In this document: one piece after another, positions 1-64,000 of the stretch | Layout: every line of letters begins with the position of its first letter | Position numbering within the stretch: the stretch's first letter is position 1 | Assembly (NCBI GenBank): GCA_013416795.1 | Contig: RQSC01000062.1 | Span: 99,861 to 163,860, forward strand | Direction: 5' to 3' | Length of the DNA stretch: 64,000 nucleotides | Source of the DNA: Prasinococcaceae sp. CCMP 1430 | Taxonomy: Eukaryota > Plantae > Prasinodermophyta | The notes under the pieces: generated by a model | Database searches by the model: none | The model's input: only the letters and a program-made list of their open reading frames with translations | Told to the model about the DNA's origin: nothing | Program-made: the position numbers and the translations under genes

Positions 1-49
1 GAGTGGCGCCGGTCGGCAGCGCGCGCACGCGCGTGCCCTGGGCGCGTAC

Positions 50-528
50 CTGATGAAGCTCATCGCCCGCGCCTGATTGCTCGCGTCGGTCAGCTCCGCA
101 GTGACGCAGCGCACCGCCGGCGATATCGAGTTGAGGCAACCTGCGAGCAGGCGGATCGCGACCGCGGCAGAGTAGCTCGGGGAGAGTCCGAGCGCGATGC
201 TGAGCGCGCCCGCGCTGAAGCATCCTACCAGCAGCACGGGCTTGCGCCCCCAGGTGTCCAGGATGCGCCCGCTCACCGAGCTCGACAGCATGAGGCCGAG
301 GGGATAACAGGACGCCAGCATGCCAGCGCGTCTAGCGACGATGCCGTCGCTGACGTCGGCCTCGCCGCCCGAGCCGTCGGCGGCCGGCGTCCACGACTGC
401 ACGAGGAAGACCAGCATGGGGAATAGCATATTCACTTGCACCCCCTGCGCGCACTGCGCCAGGAAGATGCACGCGATGCCCGCGCGCGGCAATGGCGTCG
501 CCTCGCGCGGCGCGCCGGACCGCGGCAT
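50..528 (-). CDS. MFS transporter, ZIFL1/MFSD10-like, first exon; gene continues past the left edge
   Basis: Manual minus-strand translation from ATG 528: MPRSGAPREATPLPRAGIACIFLAQCAQGVQVNMLFPMLVFLV...GRILDTWGRKPVLLVG...AELTDASNQARAMSFI. The GRxxDxxGRKP MFS motif A is present. GTACG donor at 49. Confidence 0.8.
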
Positions 529-703
529 CGCTGCGTCGCTCGGGCTGCGGCGGCCCGCTGCAGTCACGCGCGGCGCGCGCCGTGTGGCGGCGCACCGCGG
601 CGGCGCCGCGTGGCAGCTTCTGGATAATAAATGGGAGCCAATCATCGACCAAACAAATGCAGGGCCGCGATTGCGAGTGCGATCGCAATTAGGGGGTGAA
701 AAG

Positions 704-711
704 TAGGGTTT
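704..711 (-). promoter_or_regulatory. Telo-box-like motif (AAACCCTA) in the divergent MFS/ULP promoter
   Basis: TAGGGTTT on the + strand within an AT-richer intergenic stretch. Confidence 0.35.
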
Positions 712-1221
712 GCGAAGTCATTGCCGATCGCCGAGGACCGAACAGCCACAAAATGCGGACCCTATCAAAACGAAAACAGCCTGTTCGTATCGATGCGCAT
801 TTCTGCGCGCGCCGCCGAGTGCGAGCCTCGACGATGGTGCGCACGAGTGCCAGCGCTCGCGCCCCCGTGCGGGCGCCACACGAGGCGCCGGTGGTGCTGC
901 GGGTGGGTGCGTGAGGGGGGAGGGAGGGCCTGCTGCTCACTCGGAAGGGCGAGCCCAACCCGGGCGCCTCTTCCGTTCCGTCCCCGCCCGCCCGCGCCGC
1001 TCGCGCGCGCGGGAGGAGGCCGCGCGGGGCGCGCGGCCGCCCCATACCCCGCCGCCTCGGCTCGGGGCTCTGGAAGCGCTCGCGCCCGTGGGCGTGCGCG
1101 TGTGCTTTTGGCTCGGAGGGAGCATGGACGCGCATCGGGCAAGATGCCCCTTTGGCAGGGCGGGTCGGGGAGCGGCGCTCGCGCCGGTTGAGTCGTCCGA
1201 CGCCGCGCACCTGCTGACGCC

Positions 1222-1222
<1 letters not shown>

Positions 1223-1252
<30 letters not shown>
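1223..1252 (+). repeat. Poly-C homopolymer (30 nt)
   Basis: Directly visible. Confidence 0.95.
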
Positions 1253-1411
1253 ACCGGCGCGCAGACGCACTCGCAGCAGGCGCCGCCCTTCCCGAGCGGC
1301 GCCGACGACGGAGGGCGGCCGAGGCAGTCGCAGAGCCGCGGCGCTAGGGCGACGGCGGCCGCCGTGCAGGGGATCAATGCCGCGCAGGGGGCAAAGGGCG
1401 CGGGCGCCACC

Positions 1412-4091
1412 ATGGTGGAGAGACAGAGGGGGAAGAAGGGGCAGCGGCGCCAGTCGGCGACGCCGCCACCGACGAAGAAGCATCGCCCCGCAGCGCCCAA
1501 GTCCGCGCCCGCGAAGATGCCGCGCGCGCCGCGCGACGGCGACAACAAGGAGATGCCCATTGAGCTGAACTCGTCATCGGAGGAGGAGGGAGAGCCCGCG
1601 GGTGAGCGAGTCCGTCGCCATCGCACGCGCAGCAGCACTGGGGCGCTGGTCGAGCAACCCAAACCTTGCGAGCGCTTTGGTATCGCCCCCGAGCGTGCGA
1701 TCATGTACCCCAGCGCCGACGATCCGGACAGCATCAAGGTGAAGGGCGCCGACCTCGGCGTCCTCGAAGAGGATGAGTTCCTCAACGACACGGTGGTCGA
1801 CTTCTACATCAATTACCTCGACTCCCTCCTCGAGTTCGCTTAGTTGTCGCCCCAGCTTCCTGCGCACATGTAAAAGTTGTGGAAGAAGTTGTTCTTCGAG
1901 CTGACGCTCAAGAGCGCCGTCAGGAAGGACTCAAAGGCCACAAGGGACGAAAGGCTGCGCCAGAATGCGGCTGAGGGCGATGCTTGCAATGACAACGAGG
2001 CGGGAGGCGCCAGCGCGAGCGCAGATGCGGGCGAGGGTCCGAGAGCAGCCGGGCAGAGCGGCGGCGGCGCTGGTGGGAGCGGAGACCCCCGAGGCGACGC
2101 GTCGGACTCGGCAGATGCCCCGGACGCGCCGAACAGCGACGGTGGCGACCCGTCGCAGTCGCAGCAGTCGAATCATGCCAAAGGCTCAGCGGGCGCAGAT
2201 GCGGCCCCGGCGGTGGCCGAGGGCGCAGGCTCAGGCGCTCCGAGCGCGCCGGAGCCGTCGAAGAGCAAGGCCGAGGCCGAGCTCTCCGCCATGATCAAGT
2301 GGACCAAGTCAGTGGGTCTTTTCGACAAAGACTTCTTGTTCTTGCCTTTGAACAAGGATCTGCACTGGAGCCTGGCGATTCTCTGTCACCCCAGTGCCTA
2401 TGCCCGCGGCGCCAAGCCTGACTGCGACGACGGCGATATCGAGATCGTTGACACGGGGGGTGACGGCTGCAGCAGCGAAGTCCAGCCCTGCCTACTCCAT
2501 CTGGACTCTTTGCAACCCCACCATCAAATTGCGGACTGGAAGGCCCCACTGGTCCGGTTCCTGAACGCAGAGTGGGACGACGCGGTCGACAAACGCCGGG
2601 GCCTACCCCCGCAGCACATGGGGGCGGGATGTCAGAAGCCCGAGTTTACAACCAAGAAGCTGCCGCACATGTCTATTCCCGACCTGCCGAAGCAGCCAAA
2701 CTTCTGCGATTGCGGGCTCTTCATGCTGCACTACATCGAGCGCTTCGTGCAGAGCGCCTTCAGGCCCGTGGACGCCGCGCATCCGGATGCGCTCAAGGGT
2801 GCGTGTCGCTCGCAGCGCCTCGTGCTGACCGCCGAGACAGGCTTTGCGTGCGTGGGACTCGCGCGCGCGCGCGCGCGGGCATCGCCACTCGCACGCGTGG
2901 CTGTGCAAACCGCGCGTAGCTCTGCCCGCAAGCGAAGGTGTGGATGCTACCGCGACCGCGCCGTGTCACGCTGAGACACCCTGCTCGTTCGTACCGAATG
3001 CGAGCAGACAGTTCCTGTATGTTTTCTGGTACCGCGGCAAGGACAGCCGCGAGTGGTTCCACAAGGAGGGGGCGATGAAGCTGCGCGCCCGTATCCGCAG
3101 CATCCTCCTGTCGCTCTTCTGGGAACAGGGCGACGAGAAGGAGAAGCGGGCCATGAAAGAATTGCCCGCGTTCGAGGAGTGGCGTAAGGAGCACAAGATG
3201 CCTTGGCCGCCAGACCGCCCCAAGCCCAAGCCTCAGCTAAACGCCCGCGGCCAGCTGCCGCAGCGTGGTCAGCAGCTTCCGAACAAGCCCAAGAGGACCA
3301 TCGCAACGAAGACGACGGAGGAGGGCAAGCGAAACGCCCGTGACGCGGCAGTGCGCGCAATGCAACACGCTGGCGACCCATCGCGCAAGCGAAAGGACAA
3401 GGCGTGCAATCCAGGGGTGAAAAAGTTCGTGACCGACACCGCGCGGTCTGCCGCGGACAGGCGCCGCTCGCGCACGACTCGGCAGGGTCACGAGCAGGAC
3501 AAGACGCTTGCGCACGACCACCACCAGCAGCAGCAGCAGCGGCGCGCATGGCGAGGCGCAACAGTTGGTGACACGGCGGATGCAGAGTCTGACGAGGGGT
3601 CGCCGCCTCCGAAAAAGCCGAAAGTGCAAACGCTGGGCCAATCGTCGTCGGACGATGACGACGGCATCGACATTCAGGACGAGGAGGACGACGTCTGCGA
3701 TAATAAGCGCGTGCCCCAGCCTCAGACGTTCAGCAAGACACGTTCGCAGCAAGCCAAGTCGCCCGCAGCTGCCAAGAAGGCCCTTCACAAGACCCTGGCC
3801 AAATTAATGAAGCCGGACCCACCCGTGGGTTCAAAGCCGCGCTCCGACGAGCGCGGCTCGCGCAGCAAAGCACCGAGCAAGCCTCTTCAGTCCATCAACG
3901 AGGATCCCTGGGACGTCCGGGGGGGCGGCAGCGTGGCAGCGTGTGGGCCTGCTGGCACCGACACAAATGCTGCCGCTAGTTTGCTGCGCGCGAGTGCACA
4001 GCTGCCCTACCAAAAGCCGGAGCTTCAGGTCGTCCTAACAGCGGGGTGCGTGGAGCAGTGGTCTCATGGTGAAGAGGGCAGCCCCGCGTAG
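1412..4091 (+). CDS. Ulp1/SENP family (peptidase C48) SUMO protease, ULP2-like; interrupted by a complement-only segment at c.1835-1900; probable intron 2799-2919
   Basis: FLNDTVVDFYINYL, DFLFLPLNKDLHWSLAILC (His), LLHLDSL (Asp), PKQPNFCDCGLFMLHYIERF (Gln/Cys). ORFs 710..1843 and 1877..2974 are in the same frame. An alternative upstream in-frame ATG lies at 1124. Confidence 0.85.
1835..1900 (+). other. Complement-only (non-reversed) coding segment inside the ULP gene
   Basis: The complement of 1841-1900, read left to right in the gene frame, is atc aac agc ggg gtc gaa gga cgc gtg tac att ttc aac acc ttc ttc aac aag aag ctc = INSGVEGRVYIFNTFFNKKL. The literal + strand has in-frame TAG (1841) and TAA (1871). 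Confidence 0.85.
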
Positions 4092-4253
4092 CCTCCTCAC
4101 CGGGGGGGTGACGGGCAGGGACGTCGGAAAGTCCAATGATGAAGCAGGGGGCACGAAGAGACGCCCCTCGCGCTCCGGGCGCGCAAGCGCATGCTCGATT
4201 GTACATTTTTGTTACTATACGTACAGATGTGAATTGGTTATTACTTTTGCCGG

Positions 4254-5598
4254 TCAGTTCCACTCGAGCGCAGCCCTGTCCTTCCAGTACCTCGCGCTGT
4301 CCTCCTTGCACTCGACCAGCAGCCGCTCGAGCGCGTCGGGCGCACAGCGCTGCAGCGCCTCCATGGCCTGAGGCGCCTGCGCGTTGGAGCGCGCGTGCGC
4401 CCGCGTCGCCGCGCCGCTGAGCACCACTGGCGCGCAGTCCAGCGCCATCGCCGCGCCCATAGCAAGCGCGTCGGGCGGCACGCCCAGCGCCGCTGCCGTC
4501 TCCCGAAGCGGCCCGCTCCGCAACACCCGTCCGTTCGCCATCGCCTCCTTGATGATCACGCTCATGCCTGCCTCGCCAGCTTCGTCCAGAGCCTGGGGGG
4601 GGGGAACATACGTGCGCGCGCAGGGTCGAGAGCGGGCGCGCACAAGCGCGCAACTGGCGGGTCAGAGCGCGCGGCAGGCCAAACGATCGAGACGCCGGCA
4701 GCGTCGCACCAACGCAGAGCACGCACCTCCCCCGCGCTTTGCTCGAGCACATTGTAGGTGGCCTGCACGCAGTCGAACAGACCTGGCGCGCGGCGCAGCG
4801 CCTCGCGCAGCGTATCAGCCTGCGCGGTGCCGCTCAAGGTGAGGCCCAGTTTCCAGCCACGGGCACTCTTGAGCTCGCCGAGCTCTTGCAAGACGTCCGC
4901 GTCGAGGAAACCACTATCGAGCGTCGCCGAGTGCACTTGGTAGAGAGCGACGTGATCCCCTAGCAACGCAACGCTCTCTTGCACCTGCGCGCGCAGGTTC
5001 GTGACGGAGTGCTACGCGCGAGAAGAGAGGGCGCACGCACAAGATAGGCAAGAAAATAGAGAGCCAGGGTCAGTCTCACAGACGTTGCTCGGGGAGCTGC
5101 GCGGACACTTCGCAGTGGTCACCGACATCGACGACACACCTCCTTGACCTCGTGCGGCTCGCCGTCCGTGTCGACGCGCCAGCCGGCGGTGTAGCGGTAG
5201 CCCCACTTCGAACCGACAATAACGTCGCCCCTGCGTAGGCCACGCGCGTCGAGCCAGCCTGCGAGGAATGCCTCAGACAGGCCGTACGAGCGCGCAGCAT
5301 CGAAGTAGCGCACACCGGCGTCGTACGCCTCGTCGAGCACGGCATAGCAGTGCTCGCGCATGGCGGCCTCACTGCGGTCCGCGCCCAGCGCGGCAAGATC
5401 CTCGCCCCTGCCGAGGTTGATATAGCCTGGCCTGCCGAGCGCGGCGAGGCCGAGGCCGACGCGTCCGCACGCGCCAGCGGGGAGTGGTGCGCCCAGGAAG
5501 GCGTCGGCGGCGCGTACGCACTGCCGGCGCGTGTACCCGCCGCGTGGCGTGGCCGGCCGCCCCACCGCTACGCGCGCCACCCCGCCGAGCGCGCTCAT
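4254..5598 (-). CDS. Aldo-keto reductase; introns 5012-5139 and 4593-4726
   Basis: GLGLAALGRPGYINL, YFDAARSYGLSE, SKWGYRY, LYQVHSAT, VQATYNVLEQ. GT-AG introns join the frames. Confidence 0.9.
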
Positions 5599-5928
5599 GG
5601 CCGCCGTCGCGATGGCAGATCGCCGATGTCGCTATTGGCGCGCCTGTAGACACAGGACCACCTGCGCTTGCACCTACCCCTGGGCCTGCGCCGCCCGCGC
5701 CTCGGCCTGGGGCTAGGCCCGCGTGCTCGCGCCGTGCTCGCGCTATGTCGCCATCCACCAAAACGGTTTCTCCGAGCAATCTCTCTGGAAAAAAGTGGGG
5801 CGCCCTCGCGCGCACACGCGGGTGTTCCCCCCAGCAGCGTGCTCGTGCCACACTGGGCAAGTGCGTACGCGCTCGCCCCGGCCCCTGTGGGGGAGCGAGG
5901 CTGCGCCCGCCTTCACCCGCCGTGCGCA

Positions 5929-7932
5929 ATGGAGGCCGTGTGGACGCGCGTCGACGCAGCGGGCGCCGCACCAAGCTCGCGCAGCGGACACACGCTCACG
6001 GCAGTCGGCGGCGATGGCAAGGGTGCCCTCGTCGTGCTCTACGGCGGCACAGACGTCCGCCGCAAGGCGTACTTAGGCGACGTGTGCGTGCTGGACGTGG
6101 CGAAGAATGCGTGGATAGAGACCCCGCTTGGCGCGGGCTCGGGCGTCTACGCGGGCGATGGGCGCGTGGAGCCTGCCGAGGATGCCGAGCCAACAGCGCC
6201 TCGCGTGGCAGGCGGCAGCATGGGCGCAGGTGCGGCCGCTGGCAAGGGTGGTGGCAGTGGCGAAGTAGGAAGCGAGGAGAGCTCTTCGAGCAACCCAACC
6301 CATCCGGGGGAGCGCGCATTTCACTGTGCCGCCGCGCTTTCTGGCACGCGCATTACTGTCTTCGGCGGCCGCAAGGGTCGCACGCGCTTCAACGACACGT
6401 GGCTGCTCGACACGTGCGAGTGGGCGTGGCGCAGGCCGCGAGTGTCGGGGCCGCTTCCGGCCGGGAGGGACTTTGCGGCCGCGGCAGCGTGTGGCAATGA
6501 CGATGCCGATGGTGACCGCCTGGTCGTATATGGTGGCTGGGACGGCGCGGGTTGGCTCGGAGACGCGTGGTTGCTGCACCTCTCGGCAGACGGCAAAGAA
6601 GGGACGTGGCAGACGCTTTCGCTCGGCTCGCCGGCGCCGGCGCCTCGTAGTGGCCACGCGCTCTTGGCAGGTACTGAACAGAGCCGGAGACTGTACATAT
6701 TCGGCGGGGGTACCTCCAGTGGGGCGCTGCTCAACGACTCGTGGAGCCTTGACGTCGAGCCGGATGGCACAAGCGCATGCGCAAAACTGCCAGCGTCTGC
6801 GCCAACCCCGCAGGGCCGGAGTGGTCACTCGATGTCGCGCCTCGGCCCAGTCATGGTCTCGTTTGGCGGGCATGGCACGAGTGGCTGGCTGCAGAAAACG
6901 GACAAGTACATGGATTTTGTGTGGCTCTACGCGCTGCCCACCCTGCGGTGGAGCCACGCGGCTTGCAAGCAGTCCGGGACTGCCTCGCCGGCTGCTCGAG
7001 CATACCACGCGTCGGCTTCCGTCGGCGGACGCGTGCTCATATGTGGCGGCTACGATGGCAAGGCATCGCTTGATGATTGCTGGTGGTTGGCCCTGAGAGA
7101 CGGCGAAGCCGCGTCAGTGCAGGCGTCCGCCTCGCAGCCCGCCGCGCCAGCTCCGCATGGACAGCTCACAAAGGCTATGTCGCAAGCACATGAGAAAGGG
7201 CAGCAGCGGCAACAGCAACAGCAACAGCAGCAGCAGCAGCAGACGCAGCAGCAGGTGGGGAGTCAGGAGCAGGGGGCTTTATCGGCGCCAGCGCCTCAGC
7301 CTCAGGTGCAGGCGCAGCAGCAGCGCGCGGACAAGTCGCGCTCCACGTCGTTCTTTTCGACGCTGGCTGGCAATTTGAGCAAGGCCATGCCCATATTTGG
7401 CGGGGCTTCGGGCAGTTCCGCGCAGCAGCCTCAGCCACAGCGGCGCGAGACCGCGACGGTCACGAAGGGCGACGACACGGAGAGCGCCAAGGCGCGTGCA
7501 TGGCGAGACCTGCGCCGCAGAGCTGGCCTCGAGCAGCGCCCGCAACGCCCGTCGGCGCCGCGCCTGGCGCCTCCAGCGGCGCCAACCGCCGCGCTGGCTG
7601 CCATCGGCCGCCGTGTTTCGTCGCAAGTGGGTGGGCCCGTCAGCGAGCAGAGCGCCGACGAGGACGCTGCCATCGGGCGCGCCTACTTGTTGTCGTGTGA
7701 TCCTGATGATCTCGCTCTTGATGAGGTCGGAGTGATGCTCTCGGATTATCGTCGAGCTGTGTGGGGCAAGTCCCCGGGCCCAGCCGTCGGCGACGACGGG
7801 AGCATGGCCTGGCAGGCCGAGCTTTCCACAACCATGCAGTTTGTCAACGCGGACGTGGCATCACTCCATCTCGTGGATGTTGAGATGCTGCAGATGGCCT
7901 ACAGCTCGGTGTACAGCTCGGTGGCTTGCTAA
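5929..7932 (+). CDS. Kelch-repeat (beta-propeller) protein with Q-rich C-terminal region
   Basis: About 6 kelch repeats (PSSRSGHT..LYGG, PAPRSGHA..IFGG, RSGHS..SFGG, RAYHAS..ICGGYDG). Confidence 0.85.
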   Translation: MEAVWTRVDAAGAAPSSRSGHTLTAVGGDGKGALVVLYGGTDVRRKAYLGDVCVLDVAKNAWIETPLGAGSGVYAGDGRVEPAEDAEPTAPRVAGGSMGAGAAAGKGGGSGEVGSEESSSSNPTHPGERAFHCAAALSGTRITVFGGRKGRTRFNDTWLLDTCEWAWRRPRVSGPLPAGRDFAAAAACGNDDADGDRLVVYGGWDGAGWLGDAWLLHLSADGKEGTWQTLSLGSPAPAPRSGHALLAGTEQSRRLYIFGGGTSSGALLNDSWSLDVEPDGTSACAKLPASAPTPQGRSGHSMSRLGPVMVSFGGHGTSGWLQKTDKYMDFVWLYALPTLRWSHAACKQSGTASPAARAYHASASVGGRVLICGGYDGKASLDDCWWLALRDGEAASVQASASQPAAPAPHGQLTKAMSQAHEKGQQRQQQQQQQQQQQTQQQVGSQEQGALSAPAPQPQVQAQQQRADKSRSTSFFSTLAGNLSKAMPIFGGASGSSAQQPQPQRRETATVTKGDDTESAKARAWRDLRRRAGLEQRPQRPSAPRLAPPAAPTAALAAIGRRVSSQVGGPVSEQSADEDAAIGRAYLLSCDPDDLALDEVGVMLSDYRRAVWGKSPGPAVGDDGSMAWQAELSTTMQFVNADVASLHLVDVEMLQMAYSSVYSSVAC

Positions 7933-8069
7933 TTCTGGTTGTGATCGCGCACGGACAGCTGCGCGCAGGCGGGCGCGTTCGGACCCACTTTCCCCGATTA
8001 TTAACTCAGATTGTCATGTGATGCTAGAGATGTAGACCTTCAGGTAGACGGACAGCCGCTGCTGGCTAG

Positions 8070-11000
8070 CTAGAATGTCGCTTTGATCTTGATTGACTTC
8101 TGCGCTGCGAGACTGCTGGGGTGCCTAGCACCATCCCTCTCCGTCGGCGGCAGCTTAATCCCCGCCAGCTTGTTGTCGGCAACTCGTCTGATGTGCGAGT
8201 CCTCGCCTGAGAATTCGTTGACGTACAGCGAGTGCGTGTCCAAGTACTGCAGATCGTTGGTGTCGTCGTTGCGGCGCACAACGTAGCGGAAGTTGAGCAC
8301 GGTGGGCGGGTCGGAGCCGGTCTCATACAGGAAGCCGGTGGGAAATATGGGCTCGCCCGGCAGGCCCGTCGTCGAATTGTCGTTCATGCCGTTGGTATCG
8401 TCTATCGTGACGAGCACGAGCTTGATCTGCGCGCACACGCGGTAGTAGAGGCCCATGTAGTGTTCCTGGAACACCCACTGGTCGTTGTCGGCGCCGCAGG
8501 ACGCCTTGACAGCCTCAGAGAAGTGCACCTTAACGTCGATCACGTCGGGCACGCCGGCTGAGTTGTCGCCACCAGTGTTGATGCCATAACCGGTGTTGTA
8601 GCCGTAAGTGGTATCGTGTACATCCGAGGTGACGTTCTGCACATATGCGCGCCCAATAACGAGATCCTTGTTGTACGAAAGCGACTGCGTCGCGCCGTGC
8701 GAACCCAGCATGGCGCCGCCTGGCTTTGGCAGCGTCAGGAGCGCGTCGTTGAATTTGCAGCGCGAGTAGTCATTGTTGTACACGTTCTTGCGGCGCACAT
8801 AGGCCGTGGTCACGTCTACAGTGAAGGACAGGCTCGAGAAGTTCGGTGACGACACGCCGCACGACGCGCCGCTCACCGCGCCCGATCCCGAGTAGCCGGT
8901 GGAGACGCCAGGCACGGCGCATGTGGTTACACCAAGCGTGATCCGGTCGCCGGTGACGGACACGATTGTGTACTTGCCGTTGACAGTGCCAGCGTCGGTG
9001 CCGCCCACGCCTGCAATGTAGATGATGTCGCCGGCAAGCAGGGTGTGCATGGCAGCGACCGAGCCAGATGTCTGCGGCGAGGCGTGGCTCACGAGCGTGA
9101 GCACGGCTGGGTCGGCGGCAGTGATTTCGCTCACTTGATAGTGGTCGGCACACGCACGCTTGATGGTCGCATTGCCGCCGTCGAGGTCGAGCGCGTCGGT
9201 GCCAGTGTAGTCGAGGTCAGCGCTCAGGTGCGTCTGGCCCGAGGTGAGCGCGAGGGCGCCGACGTTCTGGTCGTAGCCGTCCGCGCCACCTGCACCGCGT
9301 GCACCTGTCTGCACCCTGTACTCAAACGCCAGAATGTTGTCCATGGACTGTTCTATGCGCTCCTCGTCGAATTGGCGCTCTCGGCGCAGAGAGCTCACAG
9401 TGTTTCCGCCGTCGAAAGCCAGCCCCGTGGAGGTGTAGGTGTCGCTCGAGAAGGTGCAGTAGTGGTTGCCATGCGCCGAGGCGTCGGTCAGCCCGCCGCC
9501 CTCGAGGCTGTGCGAGCGACAGCGAATGCCCGTGTTGACGCGCTGGATGGTGACCGCGCTCGACTCGGGCGTGTCGTGGTCGCTGCCGGGAGTGTATCGC
9601 GCGCCGGCAATGTAGCCTGAGCCCGGCGGAACTGAAGTCTCCGAGCCACCCAGCCTTCCCGTGTAGAACGTCAACCCGCTGATGTCCAGCGGGGGCTCCA
9701 GCGAGAACTCCCATTTGGTGACGTGCGACCCGACCGTGAACTGCTTGTTCAGCGAGTCAGCGTCCGGGCCGTAGACGCCTCGGATGATGACGATGTCGCC
9801 TGTGGAGAGCGTGTGCGTCCCGCGCACCTTGAAGACAGTGCCCACTGTCGAGGTGTCTGCGCTGGTGCATCCCTCACTGGAGGAGGCGCACACGCCATCG
9901 GCGAAGAGCTGCAATGGGTCCTCCATGGCGGAGTTGTCCGTGTGAGCGTCATTGCTCAGCCCAGGGCTTGACGCAAACTCGCCGTACCTGCGCTGATTGG
10001 CCAGCGAGTACGCCTCCTCGCCCTTTTTGAGCGGGTTTGGCTCGTTGTTCTTCCAGAAGGCCTTCTTCTCGCCGAAGCCGCCGCCGGCGTAGGTGGCGTA
10101 GTGGTCCGCCGCGCCAGCCTCAAAGTGCGAGCCCAAGTCCAGCTTGAGCCGCGGCGAGCCGTACACGACCACCGGCTCGGAGAAAGTCACGAAGATGTAG
10201 ATGAGGTCGTCCTCCTCGTATGACCAGTCGTGCTCGCCGTGTGCGGGATTCGGCACGGCGTTCGTGGGCGTCGGCTGGCGCAGCACAAACGCAGAGCTCA
10301 CGTCCCAGTCCATGCCCGTCGAGTCGAGCGCTGCGCCAGTGGCCACATTCTCCAGCGTGAAGGTGGTTGCGTGCAGCAGACCATTCGCGTCGTTGCCGTC
10401 CCCGTCGGCCGTACCGCTCACGTCGGTCACCTCGAACTCGATGCCATTAATTGAGTGTCTGTCTAAACCCCGGACGCTCTCGATCTTCACGCGGTCTCCC
10501 ACCTCGAGTGAGTGCGTACCAACCGTGGTGACGGTCGCATCGGCGCTCGATTGCTCCACAGATCCAATCTGGAAGATGTTGCGGTACTGATAGTTGTCCG
10601 CGCGGCGGTTAGGCGAGTACGAGGTCACACCCACAACGAAGGGTTGGATCTTGAGGTGCACGCGGTCCACCGAGCCAAGGCTCGGATAGGCATCGAGGGA
10701 GATCTGGAGGTCGTCACGGCAGTGCGAGAACGCGCAGCGAGCATCGCGATGCAACGCAGCGGTGCTCAGCGCGCCGCTCGCCTTGTCGAGGCCGAGGCGA
10801 TCGTGTTGGTTGATGCCTGCGTACGGGCCTGATAGTGTGCCCTCGCCCGAGCTGGCAAGGCCGAGCGCGTCGCCCGCGCCGCGCCTCGAGCGCACGCGGT
10901 TCGCGGGCTGCACAACCGAATTGATGAGCGCGGCCTCCCAGTAGCCCCCCGCGAGCGTCACGTGCGTGTGGCCGCTCTGGCGACCCTGGCGCACCTCCGG

Positions 11001-11981
11001 CCCGCTCCGGGGCTCATCCAGGCGCTGCGGCAGGTTCTCCCATCCCACCCACCGCGTGTTGCCGCCGCTCACCGACAGCGCAAGGAGGGAGCGCGCAGCG
11101 GATCGCGCAGCCCCGTCGGCCCCGACGCCGTCGCTGCGGACCGCCTCGAAACCGGCGTCCATCGACAGCAGCGAGCGCACGCTTTCGCCTGCGCCTGCTG
11201 CTGCGCCGAGCAGCTCGTCGGCGAGTGCAAGCTCCTCGTCTGTCGGCACGACGCTAGCTGCAGGGGCGGGGGCGGAGGTGGCACCCTCCACATCCTCCGC
11301 GTGTGCGCCCCGCCTGCCTGCCCCACCGGACGCGCACCCGCCGCCCTGCGGCTGCTGCTGCTGTCTCGGCTGCTGGGGCTGCACGTGCCGCCGCTGCTGC
11401 TCCTCCGGCTGTTGCTGCTGCTCCCCGCGCCGCTCGTCTGCACCACCCTCGACCGCCACCGCGCGCTTGAGCATACCCACGATGCCGCCGCTCTGGCCTG
11501 TTGCCTCGTCGTTCTCGGCCTGCGCGGCGGCGCGGCGCTCGGCGGCGCGTACCGCCGCGTCCGAGGCGTCTGAGCGCGCCGCCGAAGCACTCGCGGGCGC
11601 GCCGCTCCCNNNNNNNNNNNNNNNNNNNNCGCGCCCCGCGCCCCGCGCCGCGCGCGCGCTCGCGCGCTCTTCGGCGGCGGCGGTGGAGCGAAGCAGGCCA
11701 AGGGCAAGGGCGCGCCGCAGAAGAGGGGTCGGGCGAGCGCCAAGGCCACCGACGAGGATGTTCCGTGGTACATCAGCAAGTGCGTGTGAGCGCTCCGTGC
11801 GCGCCGCCTGTGCGCGCTGCGTTTGCCCGTGCGTGACTCGCTGATGCGGTGGTCCCTCGCTGCGCCCCCCCCCCTCTCCCTCACGCCTCCTACGGTTCGG
11901 ACCGTCCGCAAACGCACACCAAACGCACGCAACGGAAAGGGAGCGCCATAAATTCCGCGAACTCTGTTTTCTCCCTTCCAT
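8070..11981 (-). CDS. Giant probable surface/secreted protein with two bacterial-type Ig-like repeats and three inserted FCCH-like beta modules; 5' end uncertain (spans N gap)
   Basis: Open frame 8070..12599. Motifs VTFSEPVVVYGSPRLKL / LAFEYRVQTG / SADLDYTGTDALDLDGG / LTLPKPGG..SLSYNKDLVIG, and a second copy VHFSEAV..LNFRYVVRRNDDTNDLQY. Three H-x-L-x-x-GD-x-[VI]-x-I-x-x-V-x-G modules. Confidence 0.7.
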   Translation of the reverse strand: MEGRKQSSRNLWRSLSVACVWCAFADGPNRRRREGEGGGRSEGPPHQRVTHGQTQRAQAARTERSHALADVPRNILVGGLGARPTPLLRRALALGLLRSTAAAEERASARAARGAGRXXXXXXXGSGAPASASAARSDASDAAVRAAERRAAAQAENDEATGQSGGIVGMLKRAVAVEGGADERRGEQQQQPEEQQRRHVQPQQPRQQQQPQGGGCASGGAGRRGAHAEDVEGATSAPAPAASVVPTDEELALADELLGAAAGAGESVRSLLSMDAGFEAVRSDGVGADGAARSAARSLLALSVSGGNTRWVGWENLPQRLDEPRSGPEVRQGRQSGHTHVTLAGGYWEAALINSVVQPANRVRSRRGAGDALGLASSGEGTLSGPYAGINQHDRLGLDKASGALSTAALHRDARCAFSHCRDDLQISLDAYPSLGSVDRVHLKIQPFVVGVTSYSPNRRADNYQYRNIFQIGSVEQSSADATVTTVGTHSLEVGDRVKIESVRGLDRHSINGIEFEVTDVSGTADGDGNDANGLLHATTFTLENVATGAALDSTGMDWDVSSAFVLRQPTPTNAVPNPAHGEHDWSYEEDDLIYIFVTFSEPVVVYGSPRLKLDLGSHFEAGAADHYATYAGGGFGEKKAFWKNNEPNPLKKGEEAYSLANQRRYGEFASSPGLSNDAHTDNSAMEDPLQLFADGVCASSSEGCTSADTSTVGTVFKVRGTHTLSTGDIVIIRGVYGPDADSLNKQFTVGSHVTKWEFSLEPPLDISGLTFYTGRLGGSETSVPPGSGYIAGARYTPGSDHDTPESSAVTIQRVNTGIRCRSHSLEGGGLTDASAHGNHYCTFSSDTYTSTGLAFDGGNTVSSLRRERQFDEERIEQSMDNILAFEYRVQTGARGAGGADGYDQNVGALALTSGQTHLSADLDYTGTDALDLDGGNATIKRACADHYQVSEITAADPAVLTLVSHASPQTSGSVAAMHTLLAGDIIYIAGVGGTDAGTVNGKYTIVSVTGDRITLGVTTCAVPGVSTGYSGSGAVSGASCGVSSPNFSSLSFTVDVTTAYVRRKNVYNNDYSRCKFNDALLTLPKPGGAMLGSHGATQSLSYNKDLVIGRAYVQNVTSDVHDTTYGYNTGYGINTGGDNSAGVPDVIDVKVHFSEAVKASCGADNDQWVFQEHYMGLYYRVCAQIKLVLVTIDDTNGMNDNSTTGLPGEPIFPTGFLYETGSDPPTVLNFRYVVRRNDDTNDLQYLDTHSLYVNEFSGEDSHIRRVADNKLAGIKLPPTERDGARHPSSLAAQKSIKIKATF
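11610..11629. other. Assembly gap (20 N)
   Basis: N run. Confidence 1.
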
Positions 11982-12448
11982 CTCCGCTGCAGTCAATCCC
12001 CGTGGCACCGAAATGAAATGCTCGACCCTCGACAGCTGGCACAACCGACATGTCGGTCGGTGGGCACAACGGGTCTGAGAAACGCCAGTACAGATCAAAA
12101 GCAATGTCGCGGGCACGGCCTGGCCATGATGCCATGGCCATGGCATGGCCATGGCATGCCGCCATGCGCAAGAGAGGCTGCCCTTGGTATCGCCGCGCCC
12201 GGCCTCGATCCCGCGTGGCACGGCACCAAGGGCGAGCTGCCCTTCACCAACTCGACCGCACGGCGGCGCGCGGCGGCGCGCTTTCCGAAGCGCTCGGGCG
12301 AGGGGCGCTGCGGCGCCCGCCTGGAGCAGGTTGCCACGGGCGCGGCGTAGAGGTCTTAGGATCGAGGAGGGGGTTGAGTCGGGTGTGTGGGGGCGCATCG
12401 TCCACGGTGCCCGCCGCGTGGGAAATGGGTGTGGCAGAAACCGAGTGA

Positions 12449-13446
12449 ATGGACGGCTCGAGCGAGCACAGCGGCGCCGGCGCCGGCGCCGCGTCCGCGA
12501 GCTTCCTCCAGCAGCGCCACGGGGCACTCTCGCCCGCGGCGGATGGCACGGAGCTCGCGGCAGGTGAGCAGCAATCGGCACAAACACAAAGCGCGCCACC
12601 TCCGCCGCTAGCGCGTGCAGACAGTGCGGTTAAGCGCATGCTCGAAGTTCCCGTGTTTGATGGCGCCGGCACCTCCGGCAGGCACGGCGTGTTGCCGATC
12701 ATCTCGCCGGCAAGCGCAATGGAGCTAGCGCGGAGGCTGGAGGATGCGGCCAATGCACTGCTTTCACCACCACCACAGCCACCACCGAAATCCCCATCGA
12801 AGCAGGGTGCGGCAATGCCCCTCATGCCACCGCTGCCCAGGGCCGTCGCAGGTATCGGCAGTAGTGGGAAAAGGTCCGCGCGCCCACCGCCCCTCGCGAG
12901 CAGTCCAGCAGTGCGGCCCCCGCCACTGCCGAGGGATGCACGTAGGGTGAGAGAGGGAGCACCCGAGCGCTCTCCTGCACCTCTGGCTGCCTACGGAGCC
13001 GATACGTCACCGAGCGGCGATGCGTCGCCCATGACGCCTGTCGGTGAGGCTCTTTTGGGTCCTGTCGAGGAGGTCGAACGAGCGCACGTTGGTGAGCCGG
13101 CTCAGCAGCATTTGCACGAGTCATCTCGCCACCGCAGGGAGTCACTGCGGCAGCGGCAGCAGACCGGAGAGCAGCGAGGGCAGCAGCAGCAGCAGCAGCA
13201 AGGGCAGGGGCAGGGGCAGCAGGGGCAGCAGCAGCAAGGGCAGGGGCAGCTTACCGAGCAGCAAGTGCTGCATACGGAGCAAGAGCAGCCTGAAATGAGG
13301 GAAGAATTGCCATCGCAGGAAGCGACTGCACGGCGAGGCCGCCTGCGAGACAGACGAGAGATCTTCGAGCGCTTTGATGCAGCTGTTGCGCAGCCAGCGC
13401 CAACCCCTCCGCCCATAAACCACAGCAGCAGCAGCAGCAGCAGGGG

Positions 13447-13483
<37 letters not shown>

Positions 13484-15385
13484 GCCGGCAGCAGCAGCAG
13501 GGGCAGCAGCAGCAGCGGCAGCATCAGTGGACTTGAGCACCTGGATGACGGTGACAGCGTTCGGAACGGGGCATTCGGTGCCGATGAGGACGAGCCCACG
13601 ATGGCGGAGCGTGACGCCGCTGAGCAACGTCTCCTTGCCGCCGCGTCGTCGGTGCCCGTGCCGCGCGAAGCCCTGCTACCACAGCGCGAGGCGAACCCCG
13701 CTCCGACCGCGCCCGTATCCCTGGCTGCCGCTGACGGGTACTCGTCACCGCTACCGGTTCCACGCGTCGTGGTGCCGCCGCGGCGCGAACCAAGCCCGAT
13801 GCCGCTGCCCCGTGCGGATGAACCCCCGCTGCAGACAGAAGAGAACGAGTGGCCCGCGGCGTGGGCATTCATGCGCTCGCCCGAACGCCTGCGTGGGGAC
13901 AGAGCGCGGGGCGCTCAATCATTGAACTCCCCGCTGGGATCGCCGGGCGATGCGAGGGGGGCACCGCCGACTGTTCCTCGGGGTGGCAGGGCGGTGCCAC
14001 CCGAGCCAATGAGCCCGCTCGACCTCGATCACGACGCTATTCTGCACTCGCCGCGCCTGCGCGAGGCGGCCGGCCGGGGCGATCAGACACGCAGTTCGGC
14101 GGCTAGAATGCAGGTGGCCGCCGTGCCTTTGTCCGATGAATCTGAAAGCGAGTCATCGCGCGCGGAGGCGGCACCGCCACCTCGAGGGGACGTCATGGGC
14201 AAGGACGCCCCGGGTGAGTCGGAAGCATCGGCGTCGGATGGAGACTCTGATGAGATGTGGGGAGAGGAGGTCCATCTGGAACTTGCCCCTGCGGTCACTG
14301 GGCGCCCGGATGGCCGCGGTCGTGTGGGGTCTCGGCAGACCATAGATCCCTCAGCAAGGTCTGGGCGCGGCGTAGAACGCGGCCGAGGCGCAACCGCTGC
14401 CGCGCGGCGTACGCGTGCTCTTGAGAGCTCCTGCGCGAATGACGACGCGGATGACACAGACGTTGCGAGCGAGACCGCCGCGGAGGCCCCGGTACAGGCG
14501 CAGGCCGGGTTGGCAAACTCGGACGAAAGCTCGCCTGATGCCGCATCTGTGGCATCCTCGCTTCGAACCAATGCTCTGTACGACGAGGACCAGGACGACG
14601 GCGGGGACAGCGCAGCGGGCGCCAATGAGTCGGTTGAAAGGGGCAGTGCGGATGCAGAGGATGGGCGCACCCTTGCTGTACTCCCGCTGCGCGGTGCGGC
14701 GACGCGCAGCGCCGCAGATGTGCTGCGTGCTAGACGCAAGGGCAAAGAGAAAGCCGACTTGGAGAAGGGAAGTACCCAAGAGGGCGGAGCAGAAGAGCCG
14801 GGCAGCGACGGCGGACCTACCGATAATGGAGGAGGTGCCGGTCGTGCCGACAAACTAGGCGGTGGCAGCAGCAGCGGTGGTGGCAGCGACAGTACCAGCA
14901 ATGGCACCTTCACGAACGAGGCGTTCGACTCAAGCAGCGCCATCGAGGAACAGGAAGGGCGGATCTGGGAGCTGGAGGGAGCTGTCGCACGCGGCCAACT
15001 CGAGATCGAGGAGCTTCGGAAGGCGCAGGCGGAGGAGGTCTCACGGATGGCTGCCGCTCACCGGACATCAATCGCGTCGATCAACGCAGCGCAGCGCGAC
15101 CAGCGCCGCCTGCTGGCCAAGTCAGAGTCGGCCCGCGAGCATGCGCGTAAGCAGCACGCCACGCTGCTGCAGCAGCTCGAGATTCGCGACGACGAGGCGC
15201 TCGCCACGCGCCGGCGACTCAAGGTGGAGCGCAGCCGCGCGCAGGCGCTCGAGGAGGCGCTCGAGACGGCTCAGAGCGATGCCGCGCGCCTCTACCAGAG
15301 CCTGGCGTCCCTGCGGAGGGCCTTCGGCGTGCTCATGTGCGCCTGTGCGGCCGTCGGGCTGCGAGTCGTGCTCGGCCCTCGTTAA
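12449..15385 (+). CDS. Hypothetical low-complexity protein with C-terminal coiled coil and hydrophobic tail
   Basis: 978-aa intact ORF with Q/S/P-rich tracts, a heptad-like region [20 protein letters not shown]...[10 protein letters not shown], and terminal [17 protein letters not shown]. Confidence 0.7.
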
Positions 15386-15651
15386 AACAAGCGTACAGTA
15401 ATGAATGCCAATTTCATCTCATGTCTCTGCGCCCGCATGCACCCCTTCCATTCCGCTCCCACACACACGCGCACGCGGGCGCGCATCCATCGCTCTTCAA
15501 TTTCGCGTATTATGTCACATCGAATCGGATTATGTGGTTTTGGAAGAACTCATTTCGAAGTCAAAATGATCGGGGTCTGTATTGAATTTTTGCGTGCGTT
15601 TTGACGTGCGGGCGCGCCGTCGGCCCGCACACGCCGCGCGCGCGTTCAAAT

Positions 15652-15660
15652 TTTTCGCGC
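15652..15660 (+). promoter_or_regulatory. E2F-like site (TTTTCGCGC) upstream of CAP-H2
   Basis: Matches TTTSSCGC about 180 nt upstream of a cell-cycle gene. Confidence 0.35.
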
Positions 15661-15840
15661 GCGCGCACCCTCGAGACACGCCCCTGGGTGTGGGTGTGGG
15701 TGCGGGACGGGAGGGGGGGGGGGCAGGGCGCCCCACACCGTGCGGCCCGCGCGCGTCCGCGCGCGCAGCCGCCACAGCCCCACTCCCTCCCGCGAGAGAG
15801 GGGCCGGGGCGTGCCGCGCCGCGCCGCTTGAATCGCGAGG

Positions 15841-17937
15841 ATGTCGCAGCGCCCGAGCACACGCCGCGCGGCCGACGCGGAGGATGACGCAGCGGCGCGC
15901 TTCAAGCACCTCATCGAGCCTATCCGCGACCTTGCCAAGAACTGGAACGTCGACGTCGCGTCCGAGCTTGAGGACTACATCGGCGAGCTCGAGTCCATAT
16001 CGTTCTCTGCGGACGGCGGTGTGACACAACTGAACTTCGCTGAGGCCGCGCTGCTCATCCAGGGCAGCGCGTGCATCTACTCAAAGAAGGTCGAGTACCT
16101 CTACGAGCTCGTGTTCCAGGCGATCAACTTCATCGAAAAGCGCAAGAGGAAGGAGAGGGAGGCGGCCAAGCTCGGTTCGAGCGTCAGTGCGGATGGCGCC
16201 GACAAGGACGTGGACCCCCTCGACGAGGACGAGCTCGATTTCCTCATGCTCGACGACGACATCCCCGAGGCCGAGGAAAGGGCCATCAACATGCGCGAGA
16301 AGGACCTGGAGATGGAGACGTGCCCACCGCCGACGGCGTACCGTCCAAAGTTCCCGTGGCTTCTGCGCCAGGCCACCGACCGTGGCGACGGCGAGTACAA
16401 CCTGAGCCAGATGCACGTTCACCGCTCGGGCGCGCTGCTGCTCGACCAGGGTGACATCAAGGCGCTCGACGACAACCTGGAGCCCGTCGCACAGCCCAAC
16501 TTTGAGGACATTAACGCCGCCGGTGACTTCGGTGCGGGTGGATACGACGACGACGACGACTTCGGCGACGGCGGCAGCGGCGACTTCGGTGAGGGTGGTG
16601 CGCCCGGCGAAGCCCCTGCCAGCGGCTACTGGGTAGCGCAAGAGCGCGCGGCAGGAGGGAACGTGCCGCCGACGCCGGCGCTGACCTTGCATGGCGAAGA
16701 TGAGGAGGAGTACAACCCGTACGAGCCGCTGGATGCCGACGACGCCAAGGGCGTGGGCAAGCTCACCGTGCGGCCCTTCCGGAAGGGGCGCACGCAGCTC
16801 AGCAAGTCGGCTATCGAAGGCGAGCCCGTCGGCGCCTCGCCCGCGGAGGGCGTGTCGCGCAGCGGCGTCGACCATGGAGTGCGCGTGTCCGCCGCGCCGA
16901 CGGCGCCGACGGTGCTGTCGCAGCCCGCCTTCAAGGAATTCTCGTTCGCCTTCGAGGCCGCGCGGCGGGCCGCGCGCGCCCTGCGGAGGGCGAATGCGCG
17001 CCGCCTTAGTGGGCTGTCGCCGGGTCCTGGCCAGCGTGCGGCCGAGCTCACGCCCGGAAGCCGCGCGGCGGCATTTGACGCGCCCGCGGCGCAGGATGAT
17101 CCCGGCTACGAGGACGACATGCCCGACTTCGGTGGCGGTGGAGATGACTTCGACGACGACGTGGATGGCGACATGGGTGCTTTCCCCGATGTTGGCGAGC
17201 AGGGGGCAGCGGGCACGTTTGGCTGGCTTTCCGGGGACGGCAACAACGCGGCCGCGCTGTCCACGCCGCGCTCGGCCTCGGCAGCGGTGTCGTATGCCGA
17301 GCTGGTGCGCGCCAAGGTGGACGAGCTGCTGGCGCGCACACTGGCGTCGGAGCGCGTGACGGAGCTCTCGCGGCGCGTGACCAATTGGCGTGACCAGATC
17401 GAGCCCGCGCTTGAGGAGGAGGAGAAGGCGGCGGCTTTCGACATCCACCAATACGGCGACGGCGTGCTCAGTGCGGTGGCCATGGACGCCAAGACGGGCA
17501 AGCGCAAGGCCGACGACGTCGTTCGTGGCACCAAGATCGATTTCGCCGACGTCTTCGCCGCCGCGCGCCGCGCCAAGGTGGACGAGGCCACGTCGCGCGG
17601 CGAGGATCCTTCGACGGCGGGGGCGGGCACCGAGGCCGGCGAAATCGCGCGCACTTTTGCGGCGACGTTGCAGCTCATCAACGACGGGGCGCTGGAGATT
17701 GAGGCGATCGTGGATGACAGTGAGAGTGAGGTTGGAGAGGGCGGTGCGGGGGCTGCGGACGCCGGAGTGGCGAAGAGCTTCAAGATCACGGTGCTTAACC
17801 CACACAGGCAAGAAATCACCACCGCGTATGACCAGATCGATGGGGGGGAGAATGTCGCGGCGCAGGCAGAGGCGAAGAAGCGCAAGGGCTCGAAGCGCGC
17901 AACTGCGGACACCGCCTTGCGTGAGACACAGGCGTGA
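15841..17937 (+). CDS. NCAPH2: Condensin II kleisin subunit CAP-H2
   Basis: [52 protein letters not shown]; C-terminal FDIHQYG and [14 protein letters not shown]. Confidence 0.95.
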
Positions 17938-18091
17938 GCATGCCTGCGTGCGCGCGCGCGTGCGGCGGGCGACATTGGCTAGGCGAGACGAGTAACCAAA
18001 GATAAAACACAAACGGGCGCAGCGGGCGATCGGTCTCAGAGTACACGTGAATTTACAAGGCGGCGTGCTACAACTCGCAAGGGAGCCACCC

Positions 18092-18655
18092 TCATTGAGC
18101 GTCGAGATGCAGCTTCTTGTACTTTGCCGCGCGCTGGGCGGCCGAGCGCGCCTGCTCAGCAGCGCGCCGCGAGTCGGGCAGCGAGCACGCGAGCGTCGCG
18201 CCGACGTACGCGTCCTGCAGCCACTGGCCGTGCATCTCGAGCAGCTTGCCGCCCTCCTTGATCTCAGCGACGCCGCAGCCATGCAGCTGACCCGCGCGCC
18301 AGCGCCCGCACACCTTGCTGCCATCGTCAAACGTGTGGCAGCCGGCGCCGTGCGGCTTGTGGTCGTGGAACTCGCCTTCATAGCACCCGCCCGCAGCGTA
18401 CCAGAGCGAGCCGACATTCTCGGCCTTGCCGTCCTGCGCCCGGCGTGGGTGCGCGCAGGGGAGAGGCGGCGGCCGATCGTCAGGGAGTTAGCGGCAAAGC
18501 TCGTGGCTATGGTCGACGCTGCTACACGCATGCGCCCTCCTCACACGCACCTTTGTGTGGCCGTCGTACCGGCTGCCGTCGCGGAAGACCAGCTCCTCGA
18601 AGCGCAGCGCCCCACCGCCGCCGCCCGTCGTCGCCGCCGCGGCTTTGTGCGCCAT
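18092..18655 (-). CDS. MORN-repeat protein; exons 18551-18655 and 18092-18433
   Basis: FRDGSRYDGHTK|DGKAENVGSLWYAAGGCYEGEFHDHKPHGAGCHTFDDGSKVCGRWRAGQLHGCG; phase-0 GT-AG intron. Confidence 0.85.
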
Positions 18656-19302
18656 CCCCCCTCCCGAAGCACACGCCCTCCCTCCCCCCTACACCTCGCC
18701 CAGATCGCGCGCCGCGCGCCGCGCGCCGCGATTCGCCGCCCACGCCCTGCGATCGCACGGCGCCCGCGGCGCGCTCGCAGCACCAGGCGGCCGCCGTCCG
18801 CAAGAGGGCACGCACGCACGCGTGCGCTGTGTGGGCCACCCCTCGCAACACCCCCGCCGCAGCCCGCGCCGCGCCGCTGGCTGGCACGCCGCAGGCGTTC
18901 TCGTGCCTTCGTTCTGATGGCGCATAGAAAGCTCGCCCGTGGGCAAATGACTCTGTTTCCAGGGGCCCCGCGTCAGAGACTTCTCCATCGAACGCGCGCA
19001 CATGCGTGCGGCCGTGCCTGGCGTGCCAGCGTGTTCAGGATCCCAGGCGCCCCCGAACCCTATCCGCTCTCACAAAGACCGGGTCATCCCATGGCTGTAC
19101 CGGATATGCACGCGAAAATTGGCTGCAAAGACCGGGGTCAGACCCGATTCAGGCCGGGGTCGGCGTGTCCGCGCGCGCGCCGCCCTTGGGCACGGGCCGC
19201 AAAAGCGATTCGAAACTGGCGCGCGCGCGCCGCCAGCCTCGCTGCAGCGCGCCCTGTCCGCCGACGATGCCACTCCTGCCCCGCCTAGCGGGCGGGGAGG
19301 AA

Positions 19303-19335
<33 letters not shown>
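19303..19335 (+). repeat. Poly-G homopolymer (33 nt)
   Basis: Directly visible. Confidence 0.95.
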
Positions 19336-19336
<1 letters not shown>

Positions 19337-19379
19337 GAAGGTGTGCAGGGGGCGGCAAGAAGGAGGAGGGGCAGAGGCG

Positions 19380-21551
19380 ATGGCGCCCGAGGTTGGCGCA
19401 GGCTTGGGCGTGGGCGCGCGGGCGCGTGCGTGCCGCGTGCACGTGGACGTGCCAGTCGCAATCGGCGAGCGCGGGCGGGGCGTGTTCGGCGGCATAGGTG
19501 GCACCAGCGCGGGCGGCGGCAGCGGCGCCGCCGAGAGACGGGCGGCACGCGAGCGACGCGCCGCAGCGCACGCCGCTGAGGTGGCGCGGCTCGCCAAAGC
19601 AAAGCTCGCGCGGCGCGCGCACAAAAACACGCGTGTCGGCAAGACCAAGGCGGCGCACACGCAGAAGGCGCGAGCGCCGCTGCAGACGCTGAAAGAGGCC
19701 TGCGAGGAGAAACAGAGGAGAGCACACGGAAAGAGGAGGTCCGCCGCGGGCCGTGCTCTGCGAGCGTGGGCGGCGTATGCCGAGGCCGCGCGCTCGCACC
19801 GCGCGGCAGCTCTCGTGGCGTGGAGGGTACACTGTCGCGAGCAGCAAAGGCGTGGGTCGCAGGCGCCGCGTGACCTGCAGGCACGCGCGCGCGTGCCAAG
19901 CGACCGTGCCGGCGCTGGCCCGGACTCGGACGTCTGCGGCGATTCTTTCGAGGCGGTGTTGGACTCAGCGCCCCCGTCCTCGGCATACACAAGCCCAGAC
20001 TCAACGCACGGCGCGCGCGCGCACGGCAGCAGGGGTGAGGGTGAGGGCGCACCGAGCGGGCGGCGGCTAAGCGACGCATCCGTCTCGGATGCCAGCGCCG
20101 CGGAGGCGTTCTCGCCCTCGAAGAGCTTGGCGAACGTGAGCACTCTTGCGGCCGCGCTCACGCCAGGACTTTCGCCAGCGACGATCGGGCGCGCTGGTCC
20201 TGGGACGTTGGCGCATATGAGCGTGGACTGCAGCACCGACCCTGGCCGCGCGCGCGCGCCCAGGCCTTCCACGGCGCCCTCAGTCGCTAGTTCGGAGGAA
20301 CGCGGCGAGCGCCTGATGGCCAGCTTGCGACAGAGCGATCCCTACCTGTACCTCCTGTGCGAGGCACGCGCTGGGAACGCAGGAAGCGCGCACACGCTCA
20401 CTCCAGCGCAGGCGACCTCGGGGGGCAGCACGCGGGGCGCGCTCGCAGACGCCGGGGGTGCAGCAGAAGCCTCGACCAGAGCCGGCGCATCCACAAGAGC
20501 ACCAGACGCATCGAGCGCCGATGCGAAGGCGTTCGGCGGTGGCGTCCCCGTGAGCGCTGACCGTCTTCGTGCTTCGGAAATGAGCGCATGTGCAAGCCGC
20601 GACCAAGTCTGCGACTCCCCAGCTCGCCACGCGGCGGTGGCACAGTGGCTACAGTCCACGACGCCGCCCAAGGGAGCCAACGCCGCTGAGGATGTCGCCA
20701 GACAGATGGATGAGCCCGTGTGCGTTGGCGCAGACTATGTGGACGAGGCGGAGTTTTGGATGCTTGAATTGCAAGCAGAGCGCGTCAGTGGCGCCAACGA
20801 TGCTTCTGCGGTGCAAGCCACGCGCGCACAAGCGCTGGCAGCAATGGTGGTGCACCTCGCGCGACGTGCGGGAATGCGGCGCGCAATGCTTCGCTGGATC
20901 GCTGCCTTGCATTCTGCACAGGAGGAGCTTGTTGTCATGACGCTCGCGGCGGGCACGGCTGCGTGCGCGCAACGCCGTGCACGCATCGCCTTGAGGAAGT
21001 GGTCGCGGGCATCACGCCGCTCTCATCTGGCGCACGCGTTGCACATGCACGCCTCAGCGGCGTTCCATTGGCGGATGACGTCGCAGGCGCGTGCGTGGCA
21101 GGCTTGGACAGCTGCAGCCGTTTGTGGTCGCGGGGATGCCGAGGGGACGGTGCACTTAGCGCCAGCGCTGAACAGATTCAGTGCGCGTGCGCCTGCTGAC
21201 CGAGGCGGCCGAGACGCTGACCTCGCTGGGCGAGCGCGTGGGCGCGCGCCTGCGACCCTCATGCAGCGGCAGGCGCTGTGGCGTTGGCGCACGAACGCTC
21301 TCCGCGCCAGGGCAGTGCGAGTGGCGTCCGCGCGTCGCAGCATGGATGTAGCGCGAGGGACGTTACTCGCATGGCTGCGCGTTGCGATGCTCTCCACCAT
21401 CGGCCCGACCTTGTCTGCAATTTGGCTCGGCCGCCGCTGCCGCTTGGCGCTGGTCAAGTGGCACGCACTCGCGCGCGCGCCGGCCAACGATGCGCACGCT
21501 GCACTTGCCGAGTGCGATGCGCTGCTCTTCAGCCTCAATCCGTCGGTCTGA
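19380..21551 (+). CDS. Hypothetical protein with Trp-spaced basic helical repeats (SFI1-like?)
   Basis: Intact ORF with recurring A/L-x-x-x-W motifs (RALRAW, AMLRW, ALRKW, AWQAW, ALWRW, LLAW, LVKW). Confidence 0.55.
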   Translation: MAPEVGAGLGVGARARACRVHVDVPVAIGERGRGVFGGIGGTSAGGGSGAAERRAARERRAAAHAAEVARLAKAKLARRAHKNTRVGKTKAAHTQKARAPLQTLKEACEEKQRRAHGKRRSAAGRALRAWAAYAEAARSHRAAALVAWRVHCREQQRRGSQAPRDLQARARVPSDRAGAGPDSDVCGDSFEAVLDSAPPSSAYTSPDSTHGARAHGSRGEGEGAPSGRRLSDASVSDASAAEAFSPSKSLANVSTLAAALTPGLSPATIGRAGPGTLAHMSVDCSTDPGRARAPRPSTAPSVASSEERGERLMASLRQSDPYLYLLCEARAGNAGSAHTLTPAQATSGGSTRGALADAGGAAEASTRAGASTRAPDASSADAKAFGGGVPVSADRLRASEMSACASRDQVCDSPARHAAVAQWLQSTTPPKGANAAEDVARQMDEPVCVGADYVDEAEFWMLELQAERVSGANDASAVQATRAQALAAMVVHLARRAGMRRAMLRWIAALHSAQEELVVMTLAAGTAACAQRRARIALRKWSRASRRSHLAHALHMHASAAFHWRMTSQARAWQAWTAAAVCGRGDAEGTVHLAPALNRFSARAPADRGGRDADLAGRARGRAPATLMQRQALWRWRTNALRARAVRVASARRSMDVARGTLLAWLRVAMLSTIGPTLSAIWLGRRCRLALVKWHALARAPANDAHAALAECDALLFSLNPSV

Positions 21552-21663
21552 CTTCTGACTGTACCATACAACCTCGCTGCAATTTTTTTAATCAAACACG
21601 TTCGACACAGCAGCCCTGTTCGAAGGAGCTAGAACGCCGACGCCACTGGTGCGCGCATTGCGC

Positions 21664-23250
21664 CTACTCTGAGCCTGGCTCCCCCGCGACAAGTTCTGGC
21701 GGCAGCTCGAGCTCCTCTTGCTCCACATTGTCTGCAAGCGCTTGCCGCTGCTCGGCCTCGCGCGCGGCTTCCACTTTCTGCACGACCTCGGGTGGCGCTT
21801 TGGCGAGCGTTGCAGCCGCGATGGTGTCCTCGGTAATGGCCTCGAGTAGGGCCTCATCCCCGCGCAATGCCTCAACGCAATTGTCCTTGCCCTGCCCGAT
21901 GTTGGTGCCCTGGTAGGCGTACCACGCGCCCTTGCGCTGAACGACGCTATTCTCTACGGCGGCCTGCAGAACAGATCCGACCGAGTCGATGCCACGGTCG
22001 AAAAGGATGTCCAGCTCGGCGACGCGATATGGGAAAGCCACCTTGTTCTTGGCTGCGGACACAATAGAGTTGCGCGATGATGAGTTGCGCGGGGTGTGCG
22101 AGGGTCAGCGCCGGGCGCCGAGCGCAAGACGGCGTCTTGACGTGTGGCATTCGCACGTTCCACACGCGCAGCGCTCCTGTAGACAAAGCAATAATCATCG
22201 GGCACACGCGCATCGCTTCGCGCACGCGCACGCACCGATCTTGACGCGAACCCTGATACCCGGCGAGGTTGAGTCCCTCGCTGCTCCCGTGCCCCCACCC
22301 TCGCCCCTGATGACCTCCGTGCGTCTGATGTCCATGCGCACGCTCGCGTAGAATTTGAGCGCGTTGCCGCCCGTCGTGACCTCAGGATTGCCGTAGATGA
22401 CGCCCACCTTTTGCCTGAGCTGGTTGAGGAAAATGATGGTGCAATCTGCCTTGTACGCGTTCGAGGCGATTTTGCGCAGCGCCTGGCTCATGAGGCGCGC
22501 GTGTGCGCCGACCTGAAAGAGGCCGATCTCGCCTTCGATCTCTGCGCGCGGCGTGAGCGCGGCGACCGAGTCCACCACGATCAGGTCGACAGCGGAGGAG
22601 CGCGCCAACTGGTCGACCACCTCGAGCGCCATTTCACCGCTCTCCGGTTGGCACACGACCAGGTCAGAGATGTCAAGTCCGCACGTCTCCGCCCATGCTG
22701 GGTCGAACGCGTGCTCGGCGTCGATGAACGCGACCGTCTGATTCTCATCCTGCGCAGCGGCGAGGCAGTTCAGCGCGAGCGTCGTCTTGCCGCTCGACTC
22801 GGGGCCGTAGAGTTCAACGACTGTCGCAAGGCGGTGCATCTGCGGTCAGCGGCGGCGGCGGCGGGGGATGTTGAGATATCGGCGCGCTGAGGCGCGTGGC
22901 GCTCGAGCGGGCGGTGCGCGGGCGGCGAGCTCACGGCACGTACTTCTTCCCCGCGGCAGCCCGCCGCCGAGCGCAAGGTCGAGGTTCAGCGCCCCGGTCG
23001 ATGTCGTCCGCACCGACGCGGCGGCGGCCGCCTCATCCATCACCATGATGGATCCCTTGCCGTAGGCCCCTTCTATTTCGCTCAGCACCTTGTTCAGCGC
23101 CGCCTTGCGCCCGTCTGTGGCGCCGGCGCCCCCCTTGGCCTTGGCGGCGCACGCGGGCTGCGCGCGCTGCGCGCGCCGCGAGAGGCCCAAGGAACGCCAC
23201 GCGGGCTGCGCCGGCGGGCGCGCGCGCGCTGTGGCACACGGCGGCGTCGC
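21664..23250 (-). CDS. recA: Plastid-type RecA recombinase; introns c.22822-22943 and c.22055-22235; start codon unresolved
   Basis: [26 protein letters not shown]|[64 protein letters not shown]. Confidence 0.95.
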
Positions 23251-23464
23251 CTCGTCGGCGCACCCGGAAAAAATCCCGCGCGGGCGCGGGCGCCCGGGTG
23301 CGTTTTGACCAGTTTTTCGATGTAGGGTCTGTCTAGTCGATTTGTGGTATGCGAATGAATATTGTTTTGTCACGCCCCAGACGGTCTGAGGTTGGGGGGT
23401 AGTCGATACCCAAACACACACGCGGCACTCTACAGGCGGAGCACGAGATGCGAAATTCGGGCGC

Positions 23465-24733
23465 GTGCGTCGGTGCAGTGGCGGCTCCGTGCCTGCCGAC
23501 CGAGCGTTTAAATCTGAACGAACCCTCACGGTGATTCAGATTTGGCGCGCGCTGGCCGCGGGCCGGGGGCGTCCAGCGCTGCAGGCTGGGTCGTTGCTCC
23601 AGTCTCGAGAGGCGGGAGCGCAATCTGGGATCCGGCGGGCCTTGGCAGAATATCTCCTGTGCACACGCACGCTGGCTGTTGGCCATGGCATAAGCACGCC
23701 ACACGGCACTCGCTGCTCGTTGCCACTGCCCCCCCCTTCCCCTCCCTGCTCCTCACACTCCCCCGCGCACGCCTTCCCTCGAACGGCCGTCCGCCCGCCC
23801 GCCCGGTGCGCGCGAGCTGCGGGGTCTGAATCGCGGCGGGGCCGGGGCGGCGCCGCGCGGCGCCTACGGGGGCAATCGGGTTTCGGGGCGGCGGCGAGTG
23901 CGGCGCACGCAGGCGGCCGCGTCGATTCCCCCCCGGGGGAGAGCGCGGCCGCGCACGCCGAGAAGGACTCGGAGGTCGTGCAGGCGTCGGCACTCGAGTG
24001 GCTGCTCGCGGTGGCAGGCGTCGACAAGCGCGCCGTCCCCGCCGGGACTACGTTCGAGGACGCCATCGACAACGGGAAGCTGCTGCACCACGCCTCGTCG
24101 GTCGTGCTCGACCGCCTGTACAAGAGGAAGCCCGCCGGCCCGCTGAGGTCAAACGTTGACTTTCTCAGGCCCACGAACTCGTCGTTCTGGGAAAATCGCG
24201 CCGCCTTCGCCGATGTCGAGGCGTTCCTCACCACCGCGGTGAGCATCGGCGTTTCGAGCGAAGACCTGTGCACGGCAGCGGACATCATGGAACACAAGGA
24301 TCCGCGCAGGGTGGCTTTGACGGTGCTGGCACTGTACCAGGCGGCCGTTCGGAAGGGTGTCGGCGGCCTGCCGAGGTTTGCGGGTGAGCGTGGCGACATG
24401 TCCACCCAGCACATCGAGAACATGCGCGACCGTATTTGGAGGGTGAACTCTGATCTGAACAACGGCACCGACATGCAGGATGAGAACAAGCACAAGGGTG
24501 GCGCGGGCAGGTGGCTGCGAAGAGCGCTGGTTGTGCTGACAGCGGGCGGGCTGGGGGCGGCCGGGTGGTCGAAGTGTCGCCCCCTCGACATTAAAGAGGG
24601 TGACACTCTGTGGGAATTGGCGCAGCGGCACCTCGGCGAGGGGAAACGGTACCAGAGGTTCCTCGACAAAAACCCGGAGCTCATCGCGCACCCCGATCTC
24701 ATTTTCCCTGGCGATCGCGTTCGCCAGGTGTGA
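23465..24733 (+). CDS. Calponin-homology + TM + LysM protein; 5' end unresolved (open frame given)
   Basis: CH: [62 protein letters not shown]: [15 protein letters not shown]. LysM: [44 protein letters not shown]. Confidence 0.8.
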
Positions 24734-24881
24734 GTGCGAAGGGCGCATGGGTCGCGCTTGGGGCTCCGGGGACCGCCCCTCGCGCGGGCCGTAGGTGGGC
24801 GTCGCGCGCGGGCACGTGCGACCCGACTGTAATAGGTTAGAAAGTCTCATACATAGGTTGCGCGTTCAAGTGCGGCGCGGC

Positions 24882-27011
24882 TCACCAGCGCGCCGCGGCC
24901 TGTGAGGCATAGTCCGCCTGCAAGTGCGAAAGCGCGCCGTGCTCGGCGTGCTCCTTGAGGGAATCCCACGAGCGCTGTTCGGCAATGTGCCCGACCCCTG
25001 TCTCCGTGAGCATCGTGTCTGCGAGGGTCCCGAATTTCGCGTTGGCCTGCGCCAGAATGCGTCCGCGTGCCAGGAACCCACAGCCGCGGGTGAGCAAGCC
25101 CGACCTCACCAGCGCCTTTCCCTGGAGCCGCCGCCTCGCCATCTCCATGTCTGCGGCGTGGCTCTCGCACTCGGCGCGGGGGGGCAGGTAGCCGACGGCG
25201 TGCGCGGTCTGCGCCAGCGCTTGGGCGTCGAGTGCGCAAAGCCGCCTGAGGCCGAATGTCAAGTGCGCAGTCTCCTTGCCGCACTCGGCACGCGCGGCCG
25301 CCGCCGTGAGCGCCGCTGGCGTGCACGGAGGTGGCCGACGCTTCCTTGGGGGCGGCGTGAAGTCCTGCGCAGGTGCGCGCTTGCCGACCGCTTTATTTTG
25401 CTTCTTGTCCTTCGTTGCCGCCTTGGCAGTCTTGGCTGGTGCCTTCGCAGGCAAGGCTGCCTTCACGGGCGTGCTGGCCACACGCCCCGACCTGCGCACA
25501 GGGGCGCTCGACGCCAGCGGCGGCCTGCTTTTATCTGTCCCGTGCGGACGCGTGGGCTCACCCCCCTTCTCCCCTCGCTGCCGCTCCACTTCCCCACGCT
25601 GCCGCCGCCGCTGCTGCTGCCGCTCTTGTTCCTGCTCCTCCTCCTCCTCCTCCTCCTCTTCCTGCTGCCGCTGCTGCTGCGCGCGAGGTTCCTGCGGCGA
25701 CGACGGCATGGCTTCATCGCAATGCAGCGACACGCCCGCAGACGGTCCCGCCATCGCCTGAGCCGGCGCGCGTGGAGCGGTCGGCGGGGTCGCCCCACGC
25801 ACCGCAACGGACACTGCCGGCGTTGGCGTGTCCACTGCCGCCAACAGTGGTGTGCCGGGGGACCCGACACCAGCGAACGCCGCCGCGCCTGGCAGGCGCG
25901 CAGCCGGAGTTCCCATGGCCGCAGCTGCAGCGGCGGCGCCTTTAGTGGTGCAATCGCGGGGCTGCTCGGAGGGTGCGGCTGAGGCGGCCGAAGCGCCGTG
26001 GCCCGGCGTGGCCGGCACCTGTGCAGCCGGAGGCGCAGCAGCATCAGCCCCGCGGCGAGTAACAGGGAGGTCATTCTCCTTGTCAGCAGGCTCCGCCGCG
26101 GCCTTCGCCCGCTGCTTGTGCTGCTTCCCCTGATGCGCTTCCCGGCTCTGCGCGGCGTCCAGCAGTGGCGCGGACGCCTTGGGCTGCTTGACCTCCGGCG
26201 ACGCCTTGGGCGAGGCCGCTTTCGCCTCCTCGCTATCCTCTGCCGCCGAATTAGAGGCCTTCTCCTCGCTCTCGTGGGCGGCCCGCTCCGCTGGCTTCGG
26301 CGTCGTCTGCCTCTCTGCCGCCTGCGCGGCGGCCGGCGCAGGACGGGGTGCCGGCGCTGCGGACTTCTTCTCCTTCTCGGCTACCTTCGGCCACACTCCC
26401 TTCGCCGCGCCCGGCGCGAGCAGTCCCTTGGCGACCATGTCCTTGAAGAGCTTTTTGCATTGTGCGCCCGTCCTGCCTGGCACGTGCATGCTGAAGAAGC
26501 CCCAGCGCGCCCCCTTGCCTGCGCCCGGTGGGCGCTCCTTGAGCGCGCTGACGAACCCTTGCTTTTCGGCGGCGCTCCATGCGCCGGCGACCTCCTTCTC
26601 GCCCGGCGCGCAGTAGCGCTCATAGAAGGCGTTGGGATCGGTGGGGATGAGCTTTAGCCACGCCTGCTGCCTGTCGCTACCCCACGAGCCGAACTCGGGC
26701 GGCTTGTACGTCTCCATGGGCGCCGCCGACGAAGCGGCCGCCGCGCCGCGCTTCGCCGGCGTGCCATGCTGCCCCGCGGCGGCCGCCGCGCTGCCGTCAC
26801 TTGCGCGGCGCTTCTTCTCGGGCGTGCGGTGGGTCCTCTTTTCCCTCTCGGACACCCCAGCCTTGGGCCCCTCGCCTCTCCTCCCCGCGCCCGCGCCGCT
26901 CGCCGCCGCGGCCTCCTGCATGCTCTGCTGCATGACGAGCGCGAGCTGCTGTCGCTCGGTCAGCCGCACGCCCGACCGCGCGAGCGCGGCGAGGTCGTCC
27001 GTCGTGACCAT
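24882..27011 (-). CDS. Myb/SANT-like domain protein with N-terminal UIM-like helix
   Basis: WSAAEKQGFVSALKERPPG..RWGFFSMHVPGRTGAQCKKLF; LTERQQLALVMQQSM. Confidence 0.7.
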   Translation of the reverse strand: MVTTDDLAALARSGVRLTERQQLALVMQQSMQEAAAASGAGAGRRGEGPKAGVSEREKRTHRTPEKKRRASDGSAAAAAGQHGTPAKRGAAAASSAAPMETYKPPEFGSWGSDRQQAWLKLIPTDPNAFYERYCAPGEKEVAGAWSAAEKQGFVSALKERPPGAGKGARWGFFSMHVPGRTGAQCKKLFKDMVAKGLLAPGAAKGVWPKVAEKEKKSAAPAPRPAPAAAQAAERQTTPKPAERAAHESEEKASNSAAEDSEEAKAASPKASPEVKQPKASAPLLDAAQSREAHQGKQHKQRAKAAAEPADKENDLPVTRRGADAAAPPAAQVPATPGHGASAASAAPSEQPRDCTTKGAAAAAAAMGTPAARLPGAAAFAGVGSPGTPLLAAVDTPTPAVSVAVRGATPPTAPRAPAQAMAGPSAGVSLHCDEAMPSSPQEPRAQQQRQQEEEEEEEEEQEQERQQQRRRQRGEVERQRGEKGGEPTRPHGTDKSRPPLASSAPVRRSGRVASTPVKAALPAKAPAKTAKAATKDKKQNKAVGKRAPAQDFTPPPRKRRPPPCTPAALTAAAARAECGKETAHLTFGLRRLCALDAQALAQTAHAVGYLPPRAECESHAADMEMARRRLQGKALVRSGLLTRGCGFLARGRILAQANAKFGTLADTMLTETGVGHIAEQRSWDSLKEHAEHGALSHLQADYASQAAARW

Positions 27012-27080
27012 CGCGGCCGCGCGCCCGGCTCGCGACGAGGCCCTCCGATTCCCCTCCCCCGCCGCCTCCCCTCCCGCCCG

Positions 27081-27190
27081 NNNNNNNNNNNNNNNNNNNN
27101 NNNNNNNNNNNNNNNNNNNNNNNNNNNNNNNNNNNNNNNNNNNNNNNNNNNNNNNNNNNNNNNNNNNNNNNNNNNNNNNNNNNNNNNNNN
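27081..27190. other. Assembly gap (110 N)
   Basis: N run. Confidence 1.
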
Positions 27191-28143
27191 CCGCGCGCGC
27201 CGCGCGGCCGGGGGCGTCGCGCGTCGCGGTGGGCCAGATGACCGCGACCAACGACGCCGAGGCCAACTTCGCAACGTGCTCCGACCTTGCCGCGCGCGCC
27301 GCGGCCGCAGGGGCGAGCCTGTTGTGCCTGCCCGAGTGCTTCGCCTTCATAGGCGCGCGCTCGGGCGAGGCGCAGGCGATGGCCGAGCCGCTCGACGGGC
27401 CGCTCATGTCGCGCTACGCAGAGCTCGCGAGGAGCACCGGGCTCTGGCTGTCCCTCGGCGGCTTCCAGGAGGCGCCCACCAAACCCGACCCCGAAGGGCG
27501 CATCTACAACACGCACGTCGTGCTCAGCCCCGACGGCGGCACGCGCGGCGCGTACCGCAAGATTCACCTCTTCGACGCGCCGTTCGTGAGCCTCGTGGAG
27601 AGCAAGCAGGCGCTCCCAGGTGAGGAGCTCGTGGCAGTGGACTCGCCCGTCGGACGGCTGGGGCTCAGCGTCTGTTATGACGTGCGCTTTCCAGAGCTGT
27701 ATCAGGCGCTCAAGTTCGGCATGGGATGCGACGTGCTGCTCGTGCCCGCCGCGTTCACCGTGCCGACGGGCCAGGCGCACTGGGAGCTGCTGCTCCGAGC
27801 GCGCGCCGTTGAGAACCAGGCGTACGTCATCGCCGCCGCGCAGGCGGGCATGCACAACGAGGACGGCAACAGGCGCACGAGCTACGGCCATGCCATGATC
27901 ATCGACCCGTGGGGTGAGGTGGTCGCCAAGCTCGACGACCCCGTCGGCACCGGCATCGCCGTCGCCGACATCGACGTGGCGGGCCGCCTCGAGGAGCTCG
28001 AGCAAAAGATGCCCCTCGCGGTTCACAGGAAGTACGACATTTACGGCGGCGTGAGCGGCAGCGAGAAAGCCAGGGAAGCCGCCGCGATGCTGGACGCGTA
28101 CAAGAACAATGTCGACCAGGCGACGCTTGAGCTCAACGGCTGA
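27191..28143 (+). CDS. NIT1: Carbon-nitrogen hydrolase, NIT1-like deaminated glutathione amidase; start lies in the gap
   Basis: RVAVGQMT, LCLPECF (Glu), YRKIHLFD (Lys), GLSVCYDVRFPEL (Cys), AHWELLLRARAVENQ, SYGHAMIIDPWG. Confidence 0.9.
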
Positions 28144-28184
28144 GGGCGCGCGCTACAGCGCTCTGATAAACCTTCGACGGCGTA

Positions 28185-29642
28185 TTAAATAAATGTCATG
28201 CCGCCGTCGCTCTCGGCGCTCGTCGCGCCCTCGCTGACCGGTCCGGCTGCCGCAGTGCGCGGCGGGCCTGCCGTGTGTCGCCTCAGGCGGTCGTCCGTGC
28301 GCAGCGCAACATCCTCGCCTTCGCGCGCCATCGCCATGAACATCGAGCGCGGCGCCTCGTCGCTGTTGATGTCAGCGAGGCCGACGTACTGCTCCTCGGT
28401 GCCGGCATCCGCCGGGCCGCACTCCTCGCTTAACTCCGACCGCAGCACCCAGTAGTCGCAAACGAGCCCTGCCGCAGGTGTGAAGGAGCTCTCAATAGCG
28501 GTGAGAGAGCGCATGTGCGCGTATGCCGACACTTCCATGGGGTCCTTTACCCACGCGTCGTGTGGCACCTTCGCGGCGTCCACCTCACACCCATCGCCCG
28601 CCAGCGCGAGAGTCGTGAGCGGCTCGAGCTCACACATACCCGTCAGCTCCTCCGAGAGCGTTCGCGCGTCTCCGCGGTCGGCGTTGCGTGCGACCAGTAG
28701 GCCCACGCCGCGCGAACGGACGCCCGCCACGATGTCGTTCTCGCGCAGCGGGTACTCGACGACGGTGCCGACAGATAGGCCCTTCGCGTCCGTCACGGTC
28801 TCGAACGCGCCGCTCTCGCCCTGCGCCTGCGCAGCCGCAGCCGCGCGTCTGCGCGCGGCTTCGCGCCGGCCCACCTTGCGCGGCTTCTTCGTGAAGTCGA
28901 ACTCGCGCCAGCCCATCTCCGCCCACACCGCCGCGGCATTGCCACGTCCCGCGTCCGCGCCCGCACCCGCACCGTCATGCGCCTTCATGCCCTCGCGCCC
29001 GTGCGCGTCATACAGCGCGCGGCTGCCTGCGTCGCTGAGCACGTCGTATGCGTCCGCCAGGGCGGAGAAAATTTGCGAGGCCGCAGGATCGGCATTCACG
29101 TCTGGGTGCCATTGCTTCGCCAGCGAGCGGTAGGCGGACTTGATCTGCTGCTGCGTGGCGTCGGGCGAGACGCTCAGCAGGCGGTAGAGCTCCGTATGTG
29201 CGGCGCGGCCCTTGACGCGGGCGTCACCCGCGTCGGACGGACGGGCGCCGCCATGCTGCCCCCCCTGACGGCCGTGTACCTGCTTCTGCTGCTGCGCTCG
29301 CGCGCGCTTCTTGGCGTACATCTTGGCGATGATGCTCTCGATGGTGTCGAAGTCCTGCATCCCCTCGGGCGCGTTGTCGTCCGAATCGCCGCGTTCGCCT
29401 TCGGCGCTCAGTTCCCAGCCACCCGCCTCAGCGGCGGCGAGCAGCGCGGATAGCGCTCTGTCACTCACGCCGCGCGCGTCGTCGAGCGCGGGAGCCGATC
29501 CGCGGCACATGGCGAGCACCACGCGCAGGAGCGGCGCGGCGGCGGCCCCGCCATCAGAGGCACCGCATCGCAGCGCCTCGCCCAGGAGCGCCTCGGCCCG
29601 GTCCGCGCACGCGTCGGCAGCGCGACTGTCCGCGGCGCGCAT
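28185..29642 (-). CDS. DnaJ (J-domain) protein; start uncertain
   Basis: LYRLLSVSPDATQQQIKSAYRSLAKQWHPDVN...AYDVLSDAGSRALYD. Confidence 0.85.
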   Translation of the reverse strand: MRAADSRAADACADRAEALLGEALRCGASDGGAAAAPLLRVVLAMCRGSAPALDDARGVSDRALSALLAAAEAGGWELSAEGERGDSDDNAPEGMQDFDTIESIIAKMYAKKRARAQQQKQVHGRQGGQHGGARPSDAGDARVKGRAAHTELYRLLSVSPDATQQQIKSAYRSLAKQWHPDVNADPAASQIFSALADAYDVLSDAGSRALYDAHGREGMKAHDGAGAGADAGRGNAAAVWAEMGWREFDFTKKPRKVGRREAARRRAAAAAQAQGESGAFETVTDAKGLSVGTVVEYPLRENDIVAGVRSRGVGLLVARNADRGDARTLSEELTGMCELEPLTTLALAGDGCEVDAAKVPHDAWVKDPMEVSAYAHMRSLTAIESSFTPAAGLVCDYWVLRSELSEECGPADAGTEEQYVGLADINSDEAPRSMFMAMAREGEDVALRTDDRLRRHTAGPPRTAAAGPVSEGATSAESDGGMTFI

Positions 29643-30136
29643 GGCGCGCGCGGCGGCCGCCGCCACCTCGGCCACCCCGCCAGTTCCATCCCCGCCGCAC
29701 CCGCCCCCGCCGCGCGCGCCGCCACGCTCATCGCGCCCGCCACGCCCGCCGCGCACCCCTCGTGCGCAACACGCCTCGCGACGCAGCGCGCAATGTGTGG
29801 TGCGCCACACGCACGCGGCCGGCGAGACGGAGGGGGGGAGAGGGGAGAGCTCCCTGAGCGGACTCCTGTGAGCTGTGCGTGGGGGTGGGGTGGGTCCGGG
29901 TAGGCGGGTGGTTGGGTGGGAGGGCCCAGAGCGCACGCGTCTCTGCGCGCTTGGATAAGTCCTGCCGTCCAGCGTGCAACTATCCGGCGCGCTTTCCGGC
30001 GAGCGACACCGCCAGCTCAGACCTCCGCGTCGGTGACCCTCGCATCACCAGCCAATGCTCGAGCGTGGCTCGTTCAAACCCGTTGGCGTAATACAGCACA
30101 CGTCCCCACGGGAGATCACTTTTTGAGGTCACGCGC

Positions 30137-31584
30137 ATGCGATGCATGCCGGGCCAGGATCTCAGAGAGACTCCCCAGTCGCGGTGCTGGTCTAGGCGAG
30201 ACCCTCCGAAGGGGCGCGGGGCGAAGGGGCGCGCCGCCGCGCCGTGCTCGCGCGCCCCCGAGTGGGTAGTCGAGCGGCGCAGCAGGGCGCGCCACACCGC
30301 CGCGGTGGACGGGGGGTCGAGCGCAGGCAGCGCAGGTGGCGCGAGGCGGGCGTGAGGCGGGCGGGAGGCAGGCGGGCGGTGGACGCCCGACTCACCAGCT
30401 GCTGCACAACCTGCTGGGTCAGGGCGCGCATCAAAGCGACCCGCGGCGGCGACGTGTGCGTGCTGTGCGCGTCGGCGACGGGGCGCACCGCGCGGGTCGC
30501 CGAGCGCGTCGTCGAGGAGCTGGGGCCGCGTGCCGAGCTCATCGACGCGTGCGATCTCGATGACCCGCTCGCGCTAGGTGCGCGATACCCGGGCGGGCTC
30601 GTCGTGGGAGCGCCGACGTGGGCGACCGCAGCAGCGGCGCTGCGCACCGGCACACCGCTCGACGACGCGCTGTGGACGTTGCGCCGCGCAGCTGCCGCGG
30701 GCGAGCGTCCGTTGGCTCGCGTCGGCTTTGCCGTCTTCGGCTGCGGCGACGCGCGCCAGTGGCCGCTCAACTTCTGCGACGCGCTCGCCGAGATGCACGC
30801 GACGCTCGAAGCTGCGGGTGGGTCCCCGGCGGGCGAGTGGGTTGCGCGGGATGGCGACTACCTGTGCGAAGCGTCGCGGTCGGCGAAAGCCGGGGCGGAC
30901 GGCGCGCTCTCCTTCGTTGGGCTGCCGCTCGACGAGATAAACCAGCCGCATCTGACCGCCGAGCGCGTGCAGAGGTGGGCCGCTCAGGTGCGTGGCGAGC
31001 TCAGCCTGGATGGGCCACCCCACGAGGTCGGAGGATTTGACAGGCCGGCGACGCAACCTTACACCATGGCAGCAGCGAACGCACAGAGTGCGGATGCGGG
31101 CGTGGCGAGCACCGCGCGCGCGAGCGGAGAGGAGCGCGTTGCTGGCTATGCCCCCCTGCTTTTTGGGCGCACGCTGGGCAAAAACTGGTACCAGCTCGGA
31201 GGCGAGGAGGATGCCGCCGCCGGCCGCTGGGTGCGCTTCGACGACGCACACGAGCTGCGCGTCTGCGCCGGCCGGCGAGGGCAGCCCGAGTGGCGGATAC
31301 CCTTCCGCGCGCTCGCAGGCGTTGAGGTGATCGTCGAGCAGGGCAGCAGCGTTGGCGCAGGTCGGTCGAGCGCGTTGGCCGAGACGAGCGGGCTGTCGGA
31401 CGTGCCTGTGACGCTCGCTCTCGCAGTCGATGGCGGTGCCTTCGATGGCAGCGGCGGCCCCGGCGCGTATGGGGACGCTGCGCGCCGCTCGCGCTGGGGG
31501 CGCACGCTCGTCCTGAGAGGAGTGAGCGCCTTCGAAGTGGCGGGGCTGTGCACGCTGCTCAGGTCGAAGGGCGCCCGCGTCTGA
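30137..31584 (+). CDS. Long-chain flavodoxin with about 180-aa C-terminal extension; probable intron 30352-30398
   Basis: ASATGRTARVAE, VVGAPTW, FAVFGCGD..NFCDAL, FVGLPLDEINQPHLTAERVQRW. The phase-2 intron gtgagg...ctcaccag supplies an ATG exon. Confidence 0.75.
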
Positions 31585-31674
31585 TCCGGAACCTGCGCTC
31601 TGTTTATATGTGTAGTAATGAGAATCGTGTGATGGGAATGTGCAGTGAGTCGCCCCTCGCGCCTGCTCGCCTGG

Positions 31675-32169
31675 TCATCTCCTTGCGAGCAGCGTCATGA
31701 CGCGCCGCGCGGCCTCGGCGTGCTTGTCGGCGTCCGCTGCGTGCGTGTCAGGGTCGGTCTTGGCCAGATGCTCCTGAGAAAACACGTCGAACGGGGTGCC
31801 GTGCACCTGCTCGGCGGGAGTGCCGAGCGCATCTGCGCCATTGCCTGCGCCGTACACAGGCACGAGGTGCGCATGGAAGTGCGGGGCCTTGGGCGAGCCG
31901 AGCGCAGCCGTGTAGATTCGCTCTGCGCCCGTCGCCTCGACGATGGCCTGCGAGGCGGTGCGCAACGCTGGGCCGAGCGCGGCAGCCTCCACGTCGTCGA
32001 ACGACGCCGCGTTGAGCACGTGCCTGGCCGTCACGAGCATCATGTGGCCGACGACGCCCACAGGCGCGCGCTTGGCGACCAGCGCGAACGAGCCCGACCC
32101 GTCCCGCCAGAGCACGTCGCCCTTCTCACCGCGCGGGTACGCGCACATGCCGCACGCCGCCGCCGCCAT
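31675..32169 (-). CDS. HIT (histidine triad) family hydrolase; may extend upstream
   Basis: CGMC, GHMMLVTARH, PHFHAHLVP. Confidence 0.85.
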   Translation of the reverse strand: MAAAACGMCAYPRGEKGDVLWRDGSGSFALVAKRAPVGVVGHMMLVTARHVLNAASFDDVEAAALGPALRTASQAIVEATGAERIYTAALGSPKAPHFHAHLVPVYGAGNGADALGTPAEQVHGTPFDVFSQEHLAKTDPDTHAADADKHAEAARRVMTLLARR

Positions 32170-32734
32170 CCCGCGCGGCGTCCCCAGCGGCACCGTCGAC
32201 GCCAGTGCCGATCGATCCCAACGCCAGCGCCCGCAGTGCGCGTGCAGCCACCCGCCGGGGCGAGCGGCGCACGCGCGCACGGCGGGCCGTCTCCTTCTTG
32301 CGCTCGAGCTCCTCCTTGCGCCGCTTGAATTCTTTGTGCATCTGGTCGAGGCGAGGAAAGCGGTACCGCGCCCGCCGCGCCCCGCCACGCGCGCGCCAGC
32401 CCACCGCCGGCGCACTCCGATTCGGCTGCAGCGCAGCGCAAGCGATTTGAGGAGGAAAGCTTCTCACACGTGTGCACTGTGCCATCGTGCTTCAAATTCT
32501 GGTGATTGATGGCCTGGGGGTCAGCAACAAAACTGCGCCGATTTCGCCACTCGGGCCCTCGCCGGCGCGACGCTGCGCGTGCGACGCACGACGCGCGCCT
32601 GCGACTGTGCCACACGGCGCCCTACGCGCGCGTGGACTCTGCTTGCGCCAGCAGGTGGCCGACTGGCGCTGCGGCGCGGCGCGTGAGCGCGGGCGGCCGT
32701 GCAGTGCGCGCGTATCCTCTGGCCGACAGGGGAG

Positions 32735-34620
32735 ATGGTGGCCGCGTCGTTGCCCGCCATTGTTGCCAGCGGAGCAGTCTTGGGCATCGTTGCACGTGCC
32801 GCGGCGCTGCCGCCTGCCACCGGCGCGTCCGACCTGGAAGTGCAGGGCAGCACGCCGCCGGCGCCCGACACTGGCTACTACGAACAAACGCTGGACCATT
32901 TCAGCCCGGTTGACAACCGCACGTGGTCGCAGCGCTACCTGTTCAGCAACACGTCGTGGGACGGCAGTGGCGAGCTGCCGAATGGATGTCGCGGTCCCGT
33001 TCTGCTCTACACCGGCAACGAGGGCCCTATAGACGAGTTCTATTCGGGCAACGGTTTTGTGACGGAGGTCCTCGCGCCGGCTCTCGGCGCCTTCACGCTT
33101 TTCATCGAAGAGCGCTACTACGGCGAGAGCCTGCCTTTCGGTGACTCCACGTGGAACACGTCTTCGCCCAGCTACGACGCCGCCAACCTACGGTACCTCA
33201 CGACCGAGCAGGTTCTCGCTGATTACAACGTGCTGGTGCAGGACCTTAAGAATGCGACGCCGGGAATGGAGAACTGCCCCGTCGTCGCCTTCGGCGGCTC
33301 GTACGGTGCCACCCTGTCCACGTTTTTTCGTCTCGCGTACCCCAACACAGTCATCGGCGCCCTGGCCGCCAGCGCGCCCACTGGCTACTACGACTCGCAG
33401 GCATGGCCGCAGTACGACGTCAACGACTTCACCTGGAGTTCAATCGTCGTCGATACGTACCTCTCCGCTGGCGGTCAGCCCTGTTTGGATGCCATCAACT
33501 CCGCCGTGGCTGCCATCGGAGCCACCCCGGTTGACCAGCTCGTTGAGGCTTTCAATGTGTGCAATGCATCAGGCCTTGGGCCAACCACCAACGCCGACCT
33601 CTTCACTTATACTCTCGAGGGGTACCCTCAGTTGGATTACCCTTGCCCAGTGCCGCCGCTGCCCGCAAAGCCCGCGACAGCCGCGTGCGTTGTGCTGACC
33701 GAGGCCGCCGCCAACGGCACGAACGAGGCGCTGATCTCCGCGGCGGCAGAGGTCACGACCTGGGGGCAAGGCAACCCCGATGGCTCGTGCATCCAGACGC
33801 TGCCCGAAGGGCCCGGCGACGTGCCGGGTGACGGCCCTGGCCCTGGGGCCTGGGGATACCAGAGTTGCACGCAGACTCTTCACCCGTTCAGCTCGTCGAC
33901 GCTCGATGGCCGTGGGTTGCGCAATTTCTCGTTCGTCTTGGCCGACGAGGAAGCCGTCTGCGACCAGAACTTCAACAGCACCGTCTCCCCCGATCTCGAA
34001 GCGCTCACGCGCACGTACGGCGGGTACACCATCCCCGCCAACATGATGGGCATCACCAACATCATCTGGTCGAATGGTACGCCGAAGATTCATTGACGAC
34101 GGCGCACGGCACGCGGCCGACACCAGCGCGCCCTTTCGACTCGGATGCGGCAGCCTCGCTCGTGCGGGCAATGCCGTCTTTGCGCCGCGCGTGGCGCACC
34201 GCTCTCCTTCATCTGACGCGTTTGCCCACGCCTCTCGCCCATTCAGGAAACCTCGATCCCTGGCACGGCGGGGGCTTCTATCCCCAGGGAACGGTGTGGT
34301 CTAACGCCAGCCAGCTGCACGTCGACGCCGGCCGCGGGCGGCACTTCATCTGGATCGATGGCGGTGCCCACCACGCCGATCTGCGCGGTCCTTGCCCGGC
34401 GGACCCCCCAGCGCTCACGCAAGCACGCGCGCTCGAACAGGGTACGTTGCTGCGGCAAGGCTCGGCGCCTTGTGCTTGTGTGTGAGAGCGCGAGCGTGCC
34501 CGCAGCAGCGCGCGATTGGCCGCGGCGTCTGACAGTCTGACTCGCGCCCATGCCCCGGCATCCTCTTCCCCATTCGAAGACATCATCACCGCCTGGATCC
34601 TCGAGGCGGCCTCGGCGTGA
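32735..34620 (+). CDS. Serine peptidase S28 (lysosomal Pro-X carboxypeptidase/DPP7-like); introns 34077-34246 and 34442-34579
   Basis: Signal peptide; QTLDHF, YTGNEG, ERYYGESLPFG, FGGSYG, IIWSNG|NLDPW, GAHHADLR. Confidence 0.92.
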
Positions 34621-34980
34621 GTCAAGCCCCCGCAGAGTGCACAGTCACTGCAAACTGTAGTCGTATAGCAAGTCTCTGACCATCTCCGGTTTTCTCTGAG
34701 TGTAGCGTGCAGTTGTCATCAGACGTTTCTTGTACAGTACAAGTTTTGACCAGCCCGGGGGACAGTTCCCCAACCGCCGCGCGGCACCGGCGTGCGCGCG
34801 ACGCGCGGGCGCACGCGCGGGCGGACGCGCGTGGAGGGCGCACGGGGACGTGCCTGCGCAGGCGTGCGCGGGTGAAGTCCATTCTTTGGCTCTGACGTAC
34901 TCCGAATGGCGTGCCACCGGAGACCACACCGCGGGCGCCGCGGCTCGGGGCGCAGAGTGCAGCTGCCCCGGGCCGGCGCG

Positions 34981-37900
34981 ATGGGGCGCGCGGCGCTCCT
35001 CTCCACGGGCGCCGCGGCGGCGCTCCTCCTCAGCCTGGCCGTGTCGGAGAATGCCGCGGCGTCTCCCGCATGTCGTACGAGTCGAGACTGCAACTCGCCG
35101 ATACCTTACTCCGCGCTAGCCGCGCGGCCGGCAGGGCCGAACGATGGCTACACGCCGGACGTGCTCGCGTCGGCGGGTGTGAGCGTCGAGCACGCTGCTG
35201 GGCTCGACCACGGCCTGCGCGTAACGGCCGCATTCCTGGGTGAGGTCTACCCCGCGCCTGCGTTCCTGTACGAGCCGGAAGGCCCCGACGAGAGCTACGC
35301 GCAGGTGACGGAGGCCTTCTGTGCACAACAGAGCTTGTTTTGGGAAGACCCGAACTGCGGGTCATCCGAAGTCAGGTCGGCGCAGGGCGGGGGCGGCCAG
35401 TACTACGTCTCCACTTTGCCGCACTGCGATGAGAAGTGCGGGGAGAACGAGGCGGCCATCGCGCCGCTCTTCATAATGCCGGGCAGCAACAGCAATGGCG
35501 TCGACGTCGCCGCGCGCGCGGTGCACGAGTATACGCACGCCTTCCAATTCCTGCATGGCGGTCTGATCCCCGCGTGGCTGATGGAGGGCGGTGCAGTGCA
35601 ACTCGAATGTCTGCTCGCCTCGCAGCTGCACTCGCCGCCCAAATACGACTACTTCTCCGGTTCGTACAGCAGTTGCTTCAAGTATGGAGGGGGCGGCGGG
35701 GGTATCCTGCGCAACACATTCAGCGGCTACCAGCCCGATGGCGGCGCCGCGCGCCCCGCGTTCGCCGACCTGCGGTATGCGGATGACCGCTGCTGCGATA
35801 CCGACCCCGCCTGCCCGCGAGACAGCACGTTGCACATCCCGAGTGGCCGAGACGATCCGACATCCAAGTACGGTCCAGGCTATGATCGCAAGCTCATATA
35901 CGACGCCGGCGCCTATGCCGTTGCCTTCGCCATCCATCGAGCGAACTCGTCGAGCGCCGACTTCTGGCGCTCGATGTCCAAGGGCTTCTGGCACACCATC
36001 GCGTCCGTGCCGGTCGGGTCCACCGACTACGTGTCGTCGTACCCGAGCATGGTACCCGAGGGAGTCGGCTGGAAGGCGGCGCTCTGCAACTTCACGGGCG
36101 ATGCCACTGTGGAGGATTTCTACGCTGCCTTCGAGGCCCACGTTCTTGCCGCTGGGGACGCCGACGCGCTGGCTGCGGTGCTTGAGTCCGATGCTGACAT
36201 CGCCGCACAGGCGGCAACCGTCGCGGACGTCCTCGGTGGCGACTATCGCACTGCCGGGGAGAGGGCATGTTCCGCGGGGTCGAGCCCGAGCCCGTACGCA
36301 GACACGCGAAACTCGCCCCCGTGGAGCTACGGCGGCTCGCCGCCGTGGAGCACATGCAACAATGGCCTTTGCCCCGAGGGCTGGAAGGGCGACGGCACGT
36401 GCGACGATGCATGCAGAAATCCCGACTGCGGATGGGACCACGGCGATTGCTGTACGACCGTTACCGGCTGCAAGGACAAGTGGCTCGGCGACGGCCACTG
36501 CGATGACCAGTGCAACAACGAGATCTGCGAGTGGGATCGCGGCGACTGCGGCCACGACGAGCACCAAGACGACAAGTCGCCCCACAACAACACCGACAGT
36601 GGGAGCACATGCAACAATGGCCTTTGCCCCGAGGGCTGGAAGGGCGACGGCACGTGCGACGATGCATGCAGAAATCCCGACTGCGGATGGGACCACGGCG
36701 ATTGCTGTACGACCGTTACCGGCTGCAAGGACAAGTGGCTCGGCGACGGCCACTGCGATGACCAGTGCAACAACGAGATCTGCGAGTGGGATCGCGGCGA
36801 CTGCGGCCACGACGAGCACCAAGACGACCACCACGACGGCAATCACTGTGATGAGAACATGTGTCCGCATAAATGGAAGGGCGACGGCACGTGCGACGAC
36901 GCTTGCATGAACCCTGAGTGCGAATGGGACTGGGGCGACTGCTGCAGTGAATGGGAGAATTGCGAGAACAAGTGGCTCGGCGACGGCTACTGCGATGAGT
37001 CGTGCAACAATAATGCTTGCGGGTGGGATTGGGGGGACTGCGACCACGACGACCATCACGACGACCACCACGACGACCACCACGACGGCAATCACTGTGA
37101 TGAGAACATGTGTCCTCACAAATGGAAGGGCGACGGCACGTGCGACGACGCGTGCATGAACCCCGAGTGCGAATGGGACTGGGGCGACTGCTGCAGTGAA
37201 TGGGAGAATTGCGAGAACAAGTGGCTCGGCGACGGCGACTGCGATGAGTCGTGCAACAATGATGCTTGCGAGTGGGATTGGGGGGACTGCGACCACGACG
37301 ACCACCACGACGACCACAACGACGACCACCACGACGAAAACCCCTGTGATGAGTCAACGTGCCCCCCTGAATTCAAAGGCAACGGAATGTGTGACTATGA
37401 CTGCATGAGCCCCGAGTGCCACTGGGACTACGGCGACTGCTGCGCTGAGTGGAGCGATTGCAAGAACAAATGGCTCGGTGACGGCGACTGTGACGACCAG
37501 TGCAATATCGATGTCTGCATGTACGACCAAGGCGACTGCGGATGGCCTGATGATGGACACCACGACGACCACCACGACGAGCACTACTGCGACGAGGTGA
37601 TGTGTCCGGACACCTGGAGGGGAGACGGCCAGTGCGACGATGCTTGCATGAGCCCCGAGTGCGGGTGGGACTACGGCGACTGCTGTGGCGAGTGGAGCGA
37701 TTGCAAGAACAAGTGGCTCGGCGACGGCGACTGTGACGACCAGTTGCAAAACGAGTACTGCGAGTGGGATCGCGGCGACTGCGACCACGACGACCACTGG
37801 GACGACCACCATGACGACCACCACGACGATCACCATGACGGCTTCGACGACTGCAAGTGCCCCGACAGCTGGGTGGGTGACGGCGTGTGCGACGAGCGCT

Positions 37901-38412
37901 GCGACAACGAGGAGTGCGGCTACGACGGCGGCGACTGCCAGTGCCATCCCAACTGCCCGTACACTTCGTGGATCGGCGACGGCGTGTGCGGTGCGTCACC
38001 ACGCCTGTGCGCACGCTCTATAGCGCGCGCGCAGTTGAGATGCCTGAGGCAACCGTGCGCTCCGCCCTGACACGCGCGCGTCCCCGCCCGCCCTCGCACC
38101 CTCGACCCACACGCCTGCCCAATTCACTCATTGACAATCCAAACTCCCCCCACCCCCCGAAATGCAGATGCCGGATGCAACCGCAAGGCCTGCGACTTCG
38201 ACGGCGGCGACTGCGTACCGGTGGACACAGGCAAGAAGACGGAAAAGAAGAAGAAGAAGAACAAAAAGAAGGACAAGAAGAAGAAGAAGCTCTCGAAGAA
38301 GCAGGTCAAGAAGCTCTGCAAGAAAGCGAAGAAGTCGAAGAAGAAGTGCAAGAAGGGCGACGCCAAGAAGAACTGCAAGTTCAGCAAGAAGAAGGGCTGC
38401 GTCCCCAAGTAG
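34981..38412 (+). CDS. Secreted HEXXH-motif protein with 14 Notch/LNR-like repeats, His/Asp linkers and Lys-rich tail; intron 37991-38167
   Basis: Signal peptide; AVHEYTHAFQ..WLMEGGA; C-x(3-5)-C-x4-GDGxCDxxCxxxxCxWDxGDC repeats; phase-1 intron restores VC|DAGCNRKACDFDGGDC. Confidence 0.85.
36347..36828 (+). repeat. Identical 227-bp direct repeat (36347-36573 and 36602-36828; 255-bp period) encoding LNR pairs
   Basis: Base-by-base comparison. Confidence 0.9.
36823..37310 (+). repeat. Near-identical direct repeat, 249-bp period, encoding LNR pairs
   Basis: aatcactgtgatgagaacatgtgtcc starts at 36841 and at 37090. Confidence 0.85.
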
Positions 38413-38526
38413 GCCAGGGCACTCTCTCTCTCTCTCTCTAGACACACTTGTAGTCCACTCTAGAGAGAGCTAGGCCTGGTCCACTCGAGATCTTGCACCT
38501 GGCGCTTGCTCTCGAGCTCTCATTGT

Positions 38527-38534
38527 AAACCCTA
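38527..38534 (+). promoter_or_regulatory. Telo-box-like motif upstream of the SDR gene
   Basis: AAACCCTA. Confidence 0.3.
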
Positions 38535-38707
38535 CATTCGCTCTCCCCTAACCATCATCCCCGCACCCTGGGATGAGAGGCGTGTGCGCGCAGCGGATAA
38601 ACGCCTGCGGCGGTCGGTGCCACACCTGGTGCGGTGCCCGCGTGGCGAGGCTTGGGAACGACGCGCACGGCTCTCGCTCTTGCCCTCCGCCGCCGAGGGC
38701 GTGGGCG

Positions 38708-39790
38708 ATGCGCACGCTCGCAGTCAGTGGTGGTGGTGCGCCGGCGGCGGCAGCGCCGCCGTCAGCCCGGCCGCGGCAGCGAGGGCGGCGGCGGCAGGTG
38801 CGATGGTGCGCGGCTGGAAATGGGCCAGGAACGGACGCCGCAGGAGTGGCTGCGCGCGTGGCGGCCCTGCGCTCGGGCGAGGACGGAGGGCTTGGTGTGG
38901 TGCTCACGGGCGGCACGCGTGGCCTAGGCTTCTGCCTCGCGCGCGAGCTGCTCGCGGGGGGCCATCGCGTCGTGCTCTGCGGCCGCAATGCAGAAAGGTT
39001 GCACGCTGCGCTGCGAGTGCTGCGGGATGGCTGCGGCGACGCCGCAGGCGAGAGGGTGGACGGCATCGTCGCCGACGTGGGCACGGCGGAGGACGTCGAC
39101 GCGCTCGAATCGTTGGCGCGCAGGCGCCTCGGCGACGTACACCTTGTGGTGCACAATGCCGGCGCCGCGTCGCGCCGCCGAGCGCCGCTCGCTGACCTCG
39201 AGGCGGATGACATTCTCAATACCGTCAACGTCAACGTCGCCGGGGGGCTGCTCACCGCGCGTATGGCGCTGCGCCTATTCAGGGAGCAGCCACCTGCGGA
39301 CAGCCCCGTGTACCACTACATGAGCTTCGGGTTCTCCAAGGCCGGGGCGAGCCTGTCGGCGAGTGCGCTCACGCACAAGGTGACGAAGCTTTCGCTGCCC
39401 GTGCTCGATAGCTACATTCTCAAGGAGCTCGCCTCGGACCGCATGCGCGACTACGTGGGCGTCCATCAGGTATCGCCGGGTCTGCTGCTCACAGACCTTC
39501 TGCTCGCTGATACAACGCCGGGCGTACGCTCGCTTGTCTTCAACGCGATAGCGGAGGAGCCGCAGGATGCCGCGCGTGAGCTCGCCCCCCTGCTGACCCG
39601 CGTCGACCAACGCGCGTCCCGCATCGAGCTTCTGCCGCTGCCCGCGGCCGCTGCGCGCATGGCTACCACCGTGCCGCGCGTGCTGCTGGGCGACGCCTCG
39701 GCCATGCGCTTCTTCGACAGGGAGGGCAACCGGCTCGGCAGCGCCAAGTACAAGGCGAACGGCGTGGAGGAGCTCTTCCCCGGCATGTAG
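38708..39790 (+). CDS. Short-chain dehydrogenase/reductase, chlorophyll b reductase NOL/NYC1-like, with probable transit peptide
   Basis: VVLTGGTRGLG, VHNAG, HQVSPGLLLTDLL, FNAIAEEP, FFDREGNR. Confidence 0.75.
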   Translation: MRTLAVSGGGAPAAAAPPSARPRQRGRRRQVRWCAAGNGPGTDAAGVAARVAALRSGEDGGLGVVLTGGTRGLGFCLARELLAGGHRVVLCGRNAERLHAALRVLRDGCGDAAGERVDGIVADVGTAEDVDALESLARRRLGDVHLVVHNAGAASRRRAPLADLEADDILNTVNVNVAGGLLTARMALRLFREQPPADSPVYHYMSFGFSKAGASLSASALTHKVTKLSLPVLDSYILKELASDRMRDYVGVHQVSPGLLLTDLLLADTTPGVRSLVFNAIAEEPQDAARELAPLLTRVDQRASRIELLPLPAAAARMATTVPRVLLGDASAMRFFDREGNRLGSAKYKANGVEELFPGM

Positions 39791-40287
39791 TTACTCTGCT
39801 GTAAATCTGATGGTACACTGTACACCGTACCTCTGTTTCCGAGGGTGCGAGGAGATCGAGAAAAAGATTTCGCCAGCGGCGCGGCAGCGCCGCTGCAGCG
39901 GCGCGCGCGCGAACGCGGCGCGAATGCAGGGGGGCGGGGTGGAGCAGGCGCGGCGCGCTCCCCGCCGCAACCGAGGACGCGCTGCAAGGGTGGCGTGCGG
40001 GGCGAGGGGCGCGGGGGCGGCGCTGACCGATGTTCTCGCGAATCTTGGCGTTGAGGTGCCCCGGGCGCGCGGGGCGAGGCCAGGCGGCGCAGCGGCGTTA
40101 CGGCACGGGAGGGAGGCGCGCGGAGAGCTGCTGGGGGGCGCGCGCGTGCGCGCCGCCCGGCCTGGAGCCGGGACAAAAAGAGCGCGCTGTTCCGCAGCCG
40201 GTGCGGCCGGCAAGGCCAGTGAGCTCCCGCGCGCGAAAGGAGCGCGGCCCGTGGCTTGGCCCGGGCGGGGTGGCTCCCCTCGGCGGC

Positions 40288-41136
40288 ATGCTCAGCTGCG
40301 CGGAAGCGGTGCTCGCCGTGGAAGGCGATGGCGACAACGGCAGCGAGACGCAGCGCCTGCTGCTGCAGCGCGGCAGCGACGAGCGCGACCCGCAGGACGC
40401 AGCGCTGCAGCAGCTTCCCATCGCCTCCAGGAGCAGCACGCCCGTTGCACACGTCGTTGTCGAGATCTTCGACGAGGTCTCCGTCGCGCCGCCCGTCGCT
40501 GATGGGACGCACCGGCGCACTCCCTCCATGCTGAGCGCATTCTCGGGCGGCGTGTCGGCGTCGCTGCGGTCCGTGCGCTCGCTGGCCTCCTTGTCTGCCA
40601 GCGAGTTCGAGGCTTCGCTCGACGCCGACGACCTCGACGCCGCCGAGGACCTGGAGTGCCCCTTGTGCGGGGAGTGCCTGTGGAGTGGCGACGTGGCGCC
40701 GAGAGAGGAAGGAGCGGACCCGGCCGTGGCAAACGCTGACGAGCGTCACGAGGCCGCAAGCCCAGTGGTGGCTTACACGTTCAGCTGCTGCAACCAAGTA
40801 TCATGCGCGGAGTGCGCGAGCAAGTGGTGCCTGAAGCAGAGGCAGGAGCGGGAGCGCGAGCAAGCGCGCTTGCTTCTCCACTCCGACGAAGTGCGGGAGC
40901 TTCCAGCACCTACCTGCCCGTTCTGCAGGAGTGCGATCAGCGACGAAGAGATGGTCGCCATGGGAGTCGAGGACGTCGAGCGGGCGGAGCGCGAAAGACG
41001 CGAGGCTGAGCTCGAGGAGCGGATGCAAGAGTACGTGCGCCTCAAGATATATCGGGGGCTCGGCCTCTTCCTCTTCCAGGCCACCATGATTGGGATGCTC
41101 GTGGGATTCACGATATCCAGCAGCCAAAAACATTGA
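40288..41136 (+). CDS. RING-finger protein with C-terminal TM helix
   Basis: CPLCGEC..SCCNQVSCAECASKW..CPFCR; GLGLFLFQATMIGMLVGFTI. Confidence 0.8.
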   Translation: MLSCAEAVLAVEGDGDNGSETQRLLLQRGSDERDPQDAALQQLPIASRSSTPVAHVVVEIFDEVSVAPPVADGTHRRTPSMLSAFSGGVSASLRSVRSLASLSASEFEASLDADDLDAAEDLECPLCGECLWSGDVAPREEGADPAVANADERHEAASPVVAYTFSCCNQVSCAECASKWCLKQRQEREREQARLLLHSDEVRELPAPTCPFCRSAISDEEMVAMGVEDVERAERERREAELEERMQEYVRLKIYRGLGLFLFQATMIGMLVGFTISSSQKH

Positions 41137-41381
41137 AACCGGCAGCATGCACAGCTCGCCGGCTGCACGCGGCACGCACACATAGATTCGAATGAGGCAA
41201 CGGTAGAGTTCACCATTGGCCGCGCCCCCCGGTAGGGTGGACGCGCCATCTCCATCTGTAATAGTCCGTATACCGCCACGCCTGTGCCGCCACGCGCTCG
41301 AGGGAGCATGCAGTGGACCACACAGAAGGACGTTGTCAACGCGTGCATAAACTTACATGATACGTTGCGCTTGCCGCGCTC

Positions 41382-44300
41382 CTATATTGAGCCGTTTGCA
41401 GTCCTTCCGGTGAGCGCATCCGTGCATAGCTGCTCCTGCTCGACGACGTGCTTCGCCAGGAACCCGGTGGCGGGACTGGCAGCGGGTGACCTGCCAGCGT
41501 ACGTGATGAGCTCCGACTCGGGGCGCCCCACGGCGCGCATGGCCGTGCGCAAGCGGGGCTGTGCGCAGCGTCCGCCGCGGTGCGTGCGAGGGCAGCGGGC
41601 GCGCCTGTCAGCTTTGATGTGAGACGGCAGGCAAGGGCGGCACGCAGACAGCCAGAGTGCGTCACCCACAAGGGGCTGGGGGCAGGCGCTGCTGCTCGCC
41701 ACGCAAGGCGTACCTGCATGTGGGCAAATGGCCCCATGTTCATTGGCTCCTCCTGGCACCACACCACCTCCGCATTGGGGTAGCGCTTGAGCTCGCGCAT
41801 GACGAGGTCGAAGGGGAATGGGCTGAGCTGCTCCACGCGCGCAATCGCCGACTTTGGCGCGTCGTCCCCGTTGTTTTCACGCATCTCCGCCAAGTCATAG
41901 TACACCTTGCCCGAACACAGGATGAGCCGCTTCACGTCGGGCTCCTCGGCAGCGCCGTACTTGCGGTCGTAGATGAGGCGCTTGAAGCGCGTGCCCTGCA
42001 GCTCGCAATCACCCACCTCGTCGTCGAACTCGTTGATGTTGGACTTTGCCATAGGGTGGCGCAGCAGTGCCTTCGGGGAGAAGACGATCAGCGGCTTGCG
42101 GAACTGACGATGCAGCTGGCGCCGCAGCACGTGGAAGTAGTTCGCCGGCGTGGTGCAGTTCACGATCTGCCAGTTGGCGTGCTGCAGCTGCATGCGGTTG
42201 TCCATGTCCATGTCCGGAATCACGTCGGGATGCTCGTCCGACATCTGCAGGTAGCGCTCCATGCGCGCGGACGAGTGCTCCGGCCCCTGGCCATCGTAGC
42301 CGTGCGGGAGCAGCATTACCAGGCCCGTCTGACGCAGCCACTTGGACTCACCGCTCGAGATGAATTGGTCAATGATCACCTGTGCGGTGTTGGCGAAGTC
42401 ACCGAACTGCGCCTCCCAAAGCACCAGCTGATTGGGGGACTCCATGGAGTAGCCCAGCTCGAAGCCGAGGACGCCGAACTCGGACAGCGACGAGTTTGAC
42501 ACGGTGAATTGGCGGTCGTCCTGGCCGGGGAAGAGATTGTCCAGCGGGACGTAGCGCTCGCCGGTCTTCTGATCGTGCAGCAGCGCGTGGCGGTGGCTGA
42601 AGGTGCCGCGCTCGACGTCCTGCCCGCTCAGGCGCACGTGGTTGCCCTCGGCCAGAATGGTGCCGAAGGCCAGCGCCTCGGCGGTGGCCCAATCGATGCC
42701 CTCGCCAGTTTCGATGGCCTTGCGGCGCGCATCGTACACGCGTTTAATGCCGCGGTGCACGCTGAAGCCTTCCGGCAGCTTCGTCATGGCACTGGCAATT
42801 GTCTTGAGCGTGTCGCTCGCGACGCCAGTGTTGAGCACCTTGCTCTGCTCGGTTGGCGCCATGAGGCCGTCCCAGTTGGAGCTCAGCCAGTCCTTCTTCT
42901 CAGCCTCGTAGTCGCTCGAGATATCAAACTCCTCGTTGAGTACCTTGAGCACGGCGGCTTCCATCTGGTCGACCTCGGCCTGCGTGAGCGTGCCCTCTTC
43001 AAGGAGGCGATTCTTGTACAGCTGCAGGGTGCTGGGGTGGTTCTTGATCTGGGCGTACATCTGGGGCTGCGTGAACGACGGCTCATCGATCTCGTTGTGG
43101 CCGTGGCGGCGGTAGCACACCAGGTCGAGCACCACGTCGCTCTTGAACTTGGAGCGCCAATCGGCGGCCAGCTCGCAGGCAGCCACGACGGCCTCGGGGT
43201 CGTCCGCATTGACGTGGAAGACGGGCGCACCGACGGCCTTGGCGAGGTCCGTGCAGTACGGGCTCGAGCGGCTGAACTTGGGGTCGGTGGTGAAGGCGAC
43301 CTGGTTGTTGACGACCACATGGATGGAGCCACCCGTGGTGTACTCGGGGAGCTCGCTCATGTGCATGGTCTCGAAGCACACGCCCTGGCCGGCGAAAGAG
43401 CCATCGCCGTGCACCTGCACGCCCATGACCTTGTCGAACGTCCTGTCGTCGTTGGCGTAGTACTGCTTCGCGCGCGTCTTGCCGCACACCACGGGGTTGA
43501 CGGCCTCCAGGTGGGACGGATTGGCGAGCAGGCTGAGGTGGATGCGCTTGCCCGAGACGGTGGGGCGGTCGAACGACGTGCCCAGGTGGTATTTGACGTC
43601 GCCCGAGCCACCCCACGAGTCGTCGCCGTCGACGCTGTGGTTCTTGCCCAGGAACTCGTTGAATATCTGGCGCAGCGGCTTGCGCACCACGTTGCCCAGC
43701 ACGTTCAGGCGCCCGCGGTGCGCCATGCCGATGACGACCGACTCAACGCCGTTCTCCGCCGACCTGTCAAGCAGCGACTTCATGCCCGGGATGATGGACT
43801 CGCCGCCCTCGAGGCCGAAGCGCTTCGCGGCGGTGAACTTGTTCGAGCAGAAGGTCTCAAAGTGTTCGGACCACATCAGCCTGTCCAGGATGGCCTTCTT
43901 CTTTTCCTTCGAGTAGCCCTTGGCCTTCTGCGACTCGATGCGCTCACGGAGCCAGTTGCACCTCTCGCGATCGGGGATGTGCATGTACTCGAAGCCGATG
44001 GTGCCGCAGTAGGCCTCCTCGAGCCGGGATATGATTTGGCGCAGCGTCTGCACGGGGCGCTCCTCGCTGAGGAAGCCAGACATGCGCCAGGTGCCCAGGA
44101 AGAACTCGCGGTCCATGTCCTCCTCGGTGAAGCCGTAGAGCGCCGGGTCGAGCGTGATGTGGCCGGGGCGCTCCCACAGCCCGAGCGGGTCGAGCTTGGC
44201 CGCGAAGTGGCCGCTCACCTGGTAGGCGCGCACGAGCAGGAGGAGCCTCATGGACTCCTGAATGCTCTGGTGGGACACCGACGCACCGGCGGCCCCTCCG

Positions 44301-44655
44301 CCGCCCGCCGCGCGCTGCGCCGTGACCGCCGCGGCCATCGTCTCGCCGAGCTTGCCGCTGTCGAGCCCGCGGAAGACCGCCTCCATGCCCGGGTCGACAG
44401 GCTTGCCCTCGCGCCAATCGGCGTGCATCTCCTCGAGGTACACCAGCGACGTGCCGTCCAGGTAGTTGTCCGCCATCTCCTTGAGCGGCACCGCCTTGGA
44501 CGCCCACGCGCGCATCGCCGCCGCCCCACCCATGCGCGGCGCGGTCGCCACAGCCGCGCCCACGGTCGCGCCTACGCCCGCGGCAGCCCCTCCACACCGC
44601 GCCGCGGCAGCCGCACCCCCCCCTCGCCCTGCGTGCCCCTGCGCGCCTGCGCCAT
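41382..44655 (-). CDS. OGDH: 2-oxoglutarate dehydrogenase E1 (mitochondrial); intron 41559-41713
   Basis: KRFGLEGGE, GMAHRGRLNVL, HGDGSFAGQG, RRHGHNEIDEP, SGQDVERGTFSHRH, LWEAQFGDFAN, GPEHSSAR. The presequence needs a frameshift in a homopolymer. Confidence 0.97.
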
Positions 44656-45031
44656 GCCGCCTGCGCACTGCAGCGGCGTCTCGCGCGCACGAAAAAAGCG
44701 CATGCGCTGCAGATATTTAATGCGGGCTCGCAGCGCATGCGTTTCGATGAAGCGCGTCGCCGCGCCGCGGGAAATGATCTCCCGTGGTTATTATTGATAT
44801 TTTTAATGAGAGTCACACTCGAAGTCAAAAACTCAAGCGCGCTGCGAAGTCCGACCGAGAGGTCAAACGTCATGCGCGCGCGCGCGCCTCATGCGCGAGC
44901 GGCTGGCTGCCACACAGCGTGCGCGGCACGCTGTGTCGAGGTGTGGTCCAAGAGCAGGTCCTCGCACGTCTCTCGGAGGCGGTCCCCCTTAGGATACAGC
45001 GCGGAGGCGCGGCACGCGCCTGGGGCGACGG

Positions 45032-46669
45032 GTGCGCGCGCGCGCGGTGGGGGTTACGCGCGGCGGCGGCGGAGAGGGAGGGGAGGGGGGGGAGGAGGAA
45101 TTCAACGCCGTGTTCGAGGGAGAGGTCTCAGCCGGCGCGCCGCTGCCTTTTCCATTTGTCGCTGCGGGCGGAGCGTTAGGTGCGTTCGGCGCAGTCTCAG
45201 GCCGCACGCCCGAACGCTACGACCCGGAGATCAATGCGGTCGTCGACGAGGAGGCGCCCCCGCCGAGCGCGTCGCCCGAGGCCGTGGCCACGGCACTTGA
45301 GTGGCTCAAGGCCGACGCACAGGCGCTGCTGTGCGTGCTGCGCCCGCGCCGAGCGTTTGGCGAGGAGGGTTTGGTCGAGCTCGGGGTGACTCTGACGAGC
45401 GACGCTGGCATCGCCGAGCTCAACGCTGAGTGGCGGGGCAAGCCCGCAGCGACCGACGTGCTGTCATTTCCGTGCGACCCCATGCCTGCTCCACCTGGCG
45501 AATGCGTGCCCATGGGCGACCTCGTCTTCTCGCTCGATACTGCCGAGAGGCAGGCTGCCGAGCGCGGCCACACCCTGCGCTGCGAACTGCGCATCTTGCT
45601 GCTGCACGGTATGCTCCATCTCGAAGGCATGGACCACGAGCTAGGCGAGGAGGAGGAGAGGGAGATGGCGGAAGAGGAGCAGAGATACATGGCCGAGCTC
45701 GGCTGGGACGGCACGGGGCTCATCGAGGCAATCGCTGCGCCTCTTGGCGGGGATGTGGGCACGCGCGCGGCGGATCGGATCAAGTTGCTCGCAATCGACA
45801 TGGACGGCACGCTGCTCGATGCGCAGAGCAAGGTTCGCCCCGCCGTGGCGGCATCCCTGCGCGCCGCGAAAGCTGCGGGCGTGGCCATTGCCATCGCCAC
45901 GGGCAAAGCCCGTCCGGCGGTGGAGCGTGCGCTCGCCGCTGCCGGCCTCGCTGGCGCCCACAACGTCCTGTCGGATGACAGCCCGGGTATTTTCCTGCAG
46001 GGCATCATCGTGCATGGCTCCGACGGCGAGGTCATCTCAGAGAGCAGCCTCGACGCGCAGGTTGCACGTGTAGCTCTCGAGTACGCCAGTAGGGAGGGCG
46101 TGCCTGCCGTGGCCTTCGTAGACAGGGAGCGCGCCGCCACCACGTCGGTACACCCGCGGGTCAAAGAGCTGCACGAAGTGTATTGGGAGCCTCAGGCGGA
46201 GGTCCACGGCTCCGTCGACGAGCTGCTCGCGGCATACGGCAGCGTGCACAAGGTGCTACTGATGGCAGACCCAGCGGACATCACCGGCACGATTCGCCCG
46301 CAAATTGAAGCGCTCCTTGGCGAGCAGCGCGCCACGGCCGATGCCGGCGGCGCACGAGCGGGGTCCGCAGGAGCGCAGGTCGTGCAGGCCGTCGCTGACA
46401 TGCTAGAGATAACGCCTGCAGGCGTGAACAAGGCCACCGCGCTTGCAGATCTCACCGCGTCGCTTGGCGTGTCCATGTCTGAGGTGGCTGCCATCGGGGA
46501 CGGCGACAACGACCTGGAGATGGTGCATGCCGCTGGCCTGGGCATCGCCATGGGCAACGCGAGGCCCGGCGTGCTGGCCGCCGCGGACGCCGTCGTGGCG
46601 TCCAATGACGAGGAAGGCGTCGCCGAGGCCATCGAGCGCTTCGTGCTCGCCCGAGAGCCGGCGAGCTGA
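45032..46669 (+). CDS. ybeY: YbeY endoribonuclease fused to a HAD/Cof hydrolase (plant plastid type); true start probably near 44872
   Basis: WRGKPAATDVLSF, MGDLVFS, HGMLHLEGMDHE; LLAIDMDGTLL, ATGKAR, AIGDGDNDLEM, AMGNA. Confidence 0.92.
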   Translation: MRARAVGVTRGGGGEGGEGGEEEFNAVFEGEVSAGAPLPFPFVAAGGALGAFGAVSGRTPERYDPEINAVVDEEAPPPSASPEAVATALEWLKADAQALLCVLRPRRAFGEEGLVELGVTLTSDAGIAELNAEWRGKPAATDVLSFPCDPMPAPPGECVPMGDLVFSLDTAERQAAERGHTLRCELRILLLHGMLHLEGMDHELGEEEEREMAEEEQRYMAELGWDGTGLIEAIAAPLGGDVGTRAADRIKLLAIDMDGTLLDAQSKVRPAVAASLRAAKAAGVAIAIATGKARPAVERALAAAGLAGAHNVLSDDSPGIFLQGIIVHGSDGEVISESSLDAQVARVALEYASREGVPAVAFVDRERAATTSVHPRVKELHEVYWEPQAEVHGSVDELLAAYGSVHKVLLMADPADITGTIRPQIEALLGEQRATADAGGARAGSAGAQVVQAVADMLEITPAGVNKATALADLTASLGVSMSEVAAIGDGDNDLEMVHAAGLGIAMGNARPGVLAAADAVVASNDEEGVAEAIERFVLAREPAS

Positions 46670-47018
46670 ATCGCGCATACTGTAATATAATTTTTCGGGG
46701 GCATTCCAAATTTCACCCGTGGTCATTGCTTGCGCCACACGCCGCGCGCACCGCGCGCCGACGCATTGGCAACACCTTGCCGGCGGACCGCGGACTGCAT
46801 CCCGGCGAGCGCGTACCGGGATCCGCTGTACGACGCGTCGCAGGGGCAGCGCTGCGCGCTGCGCTGCCGCTCCGCACCGAGGCGGCGGTGGCGCGTTGCA
46901 CCGTGTGCGAGCACGTGCGCATTTTCTTGTCCGTTGTGGATCCGTCCACTGTTGCTTTTTGGCCTTTATTATCCGCGCGACGAGCTGGGCCTGCTGTTGA
47001 CTCGCGCCAGCCGCGGCC

Positions 47019-48757
47019 ATGGCGCCCGTCGAGAGAAGGGCGGCGGGGCCGGGGGCGTCCCGGGGCGGGGGCCGCAGCGCCTGTCGTTCACGCGCGTCGC
47101 CACCATCCGCCGCGGACGGCAGCCTGCATCGATCCTCGCGGCCGCGGCAGGTTGCAGGCTCGCTCGCGGGCACTTCGCGTAACCCCGTTGCCGGTTCTTC
47201 GAGCACGGCAGGGCGCCCGCCGGCCTCTCCGGATGGCGCTGAGCAGGGCGCGGATAGTGCTCCGAGCGCCAATGCGACTGCGAAGCCTATGCCTGACGTC
47301 GACGTCACCAGTGAGCAGCATCGTGAGGGACTGCATGTCGTGTGCCGCGTGAAGCCACGTGCAGTGCGTGCGCCGGGCCAGGCGGAGAAAAAGAGTGGTC
47401 CAGGGACGGTGGCACTTGCGGAGGGATCACCACCGACTGCTGTGCGTGAAGTGATGACCGGCATCGAACACGAGTTCGAAGGAGTGTGCGGGGAGATGTC
47501 CACGCAAGAGGAGGTCTACGCTGCAGCCGGCGGTAGCTCCCTTGTGCAGCACGTGTTGGAGGGCGGGGCGGCGTCGCTCTTCGCCTATGGGCAGACGGGC
47601 AGCGGCAAGACCCACAGCATGATTGGCGTGCCGAGTGCGCAGCTTACGGCCGGCAGCGGTATCGTGCCGCGCGTCGCCAGCGCGCTGCTCGCCGCCTCCG
47701 ACACGGAGCAGACGGCATCGAGGACGCGGACTCGCGCGTCTCGCAAGGCGAGCAAGAACAAGGAGCGAGACCAGGCTGCATCACTCGTGATCCAGGCTGC
47801 CGAGCTTTACAACGAGCGCCTGTACGATCTGCTCGGTGGTGATGGCACCAAGCCTGACACGGGGGATGCCGCAGCTTCGCTCGTCGCCAGTCACAGCGCG
47901 GCCTCATGCGCAGAGCTCGGGGGTGCGGCCGTTGCCGTGGTGCGCTCCGCTGTGGATGCGTGCGCCAAAGTGGAGCAAGCGCTCGAAGCCCGCACAGTGG
48001 CCGCCACGGCGATGAACGCGGAGTCGTCGCGGTCGCACTGTATCATCGCCCTCACACCAGTCGTAGGTGCCAAGCCACTCGGGACCTTCATCCTGTGCGA
48101 TCTTGCAGGCTGCGAGAAGGCCAAACGCACCGGGGCAGAGGGAGCGAGCCTGGTCGAAGCGTACGTGACGCGGCGCAACTCACATGCTAATTCGCACCTT
48201 CTTCTTTGAAAAGATGCAGCGTTGGGCCGCCGAAGTGGTGAATGACTGAAAGCTGCTCTGCTCAGGAGTGTCGTTGACCTTTTCCGCGCGCTTCCTCCAA
48301 ATTCAGGTGCGCGATCAACCGCTCGCTGTCAGCGCTGGGCAACGTGGTCGCCGCCCTGGCGACTGGCAAACAGCACATTCCCTATCGTGACTCCAAGCTC
48401 ACCATGTTGCTGAAGAACGCGCTGGGTGGCGGTGCCAAGGCGTCGATGGTCATTTGCGTGAGCGCAGAGCAAGCCGATGCCGAAGAGACGCTTTCAACGC
48501 TGCGTTTTGGAGCGAGGGCGCGCGGCATCGTCAACACGCTCACTCCTGCACGCGGCACTGAATTGGACGCGAGTGCGCACGCGGCCGTCATTGCAGCCGA
48601 GGGTGCTCGGGAGCGCGCCGAGCGCGAGCTCGCGCTCGCTATCGACCGCGCTTCAAGCAAAACAGCGCTGAGAAAAGCCGTTGCACTGTCATCGGCCCTG
48701 CTGGCGGCTTGGAACCTCTCGCTAGCGTGGTACATGGTGCCAGAAATTCCAGCGTGA
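47019..48757 (+). CDS. Kinesin motor-domain protein with hydrophobic C-terminus; intron 48161-48306
   Basis: [63 protein letters not shown]. Confidence 0.9.
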
Positions 48758-49273
48758 AGACCTCCCGCTCGCTCACGTGCGAGGACAGAGGCCTCGTGCA
48801 CGAAGGACACAATTGACCGCGTTGCCACGAGGCGGCGCTGCTACAAACAATTCCAGCAATGGCGTCCTTCCGTCAGCACACAGTGCCTGACACTGATCAT
48901 CACGGAGCATCGGCGCAAAACGACACTCATGAATGCCAGAGACTACCTACAGACGAGGAGCGCTCTATTCCCCTCATACATGCATACAAACAAGACAAGT
49001 CCCTGCACGCCTCGTTGACATCCAACGCTGGACTCACACAAACAATAGACTAGTCATAACTCTCTGACCTCACCGCATGGCCGTGCCTCAGAGCGGCAAG
49101 TCCGGCCTGCAACCATGCGCGTGCGAGCATCCACGGCGACGATAGCGCCAGTCGGGGCCAGGCCGACGCTAAGCTAAATGTTGCCTTTATTTTTAAAGAA
49201 AAAAAAGAAGTTCGACATGAGGTCCCTCTCCTTGCTACTGTCTGTGCGTGTGCTTGAATGAAGGATGCCGGCG

Positions 49274-50359
49274 CTACCTCGCTGACTGTACCTTTCGGAC
49301 CGGGGCGTTCGTGCTCACCCCGCCCTTCACGTTGCGCTTGCCAGCAGGTGCGAACGCAGCGTCCGCGTCGTCGCTCTCCTTGGCCACGTCGCCGCGGCCT
49401 CTCATGCTATACGGCACGTACGGCTGCTGCGGCTCGGCGTCCACGGGCCCCTCACCCGACTTCTCGCTCATGCTGGCACTCATCACGTGGTCAGCGTTGG
49501 TATCATCGCCAGACACAGCATCGGAACCCTTCTCGGAGGTTGCCTCCTCCTCCTCCGCCTCACCACCCAACCCGCCGAGGAAGTGGTTTGTGCGATTCTT
49601 GAACCTGTGTAGCCACTCCCTGGCCTTGTCAATTTGACCGGCGTCGCGCATGCGAATGTACAGGAGCACGCCGCCAGCAGCGATCGCCGACGCGGCACCC
49701 GCGCAGCCCGCCAGGAAGGCGAGGTTCGCGCCGCGCGAGCGGTGACCGTTGGCGTCGCGGCCGCGCGCAGGAGGACGCCTCGCGTCACGCAGTGGCGCCC
49801 ACGAGTCCACAGCGCCGCCGCTCCGCGCGAGCGCGTCGAGGCGCCACTGCGCGCCCTGAAGGCCGTGCGCGTCGATGAGGTCGCGCACGGTCTGCGCCAG
49901 CTCGTGACGCTGCGCCTCAATGTCACGTTGCGCGAGCGCCTCCACGCCTGTCACGCCCATGCCACTGCTCAGCCCCCTCGCACGGGCCAGCAGCCCCAGC
50001 GAGTCGTCCTCTCTCGTCCCCTTCTTGCCACTCCCGCCCGCCTTGCCACTCCGCTCGCGCAGCTCTTCCCTCGCGGCGCTGTTCGCGGCGGCCTCTTGCT
50101 CGATAGAGAGCTGTTCCTTGCGCAGCTTCGAGCGCTCCAGCGAGAGGCGTTGCGCCTGCTCCTCGAGCTTCTCCGCCTCGTGGCACAGCCTGGCCGTCTC
50201 AAGACGCTGCAGCGCGCGCGTGCGCGCCATCGCCACCGCCATGCCGTCGTCCTCGAGGAGGTCAACCTCCGCCGCCGAGCCGCGGACGTCCGAGGGCTCG
50301 CCACCATCGGTGGCCCCTTCGGCCGCCCCGGCGTCCGCCCCCTTCTTGGCGCGTCCCAT
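49274..50359 (-). CDS. Hypothetical coiled-coil + single-TM protein
   Basis: Intact 361-aa ORF; coiled coil EAEKLEEQAQRLSLERSKL; TM LAFLAGCAGAASAIAAGGVLLYI. Confidence 0.65.
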   Translation of the reverse strand: MGRAKKGADAGAAEGATDGGEPSDVRGSAAEVDLLEDDGMAVAMARTRALQRLETARLCHEAEKLEEQAQRLSLERSKLRKEQLSIEQEAAANSAAREELRERSGKAGGSGKKGTREDDSLGLLARARGLSSGMGVTGVEALAQRDIEAQRHELAQTVRDLIDAHGLQGAQWRLDALARSGGAVDSWAPLRDARRPPARGRDANGHRSRGANLAFLAGCAGAASAIAAGGVLLYIRMRDAGQIDKAREWLHRFKNRTNHFLGGLGGEAEEEEATSEKGSDAVSGDDTNADHVMSASMSEKSGEGPVDAEPQQPYVPYSMRGRGDVAKESDDADAAFAPAGKRNVKGGVSTNAPVRKVQSAR

Positions 50360-50992
50360 CGCAGCCGCCCCCGAGCCACCGGCCGGTGGCCGCGCGCGCG
50401 CCCCGCACTGCGCAGCGCGCGCGCGCGCGTACGGAGCGCGCGCGCGCGCATGCGAAACGACCTGCGCCCCAAGCGCTCAAACTGCGCGCGCGCGCTCGGC
50501 AGGCCCTCCGCGCGTGGGCGGTGCGCAGCCAACCCAAGAGTGTCAACAACAGTCAATCAATCAATCAATCAAAATCAATCGCCAACCAATCCCCACGATC
50601 GACTGAACCTTTTCGATCGATGCGACAAGAATCTGAAACGCGACCCGCCATCGGAAGGCGGGTTTTGATGGGCGGTCGCGGGGGAGATTTTTTGTTGGCC
50701 ACGGAGGAAGGACAGGCGGGCGGGGCGACGGGCGGGGGTCGCCTCGCTCGTCGTCGTGGCTGCCCGGCGAACGATTCGGATCCGGGGTGGCGAGCTGTCG
50801 GCCCGTGCGCCACTTGTTTGTTGCAGGGTGGTTCGGATCGAATCCCGCGAATCGAGGGGGACGTGACAAAGCCAGCAGTGATGATGATGAGAGTCGCGCT
50901 TTACGGACAGGGGCAGTCCGTGGAACTCCGTGCCGCGGCGCGTGCCACAAACCAAGACTGCTCAACTGGGACAGCGCTGCTCTGCCTAAAAT

Positions 50993-51001
50993 AAACCCTA
51001 A
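50993..51001 (+). promoter_or_regulatory. Telo-box (AAACCCTAA)
   Basis: Exact motif in an AT-rich patch. Confidence 0.35.
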
Positions 51002-51084
51002 TAATAGTCTGAACCTGAAATGCGCGCGCGCGGCGTCGCCAGCGGCCGCGCGGGTTGGGGGGCGGGGGGATGCGCGCGTCGCAC

Positions 51085-51209
51085 CCCCATGTGACGGTGA
51101 CGCTCTCGTAGTCCCAGTACTCCTTGGGGCGCGTCACGTTGACGTCTGCGAACACGCGCGCGCGCGACTGCACCACGTCGCGGCGGATGGCCTTGCCGAT
51201 GCGCTGCAT
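51085..51209 (-). pseudogene. CKA: Orphan first exon of casein kinase II alpha; remaining exons not found in the window
   Basis: [42 protein letters not shown] followed by a GTGCG donor; matches the CK2-alpha N-terminal signature. Confidence 0.75.
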
Positions 51210-51290
51210 CGCTGCGGCGGCGCGTCGCTCGCGGGGCGAGCGGATGTGCGTGCCCTGCTCGCCGTACTCCTCGAGGCGCCTGGTAGGCCG

Positions 51291-53537
51291 ATGGAGCGCA
51301 TGCAGCTGGCGGAGAGCGCCGAGGCCGCCGGAGACGCGGCGGCCGCTCATGCGCACTACACAGCGGCCGCCGCAGACCTCGCGGCGGCGGGCGACGAGGG
51401 AGCTGCAGAGGCCGCGCGCCAGCGCGCGGCGGCGCTGGCACCGCTGCGCGCGCACGAGCAGGAGCTGGCCGCAGAAGATGCCGTCACCAGGCACGACATG
51501 TACCAGGTCATCGCCCAGTACATCAAGGCAGGCGGCAAGCCGCAGCGAGCGATCTCGCTGCTCGCCGACGGCTTTCGCGGCCACGCGGCGATGGTGGAGC
51601 TGATGGCCACGTGGCTCGCGGAGGCATCGGCCGACGATTCGCGCGCGAGCGGCGACATCGAGGCCGCCGCGGGGGGGGGTACGCCCAAGGCCTCGGCCGC
51701 CGGCCGCAGGGGGCGAGGGTCGTTTGGCTCGGCGAACAGGAGCGACCCTTTGGCGGAGAACGCCGATGAGGTGTCCGCCGGGGCGAATGCTGGCGCCGCG
51801 GTTCTCGACACCAAGGACGCCGTGCTCTCCGAGCTGCTGTCAAACCTGATCCGCGAGCGCTTCGACGGAAAGGCCGCCGACCGCATATTCGAGCAGCAAC
51901 GCAAGCTTCCAGAGTGGTTTGACGGCCTCGTCGCGAATGAGTCGACGCGTCGCCTGCTCTACTCTCTCTCCGACGAGCACAGGTCGTGCATGCTGCTCGA
52001 GCTTGCCATCAATGCGGCGTGGAAACGCGGGGGCTGCGCGGCGGAGATCGCTCGCGTGCGCGCCGCCGCCGAGCTCTTCCCGGTGATCAGCGGGGTGCTC
52101 GTGGAGAGGCTCGTCGCTGCGGCGCGGCAGGGGCATGTCGCGGCGCAGGCGACAGCGGCGGTCAGTGATTTCCTCGCAGCGGCGTGCCACTCAGAGGCCA
52201 CGTACTGCTACGCGCAGATGCTGCTGGCGAGGCTCGAGGGTGGCGGCGATGACGCGAGCACACAAGCAGTCCGGGGGGTGGCAAAGGGCCTCAGCGCGCG
52301 CCTCGAGCAGGAGGCGGTGACGCGCCACGGCTCGTACGTCTTCCTGCTTTCGCCGCTGCTGACGGACGCACCGTGGCGCACGGTAGCGATGACGTTGGCT
52401 AGGCTGCTAGCGCGTGGGCGGCCGCCTACGCGGCGCCAGGCCGAGGAACTTCTGCGCATGTTCGACGGCGACGCAGCCAAGGCCGCGAACAACCCCGCCA
52501 GCGTGGGCGTCCACGTGTACGGATACGCAGACCCCGACGTGAGCATGCCAGGCGGAGAGACCCCCGCGATCGGATACCCGCCGCCGGCGATGCTCGCGAG
52601 GCCACGGGCGCGCAGGCTGCTGCTCGAGCCCCTGTTCTCGTATGGCGAGCGCCCCGATGCCGCGTACAAGGAGGCGCTCATGAGACTTCTTGCCATCGGG
52701 TCTGCCGCGCGTGAGGGCGGTGCGGGGACCGCGGGGAGCACTGAGGCTGGGCAGACAGGCGGCGCGGGTGGGGGCGACGCTCAGAGCGACGCCGTCGAGC
52801 GGGCTTCTGCTGCTCTGATGGCGGCCCTCGAGGCCCTCGCTGTCGCCGAGTCAGCGGCAGCTGCCGGTGCCGACGAGCTGAAGTGGGGAGAGCTTTGCGC
52901 AATAGCAGCTGCCGCGGAGGGCGTGCTGGTGCGCTGCCGCGGAGCGTTCGGCAGCAAGGATTTCTACCTCGGCGTGTCGCACCGACGCGCCATGCCGCGC
53001 CTTTTGGCCGCGTGCGTCGCCGCTGCTGCAGCGCACCCTTCCCTGCGAGGCGAGGCGCTGTCGACCGTCATGGTGGCAATGCGCATGCAGCGCGAGTTCG
53101 TTGTGGGCGACGAGGAGATCGTGCTGGATATTGACCTGTCGATGCGCGCAAAGAAACAAGCGCTTGAGGCGCTGGTAAAGTTGGCCGTGATGGGCCACGC
53201 GGGCGCGGTGATGCGAGCGGTCTCCGAGTGGATGAGCCATCCGGGCGAGGGCGGCGCCGACCCGTCACTACTCAGGCACTTCATGTCGCAGCTCCTGGCT
53301 GCGGCGGCACCGCCGTACGCGCTGCCCTTCGTGCGTGCAGCACTGCAGATGGCGGAGCGCGCGGGCCTGGCGTCGCACGAGGCCGCCCTGCGGCCGTCTG
53401 ATGGCGCCCATCCCCTCGCGGCGGAAGGCCTCAGCGAACTCATGGACACCGCCGCACGGCTGCCCGCGGACGCGCTCACCATCGCCGAGAGGGACACCGC
53501 CCGGCAATTGAGGAACACGCTCAGAGCGCTCGAGTGA
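51291..53537 (+). CDS. NELFCD: Negative elongation factor C/D (TH1)-like protein
   Basis: [78 protein letters not shown] parallel the TH1 motifs as I recall them. Confidence 0.8.
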
Positions 53538-53982
53538 ACCGCGTAAAGTTTGCCCACGAGCCACGAGGAGCGGCACGCAGAGCTTCCCCCCATTCAACCC
53601 AGCGCGCTCTGCCCACGAGCGCCCGGGGCACGAGAGGTGTGCAGGACTCCAGTAGTGTCTGCGCCTGCCATCGATGGTAGGCGATTGGCAAACGACGGAA
53701 AGATTTTGCGCCCGCGCATCAAACTGCAAAGTATACATGCATTCGGATTGCGTCCGCATTTGACCGGTGAACAAGCGCGGGCGAGCGTGCCAGTCGGCGC
53801 GCGGCGCACCGCACTGCCTCACTCCACTGGCGAGCGCCCCCCCCTACCCAACACCCTCCCCGCCTCACGCGCGTGCGCTGGGGTGGTACTGTGTGCGTGG
53901 GGGGGGGTGACGGGAGAGCCTACGCTGGGACACTCGGCGTCGCGTGGCGCGGCGCGCCCCGGCCGCGGCGCGACCGTTGGCC

Positions 53983-55304
53983 ATGTCCGGCACGACGTTC
54001 CTGACTGAGGTGGGGGGGCAGTATGAGGACAATGAGCGCCTCGCCGTCACGTCGACGTCGCAGTCGACGTTGCTATTGCAGAAGAAAAAGAAGATGAAGG
54101 AGGTGGGTGCGCGCGTCTCGCGCCTGCCTGCGCACTGCGCGCGGGGCGGGTACGCGAACAGGACGCTGCGGGTGGCCTCAAAGACAAAAATGCCCAGGAA
54201 AAAAGCCTGCTACGCGCGCGCGACGCTGCGACGCTGCTGGCATTGCCCCAGCGTCGGCGGCCGCAATGGCGCCTCGCCCGGCCCGATTGGCAAGCGCGCG
54301 CCCTTCGACGATAGACACCGCCACTCCCACCTCGCCGTGCGGGGCACTTTCAGCGCGGGGCTTGCCCCGTCGGGCACCCGCTGCTGCCCAGTGCGCGCGC
54401 GCGCACGTTCGGTCCGCGCACAACAGAAAAAAAATCGCTGGCGCGTGCTGCACATGCCCAGCGCTGACGCGCGCGTGGCCCCGCGGCTGGCGCCCGCGTG
54501 CACGCCAACCAGGTGCAAGCCGAGCTCGACAGGAAGAAATGCGAGTACGAGACGCGCATGCGCGCGTGTCGTGAGAAGGAGGATGCACTCGCGGCGCGGC
54601 AGGAGCGCATTCGCGACTCGGTCGTCAAATTCGAGAAGTTCGTGAGCGACAACGACGGCAAGCACGGGCGTGCTGTCAAGAAGGAGCGCGACGAGGCGAA
54701 AGCACGGCACCAGAAAGAGGCCGAGATCGTCGCTCTCAAGCAACAAATACAGGAGCTCACTCTCCAGAAAGTGGACTACGAGGGGTTGCTCTCCAAGCTG
54801 CGGGTGTACGAACAGTACCTTGAGGAGGTCGTGATGGGCGAGCAGGAGGAGTGGCATGAGGCGAACGACTTGCTCATGCGACATGCGACGCTCACCGCCA
54901 CAAACGCGGACCTGAAGGCGATGGTGAGAACGCAAGATGATGCCACGGAGTCTATGCGCTCACAGTTGGCGTCGTACACCAAGGAGGCAGAGGACCGCAT
55001 CCTTATTCAGACGTCGAACATTGGGCACGAGCAGAAGCGCATGGAGCGCCTCAAGAACGTCTCCGACAAGCACGAGGGCGTCGTGCAGGCGCGCAAGTCC
55101 AAGCACATTGAGGCACGCCGCGTGCTGGGTGAGGCCAAGATGGCCATACAGAACATCTTCGCACGCTGCCGCAAGCAGCAGCAGCCGCAGGGGCGTAACC
55201 TGACGGACGTCTCCAGGCTCGACGTCATCATGCGGAGGCTCACGGACCTGCAGTACGTCGTCACCAAAGGCTCGGAGCAAAGTAGGGCGCAAGCCAGGCA
55301 TTGA
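53983..55304 (+). CDS. CCDC42/CFAP73 (DUF4200) flagella-associated coiled-coil protein; intron 54103-54512
   Basis: STLLLQKKKKMKE|VQAELDRKK..RIRDSVVKFEKFVSDNDGK..YEQYLEEV. Confidence 0.8.
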
Positions 55305-55381
55305 CGCGGGCACGTGTGCGTGTATTATAATTGTGTACATTGACAGGATTCCTTGTGCAGTACAACGCCGCTGCACGCTAG

Positions 55382-55759
55382 TCACACCACGAACATGATG
55401 TCATCGCTTAGGGGCTTGCACGCGGCTGCAAACGGCATAGGGGGAACGCTCGCATCCGCAGGTGGTGCGTCATCTGCCCCGCTCACGCTCGTGGCTCGTC
55501 CATGCGCCAGCACATCCGCCCCCTCTGGTGTCTGCGCGCCGCCAAGCGCGTCGGCCATCTCGGCATCCGCCTCAGCGCGCCTTCGGAGTGTAAGCGCGAG
55601 CGCGCGCTCAAGCGCTGCCACTGCAGCATCAACGCTCCCGTCATCCTTTTCAGGCAGTCCTTCATGCCCACCTTCGCAATCCCAGTCCCGGGTACGATCC
55701 GATTGCTCTTGCTCCTGTCCCTGCCAATGTTGCTGCTGCTGCAAGCGTGACTGCCGCGC

Positions 55760-55848
<89 letters not shown>

Positions 55849-56506
55849 CACGCGCCTCCCGCCCTTGCGTGTGGGCCCAGGCCTCGTCTTGGCGGGTGGG
55901 AACCATCGAGATGTTTCGTAGTTGCGGCGTGATCCCCCTCCAGCGTGGGCTGGGCTGCGAAATGTACACACGTAGCGCGGCGATGCGCTCGGGCTCGTCG
56001 CCTGCTCCACCCCTGCTTGCGGCAGCAGCGGCGCCGCTCAGCGCGAGCGAGTGGCGCGCTTGCGCGTCGTTTTCAAGGTGCGCATCGGCCATGAGCTGAT
56101 GGTCGCTCAAGATAGTCACCCAGCGGGCTTTGAGCACTGGTAGCGCATCACCGTCCGCGCGCGTTTTGTCCTTGCCTGCTGAGGCCGCCCCGTTGGCCAA
56201 GCGCGCACTCATGCGTACAATGCGCGCCTTGACGGTGATGGTCGCGACATAGTGGTTGTCGAATCGGAGTGACGTCGCGCAGAGCGTCACGAGCGATACG
56301 CCCGAGGCCGCGCTCGCGCCTCCAGAGCGTTCGCGCTCCGACAGCAGCACGTCGTGCCACGAACGGCACGGCCGCCAGCTCGCTGCGTGCCGCACCTGGG
56401 ACGCAGTCGACTCGACCGCGAGCGATGCCGCGGCGCCCCCGCCCATCCCGGCCGCGCGCCGCGGCCTGCCCGCGTGTCCGCCGGCGCCCCCTTGCGGCGT
56501 CCTCAT
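55382..56506 (-). CDS. Hypothetical protein with a 29-residue polyQ tract
   Basis: 374-aa ORF; no family recognised. Confidence 0.5.
55761..55847. repeat. (CAG/CTG) trinucleotide microsatellite, about 29 units
   Basis: Directly visible. Confidence 0.95.
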
Positions 56507-56750
56507 CGGCTCAACTTGGGCTCCCGCACCAGACTAGCCCAGCAGGAGCGCTCAGGGTGTGGCATGCCCCTCGCATGCACGCGCCAACCCACTCCTACCC
56601 CTCTGCAGTGTAAGTGTGGGCAGTCTACCCGAGCGCTGTGGGTCTCGATGTCATCAACGCGAACCCGAACAGCAATTTTTTATGGGGGTTTCACAGGGTT
56701 CATGTTTGCACGCGCAGCGCGCGCAGCGTTGCGCCAATGCGCAATGGCGC

Positions 56751-58081
56751 TCACATGCCAAAGGGCAGCGGGTACTGAGCGCGTGGCCCAGGCCCGAGTG
56801 CGAGCCGCATCGCGAGTCCGGCGACGACTGAAACGGCGACGGCAGTCAGCGCCTTCTTGAGGCCGCCTTTCTTCTTCTTCTTCTTGCCGCCCTCGAAGCC
56901 GCCGTATACGACGTCGATGGAGCTCTCCTCGACGCGTGCGCTGCCATCGGAGTACATGTCGAGGTCGAACGCCACAACGCCACAGTTGACCACCTTCGTG
57001 CTCTTGCCGATGAAGTCAGAGGATGCGGGTAGGTACGCCTTGAAGAATTCCCTGAAGACCAGCGAGTGTCCACCCACTACAACCACGTCCTCCGACCTCG
57101 ACATCGCCCACCTGACGAACTCTTCCAGGCGCCCCTTGCCGCTGCCAAAAAGCGCCTTGTTGCCGGTGTTGTCCTCGTGGCCCCACGTCTTGGGCATGGG
57201 CGTGCCGCTGGCGAGCAGAGGATCGGTGCGTGCAGGCGTGAGCGCGAGCGTGTCGATGTTGACGGAGATCTCTTGCATGGAGGACAGCACCTCCAGAGGG
57301 GCGTCGGCAGTGGCCTCCGGGCAGGCAAGGCACGCGGTGGAGATGGCGCGTCGCAGGTTGGACGCGCAGCGCACGGTGGACCTCGCGTCCGCATCGCCGC
57401 GCACGGCCTTCACGGCATCCAGCTGGCGTGCGGTGAGGCCCGCCGGCGGCCTTGCCACCCACTCGGCCAGCGCGCGCGCCTGTGCGATGCCTGTCGAGTT
57501 CAGGCCGCTGTCAAGCAGCACCGAGTCGCGCGTGGCGAATAGCAGCACCTCCTGGAGGAAGCCGTTGCCCACGCGCAGCAGAAAACCTGGAGGCATGAAG
57601 CCCTCTGCGCGCGTGTTTGGTAGTTTTGATGGGCGATGACGCGGGTGAGCACACGTGCTCACGTGGCAAAAGCACCGAGCGCGCTCGCGCTCGCGCTCGC
57701 GCGCTCAGAGGGGGTGGAGGGGTGACGCGCGCACGCACTGTTCCACATCTGGTTCCACGTGGACTCTCCGTGGCGGATGAAGACTATACGCTTGCGATAG
57801 AGGAGCCTCTCAGCCTGGTGTGGCGCGTCCGACACGCCCAGGAGCTTGTAGCGCTTATCAGAGCTGACTACCATCGCCATCAGGCCGTACGCGAGCATGG
57901 CGACCTTGCGCACCGCGTTGAGCGGCAGCACCACGGGCAGCGCGACGACGCCGCACTGTCCCGAGCGCACGCATCGCGTGGCCGAGCAGATCACAACAGC
58001 AGCACTGAACGCGCCGAACGCCGCCGCGCGCGCGCCTTCGGGCATATCGCCGGAGCGCAGCACGGCCAAGAGCGCCTCCAT
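56751..58081 (-). CDS. Histidine phosphatase / phosphoglycerate mutase-like protein with hydrophobic termini; intron 57605-57738
   Basis: IVFIRHGESTWN, DSGLNSTGIAQA, SNLRRAISTA, VVGGHSLVF. Confidence 0.85.
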
Positions 58082-58668
58082 CCCCGACCCCTCCTTCCTG
58101 CTGCTCGCCACCGCTCGGCGCGCCGGCTCGCTCCCACTACCTCCCGATCAAACGCGGCGCCGCGCTCCGCCGCTCCTGTCCCCCGCGCCCCGACTCTTCC
58201 AATCCCCCAATGCGCGTGGTGCAGCCGGCACCCCGCCGGGTGCGCGCCCTCTGGTCAGTCCCCCTCCCCCCTTCCCTTGACCTTCCCTCCCCACCCCCTT
58301 CCCCTACCTGGCACCTGCCCTTCAAGCCGCTGCAGCGCTGCTCGATGCCCGCACCAGGCTCGGTCGGTCAGCTGTGCACCCATCAGTCAGTCGCGCGCTG
58401 CTGCAGACGCTGCGGGGGCAACGCGGCGCCGAGTGGGGGAGAAATTGGACCCACAGTCGCCGCTGCGGCTTCTGGAACCGGCAGCTGTGAATCAAAGGCG
58501 GCGGGAAAAACCGGGAAAAAGCTCGCGAGCGCGGGCGATCGGTTGGCGCGTGCGCGGCACATCTCGCGCGCGCCGCGTGCCCCCGCTCCAACCCCCTCCC
58601 CTCCCTCTCCCTCGCTCTCCGTGTATCCTTTGAGCGCGTCTGGCGTCGGCGGCTTGGGAGGGGGCGCG

Positions 58669-60141
58669 ATGGCATCGTCGGGGCTGCCCGAGGGCGCGAT
58701 GAACGCCGTGGAGCAGCTGCGCGCCGTCGCGCCCGCCGGCATGTCGCGCGACGCGCTGCTCAAGACGCTCATCAGCTGCGACTACGACCTGCAGCGCGCG
58801 GCCGACGCGCTGCTCGCCAACCCGGCGGGGGCGGCCGGCGACTGGGCGGACGTGGGAAAGCACGGCAAGACGGTGCAATCCGCGCCCGCGGTGAAGACGG
58901 CGCATGGGAAAGGGAAGAAGGGCAAAGGGGCGGCGCAGCAGGCAGAGAAGAAGAAGGTCCGCGCGCGGCGAGGCCCGCGTCGCCTCACCTCCACCCCCAC
59001 CCGCACCACGCGCACGACCTTCGCGGCGCTCAGGCCGCCTCTAACGCTCGTGAGAGGCAACGATCGCGCGCTGACCGGCACGCGCACCTACGTACAGCCG
59101 CAGGCAGTGCAAGACGCCGCCACGCGCCGCAAGGCCGCGCAGGCGGCAGTCGAAGGCTCCAAGGTTGCTCAGGCGTCCACGCCCAAGCCGGCAAATGGAA
59201 CCAAGAAGGCGCGCAACGCCGGTGGCAGCCCGAGCGCCAGAGGGAGCAGGGATGCTGGGGGCAGCAAGAGCACACCGTCATCGACCGCCGCGTCCGTGTC
59301 GAAGGCGGCGACGGCGCCTGCCACAGCTGGAAAGAAAGCGCGAGGGCCGCCGGCCGGACCGAACGCAGGCGTCGCGCCAGTGAAGTCCTCCTCACCGTAC
59401 GACGCGGCGGCGGCGTCTGCCGCTGCGGCGACGGACGCGGCTGTTCTGCGCGCGCGCGACGCGGCCGCATCAGCGCGTGCATTCATACTGGCGCAGTTCG
59501 CTCAGCTGCGCACGGCGATCGCGGCGCGTGAGGCAGCGCTTGTCGCGGCGGTTGACCACGTCGCAGCCACGGTGGAGCGGCAGCAGGCCGAGCAGGGGTC
59601 GCACCTCATCGCCCATGTGCGCTCCCTCGAGGCCAAGGAGGCTGTCGGCGAGCCCGTGTCGGTACCGGAGGAGATGCAGCGCGCGCAAACGAGCCATGCC
59701 GAGAGGCTGGAGATTGCCGGACGCTCCCTGGCACCGCAGGCGTTGATGTCGGGCTGGAACCCGCAGAGCCACGGCACTCTGCTCAAGGCGATCGAGCTGT
59801 ACGGCAGCGTGCAGATGCCTGGCGCTCCTTCGAGCGCTTACGCAGCACAGCCTGCCGCGCCCGCGCCTGCGCCTGCGCCTGCGCAGAGGAAGGCCCCGCC
59901 GCAGTTCGCGCCGTCGGCCCTCGCGACCAGTGGTGCGTACGGGCAATCGCTTGGCGTGGCGGTCGCAAAGACACTGGACGACCCGGCCATCCTCATGGTC
60001 GGAGGCAGCGGCGCGGCCGCATCGGCGGCTGCAGCGGGCAAGTTCGCTTCGCAGAAGGTCGCCAGCGGCAGCGATATAGACGAGGCGGGAAAGGCGGCCA
60101 TGGAGGCGGCTGCTAAGCAGCTTCGTGCGATGAAGGCCTGA
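58669..60141 (+). CDS. Protein with N-terminal UBA/CUE-like domain and coiled coil; probable in-frame intron 58957-59097
   Basis: VEQLRAVAP..ALLKTLISCDYDLQRAADALL followed by WADVGKHGK; GT..ctgac..tacag intron of 141 nt. Confidence 0.55.
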   Translation: MASSGLPEGAMNAVEQLRAVAPAGMSRDALLKTLISCDYDLQRAADALLANPAGAAGDWADVGKHGKTVQSAPAVKTAHGKGKKGKGAAQQAEKKKVRARRGPRRLTSTPTRTTRTTFAALRPPLTLVRGNDRALTGTRTYVQPQAVQDAATRRKAAQAAVEGSKVAQASTPKPANGTKKARNAGGSPSARGSRDAGGSKSTPSSTAASVSKAATAPATAGKKARGPPAGPNAGVAPVKSSSPYDAAAASAAAATDAAVLRARDAAASARAFILAQFAQLRTAIAAREAALVAAVDHVAATVERQQAEQGSHLIAHVRSLEAKEAVGEPVSVPEEMQRAQTSHAERLEIAGRSLAPQALMSGWNPQSHGTLLKAIELYGSVQMPGAPSSAYAAQPAAPAPAPAPAQRKAPPQFAPSALATSGAYGQSLGVAVAKTLDDPAILMVGGSGAAASAAAAGKFASQKVASGSDIDEAGKAAMEAAAKQLRAMKA

Positions 60142-60252
60142 GCACAGCGGCGCCCAGGCCACGCCTTCGTGGGCTTCCGCCCGCGTGCGCGCAGACGTAT
60201 GCTCGAAGGGGATAATTTTACATTCTACGCGCGACGTGCGAGTGCCCACCCT

Positions 60253-61987
60253 TTAGGCGGCCGCAATGGTCGCCAAGACCTCCTTGTATTGCTGCACGTT
60301 GCGCTGGAGGATGGCCTCGCATGGCCCGACAAGACGGCGGAAGCACTTGGCGTCCATTGCGATGACCACCACATCGGTGGTGGCCACCACCGACGCCGCG
60401 CGAGGCTTCTGAGTGAGCAGTGCCAGCTCCCCGAAGAAGTCACCCGGCTCGGAGTACTCCTTGACGATGATGGGATCGGAATCGGGGGTGTAAACCTCCG
60501 CCTTGGCCGTGCCCTCCTCGAGGATGTAGATCTTGTCGCCCGGCTCACCCTGCTTGATGATGGTGTCGCCAGCCTTGTAGGTCTCGGTGATGAGCGAGTC
60601 AGATATGCGCGCGCGCTCCGTGTCGCTCAGCTGTTGCAACAACGGGACGCGGCCGAGGAAGCCCTCGTGAAGCTTGCGCTTGCGATTCGTGTGGTCGCAC
60701 ACGTAGCCACGGAATGTGGCGCGATCGATGGCCCACAGCTTGACGTCCGTCTTGGCGATGACCGTCGCCGCACGCGGCGCGTTGTACATCAGTGCCAGGT
60801 TGCCGAACGACATGTCTTTCCCCGCCGTGAGCATGAGTCTTGGCTCGTCCCCGTCCTTGGACACGAAGACCTCGCACTCGTCACTGTCCACGATGTAAAA
60901 GTTGTCACCTTCCTCGCCCTGCTTAATGATTTCGGAGCCCGCGCTATGCGATACAGGGAAGACAGCGTCGCACAGCTCGCGCAGCAGGCGCTGGTCCAGG
61001 TCGCTGAAGAGGATGTTTTTCGACACAACCGCAAGGATGCGCTCGATCTCCTCTTCAGTCTTAGCTATCTTCTTCGGAGGAGGAATGTTTCCCTGCCGAA
61101 GGCCACCGCACTCGGCCGACACCGACCCGCGGCGATGGCGCGCATACGCGGGCGGGACGAAAGTCTCGTCTATCTCGCCGACGTCCTCGCCACCGTCTTC
61201 CTCCTCATCGTCGTCAAGCGGACAGTCCTCAGCCTCGGCGGCGACGGCAGCCTGCGCCTGTGTCAGGCCGTTGAGCATATTGGCAATGTACGACACAGGC
61301 TCGCTTGGGCGGTCCTCGAGCAGCTTGCTGCACATGCCCTCGAAAAGGTGGCCCACGGCGAGGGTCTCGTTGAGGTAGCTGTGCGTATCAGCGTCTGGCG
61401 CCGACACCGAGACCCCGAGCTTGCCCGTCGCGCCGCCACCGTTGCTGCCGGCTCCGAAGACTGCGGCCGCGTCCTCCGGATAGGTCTCCTTTAAGTACTT
61501 CATCATGTACCGCAGCGGGTGCTCAGGGCGCTCGCGGAAGCACTTCACCATGAGCGGCTTGAGCACGCGGTCCAAGCTCTTTGACTCGATGTATGCCTGC
61601 GTTGCGCGCGGCAGCGGCGGCGAAGCGTCCCTCCCTCGCGTCAGCTGCGACGCCGTGCGCACGCAGGCGCCTGCATGCTTTGCAAGGTGTGCGCACGCGC
61701 ACGCCCCAGGTGGCTCTGAGGAGGCCCAAGGAACAGGCACACGAACGGGCTCGCACAGCCGCGCTGGCCAGTGTCCGCCGGGGGCACACTGTGGCAAGGC
61801 GCAGCGGGCTGACTCGAGGCTCCAGAGAGGTCACACACTCGTGGAGGTGCGTCCACGCGGGTACATCGCGCGTGTTCCTCCTCCCCGCACTCCGCACCCG
61901 GCTTACGCTCACGCGCATGCGCGCGGGTGCACCCGTCCCTCCGTCTCCGCAAGGCTTCGCGCCCCTCACCTCGATCTCGTCAGCCAT
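60253..61987 (-). CDS. cAMP-dependent protein kinase regulatory subunit-like; 18-nt exon 61970-61987, intron 61597-61969
   Basis: Two Dpy-30/RIIa-like docking motifs, RRGSVSAE inhibitor site, two cNMP domains (KQGEEGDNFY..FGNLAL..PRAATV; KQGEPGDKIY..FGELAL..PRAASV). Confidence 0.9.
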
Positions 61988-62564
61988 GGTCTGCGCGGCC
62001 GTCACGCTTTGGCGCACGCGCCGCTCCGCGCGGCTGGGGGCCAACCCCAGCGTCGACCAGCGCACGTGTGGCGGCGCGGCGCGCCCCGCCGCGCCCCGCG
62101 CCCCACCTCCAGCGGCGCCGCGCCTCTTCGATGCTGGCTTCGGCGCCCCGTTGATTCGAACGCGCCCCGCCCCGGTTCCCCGACCGCTCGAGCGGCGCCG
62201 ACGCACGCACGCGCGCGGGGCCGCGGATTCCGCGGACGCAGCATGTGGCATGCGGGCTGGTTTTGGCCCAACCCTGATCCTAAAAACCACAACCTTTTTT
62301 TTTTTGCGCCCCTGACCAGTGCGGCTCACTCAAGGCGCACGGCGGCGCTGGCGCGTAGCGCGCTGCGCCGCGCGCCGCGGTGGGTCTCTGGTTGCTGGCG
62401 ACTCGGCACGGCACGGCAGCGGTGTATGCACGCGGCAGCAGGGCTGGCGTGCGCGGGGCGTGACGTTGCGCGGGCGCGCGGCTGCACGTTGCAAGCCCTC
62501 GAGAGGAGGTGAAAAAAAATGGGTTGCAAAATAGCTCGGCGCGCGGCCTGCCAAGGTCGCCGCG

Positions 62565-63626
62565 CTAGGCGCTGCCGTCACCTCCGAGCGGCGCGCCTGT
62601 GGGAAACCCTTGCTCCTCCACGCTGCCGAGCGTGCCTGAATACTCCGCGTGCTTGGGGCGCCGTAGGATGGGGCGCGTGAGCCGCACCTGCACGTAGCGC
62701 AGCGCATCGGCCGACATGACGATGGTATCCGCTTTGACGACGTCGTAGGCGTTGATGCCCTGCGGAGGCATGATCTTCATGTACGGCACGTTGCGGCATG
62801 CCAGCACCAGTCCCTCAGAAGGCTCGGGGAGCTCGCCTGCCCAGCGGCCTGTGGAGGCGTCGTAAAATGCCTTCCCGTCCGCGTCCAGCTGCTGCATGAT
62901 GGGCGTGCGAGCGGCGAGGTCGTCCGTCTCGACGCCCGCCTCACTCTCGCGCCCGCCGCCCTTGGCACCGTCGGGCAGCGCACCGTCGATGAGCAGCAAC
63001 TTGTTGCCGCCCACACGCTCCATGAATTCCTTCGCCACCTTGGTCTTCACCTCGGGCGGTTCGAGGCTATCCACGATCAGCAGGCGCCCCTCTCGCCGCC
63101 GCTCGGAGAGCGCGACCTGCACGCCCAGACGCCGCACCTTCCTCGGCAGCGGGTACGACCAGTCCTTGGGGCGCGGTCCAAACATGGTGATGCCGCCGCG
63201 CATGTGCGGGCCGCGGTAATCGCCTTGGCGCGCGCGGCCCGTGCCCTTTTGCGGGTGCGGCTTCTTCTTTGTGCGGCGCAGCTCCCAGTACTTCTTCACC
63301 GATGCAGTGCCCGCGCGCCGCTTCGCCAGCTGCCACTTCGTCACGTTGTGCACTACGTCGATCATCAGCGGGCGGCCCCACACACGTTTGTCGAGCGCCG
63401 CACTGCCCACGACTTCGCCGTGCCAGTTGTGAACCGGGTGCGCACCCACGCGCTCCATGCGCTTTGAGCGCTCGCGTGGGTGCTTAGTCAGCGCGCGCTC
63501 GTCCTTCCGTTTGGTGCGGCCATGCTTCCCCTGGAACGAGTGCCGCCGCACAGGCGCCGCACCCTCTGCTTCCGCTGTCGCGACAACGGGCGCGCACGCC
63601 ACGCCGCGTGCCGCGAACGGCAACAT
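62565..63626 (-). CDS. rpl4: Bacterial-type (mitochondrial) ribosomal protein uL4
   Basis: WQLAKRRAGT, KPHPQKGTGRARQG, RGGITMFGPRPKDWSYPLPRKVRRLG, RNVP, GINAYDVV. Confidence 0.92.
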   Translation of the reverse strand: MLPFAARGVACAPVVATAEAEGAAPVRRHSFQGKHGRTKRKDERALTKHPRERSKRMERVGAHPVHNWHGEVVGSAALDKRVWGRPLMIDVVHNVTKWQLAKRRAGTASVKKYWELRRTKKKPHPQKGTGRARQGDYRGPHMRGGITMFGPRPKDWSYPLPRKVRRLGVQVALSERRREGRLLIVDSLEPPEVKTKVAKEFMERVGGNKLLLIDGALPDGAKGGGRESEAGVETDDLAARTPIMQQLDADGKAFYDASTGRWAGELPEPSEGLVLACRNVPYMKIMPPQGINAYDVVKADTIVMSADALRYVQVRLTRPILRRPKHAEYSGTLGSVEEQGFPTGAPLGGDGSA

Positions 63627-64000
63627 GCCCGCGCATCGCGCCCCCAGCGCCCGCAGCGCTCGCAGCCCGCTGTCCGCGCTCCTGCTCCCCCCGGCCGCTG
63701 CGGCCGTCCTCGCCGCCCCACCGCCGATTGCCGCACCCCCGCCGCGAGCTCGCCCGCCGCGGGCGCTGTGGCGCGCCCTGCTGCGCCCGCGCCTGCCCTA
63801 AAGATGACGTTGGATGTTGCGGTTAAGGTTCACGTGGACGGATTTGATGTTTCCAAAGTGAAAGAGGGTTTCGCGAACGTCTGCGCGGGCGCGCGACACT
63901 GCGGGAGTGCTGCTTGGTCGAAAAGCATTCGGGCCGTAAGGCAGCCGCCAGGAGCCGCCGGCCGCCCGCTGCGCGCCGCACGTCGCGCGCCCGCGCCCGC

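Follow-up and report, generated by a model that had tools for sequence, protein, structure and literature searches.

The two complement-only blocks of a SUMO protease gene

The 64-kb stretch of DNA analysed here (64,000 nt; hereafter the window, in whose coordinates all positions are given) is a copy of nuclear genome sequence of the green alga Prasinoderma coloniale, eukaryotic in character and with a G+C content of ~67%. Positions 1412–4091 of its plus strand hold PRCOL_00000994, the gene for an Ulp2/SENP-like SUMO protease of the Peptidase_C48 family (ULP). Mapped onto the window after two short blocks have been complemented, the published model consists of exon 1 (1412–2798), a GT..AG intron (2799–2967), exon 2 (2968–4088) and a stop codon (4089–4091), all on the plus strand. 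The first of the blocks (1819–1905, plus strand, 87 nt) is the base-by-base complement, in the same order, of the sequence carried by wild contigs. The second (2922–3044, plus strand, 123 nt) begins 46 nt before the end of the intron, contains the AG acceptor (2966–2967) and extends 77 nt into exon 2. Across these two places, the literal text of the window includes ...CCTCGACTCCCTCCTCGAGTTCGCTTAG....

Translated as it stands, the frame from the ATG at 1412 encodes ...EDEFLNDTVVDFYINYL... and is open until a TAG at 1841–1843 (plus strand). This codon and a TAA at 1871–1873 (plus strand) fall in the frame that carries LNDTVVDFYINYL, which is then open to 2973; translation hence bears out the initial annotation, made from the letters alone, which had described a ULP frame that runs into both stops and resumes afterwards. 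Both are false stops, the true codons being ATC and ATT, each for isoleucine.

Complement-only reading restores the C48 motif

The initial annotation had further claimed that complementing the stop-containing segment without reversing it restores a conserved motif of C48 proteases, and this observation held. Complemented but unreversed, positions 1841–1900 yield INSGVEGRVYIFNTFFNKKL, and nothing resembling it emerges from the reverse-only reading or, as had already been stated, from the reverse complement of the same nucleotides. Used as query in an exhaustive HMMER search, the literal downstream piece yielded 150 C48 homologues, 57 of which fit the anchor pattern LNDxxIDFY; in 54 of the 57, [RK]x[HY][FI]FN[ST]FF[YF]KKL lies downstream of this anchor, mostly 16–21 residues on and in some cases up to 37. 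On a 15-column matrix built from these 54 independent homologues, the decoded GRVYIFNTFFNKKLL scored 34.1 bits. The runner-up among 255,824 positions—the whole window in its literal, reverse-complement, complement-only and reverse-only forms, each in three frames, hence 12 modes—reached 8.2 bits, and it is this distance that makes the complement-only observation real. The motif pair LNDxxIDFY ... [FI]FN[ST]FFxKKL is present only in the complemented reading, at a spacing of 22 residues as compared to 16–21 in most homologues. Another argument put forward at the outset, that 17 of 20 decoded codons end in G or C, proved uninformative: complementing leaves the G+C content at each position unchanged, so the count carries no weight. 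Searches for direct, reverse-complement, reverse-only and complement-only repeats revealed no source copy of block 1 within the window, the last two modes giving nothing non-trivial longer than 19 nt.

Domain searches agree with the motif. Against the Pfam profile PF02902 (Peptidase_C48; gathering score 20.7 bits), the literal C-terminal piece (1901–2797) scored 60.3 bits over profile positions 62–185, and the literal upstream piece (1412–1840) gave no C48 match. Aligning the complemented protein to the family had been suggested early on as a check; the published protein (PRCOL_00000994-RA, P0190 in our set) scored 83.2 bits over its whole length, and its residues 100–180 matched profile positions 1–58 with 26.7 bits, recovering the N-terminal part of the domain. 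The underlying gene belongs to Peptidase_C48 by its PF02902 score as well as by the N-terminal motif pair, the latter only when complemented. Inspection by eye located LHWSLA, HLDSL and KQPNFCDCGLF, which would supply the putative catalytic His, Asp and Cys and the oxyanion Gln, in the translation within the Pfam-aligned stretch. With Ulp2/SENP6-7-type SUMO proteases (MEROPS C48, PF02902) the gene has in common the order LNDxxIDFY...FN[ST]FFxKKL, followed by what appear to be the HW, D and QxxxxDCG motifs, and a catalytic domain interrupted by a long insertion; set against these enzymes, it has no unusual feature once both blocks are read correctly.

Wild relatives carry the ordinary sequence

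Protein searches with literal pieces of the gene (word-index; 1.84 billion representatives) returned only homologues of 32–48% identity and no self protein, and a metagenome scan with the literal C-terminal piece found distant relatives only. DNA for comparison was instead reached through the neighbouring Kelch-repeat gene (5668–7929), via a 99%-identical database protein whose 90% cluster has TARA and Logan members. The resulting comparators are all wild relatives, 0.5–1.5% divergent from the window in most aligned stretches, and not reads of the sequenced strain. Among them are seven scaffolds of TARA metagenomes, each from a different sample (L006–L012), which are 98.9–99.5% identical to the window over 1251/1306–11609. 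A Logan contig assembled by another pipeline (L013) spans both blocks at 98.5% identity (95.7% over 1405–2921, where its alignment runs through block 1), and a second one (L005) starts at 3155 and spans neither.

The TARA alignments break at 1819–1905 and 2922–3044 only, and each gap has the same length in window and contig. Compared position by position in the eight block-spanning contigs, window and contig bases within both gaps are complementary throughout, with a single mismatch, in L013. BLAST with complemented L006 and L012 gave 100% identity over the 87 nt and the 123 nt; with complemented L013, it gave 98.9% for block 1 and 100% for block 2. An ordinary inversion does not account for this pattern: the blocks fail to align when BLAST is run against both strands, and the complement-only query aligns at 100%. 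The wild version is stop-free, with open frames of 505–705 aa called straight through block 1. According to the initial annotation, genomic DNA carrying atcaacagcggggtc...aagaagctc directly would show an assembly artefact; eight independent contigs assembled from DNA, all of wild relatives, do carry it, as does the gene model of the same strain.

Together, the position-by-position comparison and the complemented-contig BLAST fix the true extent of block 1 at 1819–1905, with which the gene model agrees. The boundaries proposed at first (1841–1900 or 1829–1900, for a feature noted at 1835–1900 and lying inside the block) were wrong. The first base of block 1 is the third of its codon, and the peptide truly encoded there is ...INYLLREELKRINSGVEGRVYIFNTFFNKKLDWLKS.... 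The initial inventory included this block and missed the one at 2922–3044.

The published model was translated from unflipped sequence

Through the cluster of the exon-2 product, we arrived at the EukProt entry EP00793_Prasinoderma_coloniale_P005233, that is, PRCOL_00000994-RA, a protein of 836 aa. It opens with the window's MVERQRGKKG, and both LLREELKRINSGVEGRVYIFNTFFNKKLDW and, at a later point, VRLCGTSKHGLRSSVKDIQKTMAPFLSREWF are part of it. Read literally, the window matches this protein over the first 136 aa only, up to nt 1818. In a scripted, spliced translation, window and published protein are the same at 836/836 residues only with both blocks complemented; residues VRLCGTSKHGLRSSVKDIQKTMAPFL, for instance, are encoded only after complementing block 2. 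Consequently, the model was translated from sequence in which the blocks were not flipped. The '-RA' suffix follows the MAKER naming style, and as MAKER obtains its proteins by translating the assembly, the annotated sequence was free of the flips. The P. coloniale genome was produced with PacBio Sequel and Illumina sequencing, NextDenovo, Arrow and NextPolish, with gene models from MAKER (PMC7455551). A spliceosomal intron at block 1 was considered and rejected, exon 1 of the published model being continuous there; in line with this, the initial annotation had stated that no GT-AG intron removes both stops in phase.

Two blocks in the ~26 kb compared

Two further parts of the window (12256–23179 and 45183–50406) could be compared with wild contigs reached via a condensin CAP-H2 gene and another ORF. 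Both align literally throughout, without any further block of any base-swap type. With 1251–11609 included, ~26 kb were compared in total and hold only the two blocks, which lie 1.1 kb apart in one gene, with none found in the other ~24 kb; A↔C/G↔T and A↔G/C↔T blocks were likewise absent from the ~26 kb set against wild contigs. When the 64-kb window was scanned for stop clusters, block 1 alone had coding flanks, and it was also the sole match of a same-frame codon scan that required such flanks. A plain codon-usage scan for complement-coding was discarded, as it was swamped by CAG/CTG repeats and missed the true block: poly-Q reads as poly-D when complemented, which misleads a scan of this kind.

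Several other features of the window came to light along the way. Long CAG/CTG (poly-Gln) runs at 13150–13535 and 55720–55870 differ in length between window and wild contigs, and six of the seven TARA scaffolds (L006–L011) end at most 40 nt from 11609, beside a CTG-rich low-complexity stretch. Runs of N occupy 11610–11629 (20) and 27081–27190 (110). An ORF of 1054 aa (34906–38067), apparently encoding a Cys/Asp-rich repeat protein, contains an exact 227-nt tandem copy (36347–36573 and 36602–36828) plus repeats spaced by 249/255 nt (36823–37304).

Discussion

What is the nature of these blocks? Rather than a novel mode of storing genetic information, the finding is one of data handling gone wrong. 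The two blocks are almost certainly an in-silico artefact in this copy of the P. coloniale genome, and the ULP gene beneath them an ordinary, intact one of the Ulp2/SENP type. This conclusion follows from the ordinary sequence being carried both by wild DNA and by the strain's published gene model, and from our knowing of no replication, repair or recombination process that yields the unreversed complement of a DNA stretch; inversions yield reverse complements. On the other side stand the clustering of both blocks in a single gene and the origin of all DNA comparators from wild relatives. Two readings had been offered in the initial annotation, an artefact, named there as more likely a priori, and a polarity-reversed storage or decoding event; wild DNA and gene model support the former, and the latter found no support.

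How might such an artefact arise? In our view, two short blocks of a normal SUMO protease gene were swapped in place for their base-by-base complement, without reversal. The equal length, the lack of a scar and the zero mismatches against the TARA scaffolds (one against L013) are what an operation at the level of text leaves behind. If, for example, a piece from the minus strand is reversed with its bases left as they are, exactly such a block results, and viewed on the opposite strand, this block appears as a reverse-only 'mirror' block. We infer that the change was made in silico, either later than or separately from the sequence underlying gene-model prediction. It could stem from a deposited version of the assembly other than the annotated one, from later file handling, or from deliberate alteration of the scanned copy. 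A literature search on assembly artefacts of the complement-only or reverse-only kind retrieved nothing relevant.

Could the blocks instead be physically present in the alga? The culture that was sequenced might truly carry a DNA lesion left by some mutational process, with ULP turned into a pseudogene and the gene model derived from another version or source. The clustering of both blocks in one gene would fit such an event, and the DNA compared here is that of wild relatives and not of the same strain. We nonetheless regard a lesion as very unlikely: none of the known processes of replication, repair or recombination leaves an unreversed complement, the complementarity holds at every position (all but one in L013) without indel or scar, all 8/8 block-spanning wild contigs are unflipped, and the same-strain model encodes the unflipped sequence exactly. 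A broader version, in which the CCMP1413 culture carries complement-only blocks here and at many other genome sites through a process that writes a parallel-strand complement, strikes us as exceedingly unlikely.

The idea that the genome holds 'mirror-encrypted', complement-only text, from which parallel-strand copying or an A↔T, C↔G exchange at transcription would decode normal mRNA and protein, draws on complement-only reading, which restores the motif in its frame and where it is expected, and on published claims that nucleotides can be exchanged systematically, as in the contested 'swinger RNA' proposal (PMC4942731, PMC7027195). Against it, the ordinary sequence is found in environmental DNA, rather than RNA, of the same species; the gene model is itself translated genomic sequence, for which no decoding is needed; and block 2 flips intron and splice acceptor, which translational decoding would not call for. 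Taken together, we consider this idea so improbable as to be nearly excluded. An ordinary pseudogene or intron whose complement resembles the motif by chance has, in our judgement, practically no likelihood at all, given 34 bits as compared to 8 bits for the runner-up of 255,824 positions and TARA complementarity of 100% over 87 and 123 nt.

Three cases bear comparison with the in-silico artefact that we favour. Sequence-handling mistakes, in which a piece is reversed without being complemented or the converse, share with our case an in-place, length-preserving and fully complementary block with untouched flanks; the difference is that here, gene models came from the unflipped sequence. The NextDenovo, Arrow and NextPolish pipeline is not known to us to produce such flips. 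Seligmann's 'swinger' sequences are said to be systematic exchanges, A↔T plus C↔G among them, in RNA and DNA records, a proposal that is contested. They too comprise a contiguous stretch that is a bijective base exchange of its template and is chimeric with normal sequence. However, they concern transcripts and database entries, whereas in the present case, natural DNA and the gene model show the unexchanged sequence to be the real one: it is found in all eight natural block-spanning contigs, each from wild relatives. A further parallel is offered by SOLiD colour space, in which a sequence and its complement have one common colour string, and an incorrect anchor base, or two colour errors together, gives a complement-only stretch between two points. 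This candidate was rejected, as the P. coloniale assembly derives from PacBio and Illumina platforms (PMC7455551) and neither of the remaining transforms (A↔C/G↔T, A↔G/C↔T) occurs in the ~26 kb compared.

The blocks have no biological significance, the SUMO protease gene being ordinary and intact. What they do provide is a warning about data quality: if many such blocks exist in this genome copy or in a public version of it, they would give rise to false stops, pseudogenes, introns and 'mirror repeats'. Short stop-containing stretches and reverse-only or complement-only repeats in this genome should be compared with gene models or wild contigs before they are believed. That a complement-only block can be detected from sequence alone is illustrated by the first reading of this locus.

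Ocean metagenome populations represent a ready and independent check on oddities in the genome of P. coloniale CCMP1413. The TARA and Logan contigs (L005–L021; Logan SRR22824306, SRR29950796 and ERR11733668) derive from populations that are 97.5–99.5% identical to CCMP1413 in most aligned stretches, over at least 26 kb. The same contigs point to one more peculiarity of the window. A run of 30 C occupies 1223–1252 (plus strand), and the match between window and wild contigs ends upstream of 1251–1254. Beyond ~1251 (positions 1–1250), window and TARA scaffolds have nothing in common; in the latter, the ULP frame continues for at least 350–450 nt more, and the published ULP model begins only at 1412. 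This mismatch may come from a reference that is misjoined or truncated at its 5′ end, or from a difference between strains, and is separate from the flip.
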